Shown: positions 1-64,000 of the stretch, in pieces
How the letters are laid out: the number at the start of each line of letters is the position of its first letter
How positions within the stretch are numbered: the first letter of the stretch is position 1
Virus record (IMG/VR): IMGVR_UViG_3300036778_000017
Coordinates: 1 to 64,000 of that record
Strand: one strand, 5' to 3'
Origin: a virus
Taxonomy: Duplodnaviria; Caudoviricetes
Length of the DNA: 64,000 bases
Program-made: the position numbers and the translations under genes
Notes under the pieces: generated by a model
What the model was told of the DNA's origin: nothing
The model's database searches: none
What the model saw: the letters and a program-made list of their open reading frames with translations, nothing else

Positions 1-722
1 CGCCTGATCCAGCCAGACTCCTCCTGAGCCTGATGGTCCCACGGCTTGCGCCTGCCGTGGAAGAATACGAGTCGTGTCTTGGCGCTGAACGAGCCCAGAC
101 GACGACAGTGCAGCGGATAGCTCGCCAACACCGGATACGGAATGTCAGTGTGGCCGGGCTTGCCGACCAATTTCCAGCTCAGCCACGACTGATCAGAACC
201 AAGAAATCCCGCCAGCTTCGCAGCCCTCGGCGACGTCTCAGGGTCAAACTCCTCCCATACGTGACGGAGTGTTCCGGCCGTGAACATCTGGAACGATCCA
301 TTGTAGACAGTGTCGTGAGGAGGGTGTCCAGCGAGTGCCCATCCGACGAATGTTCCTTCCCATCTGAATATTCCACTCAAGTCTCCCGTCACCACGGTGT
401 CCAGATCGAGGCTGACGATCCGCTGACCACGCGGTATTCCCATCTCACGCTGCGTCTTGATGTCGTAGATCTTCAGCCTGCGATAGCACGACGGCAGGTT
501 CTCCTTCGTGGCGTTCTCGAGCTCGCCGCAGTCCGGCCACAGCGGATACGTCTCGGTCTGCGTTATGCCTGTCGGGTCATCCGTCACGCACACGACGCGA
601 ACGTCGACGCTGCCCGCGTTCTTCTTGACTGCCTGTGACAGAACGTCCACGTGCTGCGCGGTGTACGATCGCTGAACGTTCGGCTTCCCCTGCCACTTCC
701 ACAGAACGACGTGTACAGTCAC
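1..722 (-). CDS. Glycosyltransferase, GT-A fold (GT8-like), truncated at window edge; missing from the ORF track
   Basis: Hand translation from GTG at 722, which overlaps the stop at 719-721: MTVHVVLWKWQGKP...RVVCVTDDP...IVSLDLDTVVTGDL (DxD)...YNGSFQMF...GSDQSWL...LVFFHGRRKPW. No stop before base 1. Confidence 0.8.
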   Translation of the reverse strand, partial: MTVHVVLWKWQGKPNVQRSYTAQHVDVLSQAVKKNAGSVDVRVVCVTDDPTGITQTETYPLWPDCGELENATKENLPSCYRRLKIYDIKTQREMGIPRGQRIVSLDLDTVVTGDLSGIFRWEGTFVGWALAGHPPHDTVYNGSFQMFTAGTLRHVWEEFDPETSPRAAKLAGFLGSDQSWLSWKLVGKPGHTDIPYPVLASYPLHCRRLGSFSAKTRLVFFHGRRKPWDHQAQEESGWIR

Positions 723-1459
723 ATGACCCTCGAGTAAGGCAGGCGATGCGGATTGATCGCCCGATAGCCCGGGCCTGTCCGCTTCTGATTGAGATACTGG
801 TTCTTGGCGGCCCAGAGTTCACCCTCCTTTCGGGTGAGGCCGCGCGTGTTGCAGTCGCCGATGTCGTTGATCTCGTACATCACCATCTTCCACGTGTCGA
901 TGTACTCCTCGATCAGGCCCCACGCCTTGGCGCACTTGCGAAAGTTCCCGTCACTGCCGTAGTAGCCGACGAAGTCCTCGTCGTAGCCACCCATCTCCCA
1001 GAAATCCTGCTTGTGGAACAGGAACGTGTTCGGATGCGAGTGATACGGAGTCCCAGAGCTCCTGCATCGTCCAGGCATGTAGTAGTGGCCACGCTCTGCA
1101 TAGTCGTCGACGAACTTGTTCATGCGCAGAGCCGCAGACGGGCTGAGCTCGTGGTCCATGTCTGTCATCAGGTTCCACATTGCCTCCGTCTGCTTCATCG
1201 CGATGTTGCGAGCACCGTCCTGTCCCCACGGCCTGTTCACCTGAACGCGAAAGACCATGAAGTCGACGGGGCGATGACTACCCCAGCGATCCCTGATCAC
1301 GGTGTCGGCAGCCACAGTCTGACTGCAGTCGTCCACGATGATGAACTGCATGCGACGCAGCACCGATGAGTCGTACTGCAACCACTTGTCGAGGTGATGC
1401 CGGAGCATCTGCGGATTGTCGAAGTATGCGTAGACGAGACCAATCTTCGCCAGCGTCAT
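719..1459 (-). CDS. Glycosyltransferase, GT-A fold (GT2/GT7-like)
   Basis: FIIVDDCSQ, WGQDGARNIAMK, MTDMDH (DxD), FWEMGGYDEDFVGYYGSDGNF. Start at MTLAKIG (ATGA overlap with the upstream stop). Confidence 0.85.
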   Translation of the reverse strand: MTLAKIGLVYAYFDNPQMLRHHLDKWLQYDSSVLRRMQFIIVDDCSQTVAADTVIRDRWGSHRPVDFMVFRVQVNRPWGQDGARNIAMKQTEAMWNLMTDMDHELSPSAALRMNKFVDDYAERGHYYMPGRCRSSGTPYHSHPNTFLFHKQDFWEMGGYDEDFVGYYGSDGNFRKCAKAWGLIEEYIDTWKMVMYEINDIGDCNTRGLTRKEGELWAAKNQYLNQKRTGPGYRAINPHRLPYSRVM

Positions 1460-2181
1460 GCGACGGGTCCGCGGAAGTAGTCTGTCATCAAGTTCGGCCT
1501 GTCCTTGTCGCCGTACAGCGACGAGTTGCCCGCGCCCAGCACGTGATCCACCAGACACGGAATGCGATACAGGATCTTGCGACCCTGACGGTTCAGGCAC
1601 TCGCCGATGATCAGGTCGATGTTCTTGTCCATGTCCTCGCGAGCAGCGTACTCCTGGAACGTCGCGTCGTTCTTCAGCCAGTCAGCCATCTCGCGATTGA
1701 ACACCAGACACTGAGCTCCCCACGTCTTCTTGCCGAACTGCATGTCCTTCCAGTGCCATCCTGCACCGAGTTTCATGCGACCGCGCGCGTCCTCCGCGGG
1801 CTTGGTCATGCGTCGACAAGCGAACAGCGACAGTGCGCCGACCATGTGCAGATCATTCTTGCTGCGCTCGAGATACAGCAGATCGCTCTGCAGAGCAGTA
1901 GACGCCCCCGCCTGCCACACTATGTCGTCCTCGCAGATCATGACCCACTCACTGTTCAGCATGCCGGACGACAGATGCCCGAGCGCCCTGATCCAGTTTC
2001 GCTTGTTGCCCAGAGGCACCTCGTTGGGGAGCCAGAAGATGCCGTCCTGCACCATCGGGTCACCGCCGTCGCTGAACACGACCACGTCTCGATTGAAGCC
2101 CGCCCGGCGGAGCGACGCGATCGACTTCTCGACCGTTGGGCGGGGGCGCGGAGCGGTTATGATGCCGATGCGAAGTGTCAT
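1456..2181 (-). CDS. Glycosyltransferase-like protein, GT-A fold
   Basis: WVMICEDDIVW acidic motif, GAQCLVF, IPCLVDHVLG. Start at MTLRIGII (ATGA overlap). Confidence 0.7.
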   Translation of the reverse strand: MTLRIGIITAPRPRPTVEKSIASLRRAGFNRDVVVFSDGGDPMVQDGIFWLPNEVPLGNKRNWIRALGHLSSGMLNSEWVMICEDDIVWQAGASTALQSDLLYLERSKNDLHMVGALSLFACRRMTKPAEDARGRMKLGAGWHWKDMQFGKKTWGAQCLVFNREMADWLKNDATFQEYAAREDMDKNIDLIIGECLNRQGRKILYRIPCLVDHVLGAGNSSLYGDKDRPNLMTDYFRGPVA

Positions 2182-2777
2182 CGAATCGTCACCCACCAGA
2201 ACGATGCGTCCAGCCGGAAGTTCTTGTTCCTCGGCTTCCCCTTGTTGATCGACACCTTGGCGCGACCGTGGAAGTGACGCTGAACCGCTGTCTCAACGCC
2301 CGGCCACGTGAAGTCATCACCCGCCATGGTGCCGCCCTTCTTCATCTTGGGCAGCCAGACCTCGATGTCCTTCATGACAGCGTCGTACGAGTGGTCGCCG
2401 TCCAGCATGATGAAGTCCACGCTCTGGTCCGGGAACCACCGGCTCGCCTCGACGCTCTCCATCTTCATGGCCTTCAGCCGATGAGCGATTGGCGCGACGT
2501 TGCGCTGGAAGATCTCGTACACTGGCGCGTCCAGACACCGAAAGTACTGAGTGTCGCGAAGGTCCGGGCCGCCGTCCTCCCACGGATCGACGCACACGAA
2601 CTCGATATCCTTGCCGCTGTTCTCGATCTCCACTCCCATGAGCGCTGCAGACCGACCGAGCCAGCTGCCGACCTCGATGAAGCGCGACCCGGTCGGGAAC
2701 TGTCGCACTGCGTCGATGTACAGCTGCTCGAACGCGGCCCATCCAGGAACATTCTTGTAGTAGTGCTGCATTGCCAT
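2178..2777 (-). CDS. Class I SAM-dependent methyltransferase (Methyltransf_24-like)
   Basis: FIEVGSWLGRS motif I, VDFIMLDGDHSYDAV, KKGGTMAGDDF. Confidence 0.85.
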   Translation of the reverse strand: MAMQHYYKNVPGWAAFEQLYIDAVRQFPTGSRFIEVGSWLGRSAALMGVEIENSGKDIEFVCVDPWEDGGPDLRDTQYFRCLDAPVYEIFQRNVAPIAHRLKAMKMESVEASRWFPDQSVDFIMLDGDHSYDAVMKDIEVWLPKMKKGGTMAGDDFTWPGVETAVQRHFHGRAKVSINKGKPRNKNFRLDASFWWVTIR

Positions 2778-2806
2778 TGTCCTACCCAGACTCTATTGGG
2801 AGCAGA

Positions 2807-2833
2807 GCGGAGACGAGGTGATGTCGCCTCCGC
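2807..2833 (-). terminator. 10-bp hairpin (one G-U pair) upstream of the methyltransferase/GT block; weak U-tract
   Basis: Minus strand GCGGAGGCGA-CATCACC-TCGTCTCCGC followed by TCTGCT. Confidence 0.4.
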
Positions 2834-2843
2834 CTTCTCCGCA

Positions 2844-3236
2844 CTACACCTTGGTCGCTGTCGTCAGGCCCGCGACGCCCGGAGGATGCCACGACTTGTT
2901 CCCGTGCTTGTCGATGACGGGAGTGCAGCCGTTGTCCTCGCGGCCCATGTTCGGATCGATCTTGGGGTGATCAGGGTCGTTGCCCTTCGCGGCCTCCTCG
3001 ATCTTCGCCATGTTCTTCGCGTGACCCTCTTCGTTGTGCTTCGACAGATTGTCGAGACGCTGCTTGACAGCGTCCTTCGCAGCGTCGCTGCCGAGCTCCA
3101 CGGTGTTGGTCTTGATGTCCTCGCCGGCAGTCTCAGAGAGCTTGTCGGCGTTCAACTTGTCCTGCGCCGCCTTGTTCGCAGCGGCTGCCTTGTCGGCAGC
3201 TGCCTGATCGGCAGCAACTTTTGCAGCATCAGCCAT
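2844..3236 (-). CDS. Hypothetical Ala/Asp/Lys-rich protein in the head module
   Basis: 130 aa ORF co-oriented with neighbours, RBS-like GGAGA upstream, ADQAAADKAAA repeats. Confidence 0.6.
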   Translation of the reverse strand: MADAAKVAADQAAADKAAAANKAAQDKLNADKLSETAGEDIKTNTVELGSDAAKDAVKQRLDNLSKHNEEGHAKNMAKIEEAAKGNDPDHPKIDPNMGREDNGCTPVIDKHGNKSWHPPGVAGLTTATKV

Positions 3237-3302
3237 GACTGGCCATCTCCATATTCGTTTCGCCTCTGGTAGAAACCGCTCGGACGAGGCACTGCCGACC
3301 GG

Positions 3303-3332
3303 TGCAGAAGGGGTCGCGAGACCCCCTCTGCG
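3303..3332. other. Intergenic stem-loop
   Basis: GCAGAaGGGGTC-GCGA-GACCCCcTCTGC; no U-run after it on the coding strand. Confidence 0.5.
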
Positions 3333-3343
3333 AAACAGATCCC

Positions 3344-3757
3344 TCAGGAAGCCGTCGGCGGAGCCGGAGGGGCGGAGCCGTCCCCCGCCGGAGCCGAGGT
3401 GTTCGCGTTGATCGCGGACACGACCTTGGCCTTGTTCGCGTCGACGGCGTCGAACAGCGCGTTGACCTTGGCCTGAACGGCGGGCGGCAGCGATCCGGCA
3501 GTGATGTCGTCCAGCTGCTTCTTGATGCCAGCGGTCAGGGTCGAGAGCGAGTCAATCTGCGTGCTCTCGTCCGAGACGTCAGCAAGGATCTCATCGATAT
3601 TGTGGTCGGCCATCTTGACTTCCTTCTCTAGTTGCTCCAGTCTGCGGAGGGTCTCCACCTGCAAGTTCACCACGGTGTGAGTGAGACTAAGCAGATGCAC
3701 TGCCCAACCCGGAGCTTCGGTTGGGAACAGCTTGAGGTCGATCTCTAACTTGGACAC
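3344..3757 (-). CDS. Hypothetical coiled-coil protein; second in-frame start at 3613 (MADHNIDEILADV)
   Basis: AAGGAG before GTG at 3757 and AAGGA before ATG at 3613. Confidence 0.6.
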   Translation of the reverse strand: MSKLEIDLKLFPTEAPGWAVHLLSLTHTVVNLQVETLRRLEQLEKEVKMADHNIDEILADVSDESTQIDSLSTLTAGIKKQLDDITAGSLPPAVQAKVNALFDAVDANKAKVVSAINANTSAPAGDGSAPPAPPTAS

Positions 3758-3770
3758 GGGGCGGTCTCCT

Positions 3771-4742
3771 TCAAAGAACCGGCACGAACACGCAGCGACA
3801 ACGCGGGTGTGCCGGAATGAGTGACCTCGCCCTGTTGATCTTGTACGGCCCGCCACGTGCGATCTTCTTGCAGACAGGACACACCTTGTTGTCTCCCGCA
3901 GTCTCGACGTTGACGAGGCCCCCGGCGACAGACGCTATCTCTAGCTCCTGCTTCCTGATCCGCTGGATCGTTCTCTGGCCGGGAGCCTCGCCTCGTCGAC
4001 TGCGAGCGCCCGCAGGCCCCGAGGGCGTGATCCTCGGAGCGCGTGCGTCGGTGGACCGTCGTGCGAGCAGGGTCTCGGGTAGCAGACCTACTCGCTGCAC
4101 TCCAGCCGACTGATAGACATCCAGCGTAGCCTCGCTGAACGCCTTTACCGTGATGAGCTCAACCAGCGCCGCAGAGCGGACGAGGCCCACCGAGTCAATA
4201 GCAGACTGAACAGCACTGGCGATGCGAGCGGGGCGATCGCCATGAAGAAGACCAGTGGCAGCTGCTCGGACAGCCTTCTGCGAGACCGCCTCGATGATGC
4301 CCTGGAGCTCGACCACTGCGAGCTGAAAGAGCGTCTCGATCCTGTCCCCCGCCAGCTGACTGGAGTATATGCCGACCTGTTGCTGCGCGAATGACTGTCC
4401 AGCCTCATATCCTCTCCTGATGTAGTCTCGCATGAACGAGCCGTCGCTGTGAAGCACCTGAGCGGCGGCCGTGTAGTCGAACCATCGCTGAAACATCTGC
4501 GTCTTGGTCGCTCCGCCCTGAATGGCGGGATTGGCGACGTTCATGAGACCGCGCGATGTCAGCGTCAGCAGATCCTGATCGACGATGGCCTTCCGCACCA
4601 GCACGCGCAGACCACGCCACTTGATCGCCAGCTGCGAGTAGAACGCAGTGCGAATGGACTTCGTGCCCGTCGGATCGAGCACGGCCTTCTTCGCGTCACA
4701 ACACGTGCACTGCCCGTCCGTGAAGGCGTGGCCTCGGTACAT
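3771..4742 (-). CDS. Head morphogenesis protein (SPP1 gp7 / Mu F-like)
   Basis: C-terminal AGDNKVCPVC...IPAHPRCRCVFVP signature; lies downstream of the portal; TGATG-coupled start. Confidence 0.85.
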   Translation of the reverse strand: MYRGHAFTDGQCTCCDAKKAVLDPTGTKSIRTAFYSQLAIKWRGLRVLVRKAIVDQDLLTLTSRGLMNVANPAIQGGATKTQMFQRWFDYTAAAQVLHSDGSFMRDYIRRGYEAGQSFAQQQVGIYSSQLAGDRIETLFQLAVVELQGIIEAVSQKAVRAAATGLLHGDRPARIASAVQSAIDSVGLVRSAALVELITVKAFSEATLDVYQSAGVQRVGLLPETLLARRSTDARAPRITPSGPAGARSRRGEAPGQRTIQRIRKQELEIASVAGGLVNVETAGDNKVCPVCKKIARGGPYKINRARSLIPAHPRCRCVFVPVL

Positions 4743-4858
4743 CAGCACAGGAACATCACCAGAACCATGACCACCACGATCAGGAACGGCCACGCCTGCC
4801 CGTTCAGCAGACGCTCCCACCACTTGCGCTCGTCAGGATACCACGGATACTCGGACAT
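4742..4858 (-). CDS. 38-aa single-TM protein (not in track)
   Basis: MSEYPWYPDERKWWERLLNGQAWPFLIVVVMVLVMFLC; TGATG overlaps at both ends. Confidence 0.6.
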   Translation of the reverse strand: MSEYPWYPDERKWWERLLNGQAWPFLIVVVMVLVMFLC

Positions 4859-5274
4859 CAGTTCTGATACCTCAGGGTTGAGTCCGCCAGAGCGAACGTG
4901 CCGCCGGTGCTCGACTGATTAGAGCCGAAGTCGATGTACGCCACGAGCTCATCTGCCGACGAGGCACCACCACGCGACTTGTAGTAGACGGCACCGCGAG
5001 CAGTGATGGTCGATGTCGGCAGGCTGAAGCCACCGAGCGTGATGTTCAGCCTGTCGTTCGCATCGTCCGGCGTGACGGTGATGGTCACCGCCGCGCCCCC
5101 GGCCGTGTATCCAGTTCCGCTCACCTCGTTGGTAACGTCGTTGCGAAAGTCGTGAGCGTCCTTGTCCGGCGTGTACGACGACGTGACGAGCATGCACTTG
5201 AACGTGTCACTGTCGAAGTCGATCGTGCCGGTGTTGGCGAACTTGATCGCGTGGTTGTATATCAGCGACGCCAT
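4858..5274 (-). CDS. Conserved phage structural protein (beta-rich)
   Basis: IDFDSDTFKCMLVTSSYTP...EVSGTGYTAGG...ITARGAVYYKSRGG...LVAYIDFG pattern, typical of virion genes. Confidence 0.65.
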   Translation of the reverse strand: MASLIYNHAIKFANTGTIDFDSDTFKCMLVTSSYTPDKDAHDFRNDVTNEVSGTGYTAGGAAVTITVTPDDANDRLNITLGGFSLPTSTITARGAVYYKSRGGASSADELVAYIDFGSNQSSTGGTFALADSTLRYQN

Positions 5275-5275
5275 G

Positions 5276-7357
5276 TCAGACTGTCTCCTCCGTCACCTGA
5301 TTGGGATCGAACCCCTGCACCTTCACCTCCTCGAAGATCTCTGGACCCAGTCTGATCTCGCCGGTGTACGGTTCGATCTGCGTGTAGTCCACGGTCCCTG
5401 CATCATACGTGATGGTGACGTGAGGCGTGTAGTCGTCGAAGCCCCAGCTGATGCCATCATCCTCACACCGATACATGATCGATCGATGCCGATACTGCAG
5501 ATCGGAGTTGCTGAACGCGAGTACGAGAGCCCGACCGAACTGCTCCATCACGCGCGGACCGCCGGGCCTGACAGTCAGTCCGCCATCTGCGTCTCCACCA
5601 CCGAAGTCATCGCTTCCAGCCTTGAGCCAGTCGACGGGAGCAGTGGAGTAGATGATGGTGACGTGCATGTCGGGAACGACTGTCTTGAGTCCCTGCGACT
5701 TGGCCCACTTGATGATGTCTGCGGAGTTGAGAACATCTCGTCGAACGTAAAGAGACCGAGGAGTAGACGCGTCCTGCAGTCGCCTGACGATCCCTGCGAC
5801 AGCTGCCTTCTGATCCTTCGCCGCAGTCTTCTTCGCCGGTTGTGTCTTCGCATTGCTGTTGCTCGCCGTCGGAGGTGGAGCATTCTGGTTCGCCGGAGCA
5901 GGCGGATTGTTCCCGGTCTGCGTCGGGTCGGTGTTCGCTTGGTTCGGATCGGCGACAGGCGGGGGCGCGGAGGCGGCAGCCTCGGCCTCTGCGGCGTGCG
6001 CGGCCACGAGGTCTGGATCGTCGTCGTACTCGTCGATGATCTGCTGCAGACCAGGATACGTGCCGTCCGAGATCAGCTGTGCCTCGCGAGCCTTCTTCAG
6101 AACCACGTCGTTCATCAGTCCTGCGTTCACGTCGATCTGGAACGCAGTCGCCTTCTGTCCGATGATAGTGCCGCGCTCGTTGTCGCTCAGCTGCCAGAGC
6201 GGCGACCAAGTGTAGTACATCCCAGCGTAGTCGTCCGTGCTGATGTCGCCGAGTGCAGACCGCACCAGCACGCGATCCAGCGGGTCGATGGCTGGCTGGA
6301 TGAATGTCTTCTGCTCGGTGGCGACGCGATCATAGTAGTTTCTCATGTCGCTGTCTCCAGTGGCGTTCAGCCCGGCCGGTGACTGAGACAGGAACCTCGT
6401 CGCTGGAACGTCGAACGCAGCAGACGCGATCAGGAGATAGGTCTTGAGAACGTCGGGCAGTCCCGAGAAGTTGTTCGTGATGCGCTCCCACTCCTCCTCC
6501 TTGTCCAGCAGGAGCATGGAGAACACGGACTTGGCCATGTTGGCGAACGAGAAGCGCTTCTTCAGACGCTGCTCGTACTCCTCGTTCATGATGTTCTCGG
6601 ACAGGCCCGGTATCTTGATGATGTCGAGCTTCGCCTCAGCGACCATCTGCGCGATGGACGCGGTCGTGCTGCCAGCGCCGATGACCGCGTCGCTGACGGA
6701 CTGGAGCACCGAGTCGCCCCATCCGTTGGCGATGTTCGGGTCTGGGATCTCATTGCCCTTGAACACCACGACGCGCGACGGGTGCAGCTGCACCAGCGAC
6801 TGATCAGGCGCGGTGTTGTTCTGTGCCGGCGAGTACCACGACGGCCGACCGTACCACGGAGACGTGATGTCCCAGATGATGGGACCAGTCTGCAGTTCCC
6901 ACCGACTCAGCGCGTGCAGGAACTTCAGCGATCCCTGCGTCACCTTGTCGTAGTCCAGCGGCTCCGTCGGGTCATCGTCGTTGACGCCCATCACTATTGC
7001 TCCGCCGCCGTACAGACGACCGAGGACCATGGCCTTCATGACCTTCAGCTGGACGCACATCGATTTCTCGAGATCCTCGATCTGCGAGACCTCCTCGTTG
7101 TCGGCCTGCCACGTTCGCCACTCGCGCGTCGCGTCGAACGCAGGAATGTCGCATCCCTTGCGCGCGATCCAGTCGCCACGATAGGCCGCCAGCAACTGCT
7201 GAGGCTCCATCATGCCGATGCCGAAGAACGTGCTGGTCGCCTTGTCCTTATCAGTGCCCAGCCCGGACAGCGCGTTGCGCAGACCATCGCCGAACATCCA
7301 CCCGATGTCGACGCCTGACGCCTTCGCTGAACCCTTGGATGTTGATCGCTTGGCCAT
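5276..7357 (-). CDS. Portal protein (DUF1073 type) with C-terminal Acb1-like 2H phosphoesterase domain
   Basis: Follows terL; WIARKGCDIPAFDATREWR, RLYGGGAI, LHPSRVVVFKG, PATRFLSQSPAGLNATGDSDMRNYYD; Pro/Ala/Gln linker; then MHVT...DDYTPHVT. Confidence 0.9.
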   Translation of the reverse strand: MAKRSTSKGSAKASGVDIGWMFGDGLRNALSGLGTDKDKATSTFFGIGMMEPQQLLAAYRGDWIARKGCDIPAFDATREWRTWQADNEEVSQIEDLEKSMCVQLKVMKAMVLGRLYGGGAIVMGVNDDDPTEPLDYDKVTQGSLKFLHALSRWELQTGPIIWDITSPWYGRPSWYSPAQNNTAPDQSLVQLHPSRVVVFKGNEIPDPNIANGWGDSVLQSVSDAVIGAGSTTASIAQMVAEAKLDIIKIPGLSENIMNEEYEQRLKKRFSFANMAKSVFSMLLLDKEEEWERITNNFSGLPDVLKTYLLIASAAFDVPATRFLSQSPAGLNATGDSDMRNYYDRVATEQKTFIQPAIDPLDRVLVRSALGDISTDDYAGMYYTWSPLWQLSDNERGTIIGQKATAFQIDVNAGLMNDVVLKKAREAQLISDGTYPGLQQIIDEYDDDPDLVAAHAAEAEAAASAPPPVADPNQANTDPTQTGNNPPAPANQNAPPPTASNSNAKTQPAKKTAAKDQKAAVAGIVRRLQDASTPRSLYVRRDVLNSADIIKWAKSQGLKTVVPDMHVTIIYSTAPVDWLKAGSDDFGGGDADGGLTVRPGGPRVMEQFGRALVLAFSNSDLQYRHRSIMYRCEDDGISWGFDDYTPHVTITYDAGTVDYTQIEPYTGEIRLGPEIFEEVKVQGFDPNQVTEETV

Positions 7358-7359
7358 CT

Positions 7360-8865
7360 CTACTCCGCCCACTTCATGGAGGTGTCATAGTTGTAGATCT
7401 TGCCGACGGTCTTGGCGAACGCTCCGCCAGCCGCGTCGACTTGATCCTTGTACTTGGAGGCAGGGAACGCCTCGTGCTCGTCCAGGAAGCTGTCGTTCCA
7501 TGGTGCGCGAAGCAGAGTGATATTCCCGTTCTGCCACTGAGCCGCATACGGATCTGCGCGCGTCTCCTTGTCTCCGCGCACCGGGTCTGCATACGCCTTG
7601 TATCCCTTCAGCATGGCGACGGAGCGCTCCGCGCTCTCCTTGCCGCCTGATCCCGGCTCCTGCTCCAGCCAGATCTCGATGCTCATCTTGCCCCACCGAG
7701 TGGCGTCCGCCTCGGCGGTGGACAGAATGGTCGCCTCCCTCTTGGACGCTGCCCACTGTCCGCGCTTCACGTTCTCGATGAACCATCCGCCCTCGAACAA
7801 CTCGTGCATCAGCACGCCAGCGGTGAACGCTCCGCCGTCCGTGGTTCCTGCCTTGTCCCAGTAGCGGATCGTCTTCTTGATGTCCTTCTTCTGCGGCACG
7901 ATGTCTGCGTATCGCACGCGTTCCAGCGGGAACATGCCACCCCCGACCACGATCGGGTTCTGCTGGTACAGCGACTGCCAGCTGGCGATGGTGTACGACT
8001 TCCGGCGCTCTGCGAGGAACGGCAGCGACTTGAAGCGAGGGAAGAGCGGAACACCCTTCACGCGACGCAGGTCGTATGGTCTGTCCGGCGACGGCTCCGT
8101 GCTGATGGCAGGGAACTTGAAGACCTTCGCCTCCGGGAAGCGAAGCATGAACCTTCCCGTCGGGTCGTCCACGTGCCATCGCGTGGCGGTCAGGATCATG
8201 CCGCCCTTGTCCGTGAAGCGCGAGAAGAAGTCATCCATCAGCCAGTCCCAGATCTTCTTGCGCTGAGCGGGGGAGGATGCAGCCTCGCGACCCTTCAGCG
8301 GGTCGTCGATGACGCCGATGTCTAGCGTCTTGCCGGTGATCTGGCCGTTGACTGTCGTGTTTCGGAAGTATCCCTTTCTGCCGACGTACTCCAGCAGTCG
8401 CGCGTTTCGCTGCGAGCGACCACTGATCGTGACGACGTTGGACGTGTTGATCATGGTCTCCGGGAAGACCATGTGGTACTTCGGATCGTCGTATATCCTC
8501 TGCAGCTGCCGATTGCAGTCCGTGCCGAGGTCGTTCGAGAACGACGCGTAGATTGTCTTCCAGTCAGGGTTCTTGCCTGCCATCCACGCGATGGCGTCCT
8601 GGATGTTGCGCGTCTTGCCGTGCTGCGGAGGAGCCTCGATGATGTACTTGGGTCGCCTGCCAGCGACGAGCTCGTCGAAGAAGTCCTGCAGTATGTAGCT
8701 GATCGCGCGCGGGAACCAACCCTCGATCAGGTCCTCGTCCATGAAGCGCCGAAACGCCCACAGATCAGACCGAGCCTCGACCGCGTATCCCTGAGCAACG
8801 AGGTCGAGGTCCTCCTCGCTGAAGCGTCGGCTGTTGTCTCCGATGCCTCGCTGATGGACGTTCAC
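7360..8865 (-). CDS. terL: Terminase large subunit
   Basis: Walker A APPQHGKT, GVIDDPLKG, TATRWHVDD, WQSLYQQNP, nuclease RYWDKAG and KDQVDA. Confidence 0.95.
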   Translation of the reverse strand: MNVHQRGIGDNSRRFSEEDLDLVAQGYAVEARSDLWAFRRFMDEDLIEGWFPRAISYILQDFFDELVAGRRPKYIIEAPPQHGKTRNIQDAIAWMAGKNPDWKTIYASFSNDLGTDCNRQLQRIYDDPKYHMVFPETMINTSNVVTISGRSQRNARLLEYVGRKGYFRNTTVNGQITGKTLDIGVIDDPLKGREAASSPAQRKKIWDWLMDDFFSRFTDKGGMILTATRWHVDDPTGRFMLRFPEAKVFKFPAISTEPSPDRPYDLRRVKGVPLFPRFKSLPFLAERRKSYTIASWQSLYQQNPIVVGGGMFPLERVRYADIVPQKKDIKKTIRYWDKAGTTDGGAFTAGVLMHELFEGGWFIENVKRGQWAASKREATILSTAEADATRWGKMSIEIWLEQEPGSGGKESAERSVAMLKGYKAYADPVRGDKETRADPYAAQWQNGNITLLRAPWNDSFLDEHEAFPASKYKDQVDAAGGAFAKTVGKIYNYDTSMKWAE

Positions 8866-8866
8866 G

Positions 8867-9166
8867 TCAGGCCACGTTGTCCCTGAGCATCTCGACCCTC
8901 ACTGTGACGGAGTGCTGAAGCCACTCGTCCGCCTTCAGCGACGACGTCGTGACGAGCTCGATGGCAGCGAGATCTCCAGAGCGAACACCAGCGGCCAGAC
9001 GCTCGAGCGCCTCAGCGATCTTGATCTGTCGCTCCATGCCGCGGAGCGACGCGTTCGGGAAGCCGTCCATGTTGCCGAGCTCCGACGACACGAGCGTCTC
9101 CGTGTTCACCACGGTCGCAACGGCGCTGATGCCGAGTAGTGCGAGCATGTCCCTGCGTGAACTCAT
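8867..9166 (-). CDS. Small protein with twin-arginine-like N-terminus
   Basis: MSSRRDMLALLGISAVATVV; ATGA-coupled start. Confidence 0.55.
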   Translation of the reverse strand: MSSRRDMLALLGISAVATVVNTETLVSSELGNMDGFPNASLRGMERQIKIAEALERLAAGVRSGDLAAIELVTTSSLKADEWLQHSVTVRVEMLRDNVA

Positions 9167-10302
9167 CGTTCCTTCTCCTTGTATCTGTTGAGCATGGCAT
9201 GGATCTGCACGTGCCATCGCGCTATCTCTACCCGATGCTCCGGCGACACGTCCTCGCCGCAGTGCATGCAGATCGGTTGTTCCTGCTCGCCGCCGTTGAT
9301 GCAGACAGGACCGTAGTGCAGCGAGCGCCCGTTCGGTCTCTGTCCGCACAGATTGTAGATGCGATGCTTCACATGATCCCTGCGAAGTTCAGCAGCTTCA
9401 CGAACATGATGCCACCGAAGATGACGTAGCAGAGCAGACACAGAAGCCACTGAAGCTGACCGTCGGTGGCCAGCTTCTTGATTAGCCAGACACCGAGCAG
9501 CATGCAGATCGCCAGTACTGCCTCGATGATGATAAAACTCACTGCTCCCTGTGCAGACATGCCCAGATATCCTCCCGCTCTTGGTTGTGCGTGCCCGACT
9601 GGACCGTGGAGGTACCAGTACGTTCGCTGGACCCAGTCGGGCATCTGCTCGAGTGTCATCTAGTAGAACCAGCGAAACGCCAGATAGCTGGCGATGATGA
9701 GACCAGCCGCCGCGCATCCGTAGACAGTGATGCGCCGAAGCACGGCGTCGGTCGCGTCATCGAACTCGCTCACGACGTTGGAACCTTGACATCCACGTGG
9801 AGAGTGTTGATGGTTCCCTCCTCGCTGACTGACTGAGAGCCCCACATGCTCACCTCTACGGCGCGATTGGCTGGCCACGGCTGAAGGATGTTCTCCAGCG
9901 CGGCGAAGACCTGCGAGCGAGCAGTCTGCTCGGGCTCCGCCAGCTTGCTCATCTGCGCCATCTTCTGGTGATAGTCGTCCATGCACGCCTTCGCGTCGCC
10001 CTTGAATGAGTAGCTCCAGCTCATGATCCTGCTCCCTGCGGAGGAATGAGAGGTTTCGCTCTGGCCAACTCCGCCTTGGCCAGGATCTCGAGACTGTCGG
10101 CGATGCGCTTGATGTCGCTGAGCACCAGAGCACCGAGCGTGTGAAGAGCCTCCTCTCCAGCCTCGGCTGCCTCCTTCGCCATGGTCGCGGCCTGCGCGAC
10201 TGTGGACCCGCTCTTCAGTGCCTCGTCCACGCCTCGGTCGGCTGCCTTGAACGAACTCACGATCACGCCGAGCAGCGTGTGGATCTCATTATCAAGCGGC
10301 AT
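9163..10302 (-). other. Five small hypothetical genes between terL and terS: 9163-9372 (Cys-rich), 9369-9659 (2 TM), 9660-9773 (1 TM), 9770-10024, 10021-10302
   Basis: Tightly tiled ORFs, mostly with ATGA/GTGA overlaps. Confidence 0.6.
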
Positions 10303-10840
10303 CGTCTATGTCCTCCTCGTCGTTGTCTGTCTGCACCGGCTCGTCTGCGAGCGAGGCGTCTGCTCCCTCGTAGCCCCTGCCGTCGAGCTCGTCGTCGTAG
10401 TCCTCCTCCTGCCGCTCGTGAACAGCACGAGCGACGCCCTCGGCCAGCGACCGAAGAGCCGGGGGCACCGGAAGCCCGCGCTCGGTGAGGCGATCGACTG
10501 CCTCCTGCGCGGACAAGGTGCGGTCCGTCTTGTCGTGGACGTCGACCTGAAGGGGCATCACCTTCTCCAGCATGCGACCGAACACGGCTGGTTCAGCCCG
10601 CGACAGCCAGACGAGATACCCGACGGCTCCGTCCTTGCCCTTTCCGTCTCGACCAGAGGCCTCCGCAGCGGCGAGGATCGCCTCCTTCAGGCGAACCCCG
10701 AACTTGTTCTTGGCTCCCTTGGGTCTACCGAGACCCTCCTGTCCCTTCTTGAACGGAACGAGGTTCTGCGGATTTCCTCGACGACCCTTGGGCATCTTGG
10801 GAGCGCGAACACTCTTCCGCTTGTGAGAGGACTTCGCCAC
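10292..10840 (-). CDS. terS: Terminase small subunit
   Basis: PFKKGQEGLGRPKGAKNK N-terminal DNA-binding motif, acidic tail, first gene of the packaging operon. Confidence 0.7.
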   Translation of the reverse strand: MAKSSHKRKSVRAPKMPKGRRGNPQNLVPFKKGQEGLGRPKGAKNKFGVRLKEAILAAAEASGRDGKGKDGAVGYLVWLSRAEPAVFGRMLEKVMPLQVDVHDKTDRTLSAQEAVDRLTERGLPVPPALRSLAEGVARAVHERQEEDYDDELDGRGYEGADASLADEPVQTDNDEEDIDDAA

Positions 10841-10881
10841 GGATCCTTCCTCAGTTTTCCTGCGCGTTAAATATCAGGGAC

Positions 10882-10893
10882 CACGCTACCGCC
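10882..10893 (-). promoter_or_regulatory. ops element (RfaH recruitment site) GGCGGTAGCGTG
   Basis: Plus strand cacgctaccgcc is the exact reverse complement of the canonical 12-nt ops; intergenic, between the rfaH-like stop and the terS start. Confidence 0.8.
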
Positions 10894-10949
10894 GCCCCGG
10901 ACTGAATGCCGAGGGATTGCAGAGCGCCTTGCGCATGTGTCGAGCTCTT

Positions 10950-11459
10950 TCAGGCGAGCTCGGTGACCCGATACTCCGTCGTGCGAACCTCGCGGCCCAG
11001 CAGACTGAAGAGTACCTCGACCCGACCACTCGACTGCATCTGTGTCAGCAGACCCGCCGAACCGGCGAACCGCCCTGAGCGGGGGACAACTGTGTCCCCG
11101 ACACGATGCAGCTTGGTGACAGGATCGATGTAGTATCCCGCGTCATCTACGCTATCGCTGAGGAAGAACTGCAAGTCGTCATCCGCCAACTTGGCAGGCT
11201 CACCGCAGTTCATCAGCAGCGAAGAGACGCCGCGAGTATTCCTGATCGACCACCACGCCTTCGTCTCCCTGACGAACACGTAGCCCTCGAACAGTGCGAC
11301 AACACGACGGACGCCAAGACGGTTCGGCTCAGTCCTCATCAGCGGAAGCTCGACCTCGTAGCCCTGTCGGCTCAGGTGCCGACGAGCCTCGAGCTCGCTG
11401 TGCTCGTGAGTCGTCGCCACGAGCCATCCCAACTTTCGCTTCCGTGAGTTCCTCGCCAT
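10950..11459 (-). CDS. NusG-family transcription antiterminator, RfaH-like (NGN + KOW)
   Basis: WLVATT...ARRHLSRQG...LFEGYVFV...IRNTRGVSSLL; KOW region GDTVVPRSGRFAG...RVEVLFSLLGREV. Confidence 0.9.
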   Translation of the reverse strand: MARNSRKRKLGWLVATTHEHSELEARRHLSRQGYEVELPLMRTEPNRLGVRRVVALFEGYVFVRETKAWWSIRNTRGVSSLLMNCGEPAKLADDDLQFFLSDSVDDAGYYIDPVTKLHRVGDTVVPRSGRFAGSAGLLTQMQSSGRVEVLFSLLGREVRTTEYRVTELA

Positions 11460-11909
11460 TCCGCCCTCGCCCGCCGCTGGCCAGCTGCCCAACACAACCC
11501 ACAACCGCCAGCGGCCAAACCCTGCCACGGCATTCCGCTGATCCGCAAGGCCCCCTTCGGCGGCGGAACCCTCGCGCCTAATCGCGGCTCCGCCAATGAT
11601 GAGCGCATGCACAAGCGCACGTTCATCACGGGCATCCCCGTGTCGCGTGAATTGCTTGCAACCTGCATTTTTCCGTTTGCCCAGCAATTACAAGCACTTG
11701 ACATGCAACCACCCCCGCCCTCCTGCAACCACTTTCGGGCATGATCCGTCACCTGAACGATGACTTTGTATCGCAAAGCGGATGCACCGGGCAGTCACAA
11801 ACAAAAAGTTATGCACAGCCCCCGGCGGACCACTTTTTCGGCTGCGCTCCGCCCCGGCCGGGCCTAAAATGCCCGCTCTTGTGGTTGCAACTTGTGGGGT
11901 AATACAACC
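11460..11909. promoter_or_regulatory. Divergent control region with TGCAACCAC repeats
   Basis: Non-coding gap between divergent genes; AT-rich patches; TTGACA at 11698-11703; repeats at 11704, 11724 and 11881 (inverted). Confidence 0.6.
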
Positions 11910-13032
11910 GTGCTGAGACGTCATCTAGCTGCGCTGGCCAGCGTCACGCGCACTCCTTCGCTGGAGTATCGCGTGCGCCAGTATTTCAGACTTGGGGGAG
12001 AGCCGTTTCTTCAGGCCCTGCGGAGAGCAGGACTGGGACAGGCGGACATTGTCCTGTGCATGATGCGCATCAACACCCGTCGATCAAGGGAGATCGCGGA
12101 GGCGCTCATCGGAAGGCCGATCACCGTGGCTCAGGCGTGTCGGCTCACTTGGCAGTCTAACACTCAGCGACCGACTGTTCGGCGGCAGCCGGTCATCACG
12201 TGGATATGTCCAGACGTGTCGATCAGGAGAAGGACGCGGCTCGCAGCCGCGTTCCAGGAGTTTCGTGTCGGACGCACGCGAGAGCAGTTGATGTCGCGTG
12301 GCGTCTCTAGAGGTGACCTCCGTCGCGCAATCAGGCGCGGCTGGATCAGGATGGCGGGAGTCGATCTGTGAAGAAGGTGAGGGTGAAGAAGGTCAGGGTC
12401 AGCGACGCTGACGAGAAGAACAGACTGCGCGTTGCCGAGGAGCGACTGATGCACGCGGAGCAGGTCTCGAGGATGGCGGACGAGAAGTCCTTCGTGCTGG
12501 TGCCGATCTGTGCCAAGAACGTGACGCGAGCAGCGTTCATCCGGGCCGTGGCGGACAGCAAGACAGAACTCGTCCACCGAGAGTGGCCGGAGGCCATGCA
12601 GGCGGCCCGCGACATGAGCGAGCACGGCGCGTTTGAGCTCGTGTACGTGTTCAGCAGAAAGACAAAGTCCCGCATGCTGGGGACGGCGGACAACGGGAGA
12701 GTGAAGTGAGCCCTAGCATATATCCGACGCGGGACATGGAGACGGCGGCCACCGAGCGCCGCGTGGAGCATCTGCGATCGGTCGAGACCATGCTCGCCGT
12801 CGAGTGCAGATGCCTGAAGGAGGAGACGCTGAGGGCGCTGGCGCTCGACCTGCTCGACAACCGAGAGCGCGTCTGGCATCGGCTGGACGACGGAACGCCG
12901 CTACCTTCGGCGGGCCTGTCCGTGATATTCGGGCGCGACTGCCTCGGCTTCGTGCACAACGCGACACACCTCCTCGGGTCACGCGACATCGAGAAGTCGT
13001 GGATCGAGGAGTGGACACAGATACTGATCTGA
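11910..13032 (+). other. Three hypothetical genes: 11910-12371, 12368-12709, 12706-13032
   Basis: Tiled plus-strand ORFs with GTGA overlaps. Confidence 0.6.
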
Positions 13033-13719
13033 CTGAGCAGGAGACAACAGATGGGGAAAGATCACAGTGACGAACGCACGAACGCCGACCTCAGGCGAAC
13101 TGAGGCGATCCTACGCGGAGCTCTTGGAGATCCGCTTGACGGTACTGGAACTGATGCACGCAGATCTCATCTCGACGACCGTCGCTCTCGCGAGCAGCAT
13201 GGCGGCGCTGAGAGCCCTGCGGAAGTTCGACGAGAGAGGATAGAACATGTCAGTCGCAAGTTTCCTCTTCATGATCGCATACTCTGGGACGAGCATCGTG
13301 CAGGTCTACGGTCCCCTGTCCATGACCGACTCCGAGTGCTGGACGATGGCCGCGAAGATGACTATCACGAGTACTCCGGGCCTGCCTCGCATGGAGTATT
13401 CCTGCGAGAGGAGACCGTTGTTGAGAGATGCTGGTGGTTCCTCCAGGACAACTGGCGCACCGTCGTCGGCATCTCGTTCGTCGCCGCGTCGGCCGGGTTC
13501 CTCGCAGCAGTGATCCTGATGGAGTTCCACTGATGTCCTGGACAATACGATTCTGCTCTGTCTGTCGCGTCGACACTTGGCACGAGAATGGCGTGTGCGA
13601 GTGGACAGACTCGCATCGTCCGTCTGGTCGCTACGTCCCAGACCTGCAGAGAGACGCTGTCAATCCTAAGACAGGATTGACGGAGCTCGAGCGGCGAGCG
13701 CGATACACGTGCGCCTGTC

Positions 13720-14208
13720 ATGGTTTCTGGAAAGAGGACTGCCCGAGTGAGAAGAACAAGACAGAAGTCGGACAACGGTCTGCGCCCCCTGATGCGGGAT
13801 CGCCTGCGTCAGGGGATATGGTGGACGACGATTGAGACAGGTCTGGTCACGCAGGGCGTGCCGGACACGAACTACATCAGTGACGGGGGAGTCGAGGGCT
13901 GGTGCGAGTGCAAGGCGACCGACGGATGGAAGGTGAAGTTCCGTCCGATGCAGGTCGGCTGGCACGAGCGTCGCTACCGCATGGGCGGCAGGACATGGAT
14001 CGCCATCAGGCGACAGACGCGCGGCGGCCCTCGACAGGGCGCGGCGGTCGACGAGCTCTACTTGGTTCCTGGATGCTACGTGATCGAGCTCCGCGATCAG
14101 GGCATCGACTGCGGGCGCGCGCAGTTCATGGGAGACGGTGGTCCGGAGCGCTGGCGCTGGCGCGACGTCCGCCGGGCGCTGCTCGGGCCGGTTGTGCAGC
14201 GCGCCTAG
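13720..14208 (+). CDS. PD-(D/E)XK nuclease, VRR-NUC / Holliday-junction resolvase-like
   Basis: GVPDTNYI...WCECKA...FRPMQVGWHERRYRMGG. Confidence 0.75.
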   Translation: MVSGKRTARVRRTRQKSDNGLRPLMRDRLRQGIWWTTIETGLVTQGVPDTNYISDGGVEGWCECKATDGWKVKFRPMQVGWHERRYRMGGRTWIAIRRQTRGGPRQGAAVDELYLVPGCYVIELRDQGIDCGRAQFMGDGGPERWRWRDVRRALLGPVVQRA

Positions 14209-14251
14209 CACTACCCCAGATGCCCCTGCACTACCCGGGTACCTTGACCCC

Positions 14252-14267
14252 AGAACGCCATTAGCGG
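14252..14267 (+). repeat. 16-bp motif AGAACGCCATTAGCGG, copy 1
   Basis: Identical to 49235-49250; both lie at convergent-gene junctions. Confidence 0.8.
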
Positions 14268-14559
14268 TCCGCCCAGCTGCCTTCCGGCCGCCCGATAGGT
14301 AGGTAGCGCCCGGCCCGGCCCAGCGGCCCGGGCGGGCCGCCCTAGCAGGCCGCCGGGTGGCCAAAACCGGCCCCCTACGGCACCATTGCGCAACGCCCTA
14401 GCCCGGGCAGGCCCCCGGGGCTGGCCAATGGGCCGCCGGGCTAGGGGCGCTCGCGAGCCCGTGCTGCTCGCGAGCGCTGACGGCGGCCCAGCTTGTACGC
14501 GCGCTGGACCGGACCGCCGTGTTTCGCGCGTCACTGCCCTCTTGGCAGTGCGCTCCTTC

Positions 14560-16112
14560 TCACGGCCACGTCCACCACACGACCAGCACCGCGAGCGCGA
14601 CCAGCACTGTCACCACCATTCCCTCCCAAGGCACCGTCCGTCCTCCCACCACCAGCTGTCCCTGCTTCCACATGGCCTCCTCGTCGCTGCGCGCCACGTC
14701 TCCGCAGCTGCACACCATGCGATAGTCGAGACTGTCCCCAATGAACGTCATGTCGTAGTCATGTCTGTGGATCTTCATCCTTGTCCTCCCATGGCATCTT
14801 CGGCAGCGTCGGCTTCGGAGCGCGAGCGGCCCGCGCCGACAAGGCCGCTCTGCGCTGCATTCCCTTGGCGTCCATGTCGCTCAGCGTGCGGTGCATGCCC
14901 GTCCGCAGCGAGATGAACGTCCTGGCTCTAGGCTTGTCCTTGTCGTCTTCTACCACTGCGAGAACCCTCCACTTCCTCTCTCGTTGGCGTAGATGCGCTT
15001 CAGCGCCGCGTACTGATCATCAGTCAGGTACGACAGCCTCTCCCAGAAGTCCCTCAGACTGGCGATGAACATGAGAGTGCTGACGTCGTATCTGCGCTCG
15101 CCCACGGCGTCGAACATGGGGCCTATGTCGTCGTCCGTGCGCTTCGTGAAGTCCCTCGGGCTGGGTCTCGGCGCCCTCGCGCCCCACGCGGACCCCCGCT
15201 TGGACGGAGGCGTGCGATAGTCGGGGGTCGGTGCGAGCTTGGGACCGTGGAGCACTTCGGCCCACGTCATCTGCTCAGCCTCCAGCATTCTGTTGGCGAG
15301 GCGCACGGCGTTCAGGGCCTCGCCGTCTCCGGTGCTGAACGTCATGCCCATGATCTGCGCCAGTCGCTTGCGATCAAGTGCCACCGAACTGCTCCCTCGA
15401 TATCACCTCGCTCTCCGCTGGCGTCAGGACGTGAGCCGCTCTCTGGACACGGACCCATGCCTGATTGCGACGGAAACGTATCTCGCGCTCCAGCGTCGCG
15501 ATCTGTTCGAGCTCGTTGCTGACAGAAACGTAGACCGCGAGCGCTTCTCTGTACTCCGTCAGGTTGTCGGCCACACCACGCCCCTCTTTGTCAGCTGTCG
15601 ATGAAGGAACATCGCCATGCGAATGGCGTCCTCGCGCCACTCGAGCTCGCGGCCGTTGTCCGGACCCGCGAACATGAGGCGCTCTGCCCACGTGGCGAGG
15701 ATTTCGCTGTGCACGTAGTCGCCGCGAACACCCATTCTGTCGTTCTGCTCGGCTATCAGTATCCACTGCGCCATGTCGCGGACTATCGGCTGTATGAGAT
15801 GCGGATTGGTTGGATCTCTCATGATGGATCTCCGAGCCGGATCGTGAACGTGCCGACGACGTCCTCGCCGTGCCTCCACAGCCCGATGATTGCAGGATCA
15901 CCGTGCTTCCAGAAGCTGACGCGTGCACCGCTCCTGATGGTCGAGCTCCGGTCGCTCAGCGTGTACTGCCCGTCGACGTCGTGTCCCTCGAACACGCGTG
16001 TCCCGATCGAGATGACTAGCCTGTTGTTCTGCTTGATCACCTTGCACTTGTCGCTGTCCGAGCCTCGGTCGCCGTAGTACATAGTGATCTCTGCATCGCG
16101 ATACGTCGTCAT
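14560..16112 (-). other. Small hypothetical genes: 14560-14778 (TM), 14759-14956, 14950-15384, 15559-15822, 15819-16112
   Basis: Tiled minus-strand ORFs with overlapping start/stop codons. Confidence 0.55.
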
Positions 16113-16522
16113 GTGACTTCTCCCTTCGGCCAGAAGTACGGCATGTCTGGCTTCACTCTCCAACCCATGCGGCCGTACCACGCGGGGTCCTTCCTCAGAA
16201 GATTGCTCTTGTGGCTGTCGTGCAGGCGCGGATCACCGAGCCAGCGCGGAGCCTCGTCGCCGTGGTCGAGCATGTGGGGCACGACCATGTTGTTCACGTA
16301 GCCTCTCCTCACCCACTCCTCCACGATTGCATCCATGTACTGCACCAGCTGCGACACGTGGCCGTCCCACATCGTCACGGCCGGGTGGAAGCGCCAGCTG
16401 GAGCCGGGCACCGTGAGGGCCATGATTATCTGGTAAGACTCCACGCGCTGCTTTCCGAGCCGCTTCCAATCGAGACACTTGGCCGAGCGCGCGAAGTCCG
16501 GATATGGCAGGAACGTGATCAC
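16109..16522 (-). CDS. Pyrimidine-dimer DNA glycosylase / endonuclease V-like (MSMEG_6728-like)
   Basis: TFLPYPDFARSAKCLDWKRLGKQRVESYQI...HPAVTMW...PRWLGDPRLHDSHKSNLLRKDP...YFWP. Confidence 0.85.
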   Translation of the reverse strand: MITFLPYPDFARSAKCLDWKRLGKQRVESYQIIMALTVPGSSWRFHPAVTMWDGHVSQLVQYMDAIVEEWVRRGYVNNMVVPHMLDHGDEAPRWLGDPRLHDSHKSNLLRKDPAWYGRMGWRVKPDMPYFWPKGEVT

Positions 16523-17896
16523 TCCGGGCCTCCGTTGAGCATGATGTCGCAGATGGCTGGAGCCTGCCTGTCGCTGATGACGGCCTCCGCGAACGGCACG
16601 TCGTGCTCGTCGAAAAGAACTATGTGCGGCCCGCAGTTCGGGTCGCCGCACCACATGACCGAGATGTGATGCGCTGTCTTGATCTGGCGTCTGTCTAGCG
16701 CCCGATACTTCTTGCTCACTGTCATTCTCCCTTGATGCAGTCTTTTCCATCCTTGCCGCAGCGCACTTGATAATCAAATACGTCGCGCGGATTGTTCATG
16801 TTGTACACTGTCCAAGTGCTGACCAGACCAAAGTGCTTGGTCTGTGCTTCCTTCTGGCAGTTGGCCACTGACGTAGTTCGATACCATTCTTGGTTTGGAG
16901 ATATAGCCCAACCAGAATATGTGATGAGACAAGCAACTATGATACCTTCCATGTCCATTCTCCTTATGACTTCTTCCCTCCTGCCCACGGCAGTTCATCG
17001 TGAAACATCACCATCGGTCCTTGCTTGTGAGGCGTGCCCACTATCACGGACGAGGACGTCAGGTGCTGCTGCCTTGCGTTGAAGACAATCCTCGACACGC
17101 CCGTCGATGTCAGCGATGGATACGATGGTGGTTGTCTGCTGGACGAGTCTGCTGAGACAACGTCTGGTCGCACGACAGGATGCTTCTTGCGGAGGCGCTC
17201 TATCTCCGCCCTGCGCTTCTTCCACTTCACTCGCCATACCCCACCTTCAGCTTGAATGAGAAACGCACCTTGCCTCTCACGCGGATGCTGGTGCGTGCAC
17301 CGACGTGCAGAATGCTGATGTCCTCCAGCAGAACGCGCTCGCTGACGAGCTCGCGGAACCGTGCGCGTAGCCAGTCCTGCAGAGTGCTCGTGCATCCGCC
17401 GATTGTCTGGACGACCTGACCGTCTGGGGACCACGGAACGTAGTGCCTGACCTCCGGCGTCGGGATCACTGTCACGATCGCGTCACGAGGAATGTCGCCG
17501 AATGACCTGATCTTACTGACCATGGCGTATCCTCGCTGCTAGTTCGAACGCCTTCAGGTCGTCGAACTCGTGAACGAACTGGAACAGCTTCAGCCACGAA
17601 TCGGCCGTCAGCTTCTCGTAGTGACTAGGCTCCATGTTCAGCTTCACCATGACCTCGTCCGCGCCCGGCATGTTCAGGAGCTCCATCGCCTTGCGCACCG
17701 TGGCCGCGCGCTCAACCACGCGCTGACGCGGGATCTTATTCACGATCGCGATGCACGCCTGCACGCCCAGAATGAAGTGTCGTGCCTGATCAGGGCTGAG
17801 CTCGTGATACACCTTGGACTCTGCCTCGGTGATCAGCTTCTCGAATTGTCTCTCACCCGGTATCAATGCGGGTATCAATGAGAATGATAGTGCCAT
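16519..17896 (-). other. Small hypothetical genes: 16519-16725, 16722-16988 (low GC), 16995-17237, 17227-17523, 17513-17896
   Basis: Tiled ORFs. Confidence 0.55.
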
Positions 17897-17917
17897 TGCT
17901 CTCTACTCCTCTCATGC

Positions 17918-17947
17918 AAATAGGGACCGCCCCGAAGGACGGTCCCT
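17918..17947 (-). terminator. Intrinsic terminator with UUCG loop
   Basis: GGGACCGTCC-TTCG-GGGCGGTCCC-TATTT downstream of the stop at 17966. Confidence 0.8.
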
Positions 17948-17965
17948 TGCTCGGCCTCGAGCGCG

Positions 17966-18622
17966 CTACTTGACGGTGATCCATCCTTGTCCGACAGCGA
18001 AGTGCAGGGACGCCGTGACACCACCGGCCTTCACGAAGTCCTTCACCTTCTTACCGTTATACTTGATGATCCGAGCGACGCGCTCGAATCGACCAGAGCC
18101 CTCGCGAGCCGGATTGGTCTTGATCTTGACGTGGATCGTTTCCTCGCCCGTGTAGCGGGTGCCGCCTCCAGCGGCGGTACGAGCATTGGAACTCGAGGCT
18201 TTCTTCGACGCCTTCTTGGCCACCTTCTTCGCAGGGGCAGCCTTCGGGGCAGTCTTCTTCGCAGTCGCTGTCTTAGCCATGGTACTCTCTTCCTTACTCT
18301 TGATCTCCTTCTGCACTGCCGTCTTGGCAGGCTTCTTCGGAGCACTCTCCTTCTTGGACGGTGCCTTGTCGGCGCTCTTCTTGGTCTTCTCCGCCGCGGA
18401 TTTCTCCGCGTGGAACTTCACGAGAGCATCGTGGAGCGGAGGGATCACCTTCTTCAGTGCGTCCGGCTCCTCAGTCTCGATCAGCAATTCGTCTGGGACC
18501 TTTAGTCCAATGTCGTGTGCTGTCGCCAGCATGTCGGAGTACAGTCCGTTCACCGTCTCGTATCCGTACGTGCTGAGTTCCGCGAGTTCCTTGGACCAGT
18601 CCTTCAGTTTCTTAGCAGCCAT
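17966..18622 (-). CDS. Lys/Ala-rich (histone H1-like) protein with a conserved C-terminal domain
   Basis: AKKTAPKAAPAKKVAKK repeats; C-terminal NPAREGSGRF...TVK domain paralogous to 22922-23593. Confidence 0.7.
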   Translation of the reverse strand: MAAKKLKDWSKELAELSTYGYETVNGLYSDMLATAHDIGLKVPDELLIETEEPDALKKVIPPLHDALVKFHAEKSAAEKTKKSADKAPSKKESAPKKPAKTAVQKEIKSKEESTMAKTATAKKTAPKAAPAKKVAKKASKKASSSNARTAAGGGTRYTGEETIHVKIKTNPAREGSGRFERVARIIKYNGKKVKDFVKAGGVTASLHFAVGQGWITVK

Positions 18623-18722
18623 CTGGCTCCCCATTTGCGTAGTGAAAACACCCTAGGTCCCGAGTGGGACCCGACACAAAGCATACGCCCGTCCAGCGTC
18701 TGCGGCAATCGTCGTCGCGTCG

Positions 18723-19445
18723 CTATTCTGCTGGTGCGGCACCCCCGATCGTGCTCCGCCCGGGCGGGGGCAGATGGTGTGTCGTGAAGTGTGCGATCAT
18801 GGTCGCGAGCTCCACCTTCGCCTCGTCGCGAAGCTTCTGCGTCTCCTCGTTGTCCGTCTCCTGCTTCAGGCGACCAAGCCCGCTCTCGACGCTCTCCATC
18901 ACCTCCTCACGTGTCGCTCGTCTGCGCTGCGCGTACCAGCGTATCGGCTCGGTCGGCTCGCCCATGCGTATCAGCACGCGACCATCGTGGTCCTGGAACG
19001 GCGTCAGCTTGTTCGTGATAAGGACCGCTGTCACGCCCGGATTGCGCATGATGCCGATGCCAGCCGGAGCCTGATGTCCCTCCGGCAGGTCCACGGCGTT
19101 GCGCTTCATGCGAGGCTGTGCGAGGAACGGACAGGCGATAGCCGCGTACTCTGCGCACGACAGATGACACGGCGGCTCTGCGCTGGTCTTGGTGATAACG
19201 CACATGGGGCCGGCGACGAACACCAGCTTCTTGCCGAGAGGCTGGCCACATATCCAGCACAGTCGATCCCTCATGCACCTGAACTGTGTCTCTGGTGGCA
19301 CCACTCGCAGGTCCCACTCGCCGTCCACCTTGGCGGCGAAGAACGGAACTGGATAGCCCTGCCTAGTGACGGGCCGCTCCCGTAGATTGTCTGGGAGCGG
19401 TATCTCTCGGATGCTGGTGTTCAGCATGTCTGTCGTGATCTTCAT
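18723..19445 (-). CDS. Conserved phage Cys/His-rich hypothetical protein
   Basis: GYPVPFF, LCWICGQPLG, GPMC, EPPCHLSCAEYAAIACPFL. Confidence 0.7.
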   Translation of the reverse strand: MKITTDMLNTSIREIPLPDNLRERPVTRQGYPVPFFAAKVDGEWDLRVVPPETQFRCMRDRLCWICGQPLGKKLVFVAGPMCVITKTSAEPPCHLSCAEYAAIACPFLAQPRMKRNAVDLPEGHQAPAGIGIMRNPGVTAVLITNKLTPFQDHDGRVLIRMGEPTEPIRWYAQRRRATREEVMESVESGLGRLKQETDNEETQKLRDEAKVELATMIAHFTTHHLPPPGRSTIGGAAPAE

Positions 19446-20712
19446 CGGTCGTACTCCGGTGGCTTGCGGCCCAGAACCTTCCGGGCCCGATTGATGGATG
19501 TCTTCATTCGACCGCTCAGCCAGCGCTCGATCTTCCATGCAGGGTAGATCTCTCCACCCGGCAGTGACTCCCACGCATTGACGCACTCGTTCAGTGCGTC
19601 GAGCAGCCGCTCGCGGCTCGGGCCGTCGCCAGCCTCTATGTTCATGACTTCGGTCCCTCCTGTCCGGGCAGTCCAAAGACGATGCCCTCTCCGTGTCTCC
19701 ACTCGAAGACACAGAAGTCACCGCCGTCGGTGATCATGACCTTCTTCGTCGTGCCGAGGCGTGCTCCGACGCTGTGGCAGTAGTGCGTCGCCGCCTTCAC
19801 CGCCTCCTCAGCGCTGACGTGCTGGCGCACGCACTCGTATGTGTCATTGGCGAACCACTGAAACACGCTGAACTCGCCATCGGTGCTGAGCCTCGGCTCC
19901 TCGGGCAGCGGCCCCGGGTGCTTCGGCAGAAAGTCGTCACTCATGATCTGCTCCTGTTGCTGAGATCGCGAAGGCTGTCGAGCCAGCCGCACATTCGCAG
20001 CATGTTCGACTCGGCGGCGCCGTAGCCTCCGAACGCCTTCTCCTGCATGCACTCGCGAGCAGAGCCGCCGCGCTGATGTATCCGGCGGCCCTCCTCGTAT
20101 ATGGTGTCCAGCTTCACCAGCATGCGGGGCAGTCCGAGATTGATGCTCCCATCCCGCTCCTTCGCCAGCTGCGTCTTCTCCTCGTCCGACGGCTCGACGC
20201 GACCGAGGTCATCGAGTTCATCTATGATCGGTGTCCAGTTGAACCAGTGTCGGCACTTCTGGTTCGCGCACTGAATGTTCGTGGACATCCCACCGCTGGC
20301 CCCCTCGTAGAACTCCGTGCCTCCACAGTACTTGCACTTCGGCATCTCACGAATCCTCCTTCTGTCTCCTGCGCCTCGGCACTATCACAGGCGCGCTTCC
20401 GTCCATGAACTTCTCTACAGACTTCCTGACCTCTTCGAGATCACCGATGTCGGTGGCAGGCTCGAAGCGCTCCTCCCAGAACCCGGCCTCGGCCATCACG
20501 CCGGATGGCCAGCGTATCTTTCGATTGCGTATCTCCTGCACCGTGATGAACGTCAGCCAGCCGAGGTTCGGCGTGTTGCTGTCCATCATGGAGCGGACCA
20601 CGTAGCGCCCGCCAGCCCGGGGCCACGTGAGCCCCGGGTAGCGTCGTACTACACCACGGAACAGCTGGTCATTGACGCAGATGACGGGCTGTCCGATGTA
20701 GAACAGCGGCAT
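19442..20712 (-). other. Small hypothetical genes: 19442-19645, 19642-19944, 19941-20345 (CxxC Zn ribbon), 20347-20712
   Basis: Tiled ORFs with ATGA overlaps. Confidence 0.55.
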
Positions 20713-20713
20713 G

Positions 20714-21085
20714 TCACGCCCTCTTTCGCTTCTTGACCTTCTTCGGTTCCGCGGCCCGCGCCTTCTGCACGCGAGCTCGGTCCTTCTTGTTGAACGCCTT
20801 GGCGAAGGGCAACTCCTCCTCGACGTTCAGCCTCCGGGCCGGTCGGAACACGCGCTCGTATCCGACCGCTGTCACGATGCCCATGACGGTGGCATTGTGC
20901 GGTCTGCGCGTGCTGCCGTAGAACAGGGCGTCCAGCGTGGCGTAGCTCAGGTTCGCCAGCACTGCCACCTTCTGCAGTCCCTTCTTGGACATGAGGCCGA
21001 CATCAGACAGCACCGTCTGGAGCTCGTCCTTCACCGGATCCTTGTCAGTGAACCGATATGTTCTGAGTATCTTGTGTGCTGCCAA
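20714..21085 (-). CDS. Putative HTH DNA-binding protein
   Basis: LQKVAVLANLSYATLDALFYGSTRRP resembles an XRE-type HTH. Confidence 0.5.
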   Translation of the reverse strand: MAAHKILRTYRFTDKDPVKDELQTVLSDVGLMSKKGLQKVAVLANLSYATLDALFYGSTRRPHNATVMGIVTAVGYERVFRPARRLNVEEELPFAKAFNKKDRARVQKARAAEPKKVKKRKRA

Positions 21086-21487
21086 CTATGCCTCCTGTAT
21101 CTGGCAGGCGGTCTGGAACCGTTTCCGCCCCTTCATGGTGATGCGGTAGCGAACATTCTGTCCGTCACCGCTGCGCAAGATCTCCTTCTCCCTCCACAGT
21201 TCGTTGAGCGTGGAGGGAAGCGTCGAGCCCTTCTTGCCCGACGCCTCCAGCACGAGGACCAGCTGCGGCCGCGACATGGAATTCTTCGCAGCGTTCAGTG
21301 CTCCAAGCACGAGGCAGGCCGCTGACTGCGCCCCGCCCTTCTTCTGACCCGAGGTCTTGCCGGGCCGCTTCACGGTGTCGCTGACGATAGTCAGACGTGC
21401 GACACCCTTGGTCGTGTCGAGCATGCGAAACACATGCCCGAACGCGATCTCCTCGACGTCCACGAGGAGTTGCATGGGCTTCGGCAC
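21086..21487 (-). CDS. Putative winged-helix protein
   Basis: MSRPQL...TLNELWREKEILRSGDG..RYRITMKGR pattern. Confidence 0.4.
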   Translation of the reverse strand: MPKPMQLLVDVEEIAFGHVFRMLDTTKGVARLTIVSDTVKRPGKTSGQKKGGAQSAACLVLGALNAAKNSMSRPQLVLVLEASGKKGSTLPSTLNELWREKEILRSGDGQNVRYRITMKGRKRFQTACQIQEA

Positions 21488-21888
21488 TATGCCGCAGCCC
21501 GATGGACGCTCAGCGTCTTTGCGAAGTCCACGATGGCCTGCTGAAGCTCAGGCCGCAGTGCCATCGTGTTCTCGAGCAGCTGGTGGCCGATGCGCGTGGC
21601 CATGAACTTCGCGATCGCCTCGCCCCTCGAGTTCGGCTTGTAGTCCGCCTCCTCCAGGAAGTACGCGATCGGCTTGCCCAGCGCCGTGCTGATCTGCCGG
21701 AGGCGCACACCACTTGCGCGGTTCACGCCCTTCTCGTACTTCTGCACCTGCTGAAAGCTGACGCCCAGCACGTTGCCGAGATCTGACTGAGAGATCTTGG
21801 CATCAAGCCGAGCGGTCCTGATCTTCAGGCCGATCACCTTGTCCGCGGACGTCGCCGAACGCTGCTTCAACTTCTTCTTGGTAGTCAT
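21487..21888 (-). CDS. XRE-family HTH transcriptional regulator
   Basis: IGLKIRTARLDAKISQSDLGNVLGVSFQQVQKYEKGVNR, an alphaproteobacterial XRE signature. Confidence 0.9.
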   Translation of the reverse strand: MTTKKKLKQRSATSADKVIGLKIRTARLDAKISQSDLGNVLGVSFQQVQKYEKGVNRASGVRLRQISTALGKPIAYFLEEADYKPNSRGEAIAKFMATRIGHQLLENTMALRPELQQAIVDFAKTLSVHRAAA

Positions 21889-22920
21889 GCTGTTCTCCTT
21901 CGGTCACAGCTAGTGGACGTTCGCTTGGATCATAACCCGCGAAGCGAACCAGACGCGGTTCTTCAGTAGCTCCGAGACGACGGGCACGCCTCATCTCGGT
22001 ACGTCGCTCGGACTGCTTCTTCATCTGCCGAGCTCGGTACTCCTTGACAGCGACTGGACGACAGAGCTCACAGTACTTGTGCGCCTTGGTCGTGTACTCG
22101 CTGGTGAAATCACTGTGGCACTTCTTGCACGTCACGGTGATGCGCCGCACGACCATGTTGCGGCCATCCTTGGTCGAGCTCGTGCCGTGCACGTTGGTCA
22201 CCGCTGGATCTCCTCGGTGGTCAGCAGAACAACCTCCGCATCCTTCCAGCGGTTCGGCCAGTCCTGCGCTATCTCCACGCACTCCTTGTTGAAATTGTCC
22301 CGATAGTACGTGTCGTTGTCGGGGACATCGATCTCCATGACCACGCGGAGACGCTGCTTCGCCTCCCGCGCCGGACCTATCAGCGTCTCCGACCCCCGCT
22401 CGCGCCGTGAACGGGGGCCGCCGCGCCGGGCGATCGGTGCGGGTTTCTTCCTGCTGTCCTTCATCGGTCTCCTCCTCTCCTCATGACATAGTGGCGCTCG
22501 CAGAAATCCTTGCAGTCCTCGATGCGAGCCTTGTAGATGGTGCCGCGCTTCGAGCGAAGCCACTGGTCACCATAGCGCGGGAAGAACTTCTGGGAGGTGC
22601 CGTTCACCCGGACGCACGTGTAGCGCACGCCCTCCGGTGTCCGTGCCTCCCACTGCTCAGTGCTGCTCGCTGACCGCGTCCAATCGAATATGCGATCAGT
22701 GCTCGACATTCATGCCCTCCCGCCAGTAGTGGAAGGACAGCCCGATGCTCACGAGGCTGAACGCGAAGATGGAGGCCCGACCCGGGTCGTCATCTATGAA
22801 CCACGTGTTGCCCTGAGACATCAACATCGGGACAGGGCGCTGCCCCTTGATCAGGTACGCGAGTAGCTCGATCTTCTTCGCGTCTGATCCCTCTGACTCT
22901 ATCCGAAAACAGTAACGCAT
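21803..22920 (-). other. Small hypothetical genes: 21803-22201 (CxxC...CxxC), 22198-22464, 22461-22709, 22696-22920
   Basis: Tiled ORFs. Confidence 0.5.
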
Positions 22921-22921
22921 G

Positions 22922-23593
22922 TCACTCCATTCCCTTCACCTGCACGCACTTCGCCTTGACGGCGTTTGCCAGAGTGGTTGGATTGCCACCCTGCTTTATG
23001 AAGTCCTCGACGGTCTTGCCGTCGTGCTGGTACAGCAACGTCCAGCGCGCGAACGGCGCGGAGCCCTCCTTCTTCGGATTGGGCTTCAGCACCTTGATCT
23101 TGCTCTCCATCGGGAGCGCAAGCTTCTCGGCCCTCACCTCCGACTTGTTCTTCAGGTCCGTGCGCGTGGTCTTCACTCGAACGCCCTTGGCGTCCATGTC
23201 CGTCTTGCGCGGCAGCGCCCACGGGTAGATATCTGCAATCGCCTTCTGGCTGGTCGCGCTCAGCTTCTTGAACAGGGCCACGTCGCGGTCGCCCTTGTCC
23301 ACGTAGTCGAGCATCGCTCGGTGGTCCTTCTGCACCTCCGGGTCCGGCTTGCCAGCACGCGCCAGCTTCTTCGCGTCCTCGAGGTTCTTGCGTGCGCCGA
23401 TTGGCTTCATGTCGCGATACACGTAGAATGTCTTGGACCTGTCCGAGTTCTCTGACATGAGCTTGATGCGCGGCGCGTGCGACTCGCCGTCTGGAACGTG
23501 GTCGAGAGACCACTTGTCCTTGTCTGTCATGGACTGGAGCCAGATCCACTCGCGGGCTCGGTCCTTTAGAACTTTCAGTGCTGCCTTGGCCAC
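22922..23593 (-). CDS. Hypothetical basic protein; C-terminal domain paralogous to 17966-18622
   Basis: KVLKPNPKKEGSAPFARW...GKTVEDFIKQGG. Confidence 0.7.
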   Translation of the reverse strand: MAKAALKVLKDRAREWIWLQSMTDKDKWSLDHVPDGESHAPRIKLMSENSDRSKTFYVYRDMKPIGARKNLEDAKKLARAGKPDPEVQKDHRAMLDYVDKGDRDVALFKKLSATSQKAIADIYPWALPRKTDMDAKGVRVKTTRTDLKNKSEVRAEKLALPMESKIKVLKPNPKKEGSAPFARWTLLYQHDGKTVEDFIKQGGNPTTLANAVKAKCVQVKGME

Positions 23594-23725
23594 TTCCCTA
23601 CTCCTTGTTGAACCTACACGTGCAGACCGTGCTCGGTATGCCCATGGCCTGCTTGAAGTCGCAGTAGTGCGCGACTATGATGTATCCAATCAGGGCGATC
23701 CACCCTGCCTCGCGAAGCAGGCGCA

Positions 23726-24451
23726 TCACTGCTTTCCGATGGCGAGACGGCCCGCGCCCTTGTCCTTGCCGACCTGAGTGTGCAGCCCGATGTCATCAGC
23801 GGCTCTGCGACCCAGCACGGCGTGCAGGCCGTGCTTCAGCTTGGACTTCTTGGCGTGCTTACTCTCGAAGCCCTTGGCTGCCTGCACTGACTCGATCAGG
23901 GCCTTCTCGCTGGTGAACAGCGCGGGCAGGTTCAGCGGGTTCTCGCCGCTCCACTGCGGCTTGTCCGCCTGCATGGCGCGTGCTGTCATCTCGTCGAGAC
24001 GCTCGCACAGCCTGATGAACGCCCCGCGCCGGAAGTCTATCATGTCCTTGTTCTGCGCGCCCCACTGCCGAGCATGATCCTTGGAGAGACGGATCACGGT
24101 GCGCACGAGGTACTGACCCATCTCGACGGCCACGACGACGTTGTGCCTGCGGCCGAAGATGGTCCAGTGTCCACCGCCGCGCCCGGGTGCAACGCCCTTG
24201 CACATATAGAACCGGCAGACGGCCCAGAACAGACGACGCCGCGCGGGGCTGTTGAACTCGTCCTTCTGCGTGAACATGTCCACGCTATCGTCGTTCTCTG
24301 CCCTGACGTTCTCCATCGACAGGTTGTGCCGGGACAGGAGCTCCTGCACCTTGGCCGCGAATGTCGCGGCCTCGTGTTCGTTGGTCGTGCCCTCGGCCTT
24401 GGCCATCAGGGCGCGTATGGTCTTGATCAGCTTGTCACTGATGTCGCTCAC
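23726..24451 (-). CDS. DUF2786-domain protein
   Basis: IKTIRALMAKAEGTTNEHEAATFAAKVQELLSRHNLS; GTG start with GGAGA RBS. Confidence 0.75.
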   Translation of the reverse strand: MSDISDKLIKTIRALMAKAEGTTNEHEAATFAAKVQELLSRHNLSMENVRAENDDSVDMFTQKDEFNSPARRRLFWAVCRFYMCKGVAPGRGGGHWTIFGRRHNVVVAVEMGQYLVRTVIRLSKDHARQWGAQNKDMIDFRRGAFIRLCERLDEMTARAMQADKPQWSGENPLNLPALFTSEKALIESVQAAKGFESKHAKKSKLKHGLHAVLGRRAADDIGLHTQVGKDKGAGRLAIGKQ

Positions 24452-24543
24452 GTTGGTCTCCACAAGTTTGGGGTTGCAGTTGCACGCCTGCACACTATAG
24501 CGCGGGCCGTGTTCCTGTGCCAGCCGAGGCTGGTCACCATTCT

Positions 24544-26998
24544 TTAGTCCCGGTTCCATCTCCGGTAGGTCCGCGCTTCTTCCTGCCCTCTGCGCGCGGC
24601 CTCGCGGCCCTGCTCGTACAGGTCGTGTCGACGGCCGGGTCGGTACGGATTGGTCTGGTATCGCTTCGGAACATCTCCTTCGATCGAAGCGATACCCCAG
24701 TTCCACGCCTCCTCCGCAGCGTGACCGCTGGTGGTCATGCGCATGAAGCGCTTGAACTCGCGCGTCGAGTGCTGAGGATCGTACATCATCTCGCGGTGCG
24801 TCAGATTGCGCTGTGTCATGGCTGCGCGTGCTCCTGTGCCAGTTCCCTAGCAACGCGCCGCGCCAGATCATCGTCTATCCCAGCGTCGTGCAGTGCGTCG
24901 AACGCCAGTGTATAGACTTCGTCGTAGATGGTGTCAGCACTGGCATCTTCTGCCCATTCCGCATTGCGCTCGACGTTGCCACGAGCAATCTCCTTCAGAC
25001 GCTGCCACTCCGCATCGTCCTGCTTCTTTAGTCGCCTCATCGCCATGTCAGTTCCTCCATGATCTGAGATACTTCACGACCTCGGCACAGAACGCCGAGG
25101 ACCATTGCGTGTTGTCCATCAGTAGATCGCGACGCTGTCCGGAGGAAAGGATGCCGAGATCCCTCTGCGCCTTCTCAATGATCTCCTTGGCGCGCTCGAC
25201 GTCCTCTCGCTCTACCGCCACGGCATAACCCTCCATCCGAACGACGCCCAGCGCTCCGGCGTTGGACTACTGTGGCTCCGCATCATGAGACGACGCTTGC
25301 CGCGTGCCTCGAGATAGCTCATGGTCTCCTGATCTGCTGGCCAGCACGAGTCGTATCGCAGCATGTCCAGCGGAAACGAGCCAACACCCTCGACGACGAA
25401 CTCGTAAAGGAAGCGGGGCCGCTCGGTGGCGAGCAGCAGATGCTTCTGAATATTCATGTGATCCTCCAGGGTCGGGGCGGCTTCTGCCGCCCCTGTCCTC
25501 GACTTTACTTGCTGCGCTTCACAGCGTGCTTCGCACGGCTGGCGGCTGCGGTCTTCTTGGCGTGCAGCTGCACGATGTCCGCGGACTTCTTCGCTGCGGT
25601 CTTCTTGGCCCCCGCCTTGCGCGCCTTCACCTTGGCCGGAACCTTCCGGGACATGATGAGTTCGTACTTGGCCTTGGCGACAGCCGCCTTGCCCTGCAAG
25701 AAGCGAACTCGCTTGAGAGCGCGCCGCAGGCGGGGGTCGGCCTTGGTCTCGGATGCGATCGCAGTGTGCAGGGCAGTGAGAGCCTTGATGACGGCGTCGT
25801 ACTTGGAAGTGGTGGCCATTGGATAGTCTCCTTCGTTGATAAGCGCCGCGCACGCGGCGGATGCGGAAGTGCATCGTGCTGCGGCCGCAGGGGCCGCAGT
25901 GTCGATGAACTTCACTTGATAACGCGGATGGACTGATAGTTCTCCCACGCGATGGTGCGGAGCGGATTGCCGCCGCCCCACACTATGAACTGGCAGGAGA
26001 CGAAGAACTTCGGAGTGTGGCACTGCGACGGTTGCGTGTTGACGCAGTACATGGTGTAGAACGTGATGAACCCGACGATCGTGATGAACTTACCCATTGC
26101 TTGGCTCCTTCGTGAAGCGGATCGGAAGCGCGCCTGCGCTGATCCAGTGTGACTTGGTCTCTCCGTCATATCGATAGTAGTACCCGGGCGGATCGTCCGG
26201 GCTGTCTCCGTTGTACTCGCCAGTGATCACCACCTTTCTGGTGCCGTGATACAGCGTTGCGCCGACCACGCTCATGACTGCCTCCGCTTGGCCAGCCAAG
26301 CAAGATAGGTGTCCTGCTGGCGCGGGTCGACATACCGTGCGGTCTGTGCCGTCAGGTGCCGAAGCGCCTCGCGCTGTGCGATGCGGATGGCCTCTGCAAT
26401 GATCTCGGCGCGGTTCTTGGTTTCTGCTTCACTCATGAATTGTCTCCTATGTTCGCGATGATGTCGTTGCACTTGTGCCACCTGCCGTCCGCGTGCTGGA
26501 AGACAGCGACGCGGGCATGCTCGAACGTCTTGGACTTGGTGCGGTACATGCAGATCTGCACGCCAGCGTACTCGTGCACCTTATCGATGAAGATGGCGCA
26601 TGATGGATGCGTGCGCTCGATCTCGACCATGAACGCGGCGCGCATGGCCTGAGCGGCGCGGAGCCGGCCGAAGCCAGCCCCGTCGCCCTGTCCTGCTTTC
26701 GGGTTCATCATGTTCACTTCTCCACGATGTGAGGAAGAGCCGACTTCATCTCTTCGGCCCATGCCTTGACGTCGGCAGCTGCCTGAGCATGCTGCCCGCG
26801 CTTGTACTTCTTGCCGGTGATCCCGGACGCTGCCTGAAGCATCTTGGTCGGTGTCCATGCGCGGTTGGGCACGATGCCCGCCTTTGCGTACAGCGACAGA
26901 CCGGAAGCGATCGTGAAGGCCCGTATCATCGAGACAGCGTCGGGTCCTGCGAACAGTGTTCCGCCGGTGCTGTGCTTGACATAGCTTTCATTTGACAT
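24544..26998 (-). other. Early small-gene block: 24544-24819, 24816-25046, 25048-25236, 25212-25457, 25505-25819 (basic), 25912-26097, 26090-26275, 26272-26436, 26433-26711, 26714-26998
   Basis: Short tiled ORFs with strong RBSs, next to the large intergenic region; typical of a host-takeover region. Confidence 0.55.
25860..25875. repeat. Hairpin repeat GATGCGGAAGTGCATC, copy 1
   Basis: Identical to 27021-27036; both are upstream of minus-strand start codons. Confidence 0.75.
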
Positions 26999-27019
26999 GC
27001 CAGTACTCCATTTCGTGGC

Positions 27020-27102
27020 TGATGCGGAAGTGCATCACGGAACAGTGCGGACACTGTTCTGCGATACACTGCGGAGAGCCCGGTATATGACCGGGATCTC
27101 CG
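27020..27102 (-). promoter_or_regulatory. Three tandem hairpins in the leader of the first early gene
   Basis: Stems 27020-27037, 27040-27059 (8 bp perfect) and 27072-27102 (6+6 bp). Confidence 0.55.
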
Positions 27103-27728
27103 TCAGTGAATTCGGTTACCGTGACACATTGAAGTGGCGGACTATTACGACCAGAAGTAGGAAACCAGCTGCTAGGTGCGGGGGCTAATGCGCTAATGGG
27201 GCGCGGCCTAAATGCGTAGCAACTACCTATCTAACCCTTGCTTGGTTGCTGCCGTGTGTCGCGAGCGCGATCGGAACGGACCGGCCACTGAGGGCCCTGA
27301 GCAAACCAGATGGAGGCTATCTGGAAGGGTGCTGCCGTGTAGGGGCGTTGGCCGGGCACCAGCCGGTAGGCACAACCTAGCACGCCCCGGGCGGCCCGGC
27401 GACGCACTGGTGGACATGGTTAACAGATCACTGCCAAGGGGCGGCCCGGGGCGACCCAATACGCGCATATATAAAGGCTGGAGCAGGAGCGGCCCCAAAG
27501 TGGCTACAGGGGCAGCGCCCAGCTGCGCGGGCCGCACCAGCGGCCACTCTATGGTCCGCGCGGACCGTCCTGGGACCCGTGGCGCGGACCCGGGGCGGCC
27601 CGACCGGACGTTAACCCTTTCTTAACCACGTTCACAATATCCTCCTAGGCAGGCCCCGGGCAACCCGGGCAGGCTGGTGCCTGCCCCGCCGCGCTGGTGC
27701 GGTTGGGATAACGCAAGGGTAGTAGCCA

Positions 27729-27977
27729 ATGGCCATACGAATGTCGGAGAAGGAAGTGCGGCGCTGGATGAAACACGATCAGGCAAGCCGCGATGAGATG
27801 CTTGGAATATACTGGGAGGCAACGGAGAAGGGAACACGGCACGCCATGCTGACGGAGGGCATGAGGATTGCACATATCCGGTTCCTTCGTGATCAGCTTC
27901 TCGAGTGCATGAAGAAGGGCGAACACCTGTACGTCGAGAAGGGCACACCGAAGCAGGGCAGCAAGCCGATCGTCTGA
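27729..27977 (+). CDS. Hypothetical protein (82 aa)
   Basis: Lone plus-strand ORF followed by a terminator. Confidence 0.55.
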   Translation: MAIRMSEKEVRRWMKHDQASRDEMLGIYWEATEKGTRHAMLTEGMRIAHIRFLRDQLLECMKKGEHLYVEKGTPKQGSKPIV

Positions 27978-27981
27978 AAAT

Positions 27982-30144
27982 CTAGGCAGCAAGTAACTCA
28001 GGAGCCCGGCCCTTGCCGGGCTTTCTTGCGTCTGAGAACGGATACTTGGCCGTTCCCCACGTCTCGCCATACTCCTCGTCAACGCGCATCGGCACGCTGA
28101 TTCTGATCGCGTTGCGCATTATCTCACCAATGGCCTGCCCGTCCTTCTCGCGTGTCAGCGAGAACGCGAGCTCATCGTGCATCTGAAGCATCGGTATGAA
28201 GCCAGCCCGGGCGCACATGGCCATAGCCTTCTTCGTCTGGCGAGCAGCGGAACCCTGGATCAAGCGGTTCATCGCCTTGCGCGTGTCGGCACGGCGAAGC
28301 TTCTTGCCGAACCACGGATGGCCCTTGGTCTCGCAGCGCTCGAGCGCCTCCTCCAGTCGGCAGCTGTTCATGGCGAACTTGTACGCATAGCCGCGCCGCT
28401 TCTCCTCACGGTCCAGCCACTTCGGCTCAAAGTCATCGAAGTGCGATCGCGCCTTGTCGATCATGCGGATGTATCCGCGGTCCTCGGCATAGCCCTGACA
28501 CAGCGCGTTCAGCTGCTTGACGAACGGCATCTCGCCGTCGTACTGCCCCATCACCTGCTCCGCCTCATCAAGCGTCATGCCGGTCATGGCAGCAAACTTC
28601 TTGACCCCCGCTCCGTACGCCTTCGCGAAGTTCACGTCCTTGGCGCGGCGTCGAGTGAGACCAGTCATCTCGACCACCAGATTGTGGAAGTCGGTGTTCG
28701 GGTCACTCAGGTACTTGGCCACGGCCTCGTCGGCCTTCTTGCAGCCGAGTAGAGCAGCGTAGTGCACGATCAGGCGATACTCCTGCTGCGAGTAGTCCGG
28801 AGCGAACCACAGCTGCCCCCTCTCCGGGAGGAACGCCATGCGCAGATACTTCGCGATCATCTCCGTCGTGTGCCAGCCCTCCACCGGGTCCGGCCGAGAT
28901 GGCATCTGCTGAAGCGGGGGTTCCGAATAGCTGAACCGATGCGAGCGTGTTCCACCGTCCTCAGTCTTGAACTGATTGATGTTGGCGTGTATGCGGCCCT
29001 CGTACACTGAGTTCTTGAGATACGCCCTGACGAACTTGGTCGCGGCCTCGTGGCACTGCTTCGCCTCTGCTATCGCCCGGGGCAGCGGATGCTCGGACGC
29101 GCGCATCCAGTCCTTGCTGAACTCAGTCTCTACCTCGCCGTCCTCGTCCTCGCCGCGCATGTACTCTTCTTCATCCACACCGTGGACCTGACATGCCTGG
29201 ATGAGCCATGACTTCTGGCGTATCTCGTCGATGGACACTCTCTGCTTCGTGATGTCGTATATCTTGTTGAGCGCGAATTGATACTGCTTCATGAGCTCGT
29301 TCTCGAGCCAGTCCAGCCTCTCCTCGTTGACGCGGACACCACGCTTGCGCATGGCGTGCACCACCGGGATCAATTCCATCTCTAGATCGTAGGCACCTGT
29401 CAGGTCCTGCTCCTCGATCTGCGGTACCATCTTCTCGAATGCCAGCAAAGTCGAGCGCGCGTCCTGTTCGGCATACGGTCCCACGTATCTGGCTGGCATC
29501 TTGGCGAGATACTTCTTGACGTCGTCGCCCTTGTATCCGAAGCTGAACGCTGCGTCTCGCAGCATTGCCTCGTCCTTGCGCTCTACACCACACCACTCAG
29601 CAATGGAGTCCAGGCTGTACGCACTCTTCTGTCCCTTCTTGGCCCTGCGGTTCTCATCAATCATCATGGCCTGACAGCCGATGTCATTGATGAACTCGTA
29701 GTCCGGTAGCTCGAGACCGAGGCCGCCGCTGTACTCTCCGGCGTTGAACCATCCTAGATCATATCCCGCGTTGCAGAAGATGCGACGCTGTCCCTTCTTG
29801 GCCCTCAGCAGATGCTGGACCCACTTCTTGGCTCGCGAGCGATCGAAGCAGTTCGTGTCCGGATGTTCGATCGGCACGTAGATCGAGCGGACCTCTCCGC
29901 CCTGTCTCCATGCCGCTGACACACCGGCTATGTATCCTCCAGCTGAGCGAGAGTTGAACGCCCAGCCCGGTCCTGCTCCTCGTATTATACCATTGTCCAG
30001 TTCCTCGCTGTCTATCGCCACGTCCTGGACACGACTGAGGTCTGGCAGTTCCCCCGGCACGACCCAGCTGCTCTCTGGCGTTATCAGGGGCATCTGGCTC
30101 GGATCCAGCTTTGTTCTGCGCGGCTTGATGGATCTTGTCTTCAT
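27982..30144 (-). CDS. polA: DNA polymerase, family A, with 3'-5' exonuclease domain
   Basis: Exonuclease motifs IDSE, NAGYD, YAEQD; motif A PDYSQQEYR, motif B RRRAKDVNFAKAYG, motif C MHDEL. Confidence 0.95.
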   Translation of the reverse strand: MKTRSIKPRRTKLDPSQMPLITPESSWVVPGELPDLSRVQDVAIDSEELDNGIIRGAGPGWAFNSRSAGGYIAGVSAAWRQGGEVRSIYVPIEHPDTNCFDRSRAKKWVQHLLRAKKGQRRIFCNAGYDLGWFNAGEYSGGLGLELPDYEFINDIGCQAMMIDENRRAKKGQKSAYSLDSIAEWCGVERKDEAMLRDAAFSFGYKGDDVKKYLAKMPARYVGPYAEQDARSTLLAFEKMVPQIEEQDLTGAYDLEMELIPVVHAMRKRGVRVNEERLDWLENELMKQYQFALNKIYDITKQRVSIDEIRQKSWLIQACQVHGVDEEEYMRGEDEDGEVETEFSKDWMRASEHPLPRAIAEAKQCHEAATKFVRAYLKNSVYEGRIHANINQFKTEDGGTRSHRFSYSEPPLQQMPSRPDPVEGWHTTEMIAKYLRMAFLPERGQLWFAPDYSQQEYRLIVHYAALLGCKKADEAVAKYLSDPNTDFHNLVVEMTGLTRRRAKDVNFAKAYGAGVKKFAAMTGMTLDEAEQVMGQYDGEMPFVKQLNALCQGYAEDRGYIRMIDKARSHFDDFEPKWLDREEKRRGYAYKFAMNSCRLEEALERCETKGHPWFGKKLRRADTRKAMNRLIQGSAARQTKKAMAMCARAGFIPMLQMHDELAFSLTREKDGQAIGEIMRNAIRISVPMRVDEEYGETWGTAKYPFSDARKPGKGRAPELLAA
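28003..28027 (+). terminator. Intrinsic terminator
   Basis: AGCCCGGC-CCTT-GCCGGGCT-TTCTT. Confidence 0.65.
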
Positions 30145-30320
30145 CTGAACAGCTTGTCTAACAGAGGATACCACGCCACGCCGACGTAGATTATGAACGT
30201 GTACGTGATGTTGAACACCGTGACACTATTGGTCTTGCTGTGCACGTACAGAGGAATGACGATCGCAAAACCCGCGACCGTCACGTAGTAGTAAGCTCGT
30301 ACGAGAGCCTCGATGATCAT
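30141..30320 (-). CDS. 59-aa two-TM protein (not in track)
   Basis: MIIEALVRAYYYVTVAGFAIVIPLYV...FIIYVGVAWYPLLDKLFR; overlaps both neighbours (TGATG/ATGA). Confidence 0.55.
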   Translation of the reverse strand: MIIEALVRAYYYVTVAGFAIVIPLYVHSKTNSVTVFNITYTFIIYVGVAWYPLLDKLFR

Positions 30321-31390
30321 CAGTTGGGCTCACGCGCCCAGTGACTGAAGGTCTCAGACAGCTTGTACTTTCCGTCGCCATCGTCCTGATAGTACATGAA
30401 CTTGAAGTCCTGCCGACTCTCGTCGTACTCCTTCGAGTTCATCTCACGTATCAGCCTCGGGAAGTTATCGTCGATGCTCTCTGGAACGTGCTGCCTCTTG
30501 AGCGCCCAGCGATTGTCTTTTACGTACTCGTAGACATGCGCCAGTTCCCTCGGACAGTGGTGCGCCCCAACTATCGGCTCCAGCTGGTAGACACCAGATG
30601 CCCGCACCGTGTAGAACATGTCGGCCACTGCGCCGACCCTGATCTTCAGCGCGTCGTAGTACGGCTGGTCTATCACCCACGGAACGAGGCTCTCGTGCTG
30701 CTCGCCACCATCCGGCCCCCGTTCCTCTCCGATATCCCTCGCAACCGTGGCGTCGTCGATGACGTCGGCGGTAGGCGGGGGCTCGGCAGGTGGATAGAAC
30801 ATGGCGCGAACTCGAGCCTCGACCTCCTCTCGAGACAAGCCCTTGTCGTCGGCTATCATCTGATACACGTCGGTTTCTGGCTGGTTGTACGTGGACTCGT
30901 ATGTCCTGCTCTCAGGTTCTACGACGCCGCGTGATATCATCTCTGCCTCGACGAGAATGAGATATCTGCGAAGATCGCGACACACCGCCAGCACCGTCCC
31001 GTCCTCACCCTTGGGCTTCTCCTCGATCTTTGCGAAGATATCCTCGGACGTCAGGCGATCCCTGAGCAACTCCAGGATCATCATGGTCGCTTCGATGCTG
31101 CCCGGCAGATCTAACTTGATGCGCTGCCCGTAGTGAACGAAGTTGCGGAACGCGCCGATGGTGCAGTGAATGTTCTCCATCGTCTTGACGTGATCTGGAA
31201 ACTCCTTCGGAGCCATCATCACGAGCAACCGATCGATGTTGCGCTTGGCCATGAACCACGCGCTGCGACCGCCGCTCAGCTTCCAGCTTCCCTGATACGT
31301 CGCCTCCTTGTTCTCCAGCACGGCGCAGTCAGAGAGCGCCACGCTCTCGAGGAAGTTCATGTGGTCCATGTTATGTTCTTGTCGTGCCAT
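30320..31390 (-). CDS. Nucleotide-modification-associated protein (Nmad1/DUF1599-like, all-alpha NTP-pyrophosphatase-like N-terminus)
   Basis: KEATYQGSWKLSGGRSAWFMAKRNIDRL...DLRRYLILVEAEM; located in the base-modification cluster. Confidence 0.55.
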   Translation of the reverse strand: MARQEHNMDHMNFLESVALSDCAVLENKEATYQGSWKLSGGRSAWFMAKRNIDRLLVMMAPKEFPDHVKTMENIHCTIGAFRNFVHYGQRIKLDLPGSIEATMMILELLRDRLTSEDIFAKIEEKPKGEDGTVLAVCRDLRRYLILVEAEMISRGVVEPESRTYESTYNQPETDVYQMIADDKGLSREEVEARVRAMFYPPAEPPPTADVIDDATVARDIGEERGPDGGEQHESLVPWVIDQPYYDALKIRVGAVADMFYTVRASGVYQLEPIVGAHHCPRELAHVYEYVKDNRWALKRQHVPESIDDNFPRLIREMNSKEYDESRQDFKFMYYQDDGDGKYKLSETFSHWAREPN

Positions 31391-31946
31391 ACTCTGTCTC
31401 CATCTGGGTGCGTGTCTTCATGTAGCGGTGTATCGCCGGGATCAGTGACTCGTGATCCCGGTACTCCTTGGTGTCTCTCATGCCCTCTAGATCGATGAGA
31501 TTGGCAGACACGGCGTTCATCATGCGATCGATGATCGTGATGGCGTACTTGTTGCCCATGTTGTACTCGCGCCAGCCGTGCTCCCACATCTCGATGTTCT
31601 CGCATGCCTTGAACACGTGGCGCTCGAACTGTGAGAGTGGATGCTTCAGCTGAGGAACACCGATTCGCTCGTTCTGCAGCTTCTCCACGATGTTCTCGGC
31701 CTTCTGCATCGCAGGCCGGAGCTCGCCGATCATGATCTTGAACGGGTACGGTATGTCGCCGGCCATCTCGCCCATGTCGTGCTTCACCGTGTAGATCAGA
31801 ATGTGACGTGGCGCTGATGGCCACACCGTTAGAATGATGCGCAGGATCTGCCACGAGTGCTCGCCTACGGACTGCTGATTATGGACCGCCCACGTGTGAT
31901 AGCGCCGGATTTCTCCTGACGCCCTCGGGTCCTCCGTGAGGTTCAT
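31371..31946 (-). CDS. HD-domain 5'-deoxynucleotidase (YfbR-like)
   Basis: IRRYHT...QSVGEHS...KHDMGEMAGDIPYP; ATGA-coupled to the TS-like gene. Confidence 0.85.
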   Translation of the reverse strand: MNLTEDPRASGEIRRYHTWAVHNQQSVGEHSWQILRIILTVWPSAPRHILIYTVKHDMGEMAGDIPYPFKIMIGELRPAMQKAENIVEKLQNERIGVPQLKHPLSQFERHVFKACENIEMWEHGWREYNMGNKYAITIIDRMMNAVSANLIDLEGMRDTKEYRDHESLIPAIHRYMKTRTQMETEYGTTRT

Positions 31947-33010
31947 CGGGACCTCGGGTTCGTGCGATGCTCGAACCACTGGATGACAGCCTGTCGCCAG
32001 TCCTCGGCCTCGATCATGAACGCCATGTCGCGGGCGGAGTGGCGCATGGCAGACTTCCAGCGATTGTGCGCGATGAAGATCGGCTCCGCGGTATTGCGGA
32101 ACCATGAGTTCTTGTAGTCGTGCACCGTGGTCTCGACGCCCTCTGTCACGAGGTTCTTCTGCCACTCCATGAACTTCTTGAGATCAGCGTCGAAGAAGTC
32201 CCATTCCTTGGCCATGGGCAGCGCTCGGATCTTCAGGCCCTCGTAGGTGCTCAGTGTCGGCTCGGTCCCTACCTTCTCGAGCGTCTCCTCGTACGCGTGA
32301 TAATTCCAGGACATCTGGTACATCTTGCCGACCAGCACGCCAACCCGGCCTGCCATGTACTCCTGCAAGATGCTGAAGTGAACGGCGTTGGCACCATACG
32401 CCCCGAGCACGATATCGTTGCTCCTGCACGAGATGAACATGTCCAGGAATGGCAACGGTTCGTCAGCGAAGACCTCCTTCCGAACCCGGAAGTAGACGTG
32501 AGTATTGCACGGCCGATCCTTCCAGACGCCATTCAGGTCGTTGGCTCCGTACTGAATATCGCACTCGCCGACCCTGCATCCCTGCTCGCGGGCATCCCAC
32601 ATCTGCAGAACGCACTGTCTGTCATCGTCCCTGAAGCGGAGGCGCTGAACGATGTGCTCCAGCTGATCGAAGCCCAGCGCCTGTCGCCATCGATGACCAT
32701 ACGCGCCGTGAACGCGGCCGTCCTCCTCGGCGAACCGAGTACCGAAGTCCGTGATGTATCTGTTCAGGGCGCTCACGTCGTCGCGCCCCGACAGCATCCA
32801 TAGCGACTCGAACAGATGGAAGAACGGATTAGCCCCGCGCTTCTGGTCGAAGAGCACGCGCTGGGTCGGCTTGCGGTACACGCTTGTCACCGGCATCGAC
32901 ATCACGCGCACCGGGCCGTTTCTGCTCGTCTCCCTTCGTCCCTCCGCGCCCATCAGACGCATGCCGCGCCAGTATAGCTCGTTGACGTCCTCACCCTCAA
33001 TTACGTGCAC
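31943..33010 (-). CDS. Thymidylate-synthase-family enzyme, probable dUMP hydroxymethylase
   Basis: RNG, NPFFHLFESLWMLSG, AYGHRW, catalytic PCN, CRSNDIVLGAYGANAVHF with Asn at the dUMP-specificity position; YHAY. Confidence 0.85.
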   Translation of the reverse strand: MHVIEGEDVNELYWRGMRLMGAEGRRETSRNGPVRVMSMPVTSVYRKPTQRVLFDQKRGANPFFHLFESLWMLSGRDDVSALNRYITDFGTRFAEEDGRVHGAYGHRWRQALGFDQLEHIVQRLRFRDDDRQCVLQMWDAREQGCRVGECDIQYGANDLNGVWKDRPCNTHVYFRVRKEVFADEPLPFLDMFISCRSNDIVLGAYGANAVHFSILQEYMAGRVGVLVGKMYQMSWNYHAYEETLEKVGTEPTLSTYEGLKIRALPMAKEWDFFDADLKKFMEWQKNLVTEGVETTVHDYKNSWFRNTAEPIFIAHNRWKSAMRHSARDMAFMIEAEDWRQAVIQWFEHRTNPRSR

Positions 33011-33308
33011 TTGGTCCTCCTTCCTTGCTCTCCTGAATGATCTGATGCAGCGCTGCCGGAGTGGTCCGCGACATCTTGTCAATGTGCTTCGCGACCGCGT
33101 TGATGGTCTTGGTCTCCTGAAGATACAGCGTCTCATCGTAGGACAGCACTGTCACGTGCACCAGCCTCGCGACGATCTGCTCGACCGCGAATGCTATCAT
33201 CTCCGGACACAGCCCCTCGAAGGTGTCGATCGCGTCGCATACCACCTGCTCAGCGTAGTCTTTTATGACCTGCTGCTTCTCAATGTCATCGATACATCTA
33301 CACAGCAT
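32997..33308 (-). CDS. Hypothetical protein
   Basis: ORF tiled within the cluster. Confidence 0.45.
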   Translation of the reverse strand: MLCRCIDDIEKQQVIKDYAEQVVCDAIDTFEGLCPEMIAFAVEQIVARLVHVTVLSYDETLYLQETKTINAVAKHIDKMSRTTPAALHQIIQESKEGGPSARN

Positions 33309-33756
33309 TGTAGAGCTCCTCTAGGAGCGCTGCCACCAGCGCTCTGTTGTTCTCGTCATTGTACCAGAAATTCCTGCCGCTCGGATGCGGGATCTGCCGC
33401 CACGTCGAGCCCCCGATCACCTGCGGATGGAGCAGGAGGCGGGGGTGGCCGAACGCGGCGACTGTGTCAGCGCCGAGGAGGACGATGACACGACCACTTC
33501 CGAAGAACTCGCTGTACAGTCTGTCGGCTCCCTCACGAGCCATCTTCTTGTTGAAGATCCTTGCGTTCATGACGTTGCGCCTGTCGAAGCGATCGAGATA
33601 CTGCTGACGGCGCACGTCAGGCACTCTCGTCTCGAGCATCTTGAACAGGCGATGTCCAGTGCATCCCTCAGGCGCTGGGAACAGAGCATACTTGGGGTCG
33701 TCGTGAAGAGGATTGTTCATCCCGATCAGGACCGGTCTCTTGTCTACTTTCTTCAT
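33298..33756 (-). CDS. Uracil-DNA glycosylase superfamily protein
   Basis: VLIGMNNP (motif A-like), VIVLLG, IPHPSGRNFWYN (motif B). Confidence 0.65.
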   Translation of the reverse strand: MKKVDKRPVLIGMNNPLHDDPKYALFPAPEGCTGHRLFKMLETRVPDVRRQQYLDRFDRRNVMNARIFNKKMAREGADRLYSEFFGSGRVIVLLGADTVAAFGHPRLLLHPQVIGGSTWRQIPHPSGRNFWYNDENNRALVAALLEELYNAV

Positions 33757-33819
33757 GCTCTTATTCTCGCCTGCCTCGTGTTCCGGTACAAGCAACCCCT
33801 GCGGGGCTGTGCATAACTT

Positions 33820-34769
33820 TTACTTGAGACCCATGAAGATCAGGTTGTCAACGGCTACGCGTCTCTTGTCGTGCTTCAGGCCGAGGTCGTCCATTGCCTT
33901 GAAAAGCCTGATGGTCACGCGCCACGCCTGCTCGACCATCATCTGCTGTTGTGTGTCCTGAGGCTCCATGGAGTATTGAATGGCCATCTCCCTCGCGATG
34001 GCTGGATCGAGCTCCTGTCTCACGACATTGCGATGCCAGTTCTCCAGCTGCGCTGCCAGAATGATTATGTTCATGTGATGCGCGATCGGTGGAAGGTCTG
34101 CAATCTTGATGCTAGTCATCTCAACAACTCCACGAGGCGTTCCATGTGATCAGCGGCGATCCTCGTTTTCTCGGCCGCGTACTGTATCCTCTTCATGCTC
34201 ATCTTTCGCGTGGCCAGCATGGTCACCAGCTGGAAGCCAGCCTCGCTGTGGACCTTGTGCGCGAGCACGAGCTCCTTCTCAATGTCTACTGGCGAACTCG
34301 CGGAGGAAGGATTTGTCTTCTTCCGAGAGGTCTTCTCTGTCGACTGCTCGAGCGACAAGCGCATCTGCCGCTCCGTCACCGTGGACGCGGTCGTAGAAGC
34401 GCTTTGCTTTTTCGACGCGACGCCTCTCGTGACGGTTCGTGCTCGTGACGTCCCTCCACGTGGTGTCTTCGCCTTGCTGGCCACGGTTGATCTTCTCCAG
34501 TTGTCTCTTGGCATTGACCCTGCGACGCTCCTTGTCGCTGAGCGTTGAGTAGCTCATCTGATAGAGACCTCCATTCCATTCACGATCATGATCTTTTCTC
34601 CAGAACCTCTCATGACGAACGCCTCGAATGTCTTGAGCTCCCACTGGAGCGCACCCTCGACGGCGTGCCGCTTCCCATCCTTGGTCTCGATCACTAGTCG
34701 CACGTCCTCAGACTGTCCGTTGGCGATCAGCCAGACCCTGAGTGCCTCCACTATCATGGAGAAATTCAT
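33820..34769 (-). other. Hypothetical genes 33820-34119, 34116-34514, 34554-34769
   Basis: Tiled ORFs. Confidence 0.5.
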
Positions 34770-35011
34770 GACGTCCTCCACGGCAGGCTCTGGTCGAATG
34801 CCTTGCTGAAGTGTCGTATCCTGCAGACCTGGAAGTGCCTCTCTGCCTGTCGATCGAGACACCAGCCCACGATGTACCACTGCGAGCCATCGTGAGGATA
34901 ATACTTGCTCTCGAGAAACCGAATGCCGGTAGGCACCACGCGCCGTTCCTCGTCATATCCCTCGTGATTGACATAGTCGAATGTCACGACTTTCCCGTCC
35001 CAGACGCTCAT
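34766..35011 (-). CDS. Stand-alone WYL-domain protein
   Basis: VTFDYVNHEG...RRVVPTGIRF...QWYIVGWCLDRQAERHFQVCRI. Confidence 0.75.
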   Translation of the reverse strand: MSVWDGKVVTFDYVNHEGYDEERRVVPTGIRFLESKYYPHDGSQWYIVGWCLDRQAERHFQVCRIRHFSKAFDQSLPWRTS

Positions 35012-35348
35012 GTGTCGTCACCTCCTCTACACTCCTTGCAGATCCAGGCAGCCGTGCCCATCTGTGTCGTGTACATGTGACACGAGCGCCATCGACGACA
35101 GCACTCGCACTCGATCTCGATCGGAGCCTTCGTGAGCCTGCTCATCGCGGCATCTCCATCACGAAGTAGACGTCGTCTGGCCGCTCAGCGATGGCTGTCT
35201 TCATGGCAGCTGACGCCTCCTTGGCCGTGGCGTGAGCCGATAGGAAGCGTGCCAGCACCACCCGGAACGGGAACTCCTTGTCCGGTCTGCGTTGCGTGGC
35301 AGCTACCTTCTTCGCAACGGCCTTCTTGTTCACCTTGGGCTTCTTCAT
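35008..35348 (-). other. Two small genes: 35008-35145 (CxCC...CxxC, not in track) and 35142-35348 (Lys-rich)
   Basis: ATGA/TGATG-coupled; MSRLTKAPIEIECECCRRW...WICKECRGG. Confidence 0.55.
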
Positions 35349-35944
35349 CACTTCCTCCCCAGAAGCAGAATGTGCCAGTTGCCGCCGCGAAACAGGACCG
35401 TCTCCTCGACGTCCCATCCCAGCTGCCTGATCAGGGCCAAGAACGGACGCTTGGCGTGCTCCGACGTGTTCGACTTCGGCAGGTACTTCTCGCCGAAGCG
35501 AATGGTGCACACGATGTTCTTCTTGGCGACGCGGCAGATCTCCTTTACCGTGGCACGCATGCCGTCCTGATCGATCAGGTCCAGAAAGCGCACGCAGATC
35601 ACCATGTCTGCCGACTTGTCCTTCACCTCTAGGTTCGTGGCAGATCCCTGCTCCAGCTGAATGTGCTTCGCCTTGGCCCCGCGAAGTTTCTTCTTGGCGA
35701 GGTCGAGCATCGCCTCGCTGATATCGATGCCGAGCACCGTGCACGATGCCTTCGCATAGTCCTCGAAGAACCGGCCGGTTCCCACTGGAACGTCCAGGAC
35801 TGTCCTTGGTTTCAGCTCCGCGATCCACGCTCCAACCGTCTCGTTCTCGAGGTTCCAGCGCGCCTGCTTCTTGCGAATGTCCTCGTACGTCTCGGCCTTG
35901 CGGCCGCGATACTTCTTGCTCGTCTGCTGCAGACTGACCATCAC
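35348..35944 (-). CDS. Class I SAM-dependent methyltransferase
   Basis: VLDVPVGTGRF, GIDISEAML, ADMVICVRFL; coupled to the kinase gene. Confidence 0.85.
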   Translation of the reverse strand: MMVSLQQTSKKYRGRKAETYEDIRKKQARWNLENETVGAWIAELKPRTVLDVPVGTGRFFEDYAKASCTVLGIDISEAMLDLAKKKLRGAKAKHIQLEQGSATNLEVKDKSADMVICVRFLDLIDQDGMRATVKEICRVAKKNIVCTIRFGEKYLPKSNTSEHAKRPFLALIRQLGWDVEETVLFRGGNWHILLLGRK

Positions 35945-36486
35945 TCATCTCCATCGTGCGGCCCGAGCCACCGCCTGATCACCTCGAAGCAGGCGTCTCG
36001 GTCGCCCACCACTGTCTCGCAGTGAAAGTTCACCGCGTCTCGGTGAACCTTGTCGTACGTCTTCTTGATCGACTTCTCGGCGATCCTGTGCCCACGCTTG
36101 CGCACGTCTCTGAGGCACGTGGCCACGTCCGTGTTGAGCACGACGACGCGAACTTCGAACTTCTCAGCCACGAGCTCGTTGACACGAGCCACGCCATCGC
36201 TCATGTTCTTCCCCTCCATGATGACGTCGTGGCCAGACCGAGCCGCCCAGCGCGCGATCTCGTATGCCTCGTCAAGCGACTTCAGCGTGTCGATGCCCCC
36301 GTTCGCAATCTGGTAGTGACCGGGGGTCACGAGACACTTCCCAGCGACGGTTCGGCCGTGCAGCGTGTACAGCGGCTTGACGCGAGGCGGAGCCATGAGA
36401 TCGCGATGCTTCGTGTAGAGCGCCACGACGCGTCGCACCAGATGGCTCTTGCCGGAGCCAGATGTTCCCCTGACTGATATGATCAT
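35941..36486 (-). CDS. P-loop kinase (5-hmdU DNA kinase / nucleotide kinase-like)
   Basis: IISVRGTSGSGKS Walker A, GGIDT, VIMEG, CLRDVRKRG lid. Confidence 0.8.
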   Translation of the reverse strand: MIISVRGTSGSGKSHLVRRVVALYTKHRDLMAPPRVKPLYTLHGRTVAGKCLVTPGHYQIANGGIDTLKSLDEAYEIARWAARSGHDVIMEGKNMSDGVARVNELVAEKFEVRVVVLNTDVATCLRDVRKRGHRIAEKSIKKTYDKVHRDAVNFHCETVVGDRDACFEVIRRWLGPHDGDE

Positions 36487-37478
36487 AGCCCTGCCGCCAG
36501 CCTCGCCTTGTCCAGTTGGTCCACGAGGCGAATGTAGAAGTCGCCACGGTTCCACTCGCGACGCTGCTCCCTGCCGATGTCCTCGCGATTGGCCATGAAG
36601 CGCTTCACGTCGATTGCCTTGCTGACCACGTACGGATCGGGATTGAACCCGGCCTTGCGAAGCATGCTGCCCGACTCTGGCTGGAACACCATCGGCAGTC
36701 CCGCGCTCAGCATCTCGTAGAACCGATTGGCCGGCGAGTGGAACTCCTCGCTGGACTTGCGGTCCTCGATGTACAGGCCGAGGCCAAACGAGCCGAGCGC
36801 ACCGTAGAAGTTCTCGCCGATGGCTCCCATGTGCCGACACAGCGGATACTTCTTGGCGAACTTGTCTACCGGACTACTGATCACAGTCTCGACCGCAGGG
36901 CGAGTGAAGTAGCGATCGAACAGCGGCACGCGACTAGACTTGCCGCTCCCGTCGCGGAACGAGCCGTAGTACAGAAGCGTGTCCTTGGCATCGGCGCGCC
37001 GCTTCTTGATCTTGCTCTCGCTGTACTGCTGGTCGAACGTCAGCATGTTCCAGTTGACGTAGTGACTGCCGGGCAGCGTGTACCACTTCTCGCACGTGCT
37101 CCAGAAGATCGTGCGCTCCTTCCCCTCCTTCTTTCGCGTGACGAACGCCTTGCGGAATGGTGACTCGGCACCAGCATCGTCCTTCGGCGGGATGATGGTG
37201 TAGTCGTTCTGGACCCACACCACGCGCTTCGCACCGAGGATCGCTCGAGACAGAGGCTCAAGAACCTTGCTGAACCCATACGCGCCGTTCACTATGATCA
37301 GCACGTCTAGGTTCGTCATGTCGCCGATCTCAGCACCGCACACCAGCGGAATGTCAGACATGGTCATGTCGCCGAGTGTCTTCTGCAGCCAGCGCGCTAT
37401 TCGCACGCTCGCGACCATGCTGTTCTCGCTGATGCGCACGAAACTGAACATCGCGATTTTCTTCTTTCTACCCGCCAA
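36483..37478 (-). CDS. GT-B glycosyltransferase resembling T4 DNA beta-glucosyltransferase
   Basis: LLYYGSFRDG (compare T4 BGT LIYGGSFRSG) and GLYIEDR...ANRFYEMLSAGLPMVF (compare LIIGDK...LRVWETMAS); comparison from memory. Confidence 0.65.
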   Translation of the reverse strand: MAGRKKKIAMFSFVRISENSMVASVRIARWLQKTLGDMTMSDIPLVCGAEIGDMTNLDVLIIVNGAYGFSKVLEPLSRAILGAKRVVWVQNDYTIIPPKDDAGAESPFRKAFVTRKKEGKERTIFWSTCEKWYTLPGSHYVNWNMLTFDQQYSESKIKKRRADAKDTLLYYGSFRDGSGKSSRVPLFDRYFTRPAVETVISSPVDKFAKKYPLCRHMGAIGENFYGALGSFGLGLYIEDRKSSEEFHSPANRFYEMLSAGLPMVFQPESGSMLRKAGFNPDPYVVSKAIDVKRFMANREDIGREQRREWNRGDFYIRLVDQLDKARLAAGL

Positions 37479-37487
37479 TTCTTCCTC

Positions 37488-37888
37488 CTACCCGCTGAGT
37501 GTTTCAGTTGCCGCCCCGACGTACTGTTCCCAGCTGTCGTCAGGTATCTTGAGAATGATGACCCTGAGCCAAGTCCAGTGCAACATCTCGACTGGATTGA
37601 TCAGCTTGTTCTTGTGATCATCAATCAACTTCAGTGCTTCTTCCTTTGTCATCTCTTGAATTCCCACGTACAGGTCGCCTTGTCGCCCGGGCGAACGTCA
37701 GGCTTGTTGTCACAGCGCACGGCGGTTCGGCTGTCCACGAACGTGATCCACCAGCCGTCCGATACCTCCCTAGTGCTGGCGTCCGGCCCCGTGCCTCCGG
37801 CCCACTCAGTCCGGAAGCGCTCGACGACGTCCTTCACCGTGCAGACCTGCACGTACTGCGTGATCTTCTCGCTCACTACCTCAGGCAC
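37488..37888 (-). other. Two small genes: 37488-37652 (not in track, AT-richer) and 37649-37888
   Basis: MTKEEALKLIDDHKNKL...; ATGA overlap. Confidence 0.55.
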
Positions 37889-38825
37889 GATACACTCCTC
37901 TTGGCTTGCCCTCCTTCAGGCGAACACGCTCGTACTTGTCGAACTCACAGAGCGTGTGCTCCACGTCACGCATCTCCCAGTCCGGCCACTCCTTCTTCGT
38001 CATGCCCATGGCCACGCGCATCCGGCTCCAGTGCTCGGCTCTGGAGCTCTCGTCCAGGATCACTACCATGTACTTCAGCATCTCGTCGCGTCCGCTGAAC
38101 TTCGCGGTCTTGTCGCGGCCCATCACGCGGTTCAGCCCCCGCTTGCACCCGGGACCGGGGGATGCCCACGTGTCGATGTCGTTCGCCTTGTTGAGCAGGA
38201 ATGTGTGACGCAGGTCAGTCACGATCTCGTACGAGTGGAAGTTGCCGAAGTATGGCTGCTCGCGCAGCCACTCCCAAGCCCCCTCGAGACTGTACTCGTT
38301 TCTTCGTGGATTGTCGTTCAGCCAGTGCCGCCAGTCGCTCTTCCTCCAGAAGTTCTGCAGGACCCAGAGCACGCCGTCCAGCTTCGTCATGCCAGCCGGC
38401 GAGGAGATGATGTAGGCACCAGTCACGTACGGACCGCGCGGCGTTCTGCTCACCAGCGCGCGCTTCAGCGGCCTGACGTCGCCCCTCGCAGCGAACTCCT
38501 CGAAGGCGCCGAAACCCTTCTTGAGATCATTGTCCTGGAACATCGCAACGCCACTCTCGATCCTGTTCAGCATGCGAAACACGACGGTCGCGAGCAGAAC
38601 GCGCTCGTCCTTGTTCCTGTGCAGCGGCCCGCGAACGTTGTCTGCGAACCACTTGGTTGTCTTGTCCAGCTCCCGGAAGACGTTGGTGAACCGGAAGCGG
38701 TAAAGGATAGGATCATCAGTCTCCCACTGCGGTCGCAGTCGCTTGTAGAGATAGATCTGGTGACGGGCCTGCGCGTAGTTGAAGAAGCGACGCAGGCCCT
38801 CTCTCGGCAGCTTGATCTCCTTCAC
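37881..38825 (-). CDS. aG/PT-PPlase clade 1 / 5-hmdU DNA kinase helical-domain protein
   Basis: FFNYAQARHQIY...TDDPILYRFRFTNVFRELDKTT...FRMLNR...YEIVTDLRH...PGPGCKRGL...EHTLCEFDKY. Confidence 0.85.
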   Translation of the reverse strand: MKEIKLPREGLRRFFNYAQARHQIYLYKRLRPQWETDDPILYRFRFTNVFRELDKTTKWFADNVRGPLHRNKDERVLLATVVFRMLNRIESGVAMFQDNDLKKGFGAFEEFAARGDVRPLKRALVSRTPRGPYVTGAYIISSPAGMTKLDGVLWVLQNFWRKSDWRHWLNDNPRRNEYSLEGAWEWLREQPYFGNFHSYEIVTDLRHTFLLNKANDIDTWASPGPGCKRGLNRVMGRDKTAKFSGRDEMLKYMVVILDESSRAEHWSRMRVAMGMTKKEWPDWEMRDVEHTLCEFDKYERVRLKEGKPRGVYRA

Positions 38826-39118
38826 TTCTTCCTCCACGCACCGAGGTTCTGCCGACGCCACTCCTGCGCCCGACTGGCCATGTCCCGAGCCTGATCGACC
38901 TGCGGCCTGTCAGTCAGTGGTCTCTCGCCCACGAGGATCTGGTACTCGCGGAAGTCTGCCCACTCCATCACGATCCTGTGGAACATTGGATCTCGACCGA
39001 GCAGCGTGAAGCGCGGCTCACCGGGCAGTGCCCGGTGATAACAGTCGTTGGGATCGATCTTCGCGGACATGATGTCCTCCTCCAGTTCGAGTTGAGCGAG
39101 TGGGTCATTTGGCATCAT
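38822..39118 (-). CDS. Conserved hypothetical phage protein
   Basis: CYHRALPGEPRFTLLGRDP motif; coupled to both neighbours. Confidence 0.6.
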   Translation of the reverse strand: MMPNDPLAQLELEEDIMSAKIDPNDCYHRALPGEPRFTLLGRDPMFHRIVMEWADFREYQILVGERPLTDRPQVDQARDMASRAQEWRRQNLGAWRKK

Positions 39119-39639
39119 GCTGATGCCTTGTGTCTGATGATCTCCATTCTGGCCCACGCCAGCCAAGAGTCAACGATGATCGACATCAGACCTCGAACAC
39201 CGTCCGGCAGTTCTCCCATAGGGGTCTTTTGTCCATCGAGTAATTCCTCCAGGAACTCCTCAACTTTCTGGGGAGTTGTCTTCATCTTGAACCTCGGATC
39301 AACGAAGTTCCAATCTGAGTTCATGATGATTTCTACACACTCCTGGACATTTTTCCCGTCTCGTATGTTTATCACACGCTCCCTATCTGCCTCCAGCTTT
39401 GTAACCTGACCAGATGGTCGTGATGGCTTCGGCTTCTTGTCTGTGGATGGCAAAGAGGACTTGGATAGTGGGAGCTCGTCACGAAACAACGACCTGATGA
39501 AATCCCGCATGGATGTGCCGCCCTCCTGCTCGTTTATCCTCCGCTGAAGCTCGAAGGACGACTCTGCATTGCGATTATAGATTAGGCGGTGAAGAAGTGT
39601 CATCGCGTCGATCTCGGTTATCTTTTCTTTTCTGGTCAT
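39115..39639 (-). CDS. Low-GC hypothetical protein (moron-like)
   Basis: About 42-47% GC in sampled 60-mers; CAGGAG RBS and AT-rich leader. Confidence 0.65.
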   Translation of the reverse strand: MTRKEKITEIDAMTLLHRLIYNRNAESSFELQRRINEQEGGTSMRDFIRSLFRDELPLSKSSLPSTDKKPKPSRPSGQVTKLEADRERVINIRDGKNVQECVEIIMNSDWNFVDPRFKMKTTPQKVEEFLEELLDGQKTPMGELPDGVRGLMSIIVDSWLAWARMEIIRHKASA

Positions 39640-39717
39640 GTATATAGTCTCCTGTTTGATGGACGATGATTGATGATTGATGTAGTCCTAGACTTTCTCG
39701 TTATTCCACCTCCTTTT

Positions 39718-40191
39718 CTATCCGAGCGGCCCGAGTACCAAGAAGTGAGTTGGATGAACCTCGATCTCGTACCACTCGTCGTTCGTCATCGACCACTTCC
39801 CAGCGAGGAAGCAGCCTCCAACTTCCTTCGAGTGCGGGCTGTCGCCAGCACCATCCTGCCAGTACCCCATCCCGTATCCCTCCGTGTTGCAGTCGAGGTC
39901 CACGAGCTCTGGGGCCTGCAGAAACAACTCTGCCTGATACTTGTCGCGGAGTTCCTCGATGGGATGCCACGGCAGGATGTCCGGCTTGTTGCCCTTCATC
40001 TCCGAGACAGCCATCTCGAATAGTCTCTGGTGATCAGGCCCAACGAGCTCGTCGGGGACACCGCCGAAGTGCAGGATCACCTGACGCCATGTCGTGTCGA
40101 GCGCGCGACGGTACACGTTGTTCAGCGGGCGGTTCTGGACCTCCGCCCGCCAGCGCTCGACGGCCCAGATCAAGTGGACGCTTGTCGTCAT
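39718..40191 (-). CDS. Hypothetical protein
   Basis: Tiled ORF. Confidence 0.55.
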   Translation of the reverse strand: MTTSVHLIWAVERWRAEVQNRPLNNVYRRALDTTWRQVILHFGGVPDELVGPDHQRLFEMAVSEMKGNKPDILPWHPIEELRDKYQAELFLQAPELVDLDCNTEGYGMGYWQDGAGDSPHSKEVGGCFLAGKWSMTNDEWYEIEVHPTHFLVLGPLG

Positions 40192-40727
40192 ACCAAGTTA
40201 CCTCTCAGTTTCTTGTGGCCCATGCTCACGCACAGTACCTGATGCTTGCAGTCGGCAAGCGCGTTGTGATACGTTCCCTGTCGCTTGATCGAGAACGTGT
40301 TGAGGCCGGACACTCGATAGATCGTGCGCGTGTCCTGCGCCTCGTGGAAACGCCACGGCTGTTTCTTCCCCAGCGCTCGATAAACCCAGGACAGAAGTGG
40401 CTCGTCGAAGTTCGCGCCCTGCGACCAGAACCATCGACCACCGCGACCGAAGAACACCGCGAACTTCTCGACGACCTCCTCGATGGGTAGCTGTCCCTCG
40501 GACAACTGCTTGTTCGCGAGCGCGTGCTCCGGCTTGGCCCAGAATGCCACTGTGCCCTCCTCCTTGTACATCTTCAGCTTCTTGCACGAGGTCTCCGTGA
40601 TGTTGCAGTAGAACTCGTCGCCCAGCTGCCCTGTCTCCGGATCGAAGAACACGGCACCGAGGCTGCGGATCATGGAGCCCGGCGAGGTGCCCCACGTCTC
40701 GAGATCTACCATTACGTCGTTCAGCAT
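40188..40727 (-). CDS. DEDD 3'-5' exonuclease (Rv2179c / ExoVIII-like)
   Basis: VMVDLETWG, WSQGANFD, DTRT, HNALADC. Confidence 0.85.
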   Translation of the reverse strand: MLNDVMVDLETWGTSPGSMIRSLGAVFFDPETGQLGDEFYCNITETSCKKLKMYKEEGTVAFWAKPEHALANKQLSEGQLPIEEVVEKFAVFFGRGGRWFWSQGANFDEPLLSWVYRALGKKQPWRFHEAQDTRTIYRVSGLNTFSIKRQGTYHNALADCKHQVLCVSMGHKKLRGNLV

Positions 40728-40740
40728 TTCGTTCTCCTGT

Positions 40741-42309
40741 TCAGACCCACTGACACTCGTTCTCGGTCTGTGATGCCACTATGGTTAGACGCTGTCGCGC
40801 CCGGGTTACTCCGACGTACCAGACTCGCCTCTCGTCGTCGGGGTTCTTGTCGACCTCCTTCGCCGTGCGGTACGCCATCTCTGTCATGAGAACGACGTGG
40901 TCCGCCTCAGCGCCCTTGGCCGAGTGAATGGTGGACAAGCGCACGCGAGGCGCATGCCGCAGTTTCTCACCGCGTCGCCGCGCGGCGAGCAGATAGCTCA
41001 TGTCGGCGCCGGGCAGCCGGTCCAGCGCCTCGTGCCAGATCTTGTTCGGCGTCATGAGAAGGCCGCCGTAGTTGATCAGGTCCTTCATGGAGATCGCGAG
41101 CTCCTCGTCATCGCCGAAACCCTGAAGCCCCTTGTATCCGTGCTTCACCTGCACCGTGTCGCCGACCTTCGGGCTGATCATGCTGTACATCGCGCGGGCG
41201 TCTCCGAGAAGCACGTGCTTCCCGGCTCGCAACCTCTCCCACGTCTCGGCTGCCCGCAGCGCGTTCATGGGTATCGAGCTCTTGCCGTTCATCTCATACA
41301 CAATCCCCCGCTCGCGCATGATCGGCTCGACCTGTTCTCGAAGAATGTACTGGTTTCTGGCGAGCACCAGAACGGGGGCCGTCGGGGAGTCGTCGCGCCA
41401 CTTGTCGTTGACGTCTGCGTCGTCGATCTCGGCCACGCGCTCGATGGTTCCCTTCCCCTTGCGGGCCGCCCACTCCTTCTCTCTGCGATGCCGCAGTCCC
41501 ATGATGATGCCGGCCGACACGCGCTGTATCTCCTTCGGGCATCGCCATGACTGCCCGAGTACTGACACCGTGCCGTCCATGCTCACGAACGTCTCGATGT
41601 CGGCACCAGCCCATCGGTAGATGGCCTGATCATCGTCGCCGGCCACCACCACGCGCCTGACACCGTCCGCCAGCTGGAAGATCACGCGCCACTGAAGATG
41701 TGATAGATCCTGCGCCTCGTCGACGAGGAGCACGTCTAGGTTGAGCCTGATGCCGGACGCCACGAACTTGCTGAGCATGTCCGTGTAGTCTATCAGCGCC
41801 TTGTCCTTCTTGTAGATGGCCAGCGCCCTCGACACTCGGTCAACCTCGACCCAAGGCAGACCGTCGTCGTCCTCGTCGTACAGGGCGCGGAGCGGTATGC
41901 CGCGGATACGCGACAGGTTCTCCATGAACAGAATGCGATCCCCGAGCTCGAAGTTCGACATGATGCCGTCGTTGGACCAAGCCCGACCCGTCACCTCGAC
42001 GCCCGCGAACTCTGCGAACTCGTTGAGGGCAGGCCCAGCCAGAACCTGAGCCGATCTCAGGCCCAGCTGGCGAAAGCACATGCTGTGAATGGTCTGGAAG
42101 TAGGGCAGGTCGTCCTTCTCCAGACCGAAGCGCTTCATGGCTCGCGTCCGAGCCTCCTCCGCTGCGCGCTGAGTGAAGGAGACGTAGCCGATACGGTTCG
42201 GCTTCGTCCCCCTCGCCAACTCCTCGTCGAGGATGTTCAGCAGCGTCGTCGTCTTTCCGGTGCCTGGAGGCCCGAGGACGATGTCTGGGAAGAACTCACT
42301 CACGCGCAC
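40741..42309 (-). CDS. SF1 helicase, UvrD/Rep-like
   Basis: GPPGTGKT, LVDEAQD, AGDDDQAIYRW, STIHSAKGAEAD, VWYVGVTRA. Confidence 0.92.
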   Translation of the reverse strand: MRVSEFFPDIVLGPPGTGKTTTLLNILDEELARGTKPNRIGYVSFTQRAAEEARTRAMKRFGLEKDDLPYFQTIHSMCFRQLGLRSAQVLAGPALNEFAEFAGVEVTGRAWSNDGIMSNFELGDRILFMENLSRIRGIPLRALYDEDDDGLPWVEVDRVSRALAIYKKDKALIDYTDMLSKFVASGIRLNLDVLLVDEAQDLSHLQWRVIFQLADGVRRVVVAGDDDQAIYRWAGADIETFVSMDGTVSVLGQSWRCPKEIQRVSAGIIMGLRHRREKEWAARKGKGTIERVAEIDDADVNDKWRDDSPTAPVLVLARNQYILREQVEPIMRERGIVYEMNGKSSIPMNALRAAETWERLRAGKHVLLGDARAMYSMISPKVGDTVQVKHGYKGLQGFGDDEELAISMKDLINYGGLLMTPNKIWHEALDRLPGADMSYLLAARRRGEKLRHAPRVRLSTIHSAKGAEADHVVLMTEMAYRTAKEVDKNPDDERRVWYVGVTRARQRLTIVASQTENECQWV

Positions 42310-42742
42310 CGCCCCACGCCTTGCCCCAGTCTGCCGTCTGCACGCCCATGTCTGCGAGCACGATCCCCTCGTTCGGGATCACCTGAACCGCGCGGTCGTC
42401 CCAGATGGAGTGAGCACGCCAGTCCTTCCAGCACTGAGCCCGAAGGCGCTGACCGATGTACTTCTCCGTGAGGTTCGCGAGTGCGAACTTCATGTCGATG
42501 CCGGTGAAGGCCTCTCCAGTGACCTTGCACGTCTGGACCTCTCCGTCGTTCAGTGGCACCCGAGCCGTGAACAGGCGAACCTCGATCCCGGCCTGGAGCC
42601 AGCGCTGCACGCGCTGGATCATGGGCTGGATAGGATCACCGAACTGATCCCACTTGACCCACTCAGTGTAGGTGAACAGCGTGCCGTCCACGTCAACGAG
42701 GATGTACTCGCCCTCCTTGACATCTGGTAGTATCTCAGCCAT
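42296..42742 (-). CDS. HAD-superfamily phosphatase
   Basis: LVDVDGTLF, LFTAR, WDDRA. Confidence 0.75.
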   Translation of the reverse strand: MAEILPDVKEGEYILVDVDGTLFTYTEWVKWDQFGDPIQPMIQRVQRWLQAGIEVRLFTARVPLNDGEVQTCKVTGEAFTGIDMKFALANLTEKYIGQRLRAQCWKDWRAHSIWDDRAVQVIPNEGIVLADMGVQTADWGKAWGGARE

Positions 42743-42953
42743 GCTTCTTCCTCTCTGCGATGATTGCCTGCACCAGCGGACACTCCACCAGCCTCACGGC
42801 CCTCGTTCTCGCGCACAGATCCGTGATGGTCCTGCGCGCATACTCCTCGGCCTCTCGATGAACCTGCTCCATCGAGGACTGGTCCGTCCAGTTCTCCAGC
42901 GCGATGTCGAGCTCGACGGTCACCTGAACCTTCGCCCTCACAGATGTCACCAT
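42735..42953 (-). CDS. Hypothetical protein
   Basis: Tiled ORF. Confidence 0.5.
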   Translation of the reverse strand: MVTSVRAKVQVTVELDIALENWTDQSSMEQVHREAEEYARRTITDLCARTRAVRLVECPLVQAIIAERKKHG

Positions 42954-43414
42954 GTCATGAGCCTCCTTATGTCACCCGTGGTGTGAATGGTCACCTCCAG
43001 CGGGCGCGGGTCCAGCGCCATCGGCAGAAGCCAGTTGAGATTGCCGATCTGCGGAAACTTCTGGTTCCGCGGGTCGCACCACTCCAGCGTCTCGTTGCTG
43101 TCATTGATCGTCGGCGCGATGTACGACCCCGTGATGGTGCACCTGAAGAAGTACACGCGATAGCCCGGGCCGTTCTCGATCGCGAACAGATCCCACTTGT
43201 CCGTGTTCAGCTGTGCCTCCTCGTCGAACTCCCGCCTCATGGCATCGTACGCCGTCTCGCCCGGCTCCATCTGACCGCCGATGGCGTTCATGAAGCCCTT
43301 CTGCCACGACGGTTGCTCCTTGCGCACGAGCAGGACCATGTCGCGATAGAGCAGAAAGCCCGCCACGTACTGGCGGAAGCCCTCCTCGCCCTCCTTGGGA
43401 TGCTTCTTTGTCAC
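42947..43414 (-). CDS. Nudix hydrolase
   Basis: Nudix box GGQMEPGETAYDAMRREFDEEA. Confidence 0.9.
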   Translation of the reverse strand: MTKKHPKEGEEGFRQYVAGFLLYRDMVLLVRKEQPSWQKGFMNAIGGQMEPGETAYDAMRREFDEEAQLNTDKWDLFAIENGPGYRVYFFRCTITGSYIAPTINDSNETLEWCDPRNQKFPQIGNLNWLLPMALDPRPLEVTIHTTGDIRRLMTW

Positions 43415-43872
43415 TGCTGCCTCCTGTGATAAGTGTCATCCATCATCGAGACGCCCGGAAGCCGGTCGTCAACGATATCCGTGTTAACGACGCCCGGCCG
43501 GGGCTGATTGACCACGGGCCGCAGGACTGGACGAGCCGGAGGCTCGGGCGGCGAGGCCTGAGTCTCCGGCTCCCGAAGCTGTGCCTCTACCCGCTCAGGC
43601 GCAGCCTCGTGTCTGGTCGACTTCTGCCGTCGATAGCGCTGGATACCCATCGACAACTGCGTCGCAGTCTGCTCGAGAAGCGTTCCGAGTGCAACTGCCT
43701 CCGCGCTTCTCTCCTCGTACGCCAGCCGTAGCTCGGCGTTCTGTCTCCTCATGATCTCGAGCTCGCCGTCCTTACGCTCGGACAACATCTTCACTAGCTC
43801 TAGTTCCTGCCGCGTCGTCTGTAACTCAGACGCGAGCTCGTGAACCTCGTCTCCTAGAAATGTCTTAGACAT
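43411..43872 (-). CDS. Coiled-coil hypothetical protein
   Basis: Heptad pattern; start MSKTFLG. Confidence 0.55.
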   Translation of the reverse strand: MSKTFLGDEVHELASELQTTRQELELVKMLSERKDGELEIMRRQNAELRLAYEERSAEAVALGTLLEQTATQLSMGIQRYRRQKSTRHEAAPERVEAQLREPETQASPPEPPARPVLRPVVNQPRPGVVNTDIVDDRLPGVSMMDDTYHRRQQ

Positions 43873-43888
43873 ACCACAAGTCTCCTTC

Positions 43889-45511
43889 TCAGATTGGCCG
43901 CTCCTTCGGAGTCGGCGCGCTAACCTCCGGCATGGCCTGAACCACGTCCGAAGGAACCCAGTGAACATGGACTGTTCGCTTCTTGATCTCCATGGTCTCG
44001 AAGTCACCGCCCAGCTTGTCTATCATGTTGACCAGCTGCGGCTTGGTCAGCCCCTTCATGCCCTCTCGCTCCACGAACTTGTGCAGCTTGGACATGACGA
44101 AGTAGTGTCGCTTATTCTCCGTGTCCTCCCACGGAGCGCCGCGCAACAGGTCCTCGAGTTTCTCACCGCGCTGCCTGTTCGTCAGGAACGTCTCGAGCAA
44201 TTCGTGGAACTCACCCTCGCGGCCCACGTCCTTCGATACCTCGATGACCTCCGTCATCTTGGACATCGCCTCCTGTATCACCATCAGCCACTCCCCCTGA
44301 GGAATGATGCCGAATGGGTTGTGCAGCACGTTCACCAGAAGCTTCTGGAAACGATCCCACCGCACGAGGTCATCAGTGCTGCACTCCACGTGCGCTCCCT
44401 CGACCTCCACGAACCAGATCGGCGGGTCACTGTCCATCTTCTTGATGGAGGTGATGACGGGCAGCACGGCCCCGCTTCCACCGGACACGCCGAACTTGCG
44501 CTTGCGGCACAGGATGCTGTCGCAGTACGACCGCATCGGCTCGTCCTTGCACTTGTACTGATAGTCCTTCTTGCGAAGGCTCTTGATGATGCTGTTGACG
44601 TTCTCCTGCGGATGGACCGGGACGCAGTACAGCGCGTTCGCTCTCTCGAGCTCCTGCTCCCATTCGTCCGGAAACTTCTTCTTGAAGTACACGCCCATGT
44701 GAAAGAGCGTGTTGTTCTGTCCTCCCTGCTTGATGCCCTCCGCGATCAGATGCACGAGGCACGGCGGCCCGTCGCCAAACGGCACCGTCGGGTCATCGTG
44801 CTTCGACCCCCGCTTGCCCCGCTTCGATCCCTTTCCAGGGAGCGCAGAGCCGGGGGCCGCGCGAAGGTTTCGCGTCTGGAGCTCGTCGATCTGGGATGGC
44901 GACTGCTTTGCCTTCTCCGCGACACGCACGAACTCCGGTAGTCCAATCTCACTGCCGTTCTTGCGGAGGCCCACCTGCCTCTCGATCTTGCCTCCGTACG
45001 TGTCGCCGTAGTACGGCATTATCATCCACGATCCCTGATCTCCTCGGTCAGTTAGGAGCGTGGCCTGCTTCGGGAATATCTCGCTGCCCGCTATCCCGAG
45101 CGCGGCCGCGAGGTCCCGGAGCAGATCCTGCACCACCTTGGCAGGCGTCACCTCCGCACAGAAGAAGAACAGATGCAGTCCGCCGGACTTCGAGCGGCAC
45201 GGCACCAGCGGAAGCTTGAGAGCCTCGACCTTCTTGATCAGGTCCGTGAGGTCCTGCCCATATACGTCGTAGTCGATGCTCCCCCAGACTGTGCTGTTGT
45301 CCGTTCGTATGGGAACGATGCCGAGAGGCTTCTTGCCCGCGACGTGCTGCTCCCAGTGCTTCTCTGTCGTCGCACCCTTCAGCGTTCTCGCCGAGGGCTT
45401 GATGACCCACTTGAGGCTCTCCCCTGTCGGATCGCGCACTGGAGTTCCGTGCGTGCCGTAGTGCGTGTCGTTGCCCTCGAACAACGCCGCAAGTCTCTGC
45501 ATTGGTGTCAT
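43889..45511 (-). CDS. Primase (archaeo-eukaryotic-type catalytic domain + PriCT-like domain)
   Basis: IDYDVY, RSKSGGLHLFFF, GPPCL...GQNNTLFHMGVY. Confidence 0.8.
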   Translation of the reverse strand: MTPMQRLAALFEGNDTHYGTHGTPVRDPTGESLKWVIKPSARTLKGATTEKHWEQHVAGKKPLGIVPIRTDNSTVWGSIDYDVYGQDLTDLIKKVEALKLPLVPCRSKSGGLHLFFFCAEVTPAKVVQDLLRDLAAALGIAGSEIFPKQATLLTDRGDQGSWMIMPYYGDTYGGKIERQVGLRKNGSEIGLPEFVRVAEKAKQSPSQIDELQTRNLRAAPGSALPGKGSKRGKRGSKHDDPTVPFGDGPPCLVHLIAEGIKQGGQNNTLFHMGVYFKKKFPDEWEQELERANALYCVPVHPQENVNSIIKSLRKKDYQYKCKDEPMRSYCDSILCRKRKFGVSGGSGAVLPVITSIKKMDSDPPIWFVEVEGAHVECSTDDLVRWDRFQKLLVNVLHNPFGIIPQGEWLMVIQEAMSKMTEVIEVSKDVGREGEFHELLETFLTNRQRGEKLEDLLRGAPWEDTENKRHYFVMSKLHKFVEREGMKGLTKPQLVNMIDKLGGDFETMEIKKRTVHVHWVPSDVVQAMPEVSAPTPKERPI

Positions 45512-45534
45512 TGTTCAGTCCACAAGTCCGAGAG

Positions 45535-45563
45535 AAAGTGGGACCGCCCCGAGGGGCGGCCCC
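45535..45563 (-). terminator. Intrinsic terminator
   Basis: GGGCCGCCCC-TCG-GGGCGGTCCC-ACTTT; the 3' arm matches the 17918 terminator. Confidence 0.7.
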
Positions 45564-45575
45564 GGATAGTGTCGC

Positions 45576-46478
45576 TCAGACGTGCTCGCTGTCGCGCTGC
45601 CCCTTGGCGTTGCTGCCCTGAACATCGCTGCCCTCGTCCACCTGATCACCCGTCATCTGGTCAGACTTGAGGATGCCCTTGGTGAAGTCGGACTCGATCT
45701 GCCGCGCCATGCGGTAGACCGCCGGATCGGTGAGCATCGTCGGCTCGCCTCCCTCATCGTCCACGTTCCACATGAACCAGTCGCCCTGATCGTTGGTGCG
45801 GAACTGAAGCTTCATGCGATACAGATAGCCGTAGCTTGGCGACTTCATGTCGGTACCCGGAACGCGCTTCCGGTTCATGAGAGTCATCCACGCGCGGCTG
45901 GCACCGTGGCCGCTGCCCGACATCGGAATGACGAACGGCAGTGGCGCGTCGAACTCGTCCAGCACGATCACGACGTGCTCGCGGGTCTCGACCACCGAGT
46001 TGCCGTTCTTGCGACGCCAGCCCTTCTTCTTGGGGTTCTGCGGGTCGGTCCAGATGAAAGCGTCGCCGGGCTTCTCGTCGTGACGGGCGACGAAGCCGCC
46101 GCGGTCAGGAAGCCACTCGATCCAGCACTTGGAGAAGTAGGCCGGAACCACGAGGATGCCGTCGTCACCAGAGACGACCTGCTGAGTGCCGCGGAACCAG
46201 ATAGATCCGGCCTCCGCACCCTCCACGTAGCTGTCGCCCTTCTTCTGCACCTGCGGACTGTTCGACTGCAGGATGTAGATGAGCGGTACGATGTTGTCCT
46301 CGACGGCAGTGGAGACGCCCTTTCCTGCGTCCGCCGCCATCATCTTGGTCATCTCCTCCATGGCGGCCGCGTCCGCGACTGCCCTGCCCTTGTCCGACGT
46401 AGTCTGCACCGCCCGTGACTTGGGCGGCGGAGGAGCGGACGCCCGCCCCTTGTTGCTGCTCGTCGCTTGCTTCGCCAT
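45576..46478 (-). CDS. Putative single-stranded DNA-binding / annealing protein
   Basis: IVPLIYILQSNSPQV...GFVARH...ASRAW pattern; acidic C-tail; lies in the replication block and is followed by a terminator. Confidence 0.5.
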   Translation of the reverse strand: MAKQATSSNKGRASAPPPPKSRAVQTTSDKGRAVADAAAMEEMTKMMAADAGKGVSTAVEDNIVPLIYILQSNSPQVQKKGDSYVEGAEAGSIWFRGTQQVVSGDDGILVVPAYFSKCWIEWLPDRGGFVARHDEKPGDAFIWTDPQNPKKKGWRRKNGNSVVETREHVVIVLDEFDAPLPFVIPMSGSGHGASRAWMTLMNRKRVPGTDMKSPSYGYLYRMKLQFRTNDQGDWFMWNVDDEGGEPTMLTDPAVYRMARQIESDFTKGILKSDQMTGDQVDEGSDVQGSNAKGQRDSEHV

Positions 46479-47137
46479 CACTTCTTTCCTTTCGTGGTTG
46501 TCTTCAGACCCTTCTGTGCCTTCTCGGCCTTGGTCTCCTTCTGCCGAACGACCTGTACGCGCCGCTCGACAGTCGCACCTAGCAGATCGAGGCGAGGCGA
46601 TTTCTTCTTCACCTCGATCTGGTTCTTCAGCCACGCCGTCAGAGTGTTCCACGGCACGCCGAAACTTGATGAGTAGCTGAACTTCTTGGAAGTCAGCAGC
46701 TTCTCGAACTCCTGTCGCCTCTTGGTGTCCTTCAGTCCGAACTGAACCTCGAACGTTGTCTTGAGCAGGTCCGGGTCCTGCTTCTGGATGTACTGAATGG
46801 ACTTGTTGTAGTTCTCGACCTTCGGGTCAGCTGGCGTCCCGATGTTCGCCTTGTAGTACCAGCCCACGACAGTCTCGTACGGGGGCTCGTTGCCCTCGCC
46901 GCTGATGCCGATGTTGTCGACCTTGGCCTGATCGAACAGATCGACCAGTGTCTTGGTCTTCATCTCGTTGATCATGGTGCCGTTCACCGCCAGATCTTCC
47001 TCAAGCTTCTCGCGCTGCTTCTCGAGCTTCCTGAGTTCTGCGACGCCCTGCCGAAGTCTGTCAAGCTTGTCCTTCGGTGGTGGTTTCTGTGAGTCCTCTC
47101 GCATCATCTCGAGAACTGCGCTGCTCGCCTTCGCCAT
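46478..47137 (-). CDS. Conserved replication-module protein
   Basis: Coiled-coil N-terminus, VPWNTLTAWLK; TGATG-coupled to the SSB-like gene. Confidence 0.55.
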   Translation of the reverse strand: MAKASSAVLEMMREDSQKPPPKDKLDRLRQGVAELRKLEKQREKLEEDLAVNGTMINEMKTKTLVDLFDQAKVDNIGISGEGNEPPYETVVGWYYKANIGTPADPKVENYNKSIQYIQKQDPDLLKTTFEVQFGLKDTKRRQEFEKLLTSKKFSYSSSFGVPWNTLTAWLKNQIEVKKKSPRLDLLGATVERRVQVVRQKETKAEKAQKGLKTTTKGKK

Positions 47138-47139
47138 GC

Positions 47140-47635
47140 TGTGATCTCCACAAGTACCTGCCGAGGGTTAGCGTGGCAGGGGTTACAAGCATGGCACGGG
47201 CCGTGTTCCGTTACCATGGGGTTACTTTGGACTGTGCATAAGTGTCCAAAGCGAGGGCCGCAGCGCCCTTGTGGTCAAGCACTGCGGCCCCGGCCCGGGT
47301 GCTCACCAGCCGCCCTTGTCGTGCGCGCACTGCGAAGGACAGTGCCCAAGTTGGCGGGGTAGCAGGCTGAAGGGTGCCACGGCCCGCGTTCCACTACAAG
47401 CCGCCCTGTTCATAACTTTCCGGGGGCCGTGGCCCTATCGCGCGCCTCCGCCAGCTAGATGCGCCGGCGAACTTGAACGTTCACGCAGATCATGCGGACA
47501 CCCCGATAACGAGCAGGATGACCTCACGTGTGCGCTTACGCACGCATCTAGCTGGCAGAGGCGCGCTATGCGAGGCTTGCAACGGAACCGGGGCCGTGGC
47601 ATCCTTCTTGCCCAACCCCCGCCTGAAGGATCCCA
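47140..47635. promoter_or_regulatory. Divergent intergenic region, TC/GA-poor
   Basis: Lies between the minus-strand replication block and the plus-strand helicase. Confidence 0.5.
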
Positions 47636-49168
47636 GTGCAGTACGTCTCCAAGACCAAGCCCATGAAGCACCAGACGGCCGCAGCGCTCGCAGCGTTTCA
47701 CGCGCCAGCTAGGCCGAGCCGTGACGACAATTTCGCGTATCTCATGGACATGGGCACGGGAAAGTCGAAGGTCGTGCTGGACGAGTGGGGAGCGGGGGCC
47801 GTGAACAGTGAACTGCCGAACCTTCTAGTGGTCGCGCCAGCTGGCTCGTATCGCAACTGGTTTCAGGGCAAGAACGAGATACAGAAGTCGGAGCTAGACA
47901 TGCATCTGCCAGACGAGCTCCGCGAGCGCATGCTCGTGAACCACTGGCGGAGCGGCTCGCCTCGCGAGCATCGCGAGAGCCTAGCGGAGTTCCTGCGAAC
48001 CAAGGACCGACCCCGCGCGCTGTTCGTCAACGTCGAGGCACTGTCCAGCGTCGAGAAGGCGCAGGAGCTCGTGGAGGAATATCTCGAGGGCGGCAGAACC
48101 TACATGGCGGTCGACGAGAGCACGACCATAAAGAGCCCGGACAGTCTGCGCGGGCGGTACATCACGAACGTCGGGCAGCGCGCCAGCTGCCGTCGCATCC
48201 TGACAGGTCTGCTGACGCCACGCTCCCCGCTGGACGCGTGGGGTCAGTTCAATTTCCTGGACTGGCGCATCCTCGGCTCGCCGAGCTACTTCGGGTTCAA
48301 GCGTCGCTTCGCGATCACGAAGAAGATGCTGGTGGACGCGGACTACGACGACAATCGCGAGCCGATCGAGGGAACCGGCCGGAAGATAGAGGTCGTTGTC
48401 GGCTATCGCAATCTCGAGGAGCTCCACGAGCGGATCTCGAGGTACAGCTACCGGGTACTGAAGGAGGATTGTCTCGATCTCGCGCCGAAGATATTCCTGA
48501 CGAGAGAGGTCGAGCACACCAAGGAGCAGGCGCGGATGTACGCGGAGCTCCGGGCCAATGCGACGACGGCCATCATGCGTGGCGAGCTAGAGGAGAGCTA
48601 CGTCTCCGTCGACATGATGCTCCAGATGATGATCCGGCTGCACCAGATCAATCTGGGATACGCGGTGAATGATGATGGCGACATACGCGACCTGCCAGAG
48701 AATCGCACCGACCAGATCATCGAGATCCTGGACGAGCACGACGGCAAGACTGTGATATGGTCACCGTTCATTCATCGGATAGAGGTACTGGCTGAGAAGT
48801 TGAGGAAGGAGTATGGCCCCAAGTCCGTTGCAATGTTCTACGGACAGAACAGGAGCACGCGCCACTTGGACGAGGCGCGGTTCATCGACGACCCCGAGTG
48901 CAAGATAATGATTGCCTCGCAGGCGGCCGGAGGTCGTGGAAACACTTGGGTCTGTGCGAACCTGAATATCTATGACAGCAATAACTATGACCTAGAGCAG
49001 CGTCAGCAGAGCGAGGATCGAACCCACCGAAAGGGGCAGCTGCGAAAGGTGACATACGTGGACCTGATGACGCCGGACACCGTGGACTATCGGTTCGTGC
49101 ACGCGCTCCGGAACAAGTACGACATGGCGACGCAGATCACTGGAGAGCGCATGCGTGCGTGGATATAG
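47636..49168 (+). CDS. SNF2-like SF2 helicase
   Basis: MDMGTGKS, VDEST, LTGLLTPRSPLD, GGRGNTW, QSEDRTHRKGQ. Confidence 0.92.
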   Translation: MQYVSKTKPMKHQTAAALAAFHAPARPSRDDNFAYLMDMGTGKSKVVLDEWGAGAVNSELPNLLVVAPAGSYRNWFQGKNEIQKSELDMHLPDELRERMLVNHWRSGSPREHRESLAEFLRTKDRPRALFVNVEALSSVEKAQELVEEYLEGGRTYMAVDESTTIKSPDSLRGRYITNVGQRASCRRILTGLLTPRSPLDAWGQFNFLDWRILGSPSYFGFKRRFAITKKMLVDADYDDNREPIEGTGRKIEVVVGYRNLEELHERISRYSYRVLKEDCLDLAPKIFLTREVEHTKEQARMYAELRANATTAIMRGELEESYVSVDMMLQMMIRLHQINLGYAVNDDGDIRDLPENRTDQIIEILDEHDGKTVIWSPFIHRIEVLAEKLRKEYGPKSVAMFYGQNRSTRHLDEARFIDDPECKIMIASQAAGGRGNTWVCANLNIYDSNNYDLEQRQQSEDRTHRKGQLRKVTYVDLMTPDTVDYRFVHALRNKYDMATQITGERMRAWI

Positions 49169-49234
49169 CGGTGCAACCTGTAGTGCCCCGCCCGGGTGCC
49201 ACTGGTATTTAGGTGTTCCCCGCCAGCATGCCCT

Positions 49235-49250
49235 AGAACGCCATTAGCGG
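49235..49250 (+). repeat. 16-bp motif AGAACGCCATTAGCGG, copy 2
   Basis: Identical to 14252-14267. Confidence 0.8.
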
Positions 49251-49438
49251 ACCGCTGGATGGCCCTGCCCAGTTTTGGCTACCACCCTAGCGCCCCGGGG
49301 GCCGCCAGCGCACCAGCGCCCGGCCGCCCGGGGCTGGCGGGGCGCGCAAACCCGGGCCGGGCAGCTGCCCGGGCAGGGCAGGGGCCGCCCGCGCCCGGGC
49401 CGCAGGCGCGGCCACTGGAGGCCGCGACAGCGCCGCGC

Positions 49439-49855
49439 CTAGCTGTCCGCTCCGATGTTGAACGTGACGGAGCCACTGAGAAACTTCACGCTCGATCCGA
49501 TGGCGACAGTGATCGGACCGCCCGCCACTGCTCGAGACGCGTACATGTGACCGGCCGAGGCGTCGTCGAACAGCGCGAAGTGAGAGATGTTGACCGGCCC
49601 CGTCTCCGACAGACCCCAGTCAACGTCGATGTTGGACGTCAGCAGATGCAGCGCTCCGGACGCCAGTGCAGCGAACGTGATGGACTGCCGCTTGCCCGCG
49701 CTCTTGACGGAGGCCCCGACCTCGGTGCCCGTGGTCTTCGGGTTGCCGTTGAACAGCCCGAGAAAGAGTGTCGTCGGCCGTGACGGCATGTCGGCCTGAT
49801 TGTTCAGCCAGCGAAGCGTGATATTGCCGAAGTATGGAGTGAGATCAGAAGCCAT
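49439..49855 (-). CDS. Phage structural (tail-associated) protein
   Basis: FLGLFNGNP..GTEV...RQSITF...ISHFALFDDASAG pattern. Confidence 0.6.
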   Translation of the reverse strand: MASDLTPYFGNITLRWLNNQADMPSRPTTLFLGLFNGNPKTTGTEVGASVKSAGKRQSITFAALASGALHLLTSNIDVDWGLSETGPVNISHFALFDDASAGHMYASRAVAGGPITVAIGSSVKFLSGSVTFNIGADS

Positions 49856-49864
49856 GGTGCGCCC

Positions 49865-51182
49865 TCAGTAGTAGTGGAAGATAACTGGAATGCTGGTGAA
49901 CGCTGCGGCAAAGATGCTCGCGTAGATCCACACGCGACCCTTCCAGTCCGGCGGCGTGAAGATGTAGATGCCCCGGAGAAGTCCGAGACAGAAGATTGTG
50001 CCTGCGACGAGATAACTGATGGTGTCGAACATGGTCGTCGCCGCGAACATGCCGACACCGGCCGTTGTCTGTGCCAGAGTATCGTCAATGTGGATGACAT
50101 GCACGTGCAGACCATAGACGTATGTCTTCCACACGCTGAACGTCCGGTACGCCTCGGCACCGAACACCCAGAAGAGAACGCACGCAGTTGGAACACCGGG
50201 CAGTCCAGCCCAGCGCTGATAGTTGGCAGGACCAGACGTGGCCCAAGTGTCCCACAGAAACACCGAGATCATGATCGTCAGGGTGAACAGCAGAATGAAA
50301 GCCACACCATTGATACACTCACGCATGAACGCTTGATGATTGACAATGAAGTCGATCACTTCAGTTCCTCTCGACGAATGGCCATCCGCTCAAAATCAGC
50401 GAATGAGTTTGTCCTGGACTTGGCTATCTGGATGGACCGCCGCAGGGCCTCGTTGCCACGCGACCGTCTTGCAATTGATCTTTGTACTCTCTCGACAATC
50501 TTGCCCACGTCGTGGGCCATGTCGTCTGTCTCTGCATTGAGGTATTCATCGCGGGTGGCATGTGTGACGCGAAACATCGCGAGGAACCTTTCCAATTGCC
50601 TGATCATATCTTGCGCCTTCTACTGACGGTTGTTACCTGCCCCAGCAAGTTGCGCATTTCAACGACCTGAGCCTGTCCCGCCCCACGAATGGCATCTGCC
50701 ATCTTGTTGGACATGTCGTCTATGGACTTTCTCACGTCGCTCACGTACTGCAGTGAGAGAGTTCTGTTCTCCATCACGGCAGCGTTCAAGGCACGGATAG
50801 CATCAGCCATGCTCTCCACCGCCTTCGCACTGGCGGCATTGTGATCCTTGATGTTATCATACTGCGCAAGGATCGATACCTTGAGTAACTCGAACGCCTG
50901 CGCCTGCTTCTCGAGCAGACGCGCCTGTTCCTCCGTCAGTTCGTTTCTCTCGTCAGTGACTTTCAGCATGTCGGTGAGAACCTTGCCGGTGTCACTGAGC
51001 GTCTTGTTCAAGGTGTCCCGCTCCTGCAGTCGGTATCCATAGATCTTGTCTGCGCGGGCCTGCATCTGTCTGATGTAGGCTATGGACGCGGCCTGCGTCC
51101 CGCATAGAACGAAGATTATGGCTCCCGGCAAGCCGAGACCCTCCAGTATGTGGACGATCCACTCAGGGATCATTGGTATCAC
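49865..51182 (-). other. Three lysis-adjacent genes: 49865-50359 (4 TM), 50356-50607, 50604-51182 (TM + coiled coil, holin candidate)
   Basis: Hydrophobic segments; directly downstream of the spanins. Confidence 0.55.
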
Positions 51183-51394
51183 CTCTTGGGCGTGAAGCCC
51201 GAACAGTGCAGTGATTGACCATACTGATTGTGAGCAAGGATCTCACGAGCAGTGATGTCTGTGAACTGATCATCCTTCGACACCCTGATGGCTGACCATC
51301 CGGTGCAGACGCCTCCACCACAGCCCGCGAGACTAGTCGCGACGCCACTTATCAAGATCAGTCTTAACAGTCTTCGGGTCCATCTTCGCGACAT
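51179..51394 (-). CDS. o-spanin (Rz1-like lipoprotein)
   Basis: Lipobox LAGC after a basic/hydrophobic leader; overlaps the i-spanin gene. Confidence 0.75.
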   Translation of the reverse strand: MSRRWTRRLLRLILISGVATSLAGCGGGVCTGWSAIRVSKDDQFTDITAREILAHNQYGQSLHCSGFTPKR

Positions 51395-51665
51395 TGTCGT
51401 CAACCTCCTTTCGCTTCTTGAGCGCGTCTGCGTCACGCTGCCTCTCGCGCTCCTCCTCGTCGTGACTGCCCTTGTATCTTCCTCCCACGTATGCGAGGAA
51501 TATCGCAGCGATGCCGCCGAGCAGCCACTTGAGCCAGCCCGGCAGAATGTTCCACAGCGGTATCAGCACTGGCGAGAAGAAGTAGAACAGCGCGCCAGCG
51601 CCGAGCACCGCAACGACAACGTATACCCAGACGGGTATGTGGTCGACGATGAAGTTCCAGATCAT
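51333..51665 (-). CDS. i-spanin (Rz-like)
   Basis: N-terminal TM segments and a charged helical tail; follows the endolysin. Confidence 0.65.
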   Translation of the reverse strand: MIWNFIVDHIPVWVYVVVAVLGAGALFYFFSPVLIPLWNILPGWLKWLLGGIAAIFLAYVGGRYKGSHDEEERERQRDADALKKRKEVDDNVAKMDPKTVKTDLDKWRRD

Positions 51666-52663
51666 GCTGCCTTCTTAACCTCCGTATCCCCCGCCGTGCG
51701 TCCGCTCTGCGTCACGGTTCCCGGAGCGATGTTGCCGGTCGCCGATCCCTGAGCGGTCGGGTCGACGTAGTGCGCCTTCACCTCGTCCGGAACGATGTCG
51801 TTCTGGTTCGCGCCCTGAACGGGGGCTAGGTTGAGGGCGTCGGTGAGTTCGGCGTTCTTCTTGCGAGCGTACCACGACCAGAGCAGTCCGCCGCCCGTGA
51901 GCAGTGCGCCCGCGACCACGATGCCGATCAGGACCTGATCGACGAGGTGCGAGTTGCCCTGAAGCGGCTGAAGTGTGGACTGGATGGTCGTCAGCGTCGT
52001 CGTGACGGCACCGCCCGCCGAGGTCGCGTCCGCTGGAGCAGTCGAGACAAGTGGCTTCGCGTCCACAAGCGTCGCCTTCTTGTTCATGTTCGGAGACCAG
52101 ACGACCTCCGGACCCACGGAGCCCGATGCCCAAGCCTGACCGATCTTCTTCAGCTGGTTGACGCGGCTCGTCCAGCCATTGCCGAAGTGGTAGAACGTCT
52201 TCAGGCCCTGAAGGAACGCCATGCGCCGCGCGAGAATGTTGGCGACCAGAGCATCATCGTCGTTGTAGTTGTAGATGGCCTGCATCGTGACGTCGCCCAG
52301 CACGCCGTCCGGGTTTAGACCAAGAGCGCGCTGTACCCACTTGATGGACTGGCCAGGACCAGAGTTGATGGCACCGTCGGCAACGACGACGTCGATGCCG
52401 GGAGGGAGCTCGTCGAACCTGATCTTCTGACCGTAGTTCTGCCAGTAGATCGCGTCGCGCTCCGCGTCCGTCATCGTGAAGACGTCGCGGTTTGGCTTGC
52501 CGTTCTTCTTGAGCCAAGCCGAGAACTCACGCTGGATCACACCCTGATTGGTGCGACCGCCCGGATCGATTGGGTCGTCGTCCTTGCCACCCTCGAACCT
52601 CAACTCGATCTTCATCGCGTCAGCCCAAGAGTGCTGCTTTCCGTGGCTATCCACTTGTGTCAT
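51662..52663 (-). CDS. Endolysin, GH108 with PG-binding domain and C-terminal TM region
   Basis: FEGGKDDDPIDPGGRTNQGV, DGAINSGPG, FGNGWTSRV. Confidence 0.9.
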   Translation of the reverse strand: MTQVDSHGKQHSWADAMKIELRFEGGKDDDPIDPGGRTNQGVIQREFSAWLKKNGKPNRDVFTMTDAERDAIYWQNYGQKIRFDELPPGIDVVVADGAINSGPGQSIKWVQRALGLNPDGVLGDVTMQAIYNYNDDDALVANILARRMAFLQGLKTFYHFGNGWTSRVNQLKKIGQAWASGSVGPEVVWSPNMNKKATLVDAKPLVSTAPADATSAGGAVTTTLTTIQSTLQPLQGNSHLVDQVLIGIVVAGALLTGGGLLWSWYARKKNAELTDALNLAPVQGANQNDIVPDEVKAHYVDPTAQGSATGNIAPGTVTQSGRTAGDTEVKKAA

Positions 52664-55476
52664 GTCTTTCGTCCTGTGCTGATGACCATCTGCTGAGGGA
52701 TGATCAGTGGTGAGAAGCTGCCGAAGCCGTCCAGCGCGTCGCTGTCGCCATCGCTGAAATCTGCGGACAATGTGAAGTTGGCCGTCACCGCTAGTGTGCC
52801 GGACATCGCGTCGTCGTCACTGTCGCTGAAGTGTATCTGGTTCGGACTGCCCGCCACGACAGTGGGCGAGCCAGACATCGTGTCGTCGAAGTTGTCCGAA
52901 AAGCCGCCGGACAAGGACACGCCGACATCCTGCGAGTCCAGGACGTTGAACATGATCTGATACAGATTGATGGCACCGAACGCCGGACCACTCTCGAGCA
53001 CCATGCGCCAGTGCTGTATGCCGTCACCGATCGCCGGATCCCCGACCAGCCCGAAGCCGTCCGTGGTCGGAGCGACCATGTACGTGCAGGCTTCTCGGAA
53101 GTGCCACGAGGGACCGACCTGAGCGTAGGTCGAACCGTCAGTGGAGATCTCCCAGTGCCACTTCCCGAAGACCGTTGGGTTGCCGCCAGAGTCGAAGGCC
53201 TCCTGCGCGTTGGAGTCGACCTGGAACAGAACGTGATTGATCACGACCTTTCGTGGGAACGTGAACTCGATGTAGGCACCGACTGTGGACATCGGCGTCC
53301 CGGCATTCAGTCCTGTCCCGATCTGAGACACGGTGTACGTGTGACCACCGGAGTCTATCGTCAGGTTGTCTCCGTCGAACAGCGCGTCCGCAGGATCGAA
53401 GTACGGAGCGCTCGGTCCGCGGAACACCCAGCCCGGCCCGAGTGAGAAGCCAACCTGCTTCTCTGGTCGTCCATTAGTCGATCGTCTGTCACCACCATCG
53501 AGCACTGAGTGAGCAACCTTGACGCGAAGCTCTGAGCCGAACTTGGACTCACCACTGAACGTAGAGGCACCGACCCACACGAACTCATAGTGCGGCCACA
53601 ATATTGGATTTCGCGGAGTGATCTGATACTCCGTGAAATTCATGCCGTGATACTGCGGGTCTGTGAGAACAGACGTCTCTGTCTCTGCAGGCGAGAAGGC
53701 GTCGAACTCTATCGCATACGAGTCATTGCTGATCTCGCCGACGCCCACACCACCGACAAACTTGAAGCGACTGGTGTCCTGCAGATCGAGTGTCTCCGGA
53801 CCAACGAGCGCCAGACCACGAACCTCGATGCCCCACACTCCGGTATCAAACCAGTGTGCCCAGTTTGCAGGTTGAGATCCACCGCCGAACGTGAAGCCGT
53901 TGCCTCCGGAGTACGCTGCGTCGTACAGTTGAGAGACAGGAGTGCTGCCAGCCTTCCCGTATATGCCAACGGTCATGAGACCATTGGCCACGCGATCTCC
54001 CTGTGACCAGATGCTGTCCCAGTCCGCCTCGAGATATCGCTTCGCCGGCGATATGTTGGCGGCGATCTCGAAGATCTGGTGTCCGTCGACCACCGATATG
54101 GGGCCACCCTCGCCGGCGATCAACGACACAGTTGCCGTGAGCGTCTGCCCGGGTACGCTCGTCAGGAACTGGCCAGAGATGATGGACGCAGTCACTGTCA
54201 CCGTGTCGCCAGACACTGAGACGCCGCCAGTAGGCGGACCCGTGTCGCCGGGACCGGCAAACGCGAACGCCAGAAGACCCCAGTCTGCAACGGAGCTACC
54301 GAACGTCAGGGTCTGCGAGGTGCTGGCGCTCGACGGATCCGGGTACTGTCTGGCGAAGCCAAGCTGAGACTTCTTCGTGTTCGTGAAGGACGGACCAGCC
54401 ATGTAGAGAAGGGAACCGTTCGCAACGCCAACCGATCCCGTGTTCCCAGTGGACGAGTTACCAGACAGGACGTAGGTCTGACCAGCACCGTCAGTCGTCA
54501 TGGAGACGGTGGGAGCACTCGTGGTGCCGCCAGTCACTGATGCAGACTGAACTCCCGCCTGATCGAACGGATTGTCCGGGTCCTGCAGATTGCGCATCGT
54601 GAACGCGACCATGACGCCCGCGTCATTGTTCGGACTCCAAGCGACGGTAATTCTACCGTCCTTGATCTGCGTCGTGATCTTCTTGTACCAGACCTCCAGG
54701 GTCTGGGTCGTCGACGATCCAGTCCACTTCTCAAACGCATATTGAGCTAGGGTGTTCGAGCCCGTCCCCGTGACACTAGTCGCTCCGAACGCCGTCAGGC
54801 TGTTGGACACCGCGTGCAGAACAACGACCAGAACGTCGTTGACATCAGCAGAGAAGAACCCACGATTGGTGCTGCTCGCACCATTGAAGAGGAAGTCCTG
54901 CATGAAACCAATGTTCATGCAGGAGTTGCCGGAGTCCGCAGTGTTCCAGTCGGAGAAGCCCGAGGGCGCAGTCTGCGCCCAGCTGCCGGAGTCCGAGACG
55001 ATATCGACCGTGCACGCATTCTGCAGGAACGCGTGAGGGTCTAGAGCAGGACGCTCCGGGATAGCGATGCCACCAGTCCCAGTCGCTGGGTTGGCCGTGC
55101 CAGATCCGTTCCAGTTTCCATTGTCGATCCTGACCCACAGCAGATTGTTGTCGAGATCAACAGCGAAGCAGACCGTGTGACCAGCGACAGTTCCGAGACT
55201 CATGCCACTACCGGAGCCCCACGTCGACAAGTACGTGCCGCTGCTCTGGAACCGTATCGCGAAGAACGTGTTGTCGTCCGACACCATCGCCGAGCAGCCG
55301 AAGCCGACAGTGAAGGTCGTGCCGCTCAGGTTCTGAAATTCGATATAGCGCTTGCCCTTGTCGCGGGGCGAGTTCGCGCGGATCTGGTTGTTGCCGGACG
55401 AGGTGGTGGCGGTCTTGTTGCTGTTGGATAGCGTGATGCCAGCAGACTTGTGAAACGTAGACCAAGAGATCGTCAT
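52660..55476 (-). CDS. Multidomain tail fibre / receptor-binding protein (SPRY/concanavalin-like N-terminus, galactose-binding-like C-terminal region)
   Basis: ITLSNSNKTAT...KGKRYIEF...FAVDLDNNLLWVRIDNGNW; Ser/Thr/Gly-rich; 938 aa. Confidence 0.7.
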   Translation of the reverse strand: MTISWSTFHKSAGITLSNSNKTATTSSGNNQIRANSPRDKGKRYIEFQNLSGTTFTVGFGCSAMVSDDNTFFAIRFQSSGTYLSTWGSGSGMSLGTVAGHTVCFAVDLDNNLLWVRIDNGNWNGSGTANPATGTGGIAIPERPALDPHAFLQNACTVDIVSDSGSWAQTAPSGFSDWNTADSGNSCMNIGFMQDFLFNGASSTNRGFFSADVNDVLVVVLHAVSNSLTAFGATSVTGTGSNTLAQYAFEKWTGSSTTQTLEVWYKKITTQIKDGRITVAWSPNNDAGVMVAFTMRNLQDPDNPFDQAGVQSASVTGGTTSAPTVSMTTDGAGQTYVLSGNSSTGNTGSVGVANGSLLYMAGPSFTNTKKSQLGFARQYPDPSSASTSQTLTFGSSVADWGLLAFAFAGPGDTGPPTGGVSVSGDTVTVTASIISGQFLTSVPGQTLTATVSLIAGEGGPISVVDGHQIFEIAANISPAKRYLEADWDSIWSQGDRVANGLMTVGIYGKAGSTPVSQLYDAAYSGGNGFTFGGGSQPANWAHWFDTGVWGIEVRGLALVGPETLDLQDTSRFKFVGGVGVGEISNDSYAIEFDAFSPAETETSVLTDPQYHGMNFTEYQITPRNPILWPHYEFVWVGASTFSGESKFGSELRVKVAHSVLDGGDRRSTNGRPEKQVGFSLGPGWVFRGPSAPYFDPADALFDGDNLTIDSGGHTYTVSQIGTGLNAGTPMSTVGAYIEFTFPRKVVINHVLFQVDSNAQEAFDSGGNPTVFGKWHWEISTDGSTYAQVGPSWHFREACTYMVAPTTDGFGLVGDPAIGDGIQHWRMVLESGPAFGAINLYQIMFNVLDSQDVGVSLSGGFSDNFDDTMSGSPTVVAGSPNQIHFSDSDDDAMSGTLAVTANFTLSADFSDGDSDALDGFGSFSPLIIPQQMVISTGRKT

Positions 55477-56609
55477 GTCCAGCTGAACCTTACTCTGCCG
55501 CTCGCACCAGCACCGTTGCCCGAACCGCTCGTGTCTGTCACGCCCGCTCCCACCGAGAAGGCGACAGGATCACCATTCGCGGGACCATCCACACCCTTCG
55601 TCAGCACGTGCTTCACGTAAGCACCGCCTCCGCCTCCGGGCTGCTTCGCCTGAGACGGAGAACCCGATATGTGCTGCGTCTGAAACGCCGAGCCAGATCC
55701 ACCGCCGCCCGGAGCAGCGCCGGAGATCCCTGAGTTGAAGTACCCGCCAACGATCGACGGGCTGGAGACTGCTGATCCACCCGCGCCTCCGTGAGGAGAC
55801 GAGCCGCCAGCGCCGGTCACGCCGCTGGCATCAGTCGTGGGAGACGGCGTGCCACCAGCCTGACCGTTCGTGTTCTCTGTGTTGCCGCCAGACGCGACAC
55901 CGCCCGCACCGCCAGCGCCAGAGTTGAACACGTTCGACGTGGACTTCTTTCCTCCGCCAGCCGTAAGGCTGTACGTGGTGCACGTCGTGTCGTGACCGTC
56001 AGCGCCCAGCGACGTCAGACCACCAGTGGCACCAGATCCCCAGAGCTCGATGATGAACTTGTCAGTGTACGACCCGTCACTTGGAGCATTGAACGTTCCA
56101 GCGTGCGAGTTGAACTGCTGGAAATTCGGACCACTGTCGTCCAGAGTGCCCGGATCCGTGCCGCCCGGAGGACCATCCTCTGGTCTGCTGGATCGTTGTA
56201 ACAACCGATAGTATCGCTTGTTGATGCCCGTGGCCGTCAGGTCTGTCAGGAGAACATGGTTCGACACCATCTCCTCCTGCGTGTACTGCCCGAACAGGAT
56301 GTCCCCCGCTTGCAGCGTGTCGGCAGGAGATGTCGCTGGGTTGTCTGATCCAATCAGCACGGCGGCCCCGATCGTCAGCGCAGTCTCGACCTCGATGATG
56401 AACGCGTTCATGTGAACGGGGGTGCCGAAGTCTAGCTCGAGCGCCGCGAATGAGTGCCCGACGTTGAGCGCACCACCGGCCACGAACGGATCAGGATACG
56501 TGCGAAGGTCGGTCGCGAGCGGAGCCCAGCCCGTGACCTCGTCGCCGTCGACCATGTTGGCGACAACGCCTGTCTTCGTAGAGAAGCCGAACTGCTTGAC
56601 GATTGGCAT
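55473..56609 (-). CDS. Tail protein with Gly-rich domain
   Basis: IELWGSGATGG...GGGGGAY...FSVGAG...GRVRFSW. Confidence 0.7.
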   Translation of the reverse strand: MPIVKQFGFSTKTGVVANMVDGDEVTGWAPLATDLRTYPDPFVAGGALNVGHSFAALELDFGTPVHMNAFIIEVETALTIGAAVLIGSDNPATSPADTLQAGDILFGQYTQEEMVSNHVLLTDLTATGINKRYYRLLQRSSRPEDGPPGGTDPGTLDDSGPNFQQFNSHAGTFNAPSDGSYTDKFIIELWGSGATGGLTSLGADGHDTTCTTYSLTAGGGKKSTSNVFNSGAGGAGGVASGGNTENTNGQAGGTPSPTTDASGVTGAGGSSPHGGAGGSAVSSPSIVGGYFNSGISGAAPGGGGSGSAFQTQHISGSPSQAKQPGGGGGAYVKHVLTKGVDGPANGDPVAFSVGAGVTDTSGSGNGAGASGRVRFSWT

Positions 56610-57433
56610 CAGAGATCCTGACGAACGCCGCGGATTGTGAGGCTGAGAGACTTGGCCGTGCTGTCGAGCGCGGGCGGCGGAACGCCGAGGAAGTCTCCCT
56701 CGACGAACGCGACCGCTGCCGAGAACGTGAACGTGCCGCTGGTGTGGCCGGCGAGGATCGTGCCGGTGCCGATGGTGGTGCTCTCCTTCTTCAGCGTCAC
56801 CGTGAAGTCAGCGGTCGGCGCAGTGCGGAGCTCGATGACGCTGTCCGTTAGACCGGCGGGCAGGGTCACGGCGCGCGTGAAGGTGTGACCAAACATGAAG
56901 TCGCCACTGTCCACACCACGGCCGGGAACTCCGGGCCAGTAGAACGCGAGGTCGTAGATCGACGAGTCCTCTCCGAACACCAGCTGATAGAGTGGATCAC
57001 CGAAGGTCGGCGAGCCGCTGTCCTCGTCGACGGCGTTGGGATCGAAGATGGCCGGACTGTCGGGACTGGTGTGGTTGATCAGCACCATGTACAGGCCCTG
57101 ATGCGGAACCGTGAAGAAGTCCAGCTTCTTGTAGGGAAACGCATTGACCCAGTTGCCGAGCAGACGGAACGTCGCGATCGGAAGCTGGAACGGTCCTATG
57201 TGCGAGCCGTCGCTCATGTTGAGCGTGGCCTGAGAGCCATCCTCGTCCGACACCGTGATGTCCACGATGCTGACAGCAGTCGGCGGATGCTCCTCGAGAT
57301 CGAGGACGCGCGTGTGAAGCGTCCAGATGTCGTTGTCTGCTTGAGACGACGTCAGCTTCCCGCCGGTGCCAGCGCCAGTTCCGGCTCCCCATTTCGTGTT
57401 GTCCGTAGTTCTGAAGTCCAGTCCTGCGACCAT
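56609..57433 (-). CDS. Minor tail protein
   Basis: Position in the tail module; beta-rich. Confidence 0.6.
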   Translation of the reverse strand: MVAGLDFRTTDNTKWGAGTGAGTGGKLTSSQADNDIWTLHTRVLDLEEHPPTAVSIVDITVSDEDGSQATLNMSDGSHIGPFQLPIATFRLLGNWVNAFPYKKLDFFTVPHQGLYMVLINHTSPDSPAIFDPNAVDEDSGSPTFGDPLYQLVFGEDSSIYDLAFYWPGVPGRGVDSGDFMFGHTFTRAVTLPAGLTDSVIELRTAPTADFTVTLKKESTTIGTGTILAGHTSGTFTFSAAVAFVEGDFLGVPPPALDSTAKSLSLTIRGVRQDL

Positions 57434-57443
57434 CTATCTTCCC

Positions 57444-57836
57444 CTATGTGCCCGGAGCATTCTTGATGACACCCTTCTGGATGACCTCAGTGTTGTCCGT
57501 ATTCGTGTTGCCCTGGAACTTCAGCGAGATCTTCGCACCAGTCTTCGGGTCTCGACCTTGATAGGCCGTCATCTGCTCGGTGTCGATGAACTGCGAAGTG
57601 TCGTCCGGATTGTGCACGCGCACCGTGTCTGTCGTGCGCTGCGTCTCGTTGAAGTTCGCGGGCTTCACCGTCGACTGATCCTGTGCGGAGAAGTCGAACA
57701 GCGTGGCACCGGAGCGGCCCCACGTGACGCCCGGATTATCGATTATCTTTGGCGTCGCGAGCAGCTGCGTCGGCACGCCCGGTCGAATGGGCGTCAGCTG
57801 TGTCGGTCGTACGACGAACTCGAGATGGTTAGGCAT
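57444..57836 (-). CDS. Tail-module hypothetical protein
   Basis: RVHNPDD..QFID motif; position. Confidence 0.55.
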   Translation of the reverse strand: MPNHLEFVVRPTQLTPIRPGVPTQLLATPKIIDNPGVTWGRSGATLFDFSAQDQSTVKPANFNETQRTTDTVRVHNPDDTSQFIDTEQMTAYQGRDPKTGAKISLKFQGNTNTDNTEVIQKGVIKNAPGT

Positions 57837-59694
57837 TGCTCGCGGCCTCCAAGTCTATCTGCTTCACGACGATCAGATCAGACACACTGATCACGACCTC
57901 GTGTTGGAACGGACCGCCCTCCATGGGCACCATCTTCGCAGTGATGGTTGTCGGGTTCGCCTGAAGAATGGCGTCCACGGCACTCTGGTCGTTCAGCGGT
58001 GCCTCCGCCAGCGGCGCGAGAAGTTCTCGCTGAGTGCCCGGGCCGTTGGCCAGTGTCATCTCTATCAGCGAGTTCTGCACCGTCAGTCCGTGCAGGAAGT
58101 CGACGCCGTCGTCGAACTCCGCGAACTGCGGCATGGTCCACAGAATGTCGGACGTGCCCGTCAGCAGAAGCTGCTGATTGACGCGCTCCTGCCAGTCATC
58201 CTCGACCCAGTCGTCCTCGACCCACGTCGGGTCGCCGGCAGTAGCGGAGTACGTGCCGCCCTTGCCGACGGCGCTCGCGATCGTGATGGTGGTGGTTGCC
58301 TCGCCCTGATCACCATCGAGTGTCATCTCATACCCGATGATCTTGCCAGCTGCCTGTCCGCCCGGAAGGCGATGGTCGTGAAACAGACCGTTCTTGGTCA
58401 GGTCGCACAGCCGCAGCGCATCCAGCATCGGCATCGTGATCTGCGTCTCGACTGCACGCGACCGTGTAATCAGGTTCGCGCGCGCGAGAAGAAGCAGATG
58501 CTCAACGGAGTGCATGCCGCGCGGAGTATGCACGTAGTCGCGGCGGCGAACGTCTCCGATCGGTATGGCCATGTCCACGACACCGTCGCTCGGGTCACTG
58601 ACCTTGTTCGCCGAGAGCGTGATGACCATCGACTCGTCCTCACCGGGCAGCGTGACGATGTCCTGCTGATCAGTCTGCAGCGTGAACGTGACGACCTGAC
58701 CGAACTCACGATTGGCAGCGTACTCCACCGTCAGTTCCGGCACCGCGTATCCCAGCGACGCGATGATGATCTCGTACTGGAAGTCCACGCTGGCGTCACC
58801 GACACCAGACACCACCTGCCCGATGGTATAAACCGGGAAGAAGATAGAGCCCTCGGCCAGTGACGGCGTGGTGTTCTGCCACGTGAAGATGACAGGGACC
58901 TTGACCTGAGGCTGCGCTCCGGACACGTCTGTCATGGAGCCAGACACCACGTCCCAACCAGAGCCGAACTTGTCGCCCTGCTGCGGCCAATCACTGATCA
59001 GGCCGCTCATGGTGAACGACGTTGGGATCGGATCAGGCAGAAACAACTCCCGCACCTTGCCGGTCAGGTCCAGACCACCAGCATCGCTCTGAGACCACGG
59101 AATGGTCGCGATCATCTGCACGCTCCGGAGTGGCGTGCTGTTCAGCGTGACAGACATGTTGTCGTAGAAGTGCTGGTTCTCCTGGACTTCTTCGACACCG
59201 TTCTCACCGATCAGCACGTCCGACGCAGTAACAACATGCGTCACTGGATGGATGTGCCAGAGCTTGGAGTACGCCTCCAGCACCACATCCGGGTCATCCC
59301 AGCTGTCTGGCGACACGAATATGGGATCCCAGTACGGCAGGACCTTCATGGTGTTCGCGAGAGTAGTCTTCTGCGCCACAAAGTTGGACGGTCGAGCCGT
59401 GAAGTCCAGCTGCACGAGAGTGTCGAACAGGTTCGTGGGAACACCGATGAGACGACCCTTGCAGATCGCCCGCACCACTGAGCCGTCAAAGATCGACAGA
59501 TAGGCCCAGCGCTTGCGGCTCGGGTTCAGTAGACCGATGCGCGGGTTCCTGATCGTGGCTGAGAAGCCAGCGAAGTCACCCTCCTGCTGGGACTGCCTGA
59601 AGCTGAAGACCCACTCGTCCATGCGATCGTGCACCGACGCATCAAACGTGTCGGTCTCGTTGATCCACGCGAAGAATATCTGTCCAGGAAACAC
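57829..59694 (-). CDS. Tail tip / baseplate hub protein
   Basis: 621 aa, second gene after the tape measure gene. Confidence 0.6.
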   Translation of the reverse strand: MFPGQIFFAWINETDTFDASVHDRMDEWVFSFRQSQQEGDFAGFSATIRNPRIGLLNPSRKRWAYLSIFDGSVVRAICKGRLIGVPTNLFDTLVQLDFTARPSNFVAQKTTLANTMKVLPYWDPIFVSPDSWDDPDVVLEAYSKLWHIHPVTHVVTASDVLIGENGVEEVQENQHFYDNMSVTLNSTPLRSVQMIATIPWSQSDAGGLDLTGKVRELFLPDPIPTSFTMSGLISDWPQQGDKFGSGWDVVSGSMTDVSGAQPQVKVPVIFTWQNTTPSLAEGSIFFPVYTIGQVVSGVGDASVDFQYEIIIASLGYAVPELTVEYAANREFGQVVTFTLQTDQQDIVTLPGEDESMVITLSANKVSDPSDGVVDMAIPIGDVRRRDYVHTPRGMHSVEHLLLLARANLITRSRAVETQITMPMLDALRLCDLTKNGLFHDHRLPGGQAAGKIIGYEMTLDGDQGEATTTITIASAVGKGGTYSATAGDPTWVEDDWVEDDWQERVNQQLLLTGTSDILWTMPQFAEFDDGVDFLHGLTVQNSLIEMTLANGPGTQRELLAPLAEAPLNDQSAVDAILQANPTTITAKMVPMEGGPFQHEVVISVSDLIVVKQIDLEAASNA

Positions 59695-60168
59695 TCAGAC
59701 CTCCTCGAGATCGAGCGACCAGCTGACGGCAGCCCCATACTCGTCTTCATCAATGTTCCACGATATCACATTCATGATCAGTCGTGGCCGATAGTACACG
59801 TGCGCACCCTCATCGAACTCCGATCCAGGAACGACAGTGCGGCCGGGCGTCGCACCGTCGCTCCTGGATAGCCGAGCGATGCAGTCAACACTGACCTGCA
59901 TGCCGGGATAGACACCATCGAAGTTCGGCGGTGCCTGATCGTCCCCAGTGATCGTAGACTTGTACTTGCGAAATCCTGCGAACGAGATATCCTTCAGCGT
60001 GCCGTCCACCATGCGCTTCGGCTGCGACGCCTGATCGATGAGCGTGAGAGTCTGCTTCAGGCCACGCGCCGAGTATGGATTGACGCCCATGCCCACGATG
60101 CGGAGCAGCGTGTGAGCATTGGGCGCGGTCGGATCGTATACCGACGGATCTAGCGATGGATCGGACAC
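59695..60168 (-). CDS. Distal tail-like protein
   Basis: Immediately after the tape measure gene; RMVDGTLKDIS motif. Confidence 0.55.
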   Translation of the reverse strand: MSDPSLDPSVYDPTAPNAHTLLRIVGMGVNPYSARGLKQTLTLIDQASQPKRMVDGTLKDISFAGFRKYKSTITGDDQAPPNFDGVYPGMQVSVDCIARLSRSDGATPGRTVVPGSEFDEGAHVYYRPRLIMNVISWNIDEDEYGAAVSWSLDLEEV

Positions 60169-60169
60169 G

Positions 60170-62719
60170 TCAGTTTCTCCTGTTGCCGACCCACGAGGGC
60201 TTGCGCCCTGCGGATCGGTTCTGCTTCGCTACCGCGTACTTCGTCAGCTTGTTCCCGACGTCCTCCGGCATCAGCAGTCCCTCGAACGTGTCGTTTCCGA
60301 TCGTGAGGTTCAGCGCCCGCAGGCCCGCGCTTCCGCTGACGGCACCACCCCCGGCGAAGGCGACGCGAGGAGCGGGGGCCACGAACCCTCCGCCGAAGCT
60401 GAACCCGCGAATGTCGAGAAGACCTCTGTTGACCGCGTGCATGAAGCCCAGCCCGTACTTCTTCACTGCTCGAGCGCGCATGACCCACTCGCCGTCGGAC
60501 AACCACGCCGGGATCTTGTCTCCGGTCGGACCACCCGGGCCGCGAATGTGTCCGCCCTCCGCAGCGAACGTGGCTGACTGACCGACAGTGCCGCCTCCGC
60601 CGGAGCCGCTGTCGCTTCCGAAGAACGCACCGATCGCCTTGATCGCGTCTAGCACCGGCTGCAGAACGCTGAGAACAGAGTTGACGAACTTGGTGGTGGC
60701 GTCCTTCGCAGCGTTCCACGCGTCCGTGAACGCCTGAATGACGGAGTTCTTGATGTTATCCCAGACAGACTGGAGCGTGGCGGGAAGCGCCTGAAAGAAC
60801 GTGACCACGGCGTTCCACGCGTCGATCACGCCCTGCGCGATGGCACCGACGCTCGACGTGATGAAAGTCCATGCCTGACCGATCAGCGTCTGGATGCCGG
60901 TGCTCAGGTTCTGGAAGAACGTCAGCACGCCGTTCCACGCTGCCACGACGAGAGCCGCCGCAGCGGAGGCCGCGCTCTGGATGCCATCCCACGCGGCGCT
61001 CAGCACGTCCCCGATGTTCGTGGCCAGCGTCTTGAAGAAGTCGACAGTGGCGTTCCACGCATCGATGACGGCCTGCGTTGCGGCCTGATTGGTCGCGGAG
61101 ATCAGCTGCCACGCTGCCACGAAGAATGCGACGACGGCGGCCGTCACGATCTTCGCGTTGTTGAGGAAGTTGGTGAAGAACGCGATGACGTCAGTGATCG
61201 CCTGCGAGGCCGCAGCTGCGAACGCCTTCCAGTCGATGTTCTTGATGATGAAGAACAGTGCCACGCCCAGCGCAGCCACTGCGATCGCAGCCGCGCCGAA
61301 CGAGACCCCGAGCGTGGTCGCGACGATCTCCGTGAGCGTCACGAGCAGAGGGATGCCGGACTTGAGGATGCTGAAGAAGGTCTTGAAGGCACCACCAGCC
61401 GTGGACACTGACACGCCGAACTTGATGACCTGAGCAGACAACTTGCCACCGCCGAGCAGCGTGCTGACAATAGTGATCGCCTCGCCGAGCACGCCGAAGG
61501 ACGCCTTGCCGACAGCACCGAAAAGGCGGAGCAGCGTGGTCAGCAGACGGATGGAGCCAGTCACCTGAGCCAGAAGTGCTATGATGATGATCGAGCCAGC
61601 CGTCAGCTGAGTCCCGAACACGGCATTGATCGTGGAGGCGAGCCCGTTGAAGAACCCGATGACCTTCGTGATGGCTGGGACGAGCGTGTTGTTGAAGAAG
61701 TCGATGACGCTCGGAGCCGCCGCGATGATGCCGTCGAACACGGCCGCAGCTGCCTTGCCGATGTTCGTAAGGAACAGCTGAAGCTGAGGACCGTTGTTCG
61801 CGATCAGCTGCTGGATCTTGTTCGACGCGTCAACGAAGAACTTGTTGATGGCTCCGAGATTGGCTCCGATGACGGAGTTGATCTGGTCCACGAGACCAGC
61901 CAGTGCCGGTCCGAAGTTCTGTATGAACGACTGCTTGATCTGATTGACGGTGTTGCCGAAGTTCAGCAGCGACGTCAGGAGCGGACCACCAAGCGTATCG
62001 ATCAGCTGATTGAACGCCTCGCGGTCCTTCAGTGACTTCTGCAGATCGTCATTCGCCTTCTTCACAGCCTCCTGCGCGGCGGCCGTCTGCGCAGCCGTCC
62101 TCTGCTGCTCGTCGAAGTCCTTGTTCAGCTGCTGAAGAGCCTGGAAGTACTGGACCCACGTGATCTTCCCGGCGAGCGCGTCCTGCTGAAGCTTCCGCTG
62201 AGCCGCGTCGAGATTGATGTACGCCTGCTGCTGAGTGAGTGACGCGTTGTTCGCGTCGATCTGAGCCTGCGTCTGCTTCTGCAGAGCATCGCTGGTGCCG
62301 TTGACGGTGTTGGCCACCTTGCTCGCAGCGAGCGCCAGACCGACGCCTGCGGCCGCAGCGCCAGCTGTCGCGGTCGCCAGACGCTGCGTGAAGCGTCCGA
62401 CGGCCTGCACCAGCTGGGGGAACTTGTCCGTGACGCCCTGAATAGACTTCTGCAGACTGCCCAGCTGATCGTTGAACTGCTGAAGCTTGGACGCACCGGC
62501 CGCCTGATTGACCTGAGCGACACCAGTCGCGGCCTTCTGGCTCGAAGTTGCGATCTGGTTGGCAGACTTCGAGATGTCATTGGAGGCCCGAGTGACGCTC
62601 TGGTCAAGCTTGTCGAACGCCGCGGAGCTCTTGTCCGCGAACGACTGGACCTGAGCCGTCGCCTCTTCACCGCCGGTGACGGTGATCTGGGATACTAGGT
62701 CCTGGTCATCAGTTGCCAT
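60170..62719 (-). CDS. Tape measure protein
   Basis: 849 aa, Ala/Gln-rich helical, periodic AWNxxxxFF repeats, GPGGPTGDKIPAWLSDGEWV C-terminal motif. Confidence 0.9.
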   Translation of the reverse strand: MATDDQDLVSQITVTGGEEATAQVQSFADKSSAAFDKLDQSVTRASNDISKSANQIATSSQKAATGVAQVNQAAGASKLQQFNDQLGSLQKSIQGVTDKFPQLVQAVGRFTQRLATATAGAAAAGVGLALAASKVANTVNGTSDALQKQTQAQIDANNASLTQQQAYINLDAAQRKLQQDALAGKITWVQYFQALQQLNKDFDEQQRTAAQTAAAQEAVKKANDDLQKSLKDREAFNQLIDTLGGPLLTSLLNFGNTVNQIKQSFIQNFGPALAGLVDQINSVIGANLGAINKFFVDASNKIQQLIANNGPQLQLFLTNIGKAAAAVFDGIIAAAPSVIDFFNNTLVPAITKVIGFFNGLASTINAVFGTQLTAGSIIIIALLAQVTGSIRLLTTLLRLFGAVGKASFGVLGEAITIVSTLLGGGKLSAQVIKFGVSVSTAGGAFKTFFSILKSGIPLLVTLTEIVATTLGVSFGAAAIAVAALGVALFFIIKNIDWKAFAAAASQAITDVIAFFTNFLNNAKIVTAAVVAFFVAAWQLISATNQAATQAVIDAWNATVDFFKTLATNIGDVLSAAWDGIQSAASAAAALVVAAWNGVLTFFQNLSTGIQTLIGQAWTFITSSVGAIAQGVIDAWNAVVTFFQALPATLQSVWDNIKNSVIQAFTDAWNAAKDATTKFVNSVLSVLQPVLDAIKAIGAFFGSDSGSGGGGTVGQSATFAAEGGHIRGPGGPTGDKIPAWLSDGEWVMRARAVKKYGLGFMHAVNRGLLDIRGFSFGGGFVAPAPRVAFAGGGAVSGSAGLRALNLTIGNDTFEGLLMPEDVGNKLTKYAVAKQNRSAGRKPSWVGNRRN

Positions 62720-63272
62720 TTGTCATCGCCTGCTTATAGAACGCGCCCATGCTTCGGGCAATCGTCTTGATGATGTCTCGAAGATGCCACTTCTGCGGGA
62801 TGCGAACCTGCGCCTTTCCGAAGTACTGAGGTCCGTCCTTCGAGAGGAGCAGTGGTGCACCACCACTCTTGCGATCGACCCTGAAGAGAGGCTGACCGAA
62901 GTCCCGCGCGCGAACGTGCAGGACATCTGCTCGGCTGTTCTTGAGAGGGATCCAGAGAAGCGGCTTGCCGTGAATGATCGCGCCAAACTCGAACACTCGC
63001 CAGTAGGACACTGCGTGCGTAGCCCTGATACGAAGATCCGTCCGCGACTGAAACGACACGAGGGCCTGGAAGCCCTCCTGCCATCGCTCACTGCCGAAGT
63101 TTCCCCCGGCCTTGATGTTCGCGCGACCCTGCGACTCGATCTCGTCCTTGGCCGCCTGAGCAGCTGCCTGAATGGCCGCCACCTGACGCTCCGAGAAGTT
63201 CTTGGCACGAACCCGAAGCTTCGGGCCAAGCTGATCGACACCGTCCATCTTGAATGTGAGACTACCTGCCAT
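62709..63272 (-). CDS. Neck/tail completion protein (HK97 gp10-like)
   Basis: RVFEFGAIIHGKPLLWIP; position. Confidence 0.5.
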   Translation of the reverse strand: MAGSLTFKMDGVDQLGPKLRVRAKNFSERQVAAIQAAAQAAKDEIESQGRANIKAGGNFGSERWQEGFQALVSFQSRTDLRIRATHAVSYWRVFEFGAIIHGKPLLWIPLKNSRADVLHVRARDFGQPLFRVDRKSGGAPLLLSKDGPQYFGKAQVRIPQKWHLRDIIKTIARSMGAFYKQAMTNGN

Positions 63273-63495
63273 TGTCCGACAGCTTCTTTCTAAACTCCGT
63301 GTATCCGCGCTTGTCAGCGTGCTGAGCAGCGCGATACAGATCCATCACTCGCGCGTCTCGATCCAACTCCTCGCGGGATATCAGTTCGAGCCACCCGCTG
63401 AGTTGTCGAGGAGTACTGTTCCAGCAGTCTTCCTCTAGCCTTCCGGCGGCGACACACCGTTGGATTGCCCGGGCGATATCGTACCCGGAGCCCAT
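63262..63495 (-). CDS. Tail assembly chaperone second frame (gpT-like)
   Basis: WNSTPRQLSGWL motif; overlaps the chaperone gene in the -1 frame. Confidence 0.55.
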   Translation of the reverse strand: MGSGYDIARAIQRCVAAGRLEEDCWNSTPRQLSGWLELISREELDRDARVMDLYRAAQHADKRGYTEFRKKLSDNGR

Positions 63496-63902
63496 CCACG
63501 CCCGCCTGTGGACTGGCCGATTAGACCTTGGACTCCTTCGCGAAAACGATCGAGACCTCTCGGAAACGTGAGCTCGATCATCTTCATCATCACGTCGAAC
63601 TGCTCGCCGATGACGAGATTGCTCGCCGCCTCCGCGTGCTTCGCGAGATCGTCAGCATCGTTTACATTCGCCCCCGTGGCGGCCGCGAGGATCAGCCCTG
63701 CGGCCTCCGGGAACTTCTCCACGAGCGTCATCGCCATGTTCGCGTCCGTGAGATTTCCAGTGAGCAGCATCCTGATCTCTGGAAACGTCAGTAGAACCTT
63801 GGCGATGGCCTTCGAGGACAGACCATTCACCGCCAGCTGCTCGCCACGGATCTCTACCGTGCCCTTCGCAGCTGCCGGAGCGATATCAATCAGACTAACC
63901 AT
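63435..63902 (-). CDS. Tail assembly chaperone (gpG-like)
   Basis: Between the putative major tail gene and the tape measure gene. Confidence 0.65.
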   Translation of the reverse strand: MVSLIDIAPAAAKGTVEIRGEQLAVNGLSSKAIAKVLLTFPEIRMLLTGNLTDANMAMTLVEKFPEAAGLILAAATGANVNDADDLAKHAEAASNLVIGEQFDVMMKMIELTFPRGLDRFREGVQGLIGQSTGGRGWAPGTISPGQSNGVSPPEG

Positions 63903-63924
63903 GTTACTTCCCTTCTACCCGTCA

Positions 63925-63952
63925 GAGAAACTCGTGTCCCTTAGGACACGAG
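63925..63952 (-). terminator. Intrinsic terminator after the putative major tail gene
   Basis: CTCGTGTCC-TAAG-GGACACGAG-TTTCTC. Confidence 0.7.
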
Positions 63953-64000
63953 CGTTACGTTGGTGAACTGAGCGACGCCGAACTTCCCGGCATTGGGCCC
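63941..64000 (-). CDS. 3' end of the probable major tail protein gene (truncated)
   Basis: ...GPNAGKFGVAQFTNVTLVS-stop; called from position before the chaperone only. Confidence 0.4.
   Translation of the reverse strand, partial: GPNAGKFGVAQFTNVTLVS

Follow-up and report, generated by a model that had tools for sequence, protein, structure and literature searches.

A 64,000-nt stretch of DNA from an uncultured, soil-type phage of ~74 kb (the window) was found to encode an RfaH-like NusG paralog, followed on the same strand by the 12-nt ops element GGCGGTAGCGTG in the short gap before the first gene of the packaging region. In the most likely reading, which we regard as probable, the gene and the element form a phage-borne, cis-encoded RfaH-like/ops module through which host RNA polymerase would acquire a processivity factor for transcription of the late block. 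A pair of this kind had been proposed in the first-pass annotation, and that reading is supported by conservation of ops in related loci, by altered motifs that accompany altered DNA-reading residues and by the layout of the E. coli waaQ leader. What is known of late-gene antitermination in phages comes largely from Q, N and put, and no characterised phage RfaH/ops pair was found in the literature examined.

The window comprises bases 1–64000 of a 73,980-bp linear IMG/VR virus record rated 96% complete. No close cultured phage was found: the large terminase shares no more than 41% identity with any of those in the deposited phage collection and therefore gives no host. A tblastn search of 50,697 deposited phage genomes returned weak human-gut matches only, and E. 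coli RfaH as a query found almost no phage-borne match among deposited phage genomes; the factor family thus appears to have no cultured member in that collection. A profile search of genome contigs with the factor alignment retrieved no relatives.

Gene order and the ops element

The features of the locus and of the genes on the same strand are as follows.

11657–11663, 11704–11710 and 11724–11730, minus strand: three copies of a GGTTGCA repeat, within the divergent intergenic region that lies upstream of the factor gene
11523–11549, minus strand: CTTGCG-N15-GTGGCA motif, 64–90 nt upstream of the factor start codon, with columns conserved in the alignment
10950–11459, minus strand: gene of the RfaH-like NusG paralog P0002 (169 aa, NGN and KOW domains; ATG at 11459, stop codon TGA at 10952–10950)
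10931–10945, minus strand: GCTC-N-ACAT(GCGC) motif just 3′ of the factor stop codon, conserved in closer relatives (gap alignment)
10924–10934, minus strand: small GCGC-NNN-GCGC hairpin after the GCTC-N-ACAT motif
10895–10914, minus strand: GC-rich hairpin CCTCGG-N8-CCGGGG, folding at −8.7 kcal/mol and ending 2 nt before ops G1 (one spacer base)
10882–10893, minus strand: ops element GGCGGTAGCGTG, on the coding, i.e., non-template, strand of the late genes, found by direct reading of the sequence
10292–10840, minus strand: P0001 (182 aa), the first gene after ops, with a basic N-terminus, an acidic tail and a GTG start
7360–8865, minus strand: large terminase (Pfam Terminase_6N and Terminase_6C; phrog_38 at 1.9e-70)
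5276–7372, minus strand: portal with a C-terminal Acb1 (anti-CBASS) domain (Phage_portal_3, 5.5e-97; Acb1, 3e-32)
1–5275, minus strand: rest of the same-strand block, which includes genes for a head morphogenesis protein and a methyltransferase-like product (GC3, PHROG matches)
49439–64000, continuing to 73,842 of the record, minus strand: tail and lysis genes, including tape measure, endolysin and tail fibre (gene map, PHROG)

The ops element is real and non-random. As in ops/JUMPStart leaders, the sequence GGCGGTAGnnTG precedes the first gene of a long operon and is on the non-template strand; it is placed within the 109-nt minus-strand gap that separates the factor gene from the first packaging-region gene. 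The 3′ end of the element is 42 nt upstream of the next start codon (GTG 10840); strand, coordinates and motifs are as the first-pass annotation had given them. The 12-mer GGCGGTAGCGTG occurs once in the 64-kb window and once in the whole 73,980-bp record, and a covariance model of hairpin plus ops picked out a single copy at each locus and no further one in this record. From base composition, the chance of meeting the 12-mer within the gap was estimated at ~2e-5, in agreement with the order of 1e-5 named earlier. GC-rich genomes do hold many near matches, and with one mismatch allowed, 31 of 100 dinucleotide shuffles of the window matched somewhere. Yet none of the 100 contained the exact sequence, and the motif turns up again in the same place in 11 related loci as well as in a second phage lineage, so that a chance match is refuted by conservation and retains next to no probability.

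The hairpin that precedes ops is conserved too: a GC hairpin of 5–7 bp, its end 2 nt short of G1, was found in each of the 18 aligned loci, whether or not they have ops. In the model-fitted alignment, 80.6% of cells were paired vs. 65.5% in shuffles, and the covariation score of 0.424 (0.175 in shuffles) was reached by none of 500 shuffles. Both-side changes were seen in four of the six pairs, every slid register scored lower, and loop sequences varied freely between loci. In the E. coli waaQ leader, TCAGG-N11-CCTGG abuts GGCGGTAGCGTG; with a hairpin abutting ops in both cases, the phage element reproduces the whole JUMPStart layout, a likeness the first-pass annotation had already remarked on. 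From the 3′ base of the phage hairpin it is 11 nt to C9 and 13 nt to U11, a spacing near the distance used by hairpin-stabilised pauses. C9 and U11 are the two pause positions of ops (PMC5995543). The hairpin may thus prolong the ops pause; alternatively, it could limit backtracking.

The gene downstream of ops, P0001, belongs to phrog_11043 (unknown function) and gave a DUF5681-like lead. No Pfam family was found for it; the family alignment has a mean column identity of 57%. By position, P0001 is a candidate small terminase: the earlier label “terS” fits the place of the gene, and neither Pfam nor PHROG adds to it. The GTG at 10840 is preceded by GAGGAAGGA (10844–10852), and this first late gene has a good Shine–Dalgarno sequence, unlike typical RfaH targets.

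In the left-end block, GC3 was 0.70–0.83 for minus frames and 0.52–0.60 for plus frames, a contrast which marks the minus frames as the real ones from 11459 to base 1. The part of the record running to 73,842 also encodes the head protease and the major head protein. If the record ends join, virion and lysis genes make up a single-strand block of ~36 kb. Terminator prediction gave no intrinsic terminator on the late strand of the block, and no conserved terminator after ops (an analogue of lambda tR′) was common to the related loci. Gene order is what suggests that the block is late and that the module serves it instead of a Q/N system, as had been proposed.

Synteny was identical in all relatives fetched: divergent small genes, an intergenic region of ~400 nt with GGTTG[C/T]A repeats and CTTGCG-N-GTGGCA, the factor gene, a gap of ~100 nt, a conserved protein of 160–200 aa, small genes, the large terminase and the portal–Acb1 fusion (found also in L017 and L025). 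This puts the gene of a NusG paralog first in a long operon of same-strand genes carried by a mobile element. The GGTTGCA/GGTTGTAA motifs align across 12 related loci and are candidate regulator sites, while the CTTGCG-N15-GTGGCA motif is a candidate promoter of the unit; no sigma-70 consensus site was found. The ACAT motif after the factor gene could be the −10 region of an internal promoter. With a promoter at the ACAT motif or upstream of the factor gene, ops would be part of the transcribed leader.

The factor protein

P0002 carries a Pfam NusG NGN domain (9e-14, residues 12–97) and falls into PHROG 6386, annotated as “transcription antiterminator”. Among the NCBIfam models, RfaH scored best (66.7 bits), ahead of UpxY (37.1), NusG (28) and LoaP (17.7), with each score far below the cut-off of its model (144.5 for the RfaH equivalog TIGR01955, 100 for UpxY, 125 for LoaP; the NusG cut-off was likewise far from reached). 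A PDB search with the family profile likewise ranked RfaH (1.5e-20, aligned to RfaH residues 2–158) above NusG (1e-12), and the pairwise identity of P0002 is 29.5% with E. coli RfaH (149 aa) and 24.5% with E. coli NusG (106 aa). Only nine clusters fell below 1e-30 among 1.84 billion representative proteins, followed by a broad RfaH-like continuum, which indicates that the factor family is tight. In the phylogenetic tree, the phage family forms one clade (support 99) apart from the clade with E. coli RfaH (support 96).

An AF2 model built with the family alignment (pLDDT 89.5) shows an NGN domain and a beta-barrel KOW domain at residues 122–164; a single-sequence model (pLDDT 37) was unusable and was discarded. 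The layout of an NGN domain plus a single KOW domain in ~160 aa is that of RfaH. As to the alpha/beta switch of the C-terminal domain raised in the first-pass annotation, the domain was modelled as a beta-barrel and not as a helix, in a protein that the tree places apart from the E. coli RfaH clade; the barrel comes from AF2, which is a weak test for fold switching.

RfaH reads G5 and T6 of ops through K10, H20, R23, Q24 and R73 (PMC5995543). These positions correspond to H18, H28, R31, Q32 and R75 of P0002, so that four of the five are kept and K10 is replaced. Across the family, the majority residues are H, E, K, Q and R, with H20 mostly E. The segments HLSRQ (residues 28–32) and RNTRGV (72–77), noted in the first-pass annotation, are both present and align with HLERQ and NATRGV of RfaH.

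The determinants of autoinhibition are another matter. In RfaH these are E48, I93 and F130, with a C-terminal domain that is helical while the protein is free (PMC7593976). Of 43 family members, 42 have lost the S47-E48 pair, and P0002 lacks E48; I93 and F130 are each replaced by L in the family, and H65-T66-T67 of RfaH corresponds to xWW. None of the autoinhibition features of RfaH (E48, I93, F130, an alpha-helical C-terminal domain) was found in P0002, and the E48 deletion, the xWW segment and the beta-barrel model together leave an ops-gated release of autoinhibition unsupported. The KOW loop of the family reads [M/L]-L-G-R, compared with I-F-G-R in NusG and L-I-N-K in RfaH. I164-F165-G166 form the Rho-contact loop of NusG (PMC7593976), and since the family loop is closer to that of NusG than to that of RfaH, Rho binding by the factor is conceivable.

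P0002 appears RfaH-like in its DNA-reading face, but no RfaH in the strict sense. The designation “RfaH-like” in the first-pass annotation holds in that RfaH is the best match; equivalence does not follow, given 66.7 vs. 144.5 bits and the deletion of E48.

Variation of element and protein in related loci

To analyze the conservation of the element, 19 distinct related loci were examined for ops; the alignment used for the hairpin held 18 loci. The sequence GGCGGTAGNNTG is kept 46–75 nt after the factor stop codon in 11 of the 19, among factor proteins that are 47–68% identical, in a gap with a mean column identity of only 38% as a whole. The first-pass annotation had made its reading depend on conservation of ops in homologous phages, and conservation at the same spot is what was found. 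The exact 12-mer is present in ~7 of the 11 loci, and the others have CATG or CCTG at positions 9–12.

At the remaining eight loci, another short GC-clamped motif occupies the place of ops, and seven of these encode G, W or F at position 10 together with A or V at position 24 of the factor (RfaH numbering). Residues and elements pair up as follows.

Window and 11 canonical relatives (L002, L008, L011, L012, L017, L018, L020, L021, L023, L024 and L025): H at 10, Q at 24, TRGV kept; canonical ops
L022, L009 and L001: G at 10, A or V at 24, TRGV kept; GGCAGCGCATTG, in L001 GCGCAGCGCGTG
L027, L030 and L033: W or F at 10, A at 24, TRGV altered; GGCGAAGC
L026: W at 10, A at 24, TRGV altered (IPVV); CTCGGTGCCATG
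L019, the exception: H at 10, Q at 24, TRGV kept; GCCGGAGGCGTG; G19-Q20 where the others have R-E

In the tree, six non-canonical loci form one nested clade (support 90), with L033 and L019 separate. The canonical site was lost at least two to three times and Q24 twice, both times along with the site. This gives two independent pairs for the co-change of protein and element and a sign-test p of 0.5, significance being out of reach with two. Counted as more telling than the sign test is that two separate lineages combine W/F10 and A24 with the core GGCGAAGC. Taken together, the co-change is suggestive, short of proof.

All variants retain TG at positions 11–12 and a G-C…G-C clamp around a loop of 3–4 nt, which is what a reader of a non-template-strand hairpin would need. 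GCGAAGC is a known, very stable DNA mini-hairpin. Folding of the 15-mers with DNA parameters was uninformative, the true E. coli ops itself reaching only −0.7 kcal/mol; the idea that a mini-hairpin may be kept in all element classes comes from inspection of the sequences. We tentatively suggest, as a possibility that we rate below even, that the phage family offers a series of factors and sites matched in nature, in which H10/Q24 goes with a GGTA loop (GGCGGTAGC), G10/[A,V]24 goes with GCAGCGC and [W,F]10/A24 goes with GCGAAGC. Each site would be a GC-clamped mini-hairpin, its distance to the pause-assisting RNA hairpin and its distance to the TG pause being constant across the series. A non-metamorphic relative of RfaH would then have re-tuned its non-template-DNA code repeatedly.

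The combination of factor and element is also seen outside this group. In L110, from another phage lineage, the stop codon of a protein with H10, R23, Q24 and TRGV overlaps an exact ops, and a terS-like gene lies ~250 nt downstream. In L007, GCGGTAGC follows a hairpin upstream of a terS-like gene, and L005 has its factor gene directly next to that of a small terminase. A scan of viral contigs with the 15-mer GGNGGCGGTAGCGTG gave at least 115 matches, of which, among the matches listed, only that in L110 adjoins a NusG-like gene; the motif alone is therefore not diagnostic. On the cellular side, a Xanthobacteraceae genome encodes an RfaH-like protein (114.5 bits) with HLSRQ, and 185 nt further on, a hairpin is followed by one base, GGCGGTAGCGTG and an ATAAATT run.

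An alphaproteobacterial host (Hyphomicrobiales) is plausible. The proposal of an alphaproteobacterial host in the first-pass annotation finds hints only, namely a GcrA gene in the late operon of the relative L023 and genome matches of the P0001 family solely in Kaistia, a Rhizobiales MAG and a Xanthobacteraceae MAG, all Hyphomicrobiales. These prophage-like matches of the downstream protein carry neither the factor nor ops.

Proposed mechanism, alternatives and known systems

In the mechanism that we propose, the factor gene would be the first gene of a packaging, virion and lysis transcription unit, with the JUMPStart-like leader directly after it. Host RNA polymerase would pause at ops, helped by TG at positions 11–12 and possibly by the RNA hairpin, and a small G4–A7 loop would be exposed on the non-template strand. 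The NGN domain of the phage factor would read this loop with H18, H28, R31, Q32 and R75. The factor would then stay on the polymerase and exclude host NusG, and would in this way lessen pausing and Rho-dependent termination over the ~36 kb of same-strand late genes, with a presumed role in timing. If this is true, in phages that probably infect Alphaproteobacteria, then the age and spread of the ops code go far beyond those of the enteric regulon, and phages use it as a late switch. The variant loci would represent natural specificity swaps that are directly testable and could serve as orthogonal processivity switches; should the matched-pair series hold, it would supply antiterminator/site pairs that are orthogonal and would make the recognition code of NusG paralogs readable. 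The apparent absence of autoinhibition raises the question of specific loading without fold switching.

LoaP-type paralogs are reported to bind leader RNA hairpins, and the working signal could likewise be the RNA hairpin, as a LoaP-like RNA site or as an element of mRNA stability or processing, with the 12-mer a consensus pause or incidental. The presence of the hairpin in every aligned locus, with or without ops, and its covariation speak for this. We nevertheless consider it unlikely: the loops vary freely, the match to E. coli ops is 12 of 12 across proteins that are 47–68% identical, the LoaP model gives 17.7 bits only, and E. coli JUMPStart works through DNA yet has the same hairpin. It is also quite unlikely that the phage ops is read by the host’s own RfaH, while the phage NusG-like protein does another job, such as general replacement of NusG or host shut-off. 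In its favour, 18% of rfaH genes are alphaproteobacterial (PMC7593976) and the Xanthobacteraceae contig, from a candidate host relative, carries an RfaH-like gene with the identical ops and hairpin layout; the lack of autoinhibition determinants in the phage protein would also fit. However, at every locus, and in at least two phage lineages, the gene is found next to the element, and the element changes where positions 10 and 24 change, which is unexpected under a host reader.

The direction of the effect could also be the opposite, with the factor a NusG-like termination helper or gate that binds Rho through its KOW loop and restrains late transcription or acts on host genes. The family loop keeps G-R of the NusG Rho-contact loop, and the C-terminal domain is modelled as a NusG-like beta-barrel; on the other hand, F165 is replaced by L, and the best family match is RfaH, not NusG. 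The gene heads 36 kb of essential virion genes, a placement that fits an activator, and the characterised cis-encoded NusG paralogs cited in PMC7593976 are, without exception, antiterminators. Such a termination role therefore seems very unlikely to us. The preferred reading, a processivity factor loaded at ops, can be set beside several known systems.

Closest is E. coli RfaH with ops/JUMPStart (waa, hly, kps and tra operons), with which the phage module shares the NGN and KOW domains, an identical 12-nt ops on the non-template strand before a long operon, a stem-loop abutting ops, and R23, Q24 and R73, as well as H20 in this phage. In contrast to RfaH, which is encoded monocistronically and works in trans, the phage factor is cis-encoded at the head of its target; it is 29.5% identical and below the equivalog cut-off, with H for K10, E48 deleted, xWW in the H65/T66 region and a C-terminal domain modelled as a beta-barrel. 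Its targets also differ, being virion genes with Shine–Dalgarno sites. In having the factor gene first in or inside the long operon that it presumably serves, on a mobile element, the module resembles Bacteroides UpxY, Myxococcus TaA and the plasmid tra-operon paralogs (PMC7593976). It differs from UpxY in sequence (37.1 bits vs. a cut-off of 100), and no DNA site of ops type identical to the enterobacterial one was found described in the literature examined for UpxY, TaA or the tra paralogs.

LoaP of Bacillus is likewise a specialised NusG paralog beside its target with a leader hairpin nearby. Unlike LoaP, which is reported to read RNA, the phage factor (17.7 bits vs. 125) is accompanied by a conserved sequence of the DNA-type ops, with variable hairpin loops. 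Compared with lambda Q at pR′/qut, Pfam and PHROG find only NusG-type families in the phage factor, without homology to Q, and no conserved terminator follows the phage site; loading, which for Q involves a promoter DNA site and sigma, would go via a non-template-strand hairpin. In outline, the two arrangements are alike: an antiterminator gene lies directly upstream of the loading site and of lysis, packaging and virion genes, and loading is proposed to occur at a promoter-proximal pause.

RfaH-like genes with ops-type elements in other loci

The pairing of an RfaH-like gene with an ops-type element also occurs in the following loci. A Xanthobacteraceae MAG contig (L155, G003:C560:493-2727) encodes an RfaH-like protein that retains the HLSRQ segment and scores 114.5 bits against the NCBIfam RfaH model TIGR01955; 185 nt after this gene, a hairpin is followed by one base and an exact GGCGGTAGCGTG, and the contig stops short of the target genes. 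L110 (minus strand, about 11808-12360 of the reversed locus) belongs to another phage lineage; its RfaH-like gene ends in a stop codon that overlaps an exact ops, and a P27-type terS-like gene lies approximately 250 nt further downstream. A third locus, on a contig classed as viral (L004:3462-3700), has a hairpin after its RfaH-like gene, then TGCGGTAGCTCG and then an NAD-dependent epimerase-like gene, a context that is of the polysaccharide type and not of the virion type.

Sequences flanking the element and the RfaH-like gene

Two features were mapped on either side of the RfaH-like gene of the window:

10866-10874, (-) strand: short ATTT run, about 10 nt 3' of the ops element, semi-conserved among the loci (alignment A3 of the gap after the gene)
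11657-11730, (-) strand: three GGTTGCA repeats in the divergent intergenic region upstream of the gene, GGTTGTAA in relatives (alignment A4 of this region)

The E. coli waaQ leader also has a T-run, which lies directly 3' of ops. The divergent region also contains a conserved stretch, CAAAAACAA-N-CTTAGA (alignment A4), and this stretch and the repeats look like candidate operator sites for some regulator.

Other genes of the window and its relatives

2178-2777, (-) strand: DNA methyltransferase-like gene (phrog_2675, 2e-20) within the head/packaging block
5276-7372, (-) strand: portal protein that carries, as a C-terminal fusion, the anti-CBASS phosphodiesterase domain Acb1
43889-45511, (-) strand: 540-aa protein with a match to PF22548, the TOTE conflict system AEP domain (1.7e-7)
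L023:4119-4874, in a related phage: GcrA-domain gene (PF07750), lying after the first late gene and before the terminase

The 540-aa protein is probably the primase of this phage. GcrA proteins form a cell-cycle regulator family of alphaproteobacteria. The portal–Acb1 fusion was also called in two relatives, L017 and L025.

Follow-up and report, generated by a model that had tools for sequence, protein, structure and literature searches.

Putative 5hmdU-based thymidine-hypermodification cluster combining a T4-BGT-like glycosyltransferase, a DNA-base kinase and a methyltransferase in a Caudoviricetes phage

Organization of the gene block

The DNA analyzed here is a stretch of 64,000 nucleotides (the window), positions 1-64,000 of the IMG/VR record IMGVR_UViG_3300036778_000017, which represents an uncultured phage (Caudoviricetes). 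The full record spans 73,980 bp (~74 kb), is estimated to be 96% complete and has a GC content of 60%. The region directly before the gene for the family A DNA polymerase (PolA), 30320-38825, is a single block of tightly coupled genes. All of them are on the minus strand, and their start and stop codons overlap or abut, as read from the sequence (Table 1). Nearly every part that the initial annotation had listed for this co-oriented block is there, and the matches confirm its HMUDK-helical protein, GT-B glycosyltransferase (GT), P-loop kinase, SAM methyltransferase (MTase), WYL protein and PolA.

Table 1. Genes of the block and the adjoining polymerase gene
Feature	Coordinates	Strand	Evidence and remarks
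Family A DNA polymerase (PolA), 730 aa	27982..30174	-	PF00476 E 2e-39
356-aa protein, function unassigned	30320..31390	-	Conserved N-terminal domain of ~120 aa (alignment)
HD-domain protein, 191 aa	31371..31946	-	phrog_6047 E 7.5e-23; phrog_7076 (dATP triphosphohydrolase) E 2e-6
Thymidylate-synthase-family enzyme (TS), 355 aa from GTG 33010	31943..33010	-	PF00303 E 9e-19; phrog_5131 E 7e-87
103-aa ORF	32997..33308	-	Weak homologues in L002-L004; Pfam scan, no family
UDG-superfamily-like protein, 152 aa	33298..33756	-	GMNNP and HPSGRN motifs; phrog_12275 E 1.6e-19
99-aa ORF	33820..34119	-	High GC3; Pfam scan, no family
132-aa ORF	34116..34514	-	High GC3; Pfam scan, no family
WYL-domain protein, 81 aa	34766..35011	-	PF13280 E 4e-12
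45-aa Cys-rich ORF, zinc-ribbon-like	35008..35145	-	Coupled to both neighbors; read from sequence
68-aa ORF	35142..35348	-	Basic N-terminus; coupled to MTase stop codon; read from sequence
Class I SAM-dependent methyltransferase, small-molecule type, 197 aa	35348..35941	-	Methyltransf_25 E 2e-19; Methyltransf_11 E 6e-17
P-loop kinase homologous to 5-hmdU DNA kinase, 181 aa	35941..36486	-	PaMx11 gp49, 35% identity, E 4e-28
T4-BGT-like GT-B DNA glycosyltransferase (predicted)	36483..37478	-	AF2 model, Foldseek, VIA
79-aa ORF, function unassigned	37649..37888	-	Between HMUDK_hel and GT; high GC3, RBS
HMUDK_hel / aGPT-Pplase clade 1 protein, 314 aa	37881..38825	-	PF18723 E 4e-39

The 79-aa ORF, for which a Pfam scan gave no family, has a homologue in the close relatives L002-L004 (E 1e-30) and a weaker one in L006/L007, while the WYL protein is kept in L002-L004 and L074. 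The closest cultured relatives of PolA are those of the HTVC023P-type pelagiphages (34%), followed by PaMx11-like phages (32%), and the phage is a distant relative of both groups.

The initial annotation had recognized no amino-acid:DNA transferase, PLP enzyme or radical-SAM protein within the window. A search of the whole 73,980-bp record, backed by a positive control, likewise found no ADDT (PF18724), no homologue of PaMx11 gp46 and no Radical_SAM domain (PF04055); the CxxxCxxC motif is missing from every high-GC3 ORF, and no PLP enzyme was found among the ~60 larger ORFs scanned against Pfam. An ADDT is also missing from four complete relatives that possess both the GT and the kinase. Our analysis supports the view that the block is a 5hmdU-based thymidine-hypermodification cluster without the established tailoring set of ADDT, PLP and radical-SAM enzymes.

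Nucleotide-pool enzymes and associated proteins

The TS is 39% identical to PaMx11 gp51, PCN catalytic-Cys motif included, and, as the initial annotation had stated, carries an Asn (GAYGAN) where MilA, a CMP hydroxymethylase, has an Asp. The enzyme is probably a dUMP 5-hydroxymethylase, although plain methylation of dUMP would fit the sequence as well; since its Asn is of the dUMP type, 5hmU is expected as the base instead of 5hmC. The DNA modification of PaMx11 derives from 5hmdU (PMC8989533).

The HD-domain protein, a homologue of PaMx11 gp52, is probably a deoxynucleotidase or dNTPase; its YfbR-like match is weak (E 2.6e-4) and below cut-off, but phrog_6047 matches well. The designation of the 152-aa protein as UDG-like is weaker: 24 of its 30 nearest clusters in the ESM Atlas belong to the UDG-carrying set (score 0.95), but the Pfam UDG match (E 0.034) is below cut-off, and a PDB profile search gave no match. 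Ten related loci retain this protein, and H124, P125 and G127 are invariant among them.

The 356-aa protein had been described as Nmad1-like, which our searches did not confirm: neither it nor 13 relatives has a Pfam match, PF07659 matches nothing in the genome, and a PDB search with the 356-aa protein returned none. Its family is present in 23 loci, and the N-terminal domain occurs as a stand-alone gene adjoining the TS gene in many relatives. The only lead, DUF1599 by feature similarity (0.88), was not confirmed by the HMM.

A T4-BGT-like glycosyltransferase

The GT matches no Pfam or NCBIfam family and belongs to a family of at least 473 metagenomic members, none of them named. Its start is either TTG 37478, with a good RBS, or ATG 37451, which gives the 322-aa form called in the public collection. 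Foldseek searches of the PDB with the AF2 model (pLDDT 92.6) placed T4 BGT (E 3e-9) and T4 AGT at the top. In VIA, T4 BGT scored Z 20.2 with 297 of 322 residues aligned, 3.5 units above T4 AGT (Z 16.7) and ~4 above every other GT-B (at most 16.2), at a sequence identity of only ~14%. An hhalign comparison, which spans the C-domain only and has a probability of 2.6%, aligned YYGSFR..R and D..R..YE with T4 BGT residues 185-195 and 258-272, a region that contains the UDP-binding Arg191, Arg195, Arg269 and Glu272; no residue could be aligned with Asp100, the catalytic residue of T4 BGT. The counterparts of T4 BGT C-domain residues, R166, R174, D230, R243 and E246, are invariant across the family. 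The predicted structure supports a genuine T4-BGT-like enzyme of the DNA-glycosyltransferase type.

Most GT-B enzymes do not act on DNA, no established family recognizes this one, and TarM, PimA, BshA and SenB are found among its lower-ranked structural matches. The enzyme might accordingly modify envelope polymers or proteins, of host or phage, with plain or phosphorylated 5hmdU as the DNA product. We consider such a target highly improbable, since the two T4 DNA glucosyltransferases clearly outscore all other structural matches, the gene is embedded among DNA-modification genes and translationally coupled to them, and the family adjoins two unrelated kinds of 5hmU-generating enzymes in dozens of viral lineages.

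These neighborhoods emerged from a survey of 61 non-redundant GT clusters in IMG/VR. In 34 of the 61, the GT is accompanied by HMUDK_hel, TS or the kinase, most commonly in the order HMUDK_hel-GT-TS, and a dUMP-hydroxymethylase-type TS together with HMUDK_hel neighbors it in ~41 loci. The second setting, occupied by distant family members, is marked by Tet_JBP and ParB: all six such loci tested have ParB, four have Tet_JBP beside the GT, and no C5-MTase was found in five of the six records (two of the five complete), a pattern that fits the ParB-dependent T-dioxygenase class (PMC13229309). HMUDK_hel is missing there, which indicates that it tracks the TS route and not the GT. Because the GT stands beside two unrelated 5hmU-making systems, TS with HMUDK_hel and Tet_JBP with ParB, transfer of a sugar onto 5hmU in DNA is the best reading, and we hold it with moderate confidence. 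The GT also seems to do without the kinase, given that L033 and L020 come from complete DTR genomes that retain HMUDK_hel, GT and TS but yielded no kinase homologue in a search whose positive control worked.

Kinase and methyltransferase

The kinase is homologous to a proven 5-HMUDK, PaMx11 gp49 (PMC8989533, Table 1), and has the Walker A motif GTSGSGKS, with a weak AAA_33 match. The GT stop codon and the kinase ATG overlap (ATGA), as do the kinase stop codon and the MTase start, so that the three genes are translationally coupled. The other MTase matches are generic (UbiE, MftM and PmtA types, all below cut-off). The MTase was found only alongside the kinase, in 8 of 8 non-redundant clusters, as opposed to 0 of 19 clusters with HMUDK_hel or TS but without the kinase.

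Both the coupling and this co-occurrence would suit a pathway in which the GT acceptor is 5-PmdU, or the attached sugar is a substrate of the kinase, and the MTase caps the phosphate as a methyl ester, leaving a phosphodiester- or phosphate-bearing glycosylated base. SP-15-type thymidine modifications do join phosphate and sugars (PMC12686479, PMC13697223), and phospho-base N-methyltransferases are among the MTases of solved structure nearest in sequence, via generic class I similarity alone. However, the GT family seems to do without a kinase in the complete genomes as well as in the Tet_JBP/ParB contexts, the closest relatives of the kinase phosphorylate 5hmU itself, we found no precedent for a phosphate acceptor with a BGT-like enzyme, and the generic Methyltransf_25 domain does not reveal the specificity of the MTase. 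We regard this pathway as improbable.

The HMUDK_hel protein

HMUDK_hel is 45% identical to PaMx11 gp50, not to gp46. Its AF2 model (pLDDT 89.5) is all-helical, with an HhH-glycosylase/AADT-like fold, and the best match among 48,161 PDB representatives was 8z2m, the PUGT glycinyltransferase gp46 of PaMx11 (Z 10.8 over 220 residues), ahead of QNG1 and HhH DNA glycosylases; for an all-helical protein, this Z falls in the range flagged by the tool as a possibly common arrangement. All 25 diverse members compared share Cys293-Glu294, and the single stretch aligned by hhalign, at a probability of only 1.2%, pairs Cys293 with gp46 Cys247, the catalytic residue.

Since HMUDK_hel retains the AADT catalytic-Cys motif, the pathway may first pass through 5-PmdU substitution. 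The kinase would then make 5-PmdU, Cys293 would attack C6, the phosphate would leave, and a nucleophile would add to the exocyclic methylene; the linker installed in this way (an amino acid, a polyamine or a hydroxylated group) would be glycosylated by the GT and methylated by the MTase, and the product would resemble those of SP-15, YerA41 and Carin-5 and not a direct 5hmU O-glycoside. The strict association of MTase and kinase speaks for such a route, as does phage SP10, which makes alpha-glutamylthymidine and has only the HMUDK_hel clade, fused to its kinase (PMC5889632, Table 3). So do two E. coli phages with a distant GT homologue: in IME392 (26% identity) it stands directly beside the genes for HMUDK_hel, a P-loop protein, TS and HD, an MTase gene being close by, and EP_H11 has the same homologue. 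By genome, both fall in the SP-15-like, linker-glycosylated-thymidine group, for three members of which experiments have demonstrated glycosylated thymidines (PMC13697223). The recurrence of the gene set in these two phages also counts toward direct glycosylation. On the other hand, M6 gp55, of the same clade, is dispensable for in vitro glycinylation (PMC8989533), HMUDK_hel would have no activated substrate in the complete genomes without a detectable kinase, the Tet_JBP/ParB loci carry the GT family but not HMUDK_hel, and the Z and hhalign values carry the cautions given above. A linker-first route appears rather unlikely, although it is the strongest competitor to direct glycosylation.

Two earlier statements are qualified by these observations. 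The lack of an amino-acid:DNA transferase holds throughout the record at the Pfam level only, but the structure nearest to HMUDK_hel is such an enzyme; and a sugar-linked 5hmU end product agrees with the T4-BGT-like GT and its neighbors, which point to a 5hmU acceptor, but the Cys motif leaves room for 5-PmdU substitution by an amino acid or another nucleophile.

Proposed pathway

Direct glycosylation of 5hmU would proceed as follows, the pre-replicative roles being assigned from family membership. The TS-family enzyme would convert dUMP to 5-hydroxymethyl-dUMP before replication; the HD protein, and probably also the 356-aa protein, would clear competing thymidine and uridine nucleotides, the UDG-like protein would handle stray uracil, and PolA would put 5hmdU into DNA instead of T. 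After replication, as suggested by fold, nucleotide-sugar motifs and gene context, the GT would flip out 5hmdU and transfer a sugar from a host NDP-sugar to the hydroxymethyl group, producing a base-J-like O-glycoside; no phage-encoded NDP-sugar synthesis gene was found. The kinase would phosphorylate 5hmdU, probably at residues without a sugar. Kinase and GT would contest the same hydroxyl, so this model requires a partition of sites or an ordering. The Cys-bearing HMUDK_hel and the kinase-coupled MTase may then modify the phosphorylated or glycosylated base in further steps, possible ones being methylation of sugar or phosphate and substitution or reduction of 5-PmdU; we infer both the target of the MTase and the sharing of the hydroxyl. 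Virion DNA would carry a glycosylated, possibly methylated 5hmU derivative, which is not among the chemically characterized thymidine hypermodifications and whose purpose would be to guard the DNA from host nucleases.

Comparison with known systems

Kinase, GT and methyltransferase occurring together in the absence of an ADDT make a new variant, but the cluster is less unusual than first described. Its core of TS, aGPT-Pplase1, GT, nucleotidase and PolA is already known from pelagiphage genomes (PMC9599517), and GT-B genes near ThyS genes were seen in bulk mining (Pyle et al., 10.1101/2023.12.21.572611). The "partner AMG" module of HTVC023P-type pelagiphages comprises TS, aG/PT-PPlase1, a 5'-deoxynucleotidase and a putative glucosyltransferase adjoining PolA (PMC9599517), and thus shares the core gene set and PolA-side position with the window; AT-rich IMG/VR loci with HMUDK_hel-GT-TS (e.g. 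L050, L053, L060 and L067) fit its description. That report is an annotation, with no product or mechanism, and mentions no 5-HMUDK-type kinase or coupled methyltransferase (PMC9599517), and the present genome, at 60% GC, represents a clearly distinct lineage.

The cluster of Pseudomonas phage PaMx11, which makes 5-AcNmdU, consists of gp46 (ADDT/PUGT), gp47 (FAD lyase), gp48 (acetyltransferase), gp49 (5-HMUDK), gp50 (HMUDK_hel), gp51 (TS), gp52 (HD) and gp55 (PolA). Kinase (35%), HMUDK_hel (45%), TS (39%), HD and PolA (32%) are common to both, as is the order TS-HD-...-PolA. In the window, the ADDT, FAD lyase and acetyltransferase are missing, with the T4-BGT-like GT and the SAM methyltransferase instead, and HMUDK_hel lies upstream of the GT, not between kinase and TS.

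Phage T4 (CAZy GT63; PDB 1c3j, 1j39 and 1nzd) offers the same GT fold and nucleotide-sugar motifs. Both phages place the GT next to a gene for a TS-family hydroxymethylase, with the DNA polymerase gene not far away; in T4, b-gt adjoins gene 42 (dCMP hydroxymethylase). Unlike the window, T4 has no DNA-base kinase, HMUDK_hel or coupled methyltransferase, and its base is 5hmC, whereas 5hmU is predicted here.

Sugar-bearing T is known or suspected in the SP-15-like phages (SP-15, YerA41 and Carin-5 and, by genome, EP_H11 and IME392; PMC12686479, PMC13697223). These differ in being myoviruses of 110-180 kb whose PolA is fused to UDG, their modifications combine a long linker with phosphate and as many as five sugars, and the PIG-L sugar deacetylase and BCCT genes of IME392 are missing in the window.

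The predicted chemistry, in which a 5-hydroxymethylpyrimidine in DNA bears a sugar on its hydroxymethyl group, is that of base J, made by the trypanosomatid JBP1/2 thymidine hydroxylase and the glucosyltransferase JGT, and of the phage 5mYOX-associated GT-B DNA glycosyltransferases (10.1101/2023.12.21.572611). JGT, which adopts a GT-A fold, works once T in DNA has been oxidized, whereas the 5hmU of the window would arise in the nucleotide pool through the TS-family enzyme. The characterized phage GT-B enzymes GT53 and GT94 act on 5hmC, while the GT described here is predicted to act on 5hmU.

Organization of the gene block

The IMG/VR record comprises 73,980 bp (GC ~60%) and is ~96% complete by estimate; the window covers its first 64,000 bp. 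Nearly all genes of the window lie on the minus strand, and from position 38825 down to 27982 they form an unbroken chain with overlapping or abutting start and stop codons. The initial annotation had described this block as a co-oriented 5hmdU DNA modification cluster, and its anatomy proved essentially right: the feature is real and coherent. Comparison of the whole block with 50,697 phage records by megablast gave no match.

Genes of the modification block, listed from the HMUDK_hel gene to PolA
Feature	Positions	Strand	Remark
HMUDK_hel protein	37881-38825	-	
79-aa ORF	37649-37888	-	
GT-B enzyme	36483-37451/37478	-	
P-loop kinase	35941-36486	-	ATGA overlap with GT
Class I SAM methyltransferase	35348-35941	-	Overlaps kinase stop
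68-aa ORF, basic	35142-35348	-	Translationally coupled, between methyltransferase and WYL genes
45-aa Cys-rich, zinc-ribbon-like ORF	35008-35145	-	Translationally coupled, between methyltransferase and WYL genes
WYL	34766-35011	-	Assignment clear
Two ORFs, function unassigned	34116-34514, 33820-34119	-	
UDG-like protein	33298-33756	-	
103-aa ORF	32997-33308	-	
TS-family enzyme	31943-33010	-	
HD protein	31371-31946	-	
356-aa protein	30320-31390	-	
PolA	27982-30174	-	

Upstream of the block, genes for an Rv2179c-like 3'-5' exonuclease, a UvrD-type helicase and a NUDIX protein occupy 40188-43414 (-). Elsewhere in the window, a Pyr_excise domain (pyrimidine-dimer DNA glycosylase, T4 endonuclease V type) is encoded at 16109-16777 (-), with an E value of 2e-22.

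Enzymes predicted to act on the nucleotide and on 5hmdU

The thymidylate-synthase family (TS) enzyme matches PF00303 with 68 bits and is 39% identical to gp51 of phage PaMx11, with the PCN motif aligned. The Asn of its GAYGAN motif stands opposite an Asp of the CMP hydroxymethylase MilA, so the dUMP-type Asn claimed by the initial annotation holds. The protein thus combines the TS fold, the catalytic Cys and a uracil-type Asn. Its orthology to the TS enzymes of 5hmdU-dependent phages, along with the presence of a 5-HMU DNA kinase (5-HMUDK) homologue, suggests that its product is hydroxymethylated rather than methylated. The P-loop kinase shares 35% identity with PaMx11 gp49 over 186 residues (E 4e-28) and carries the Walker A motif GTSGSGKS; it is therefore a homologue of an experimentally proven 5-hmdU DNA kinase (PMC8989533).

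The HD protein gave a sub-threshold YfbR-like match and a strong PHROG match. The UDG-like label is partly borne out: HPSG is invariant in the relatives, and 24 of the 30 nearest ESM Atlas language-model clusters belong to the UDG-carrying set, but the Pfam UDG match (PF03167) lies below the cut-off (E 0.034; 14.6 bits against 24.3) and a PDB profile search of the family found nothing. We regard the UDG assignment as weak but consistent. The proposal that the 356-aa protein is Nmad1-like was not borne out: PF07659 (Nmad1/DUF1599) matched nothing in the genome at E <= 10 and none of 14 family members, so that DUF1599 is ruled out at the HMM level, despite an ESM feature-similarity lead of 0.88 to that family. 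The protein has no Pfam, NCBIfam or PHROGs family, and a PDB profile search of its own family gave nothing; its N-terminal domain of ~120 aa is, in many relatives, a conserved stand-alone gene adjoining the TS gene.

A glycosyltransferase with the fold of T4 BGT

The GT-B enzyme (GT) has no family in Pfam, NCBIfam or PHROGs; a sequence-profile search of the PDB gave nothing usable, and matches came from the fold search alone. Its viral family is large, with at least 473 members, and carries no name. The AF2 model built on 30 of these (pLDDT 92.6) is nearest to phage T4 beta-glucosyltransferase (BGT), with a Foldseek E value of 3e-9 (1c3j) and a VIA Z score of 20.2 (1nzd; rmsd 3.9 Å, 297/322 residues aligned). 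T4 alpha-glucosyltransferase (AGT) follows with a VIA Z score of 16.7, and other GT-B enzymes reach at most 16.2. The protein thus adopts the two-Rossmann-domain GT-B fold of the CAZy GT63-like class. A divergent amino acid:DNA transferase (ADDT) was also considered for this 331-aa gene and is ruled out by the clear GT-B fold.

On the local scale, hhalign aligned GT residues 156-281 with T4 BGT 181-305, in the C-domain, at a probability of 2.6%. In this alignment GSFR(166) falls on BGT GSFR(191), D230 on D258, and R243..E246 on R269..E272. The surrounding motifs, YYGSFR..R on BGT 185-195 and D..R..YE on BGT 258-272, are invariant in the 30 family members and correspond to Arg191, Arg195, Arg269 and Glu272 of BGT, which we take to be its UDP-binding residues. 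Since the hhalign probability is low, the identification of the UDP-sugar-binding residues draws jointly on the motifs, with their invariance in the family, and on the fold. The initial annotation was therefore correct in calling the enzyme BGT-like. The N-domain was left unaligned by hhalign and no equivalent of the BGT general base Asp100 was placed; the candidates are the invariant D83, directly after strand 76-81, and D140.

Gene context of the glycosyltransferase family

Iterated profiles of the cluster proteins were run on 80 IMG/VR loci with GT relatives, which gave 61 non-redundant GT clusters. More than half of them (34/61) carry HMUDK_hel, the TS gene or the kinase, and HMUDK_hel-GT-TS, with the three genes directly adjoining, is the most frequent arrangement. 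The kinase is present in 15/61, the methyltransferase in 8/61 and ADDT in 0/61. A radical-SAM/SPASM gene occurs in 17/61, usually right beside the GT. The nearest relatives (loci L002-L004), with a GT 70% identical to that of the window, keep the window's gene order and have a Radical_SAM plus SPASM gene (positions 10975-12018), missing from the window, between GT and kinase. Radical-SAM genes also adjoin the GT in loci without TS or kinase, which gives the pair the look of a separate sub-module.

A different context emerged at the loci where the profiles matched the GT alone. Pfam placed ParB beside the GT in six of six such loci tested, and Tet_JBP as well in four of the six; no C5 DNA methyltransferase was found in five records of the ParB/Tet_JBP type, two of them complete. 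These loci match the ParB-dependent T-dioxygenase class (PMC13229309). One GT family is thus tied to two unrelated routes to 5hmU in DNA, which is the strongest argument for a 5hmU acceptor. The sugar output proposed by the initial annotation is well supported by gene context together with fold. T4 follows the same logic, since b-gt adjoins gene 42 close to the polymerase gene. We consider it highly improbable that the target of the GT is something other than DNA.

The context also bears on the kinase and the methyltransferase. A profile search, run with a positive control, detected no kinase homologue in two complete DTR genomes that carry HMUDK_hel, GT and TS, although a non-homologous kinase may be present there. 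The GT is therefore probably not dependent on prior phosphorylation, and HMUDK_hel is more than a mere kinase accessory. A phospho-sugar product appears quite improbable. The window methyltransferase is a generic Methyltransf_25/11 protein of the small-molecule type. Its homologues accompany the kinase in 8/8 clusters, directly adjacent to it in most, and occur in 0/19 of the HMUDK_hel- or TS-bearing clusters without kinase; as the lineages are related, this co-occurrence is a lead rather than a statistic. The comparative pattern provides a concrete lead, with HMUDK_hel tied to the TS route instead of the GT, and the methyltransferase to the kinase.

Search for the known tailoring genes

A six-frame search of the whole 73,980-bp record gave no PF18724 (ADDT) match at E <= 10 and no homologue of gp46, the glycinyltransferase of PaMx11; the PF18724 search recovered gp46 in PaMx11 as a positive control. 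Four complete genomes of relatives in which GT and kinase occur together likewise yielded no ADDT. Radical_SAM (PF04055) is missing from the whole record, and PLP, FAD-lyase, acetyltransferase and NDP-sugar-synthesis genes were found among none of the ~60 ORFs scanned with Pfam, all within the first 64 kb and other than the large structural ORFs. The lack of radical-SAM genes noted at the outset is confirmed, and that of PLP enzymes holds for the ORFs scanned. The window thus departs from the characterised pathways of M6, ViI, PaMx11, PhiW-14 and SP10, having TS and kinase and lacking ADDT and radical SAM.

A possible group-transfer role for HMUDK_hel

HMUDK_hel, of aGPT-Pplase clade 1, matches PF18723 over model positions 4-278 of 281 (E 4e-39; 135 bits, cut-off 25) and is 45% identical to PaMx11 gp50. 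The proven glycine:DNA transferase of PaMx11, gp46, is encoded by a separate gene and belongs to a separate Pfam family (PF18724). That the HMUDK_hel gene is the ADDT itself is ruled out, as it matches gp50 and not gp46; no second HMUDK_hel paralogue was found in the genome. The clade is present in every TS-route thymidine-hypermodifying phage examined, with or without kinase, GT or ADDT, and is absent from the Tet_JBP/ParB loci.

The structural model (pLDDT 89.5) gave no Foldseek match at E <= 0.001, and an exhaustive VIA search was needed. Among 48,161 PDB representatives, the top match was 8z2m (PaMx11 gp46/PUGT; Z 10.8), in a near tie with the queuine-salvage protein QNG1 (Z 10.0) and ahead of HhH DNA glycosylases. 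Cys293-Glu294 is invariant, and Cys293 falls on the catalytic Cys247 of gp46 in the sole stretch that hhalign aligned, 15 residues at a probability of 1.2%. The claim that the window has no amino-acid:DNA transferase therefore stands for PF18724 and gp46 homologues, but it is qualified by this fold match and Cys motif. These modest scores, read alongside the way in which Iyer et al. classified the superfamily (as cited in PMC5889632 and PMC8989533), suggest that HMUDK_hel could itself catalyse group transfer. SP10 has only the HMUDK_hel clade, fused to its kinase (PMC5889632, Table 3). On the other hand, M6 gp55 is dispensable for glycinylation in vitro (PMC8989533), which counts against such a role. 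We hold a linker-first route through HMUDK_hel to be unlikely. It is equally doubtful that HMUDK_hel is a catalytically active ADDT paralogue which, with kinase, GT and methyltransferase, forms a minimal four-enzyme line towards a chemically novel composite thymidine derivative. Such a line could yield a 5-methylene that is substituted or phosphorylated and bears an O-methylated sugar, and this reading, if true, would give the aGPT-Pplase clade 1 family its first function.

Other genes of the window

Downstream of the portal gene, the product of 719-1600 (-) weakly resembles a family-2 (GT-A) glycosyltransferase (E 1e-4, narrowly missing the cut-off), and 2178-2777 (-) encodes a Methyltransf_24/TylF-like O-methyltransferase (E 1.7e-18); a 246-aa ORF lies between the two. 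The only phage matches of the GT-A-like protein are in Tetraselmis viridis virus S20 and SI1 and in one marine single-cell virus. The stretch 719-2777 (-) may be a second glycosyl/methyl module. The portal protein (5276-7372, -; Phage_portal_3, E 5.5e-97) bears a C-terminal Acb1 anti-CBASS domain (residues 540-684, E 3e-32), and a counter-defence nuclease domain appears to be fused to the virion portal. A NusG/RfaH-like protein is encoded upstream of the packaging genes, at 10950-11687 (-).

Proposed pathway and comparison with known systems

Based on homology, fold and gene context, we lean towards a direct O-glycoside of 5hmU as the product. Before replication, the TS homologue would make 5hmdUMP, the HD and 356-aa proteins would skew the nucleotide pool, uracil would be dealt with by the UDG-like protein, and PolA would incorporate 5hmdU. 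After replication, the BGT-like enzyme would glycosylate the hydroxymethyl group with a host NDP-sugar as the donor, the kinase would phosphorylate 5hmdU, and HMUDK_hel and the methyltransferase may act next, on the phosphorylated or the glycosylated base.

Thymidine hypermodifications give phage DNA protection against restriction enzymes and against some CRISPR nucleases; the enzymes that make them serve as tools for 5hmU labelling and sequencing. To our knowledge, all solved pathways lead from the kinase through an amino-acid:DNA transferase to tailoring. The present cluster and ~40 related viral loci point to a second widespread output, in which a T4-BGT-like enzyme places a sugar on 5hmU derived from the nucleotide pool; in this phage a DNA-base kinase and a methyltransferase accompany the sugar output. 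If true, phages would possess an equivalent of trypanosome base J that arises along another path; this would also provide a 5hmU-specific DNA glycosyltransferase and a testable handle on the HMUDK_hel family. In the literature searched, no phage turned up in which a sugar attached directly to TS-derived 5hmdU had been identified chemically, nor did any description of kinase, GT and methyltransferase together without ADDT.

The rarity implied when the cluster was called unusual was, however, overstated. HTVC023P-type pelagiphages, the group closest to the window's PolA, carry TS, aG/PT-PPlase1, a 5'-deoxynucleotidase and a putative glucosyltransferase by PolA, a set that was pointed out without chemistry (PMC9599517). 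Phage GT-B enzymes resembling T4 BGT put sugars on 5hmC, and a ThyS gene was present on 28% of the mined GT-B contigs (Pyle et al., 10.1101/2023.12.21.572611).

Escherichia coli phage IME392 repeats the set of GT, HMUDK_hel, P-loop protein, TS, HD protein and methyltransferase. Its cluster (record positions 26744-43787) holds the methyltransferase, a 302-aa ORF, a BCCT transporter, a PIG-L (GlcNAc deacetylase-type) protein, a 344-aa ORF, a distant GT homologue, HMUDK_hel, an AAA_28 P-loop protein, TS and the HD protein. The distant GT homologue is also carried by EP_H11; both phages belong to the SP-15-like group, for three members of which glycosylated thymidines have been shown (PMC13697223, PMC12686479). 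A 5-HMU DNA kinase is reportedly undetectable in this group (PMC13697223), and the AAA_28 protein beside HMUDK_hel in IME392 is a candidate for it.

For the GT step, the closest functional analogue is T4 gene 42 with b-gt. PaMx11 is the closest characterised system, with kinase, HMUDK_hel, TS, HD protein and PolA common to both; whereas PaMx11 proceeds with an ADDT, a FAD lyase and an acetyltransferase, the window has a GT and a methyltransferase instead.

Follow-up and report, generated by a model that had tools for sequence, protein, structure and literature searches.

The gene of interest occupies minus-strand positions 36483-37478 of the window, the 64,000-nucleotide stretch of DNA that was analysed, which belongs to the 73,980-bp, 96% complete genome of an uncultured phage. 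It encodes a protein of 331 residues (GT), which we read as a GT-B glycosyltransferase resembling T4 beta-glucosyltransferase (BGT) on the basis of a fold model and an hhalign match. The TTG start codon is 5 nt behind an AGGAGG sequence, and the N-terminus obtained from this start (basic residues, then FSFV) agrees with those of homologues; the alternative start from the gene caller, an ATG nine codons later, gives a protein of 322 residues. Upstream of GT is the gene for an HMUDK_hel protein (37881-38861, minus strand; PF18723, 4e-39), whose start is either 38861 or 38825, with two small ORFs (37649-37888 and 37488-37667) between the two genes. Downstream is the gene for a P-loop kinase (35941-36486, minus strand; AAA_33 and the N-terminal part of phrog_800). 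The initial annotation had placed GT between a helical-domain gene and a P-loop kinase gene and had described it as ATGA-coupled to the latter. Both the position and the coupling were borne out, the stop codon of GT and the start codon of the kinase gene sharing the ATGA at 36486-36483. A second overlap, GTGA, joins the kinase stop to the start of a class I SAM methyltransferase of the small-molecule/O-methyl type (35348-35944, minus strand; Methyltransf_25, 2e-19; Methyltransf_11, 6e-17). No nucleotide-sugar synthesis gene was found beside GT.

Other genes of the cluster are also on the minus strand. They include a thymidylate-synthase homologue (31943-33136; phrog_5131 at 7e-87), read as a dUMP hydroxymethylase, and an HD-domain nucleotidase (31371-32165; YfbR-like, 2.6e-4; phrog_6047, 7.5e-23), a candidate dTMP/dTTP-depleting enzyme that occupies the same cluster position as PaMx11 gp52. 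The true start of the synthase homologue is probably about 40 codons inside its ORF, and that of the nucleotidase is probably the ATG near 31946. A UDG-superfamily-like protein (33298-33795; phrog_12275, 1.6e-19; weak PF03167 match, 0.034) and a small WYL-domain protein (34766-35011; PF13280, 4e-12) are also present. The cluster is closed by a family A DNA polymerase (27982-30174), whose best matches, at 31-34% identity, are in HTVC023P-type pelagiphages and M6/PaMx11-like phages. Plus-strand ORFs at 33-3272 gave no family matches and were discarded; the real genes in that region are on the minus strand.

The AF2 model of GT (pLDDT 93.6, pTM 0.90) has strands and helices alternating in two halves, consistent with a GT-B fold. 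Using VIA-align, more than 100 GT-B chains matched the model at Z >= 8, all of them covering residues 1-322. The closest solved structure was T4 BGT (Z 20.0, 289 residues, 3.9 A), which was also the best Foldseek match (6e-9), and the second structural match was T4 AGT (Z 16.8). The predicted fold is thus GT-B with T4 BGT as its nearest structure, in line with the BGT-like enzyme proposed earlier. BGT (GT63; PF09198; PDB 1BGT, 1C3J, 1J39) is likewise a two-domain GT-B protein of similar size (351 versus 331 residues) and a phage enzyme clustered with a hydroxymethylase of the thymidylate-synthase family, although identity between the two is only ~14% and PF09198 does not match GT. T4 AGT (PDB 1Y6F, 1Y8Z) is, as we propose for GT, a DNA-modifying GT-B enzyme, and according to PDB titles it was crystallised on DNA with a 5hmU base. 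It differs from GT in being a retaining enzyme with another active site; in its conserved Asp and in its arrangement of Arg and Glu residues, GT resembles BGT.

The sequence homology between GT and BGT is remote and became visible only with a diverse profile. A Pfam hmmscan of GT gave no family at E <= 0.01, PF09198 included, and a PHROG scan gave no match. Searches of PDB sequences, by phmmer with GT or by hmmsearch with a 47-sequence profile, returned no BGT chain and nothing relevant. PF09198 is, however, carried by ESM Atlas neighbours of GT. Direct comparison with BGT was weak, at about E 0.02, whether a single sequence or 47 sequences were used; with the 47 close homologues hhalign gave E 0.016, in the C-terminal half only. 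When the profile was extended to 116 diverse sequences (A4), hhalign matched residues 55-331 of BGT at E 1.3e-5 with a probability of 80%.

The motifs YYGSFR (residues 170-175) and NRFYEMLSAG (residues 251-260) are the most conserved parts of the GT family (611 cluster representatives), and both BLASTP and hhalign place them on BGT residues 186-191 (YGGSFR) and 268-277 (LRVWETMASD). The likeness of YYGSFR and RFYEMLSAG to BGT, to which the initial annotation had drawn attention, is therefore not due to chance. Residues R175, R252 and E255 of GT align with R191, R269 and E272 of BGT, while R183 is one column off R195. In addition, hhalign pairs D92 (VWVQND92Y) with BGT D100 (YYLFTD100I), a pairing that is based on the alignment and not on superposition of coordinates. 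Among the 116 relatives, no variation is seen at R175, R183 and E255, and very little at R252 and D92. We take Arg191, Arg195, Arg269 and Glu272 of BGT to be its contacts with UDP, and Asp100, located where strand beta-4 ends, to be its catalytic base. From the alignments, D92 is the predicted catalytic base of GT and R175, R183, R252 and E255 are its predicted nucleotide-sugar contacts.

Below BGT and AGT, the structural matches of GT are ordinary GT4-type enzymes that act on lipids, sugars and proteins (Z 13-16.5), and close to its head genes the genome has additional GT2-like and O-methyltransferase genes. These observations would fit an enzyme that modifies a protein, lipid, cell-wall polymer or small molecule and whose position in the cluster is coincidental. 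We consider such a target unlikely. The top two structural matches are both T4 DNA glucosyltransferases and GT overlaps the 5hmU DNA kinase gene. The GT family is almost wholly viral, with base-modification neighbours across lineages down to 24% identity (homologues of dUMP or dCMP hydroxymethylase, TET/JBP, C5-methylase and HMUDK_hel), and one of its members is fused to a domain of the DNA-glycosylase fold.

The base made by the phage was deduced from its synthase, the only thymidylate-synthase homologue in the 96%-complete genome. The best cultured matches of this protein are dUMP hydroxymethyltransferases of M6/PaMx11-type phages (37-38% identity). At positions 143/146/169/177 of E. coli ThyA it has D/C/D/N, as read from an alignment with E. 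coli ThyA, T4 gp42 and PaMx11 gp51; the diagnostic features at these positions are a uracil-specific Asn177 and a hydroxymethylase-type residue at 143 (PMC13326640). No C5-methylase was detected in the phage genome, and a search for TET/JBP, run without a positive control, gave no match. Since the single synthase has the signature of a dUMP hydroxymethylase and neither C5-methylase nor TET/JBP was detected, the phage can, to judge from its genes, make only 5hmU and not 5hmC, which upholds the choice of base made in the initial annotation.

T4 BGT acts on 5hmC, which T4 obtains using a dCMP hydroxymethylase, whereas the present phage has a dUMP-type enzyme. The precedent of BGT would favour a modified cytosine as acceptor (5hmC or 5-hydroxycytosine, as in T4 or RB69). 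So would the family members L045 and L036, which have dCMP-type synthase homologues or a C5-methylase as neighbours, and a distant homologue in Straboviridae phages such as Cronobacter S13. However, the combination of Asn177 and Asp169 indicates that the sole synthase homologue is neither a dCMP hydroxymethylase nor a 5-hydroxy-dCMP synthase, the latter having D169N (PMC13326640), and its closest characterised relatives are the M6/PaMx11-type enzymes described above. A cytosine target was rejected on these active-site residues, and we regard it as highly improbable.

GT had originally been described as lying between the two halves of a putative 5hmU DNA kinase. This part of the description did not hold for either flanking gene. 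Over its full length, the P-loop protein shares 35% identity with PaMx11 gp49 (E 1e-29). PaMx11 gp49 is listed as a 5-HMUDK, and gp49 and M6 gp54 each phosphorylate 5hmdU alone (PMC8989533). By sequence, then, the P-loop protein corresponds to a stand-alone 5-hmdU DNA kinase. The helical domain, supposedly the other half, appears from structure comparison to be a separate protein of the helix-hairpin-helix DNA-glycosylase fold, resembling the amino-acid:DNA transferases (AADT), and it is paired with GT even where no such kinase was found. Its domain was formerly named aGPT-Pplase clade 1, and it is reportedly dispensable in published reconstitutions. A search for aGPT-Pplase3 (PF18746) gave no match anywhere, controls likewise, and hence was uninformative.

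The HMUDK_hel protein is 45% identical to PaMx11 gp50 and has the invariant residues C305-E306-x-x-K309. The top 25 VIA-align matches were all of the HhH-glycosylase type, including QNG1 (Z 10.3), the PaMx11 AADT gp46 (Z 10.1) and Mag1 (Z 8.9), values in a range where helical proteins may match by chance. Foldseek gave E 0.18 or worse and nothing at E <= 0.001, and no match was found among PDB sequences. C305 aligns with C247 of gp46, the catalytic cysteine of that transferase (PMC11472151), only in a weak hhalign match of 14 columns (E 0.18). Prediction of a complex between GT and HMUDK_hel gave a score of 0.00, which speaks neither for nor against binding.

We also compared the neighbourhoods of GT homologues. 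Where the flanking sequence is long enough, nearly every 5hmU-type locus with GT also has HMUDK_hel (the exceptions are L023 and L024), and no cytosine-type or TET locus has it. Two cultured E. coli phages, vB_EcoM_IME392 (MH719082) and EP_H11 (OP688485), have a homologous cluster of GT, HMUDK_hel, P-loop protein and synthase, and in IME392 there is a PIG-L deacetylase as well. In one protein, P0199, GT and HMUDK_hel are fused. Searches for longer relatives, using both the single sequence and profile A4, gave P0199 alone; consequently, the evidence from fusion is one protein from one MAG contig. The co-occurrence counts are drawn from related phages and, as the tree indicates, are not independent events; in a quick GT tree the HMUDK_hel-linked members are scattered over deep branches. 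Three complete genomes contain GT, HMUDK_hel and a dUMP-type synthase, with the kinase undetected (1e-80 in the control genome). The methyltransferase is present among related loci only where the kinase is present. Distant GT members are directly beside TET/JBP dioxygenases (L041 and L052) or dCMP-type synthase homologues (L045 and L036), and these loci have neither kinase nor HMUDK_hel. A neighbourhood of TET/JBP or synthase genes is the setting of experimentally shown phage DNA glycosyltransferases (bioRxiv 10.1101/2023.12.21.572611).

The explanation that we favour, with a little better than even confidence, is that GT is a T4 BGT-type DNA glycosyltransferase that puts a sugar on 5hmU in the phage DNA. 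Gene context is the basis for 5hmU as the probable acceptor, and for glucose as a possible sugar and base J as a possible product. The dUMP hydroxymethylase and the HD nucleotidase would replace dTTP by 5-hydroxymethyl-dUTP, and 5hmdU would be built into the phage DNA. After replication, GT would flip the 5hmU base from the duplex, and D92 would take a proton off the 5-hydroxymethyl group, which would then attack the C1 of a nucleotide-sugar supplied by the host (probably a UDP-hexose). The resulting glycosyl-oxymethyl-uracil, of the base J type, would shield the DNA from host nucleases. Its partner would be the HMUDK_hel protein with its apparent glycosylase fold, and in this phage GT would be co-translated with the 5hmU DNA kinase and the SAM methyltransferase, which may tailor the sugar or convert 5hmU sites left unglycosylated.

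Plain glycosylation of 5hmU, however, needs neither a kinase nor HMUDK_hel. Since GT is coupled to the former and tightly linked to the latter, the acceptor may be a later intermediate. In that case the substrate of GT would still be DNA, but the group glycosylated would be other than the free hydroxyl of 5hmU, and the modification formed would be of the sugar-phosphate or linker-sugar kind. The kinase would first make 5-phosphomethyl-dU, the AADT-like HMUDK_hel would exchange or process the phosphomethyl group through its invariant cysteine, GT would glycosylate the resulting group or the phosphate, with SP-15, YerA41 and Carin-5 as models, and the methyltransferase would cap the product. We think this possible but clearly less likely than direct glycosylation. 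The translational coupling of GT, kinase and methyltransferase and the restriction of the methyltransferase to loci with the kinase are in its favour, as is the apparent likeness in fold between HMUDK_hel and gp46, with C305 aligned to C247 in a similar local motif (PMC11472151). YerA41 and Carin-5 have thymidine modifications with phosphate and sugar, and IME392, which has a homologous cluster, is listed with phages having a YerA41/Carin-5-like DNA polymerase (PMC12686479). On the other hand, the hhalign match to gp46 is weak, and the three complete genomes in which the kinase was undetected argue that phosphate activation is not required for the GT/HMUDK_hel pair. Distant members that have TET/JBP or dCMP hydroxymethylase genes as neighbours lack both kinase and HMUDK_hel, as direct glycosylation of a hydroxymethyl group would predict.

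The clusters of M6, PaMx11, ViI, SP10 and PhiW-14 combine a 5-HMUDK with an AADT (PMC8989533, PMC5889632). These clusters and the present one are related in gene content and in local gene order (kinase, HMUDK_hel, dUMP hydroxymethylase, HD protein and family A polymerase). T4, unlike this phage, has no HMUDK_hel partner, kinase or methyltransferase. In contrast to those phages, the present phage has no AADT, PLP, radical SAM or FAD enzyme; it has a glycosyltransferase and a SAM methyltransferase instead, and the expected product is a sugar adduct rather than one derived from an amino acid. A search of the 73,980-bp genome for AADT (PF18724) gave no match, against 3e-29 for the PaMx11 control in the same search, and none of the six GT-bearing genomes, this phage included, gave one. 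GT and HMUDK_hel might together form a two-enzyme unit, the mark of a second, glycan-type branch of thymidine hypermodification that replaces the AADT branch, a proposal that we find doubtful. HMUDK_hel would then be no accessory of the kinase but a cysteine-dependent enzyme whose target is the substituent at C5 of DNA uracil. The base finally formed in this phage would go beyond plain base J, for instance to a phosphorylated or O-methylated glycosyl-oxymethyl-uracil or to a sugar attached by a substitution that HMUDK_hel mediates.

Base J is the sugar-bearing thymine of kinetoplastids and is made by a GT-A enzyme. This enzyme, JGT, carries out the reaction that is proposed for GT in direct glycosylation, the transfer of a sugar to 5hmU in DNA. 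The two would be alike in function only. A JBP dioxygenase acts before JGT, which has a GT-A fold, whereas GT has a predicted GT-B fold and would follow pre-replicative synthesis of 5hmdUTP. Of the new GT-B route to base J-like DNA that was originally envisaged, the GT-B fold stands. A class of BGT-like GT-B DNA glycosyltransferases beside thymidylate-synthase homologues had been described before (Pyle et al., bioRxiv 10.1101/2023.12.21.572611). In that study, GT-B genes were more often beside thymidylate-synthase homologues (~28%) than beside 5mYOX. GT53, GT66 and GT94 of the 5mYOX/ThyS clusters are, as is proposed for GT, BGT-like GT-B enzymes of DNA hypermodification from metaviromes, a comparison made by description and not by sequence, and the TET/JBP neighbours of L041 and L052 are a further likeness to these clusters. 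Unlike the activity proposed here, the enzymes tested by Pyle et al. (Cell Rep 2024) acted on 5hmC, and the text of the preprint nowhere mentions a kinase, while GT is coupled to one. Glycosylation of 5hmU by a phage enzyme has not been shown in the searchable literature, recent work predicting it from gene neighbourhoods only.

If direct glycosylation of 5hmU is correct, GT would represent a convergent GT-B route to base-J-like DNA and a new class of anti-restriction modification across hundreds of uncultured phages. The enzyme would be a possible reagent for selective labelling of 5hmU. The comparison of loci also offers a first functional lead for the HMUDK_hel domain, which follows GT rather than the kinase.

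The glycosyltransferase (GT) gene, an open reading frame of 331 aa at 36483-37478 on the minus strand, lies in a phage genome, an IMG/VR virus record of 73,980 bp that includes the window and is 96% complete by CheckV, and all genes around it are carried by the same strand. Its TTG start is preceded by AGGAGG at a distance of 5 nt, and the resulting N-terminus is similar to those of homologues. The GT stop overlaps the start of the P-loop kinase gene (35941-36486, minus strand) in an ATGA, and the kinase stop overlaps the start of the SAM methyltransferase gene (35348-35944, minus strand) in a GTGA. The initial annotation of a gene resembling phage T4 β-glucosyltransferase (BGT), with two BGT-like motifs and ATGA coupling to the kinase, was confirmed by the open reading frame, the motifs at residues 170-175 and 251-260 and the overlaps seen in the sequence.

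No relevant match to GT was found in Pfam, PHROGs or PDB sequences. The GT family is large, well conserved and nearly all viral; a word-indexed search gave 473 related proteins, and the family has 611 representatives at 50% clustering (276 at <1e-30). An AlphaFold2 model built with 47 homologues (pLDDT 93.6, pTM 0.90) was compared with known structures, the check proposed in the initial annotation, and showed a GT-B fold. T4 BGT was the top match in two independent structure searches, Foldseek (1J39, E 6e-9) and VIA-align (1C3J, Z 20.0, 289 residues, 3.9 Å). T4 α-glucosyltransferase ranked second (Z 16.8), followed by generic GT4-type enzymes (Z ≤16.5), and PF09198-carrying clusters were among the nearest neighbours in the ESM Atlas. 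Sequence comparison of T4 BGT with GT, either pairwise or with a 47-sequence profile, gave a weak match (E about 0.02) in which both motifs were nonetheless aligned correctly. Using a profile of 116 diverse relatives, residues 55-331 of T4 BGT were matched at E 1.3e-5 (probability 80%). In this alignment D92, R175, R252 and E255 of GT pair with D100, R191, R269 and E272 of T4 BGT, and R183 falls one column off R195; these T4 residues serve as general base and UDP contacts. All five GT residues are invariant or near-invariant in the family. The alignment and the conserved residue pairs identify GT, at the level of sequence, as a remote BGT homologue with an intact active-site pattern, outside the Pfam family as its profile defines that family.

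The phage genome contains one thymidylate-synthase homologue (31943-33136, minus strand), which we aligned with E. coli ThyA, T4 gp42 and PaMx11 gp51 using the diagnostic positions of PMC13326640. Catalytic Cys146 is present, and position 143 is Asp as in both phage hydroxymethylases (T4 gp42 and PaMx11 gp51). Position 177 is Asn, the uracil determinant, while T4 gp42 has Asp. The signature of 5-hydroxy-dCMP synthase is D169N (PMC13326640); since position 169 is Asp, the homologue is not such an enzyme. Its closest cultured relatives are dUMP hydroxymethyltransferases of M6/PaMx11-type Pseudomonas phages (37-38% identity). No C5-cytosine methylase was detected in the phage genome, nor was TET/JBP in a search run without a positive control. 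Because the single synthase homologue is of the uracil type and neither C5-methylase nor TET/JBP was detected, 5hmU is, judging from gene content, the sole hydroxymethylpyrimidine that the phage is equipped to make. Metavirome BGT-like GT-B DNA glycosyltransferases, which often adjoin thymidylate-synthase homologues, have demonstrated activity on 5hmC (bioRxiv 10.1101/2023.12.21.572611); for the present enzyme we consider a cytosine acceptor highly improbable. The longest open reading frame of the synthase homologue begins too early, with an Arg-rich 40-residue extension missing from homologues. That of the HD protein (31371-32165, minus strand) also begins too early, overlapping the synthase-homologue frame by 220 nt; the true start is probably an ATG near 31946, which would give an ATGA overlap with the synthase stop.

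The kinase is 35% identical to PaMx11 gp49 (E 1e-29), which is listed as a 5-hmdU DNA kinase (PMC8989533). The helical protein HMUDK_hel (PF18723; 37881-38861, minus strand) is 45% identical to PaMx11 gp50, and the Pfam assignments of both proteins are the same as for gp49 and gp50. PaMx11 likewise encodes the two proteins in separate genes, after which come those for the synthase homologue, HD protein and polymerase. The short P-loop kinase M6 gp54 and the kinase domain of SP10 gp186 each phosphorylate 5hmdU in DNA on their own, and M6 gp55 is dispensable for the kinase and transferase chemistry (Lee et al., PMC8989533); by gene position, gp55 is taken as the helical-protein homologue. Given the separate PaMx11 genes, the P-loop kinases active alone and the dispensability of gp55, GT does not lie between the halves of one enzyme. 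The kinase split in halves is thus lost from the initial interpretation, while the GT-B/BGT likeness and the uracil-type base are retained.

The HMUDK_hel model (pLDDT 87) gave no significant match with Foldseek. Its best 25 VIA-align matches were all helix-hairpin-helix glycosylase-type folds, with a queuine salvage enzyme (Z 10.3) at the top, then the 5-PmdU glycinyltransferase of PaMx11, gp46 (Z 10.1 over 217 residues), and after it Mag1, Ogg and EndoIII; for a helical protein such Z values are moderate. The family, with relatives in loci L007-L050 and PaMx11 gp50 (L054:5127-6014), shows 17 invariant residues, C305, E306 and K309 among them. The sole hhalign match to gp46, a weak one (E 0.18), places V-E-H-T-L-C305 on V-E243-T244-I-L-C247, C247 being the catalytic cysteine of gp46 (PMC11472151). 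We read HMUDK_hel as a paralogue of the amino-acid:DNA transferase (AADT, PF18724) that is possibly catalytic. HMUDK_hel stands alone as a protein, with an invariant Cys-Glu-x-x-Lys and a predicted fold of the DNA-glycosylase/AADT type, and the Pfam name 'helical domain of 5-hmdU DNA kinase' may be misleading. The family was previously named aGPT-Pplase clade 1.

Profile searches were carried out on 46 IMG/VR loci with a GT relative and on cultured-phage and assembly loci; the counts given below for HMUDK_hel, the kinase, AADT and other partners are drawn from related phages and do not represent independent events. HMUDK_hel occurs with GT in nearly all sufficiently flanked loci that carry a uracil-type synthase homologue; it is missing from L023 and L024 and also, at contig edges, from L011 and L013. 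The pairing persists in members that share only ∼25-30% identity with the GT of the window, and in deeply branching members of a quick GT tree. HMUDK_hel is absent from both cytosine-type synthase loci (L045 and L036, the latter also with a C5-methylase) and from L041 and L052, where a TET/JBP dioxygenase gene is the immediate neighbour of GT. GT and HMUDK_hel are fused within one open frame in the protein P0199, and searches for further fusions gave no second case. P0199 is encoded on a 78.6-kb contig (WJIT01000070 of GCA_014730125.1) from a MAG labelled Candidatus Lokiarchaeota; this contig may be a binned virus, since its neighbouring genes look viral (SbcCD-like, DUF932 and many small ORFs).

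The kinase is a less constant partner of GT than HMUDK_hel. Three complete genomes, of which two have terminal repeats, encode a uracil-type synthase together with GT and HMUDK_hel but gave no match to the kinase family at E ≤0.01 (control genome, 1e-80). These genomes, together with the TET-linked and dCMP-linked GT relatives, argue against the main alternative, in which GT acts on the product of the kinase and HMUDK_hel; translational coupling of the genes favours it, and we regard it as rather unlikely. We rank below it both the cytosine acceptor and an acceptor other than DNA, the latter being quite doubtful. AADT, present in PaMx11, was found in none of six GT-bearing genomes. We read the cluster as one for thymidine hypermodification with a BGT-like glycosyltransferase in place of AADT.

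The data show how GT folds, that it keeps the conserved residues of BGT, that the synthase homologue carries a hydroxymethylase signature of the uracil type, and that the genes are linked. The initial proposal of a GT-B enzyme acting on 5hmU agrees with the fold, the residues and the synthase; from these we infer the 5hmU acceptor, and we lean towards direct glycosylation of 5hmU by GT. The phage would incorporate 5hmdU into its DNA, and GT would flip the base, with D92 activating the hydroxymethyl oxygen to attack an NDP-sugar. The donor would most likely be supplied by the host, because GT has no sugar-nucleotide gene next to it. The outcome would be a nucleotide resembling base J that protects the DNA; possible roles for HMUDK_hel, the kinase and the methyltransferase are to modify this adduct further or to act on 5hmU sites left without a sugar. 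Glycosylation and O-methylation of 5hmU have been predicted from gene neighbourhoods in work on phage T-dioxygenases (PMC13229309). In the literature searched we found no demonstration of a phage 5hmU glycosyltransferase and no report of GT linked with HMUDK_hel or a 5hmU kinase.

Other GT loci carry radical SAM/SPASM enzymes, a second GT, a PfkB sugar kinase with TAGT, a PIG-L deacetylase or an amino-sugar synthesis set, and this variety argues for diverse glycans. The PIG-L locus belongs to the cultured E. coli phage vB_EcoM_IME392 (MH719082, 5298-10930), whose homologous cluster encodes, in order, the PIG-L family deacetylase, a 344-aa protein, a GT homologue, HMUDK_hel, a P-loop protein and a uracil-type synthase homologue, with no AADT in the phage. 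IME392 is a ready experimental model for such clusters, and its sugar is possibly of the glucosamine type. The amino-sugar set is on a Logan SRR19193838 contig (1-11889), where a 784-aa protein joins a GT domain to about 450 residues without a known family. It is accompanied by PIG-L deacetylase, NAD epimerase/dehydratase, hexapeptide acyltransferase, DegT aminotransferase, methyltransferase, dCMP deaminase, dUTPase and HD protein, and the cluster looks like one that puts an unusual amino sugar on DNA.

A radical SAM/SPASM gene adjoins GT at four distant loci (L042:8202-9197, L047:10906-11931, L037:10833-11819 and L051:11674-12615), a hint of further chemistry on the glycosylated base. In L042 and L047 it lies between GT and a dUMP-type synthase homologue, with HMUDK_hel directly upstream; both HMUDK_hel and a synthase homologue are missing from L051. 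A 257-aa ORF without a Pfam match (L035:8845-9615) separates HMUDK_hel from GT in a complete genome of 68 kb in which no kinase of this family was detected, and the GSGRCGTSSL loop of this ORF is reminiscent of sulfotransferase PAPS-binding loops. Within the window, some 34 kb away from the DNA-modification genes, four minus-strand ORFs occupy 3-2777: an O-methyltransferase (2178-2777; Methyltransf_24, 1.7e-18), an ORF without a family (1456-2196), a weakly GT2-like protein (719-1600; 1e-4) and a doubtful GT8-like protein cut off by the end of the window (3-722). Their products could lengthen a glycan on the DNA or place sugars on the virion.
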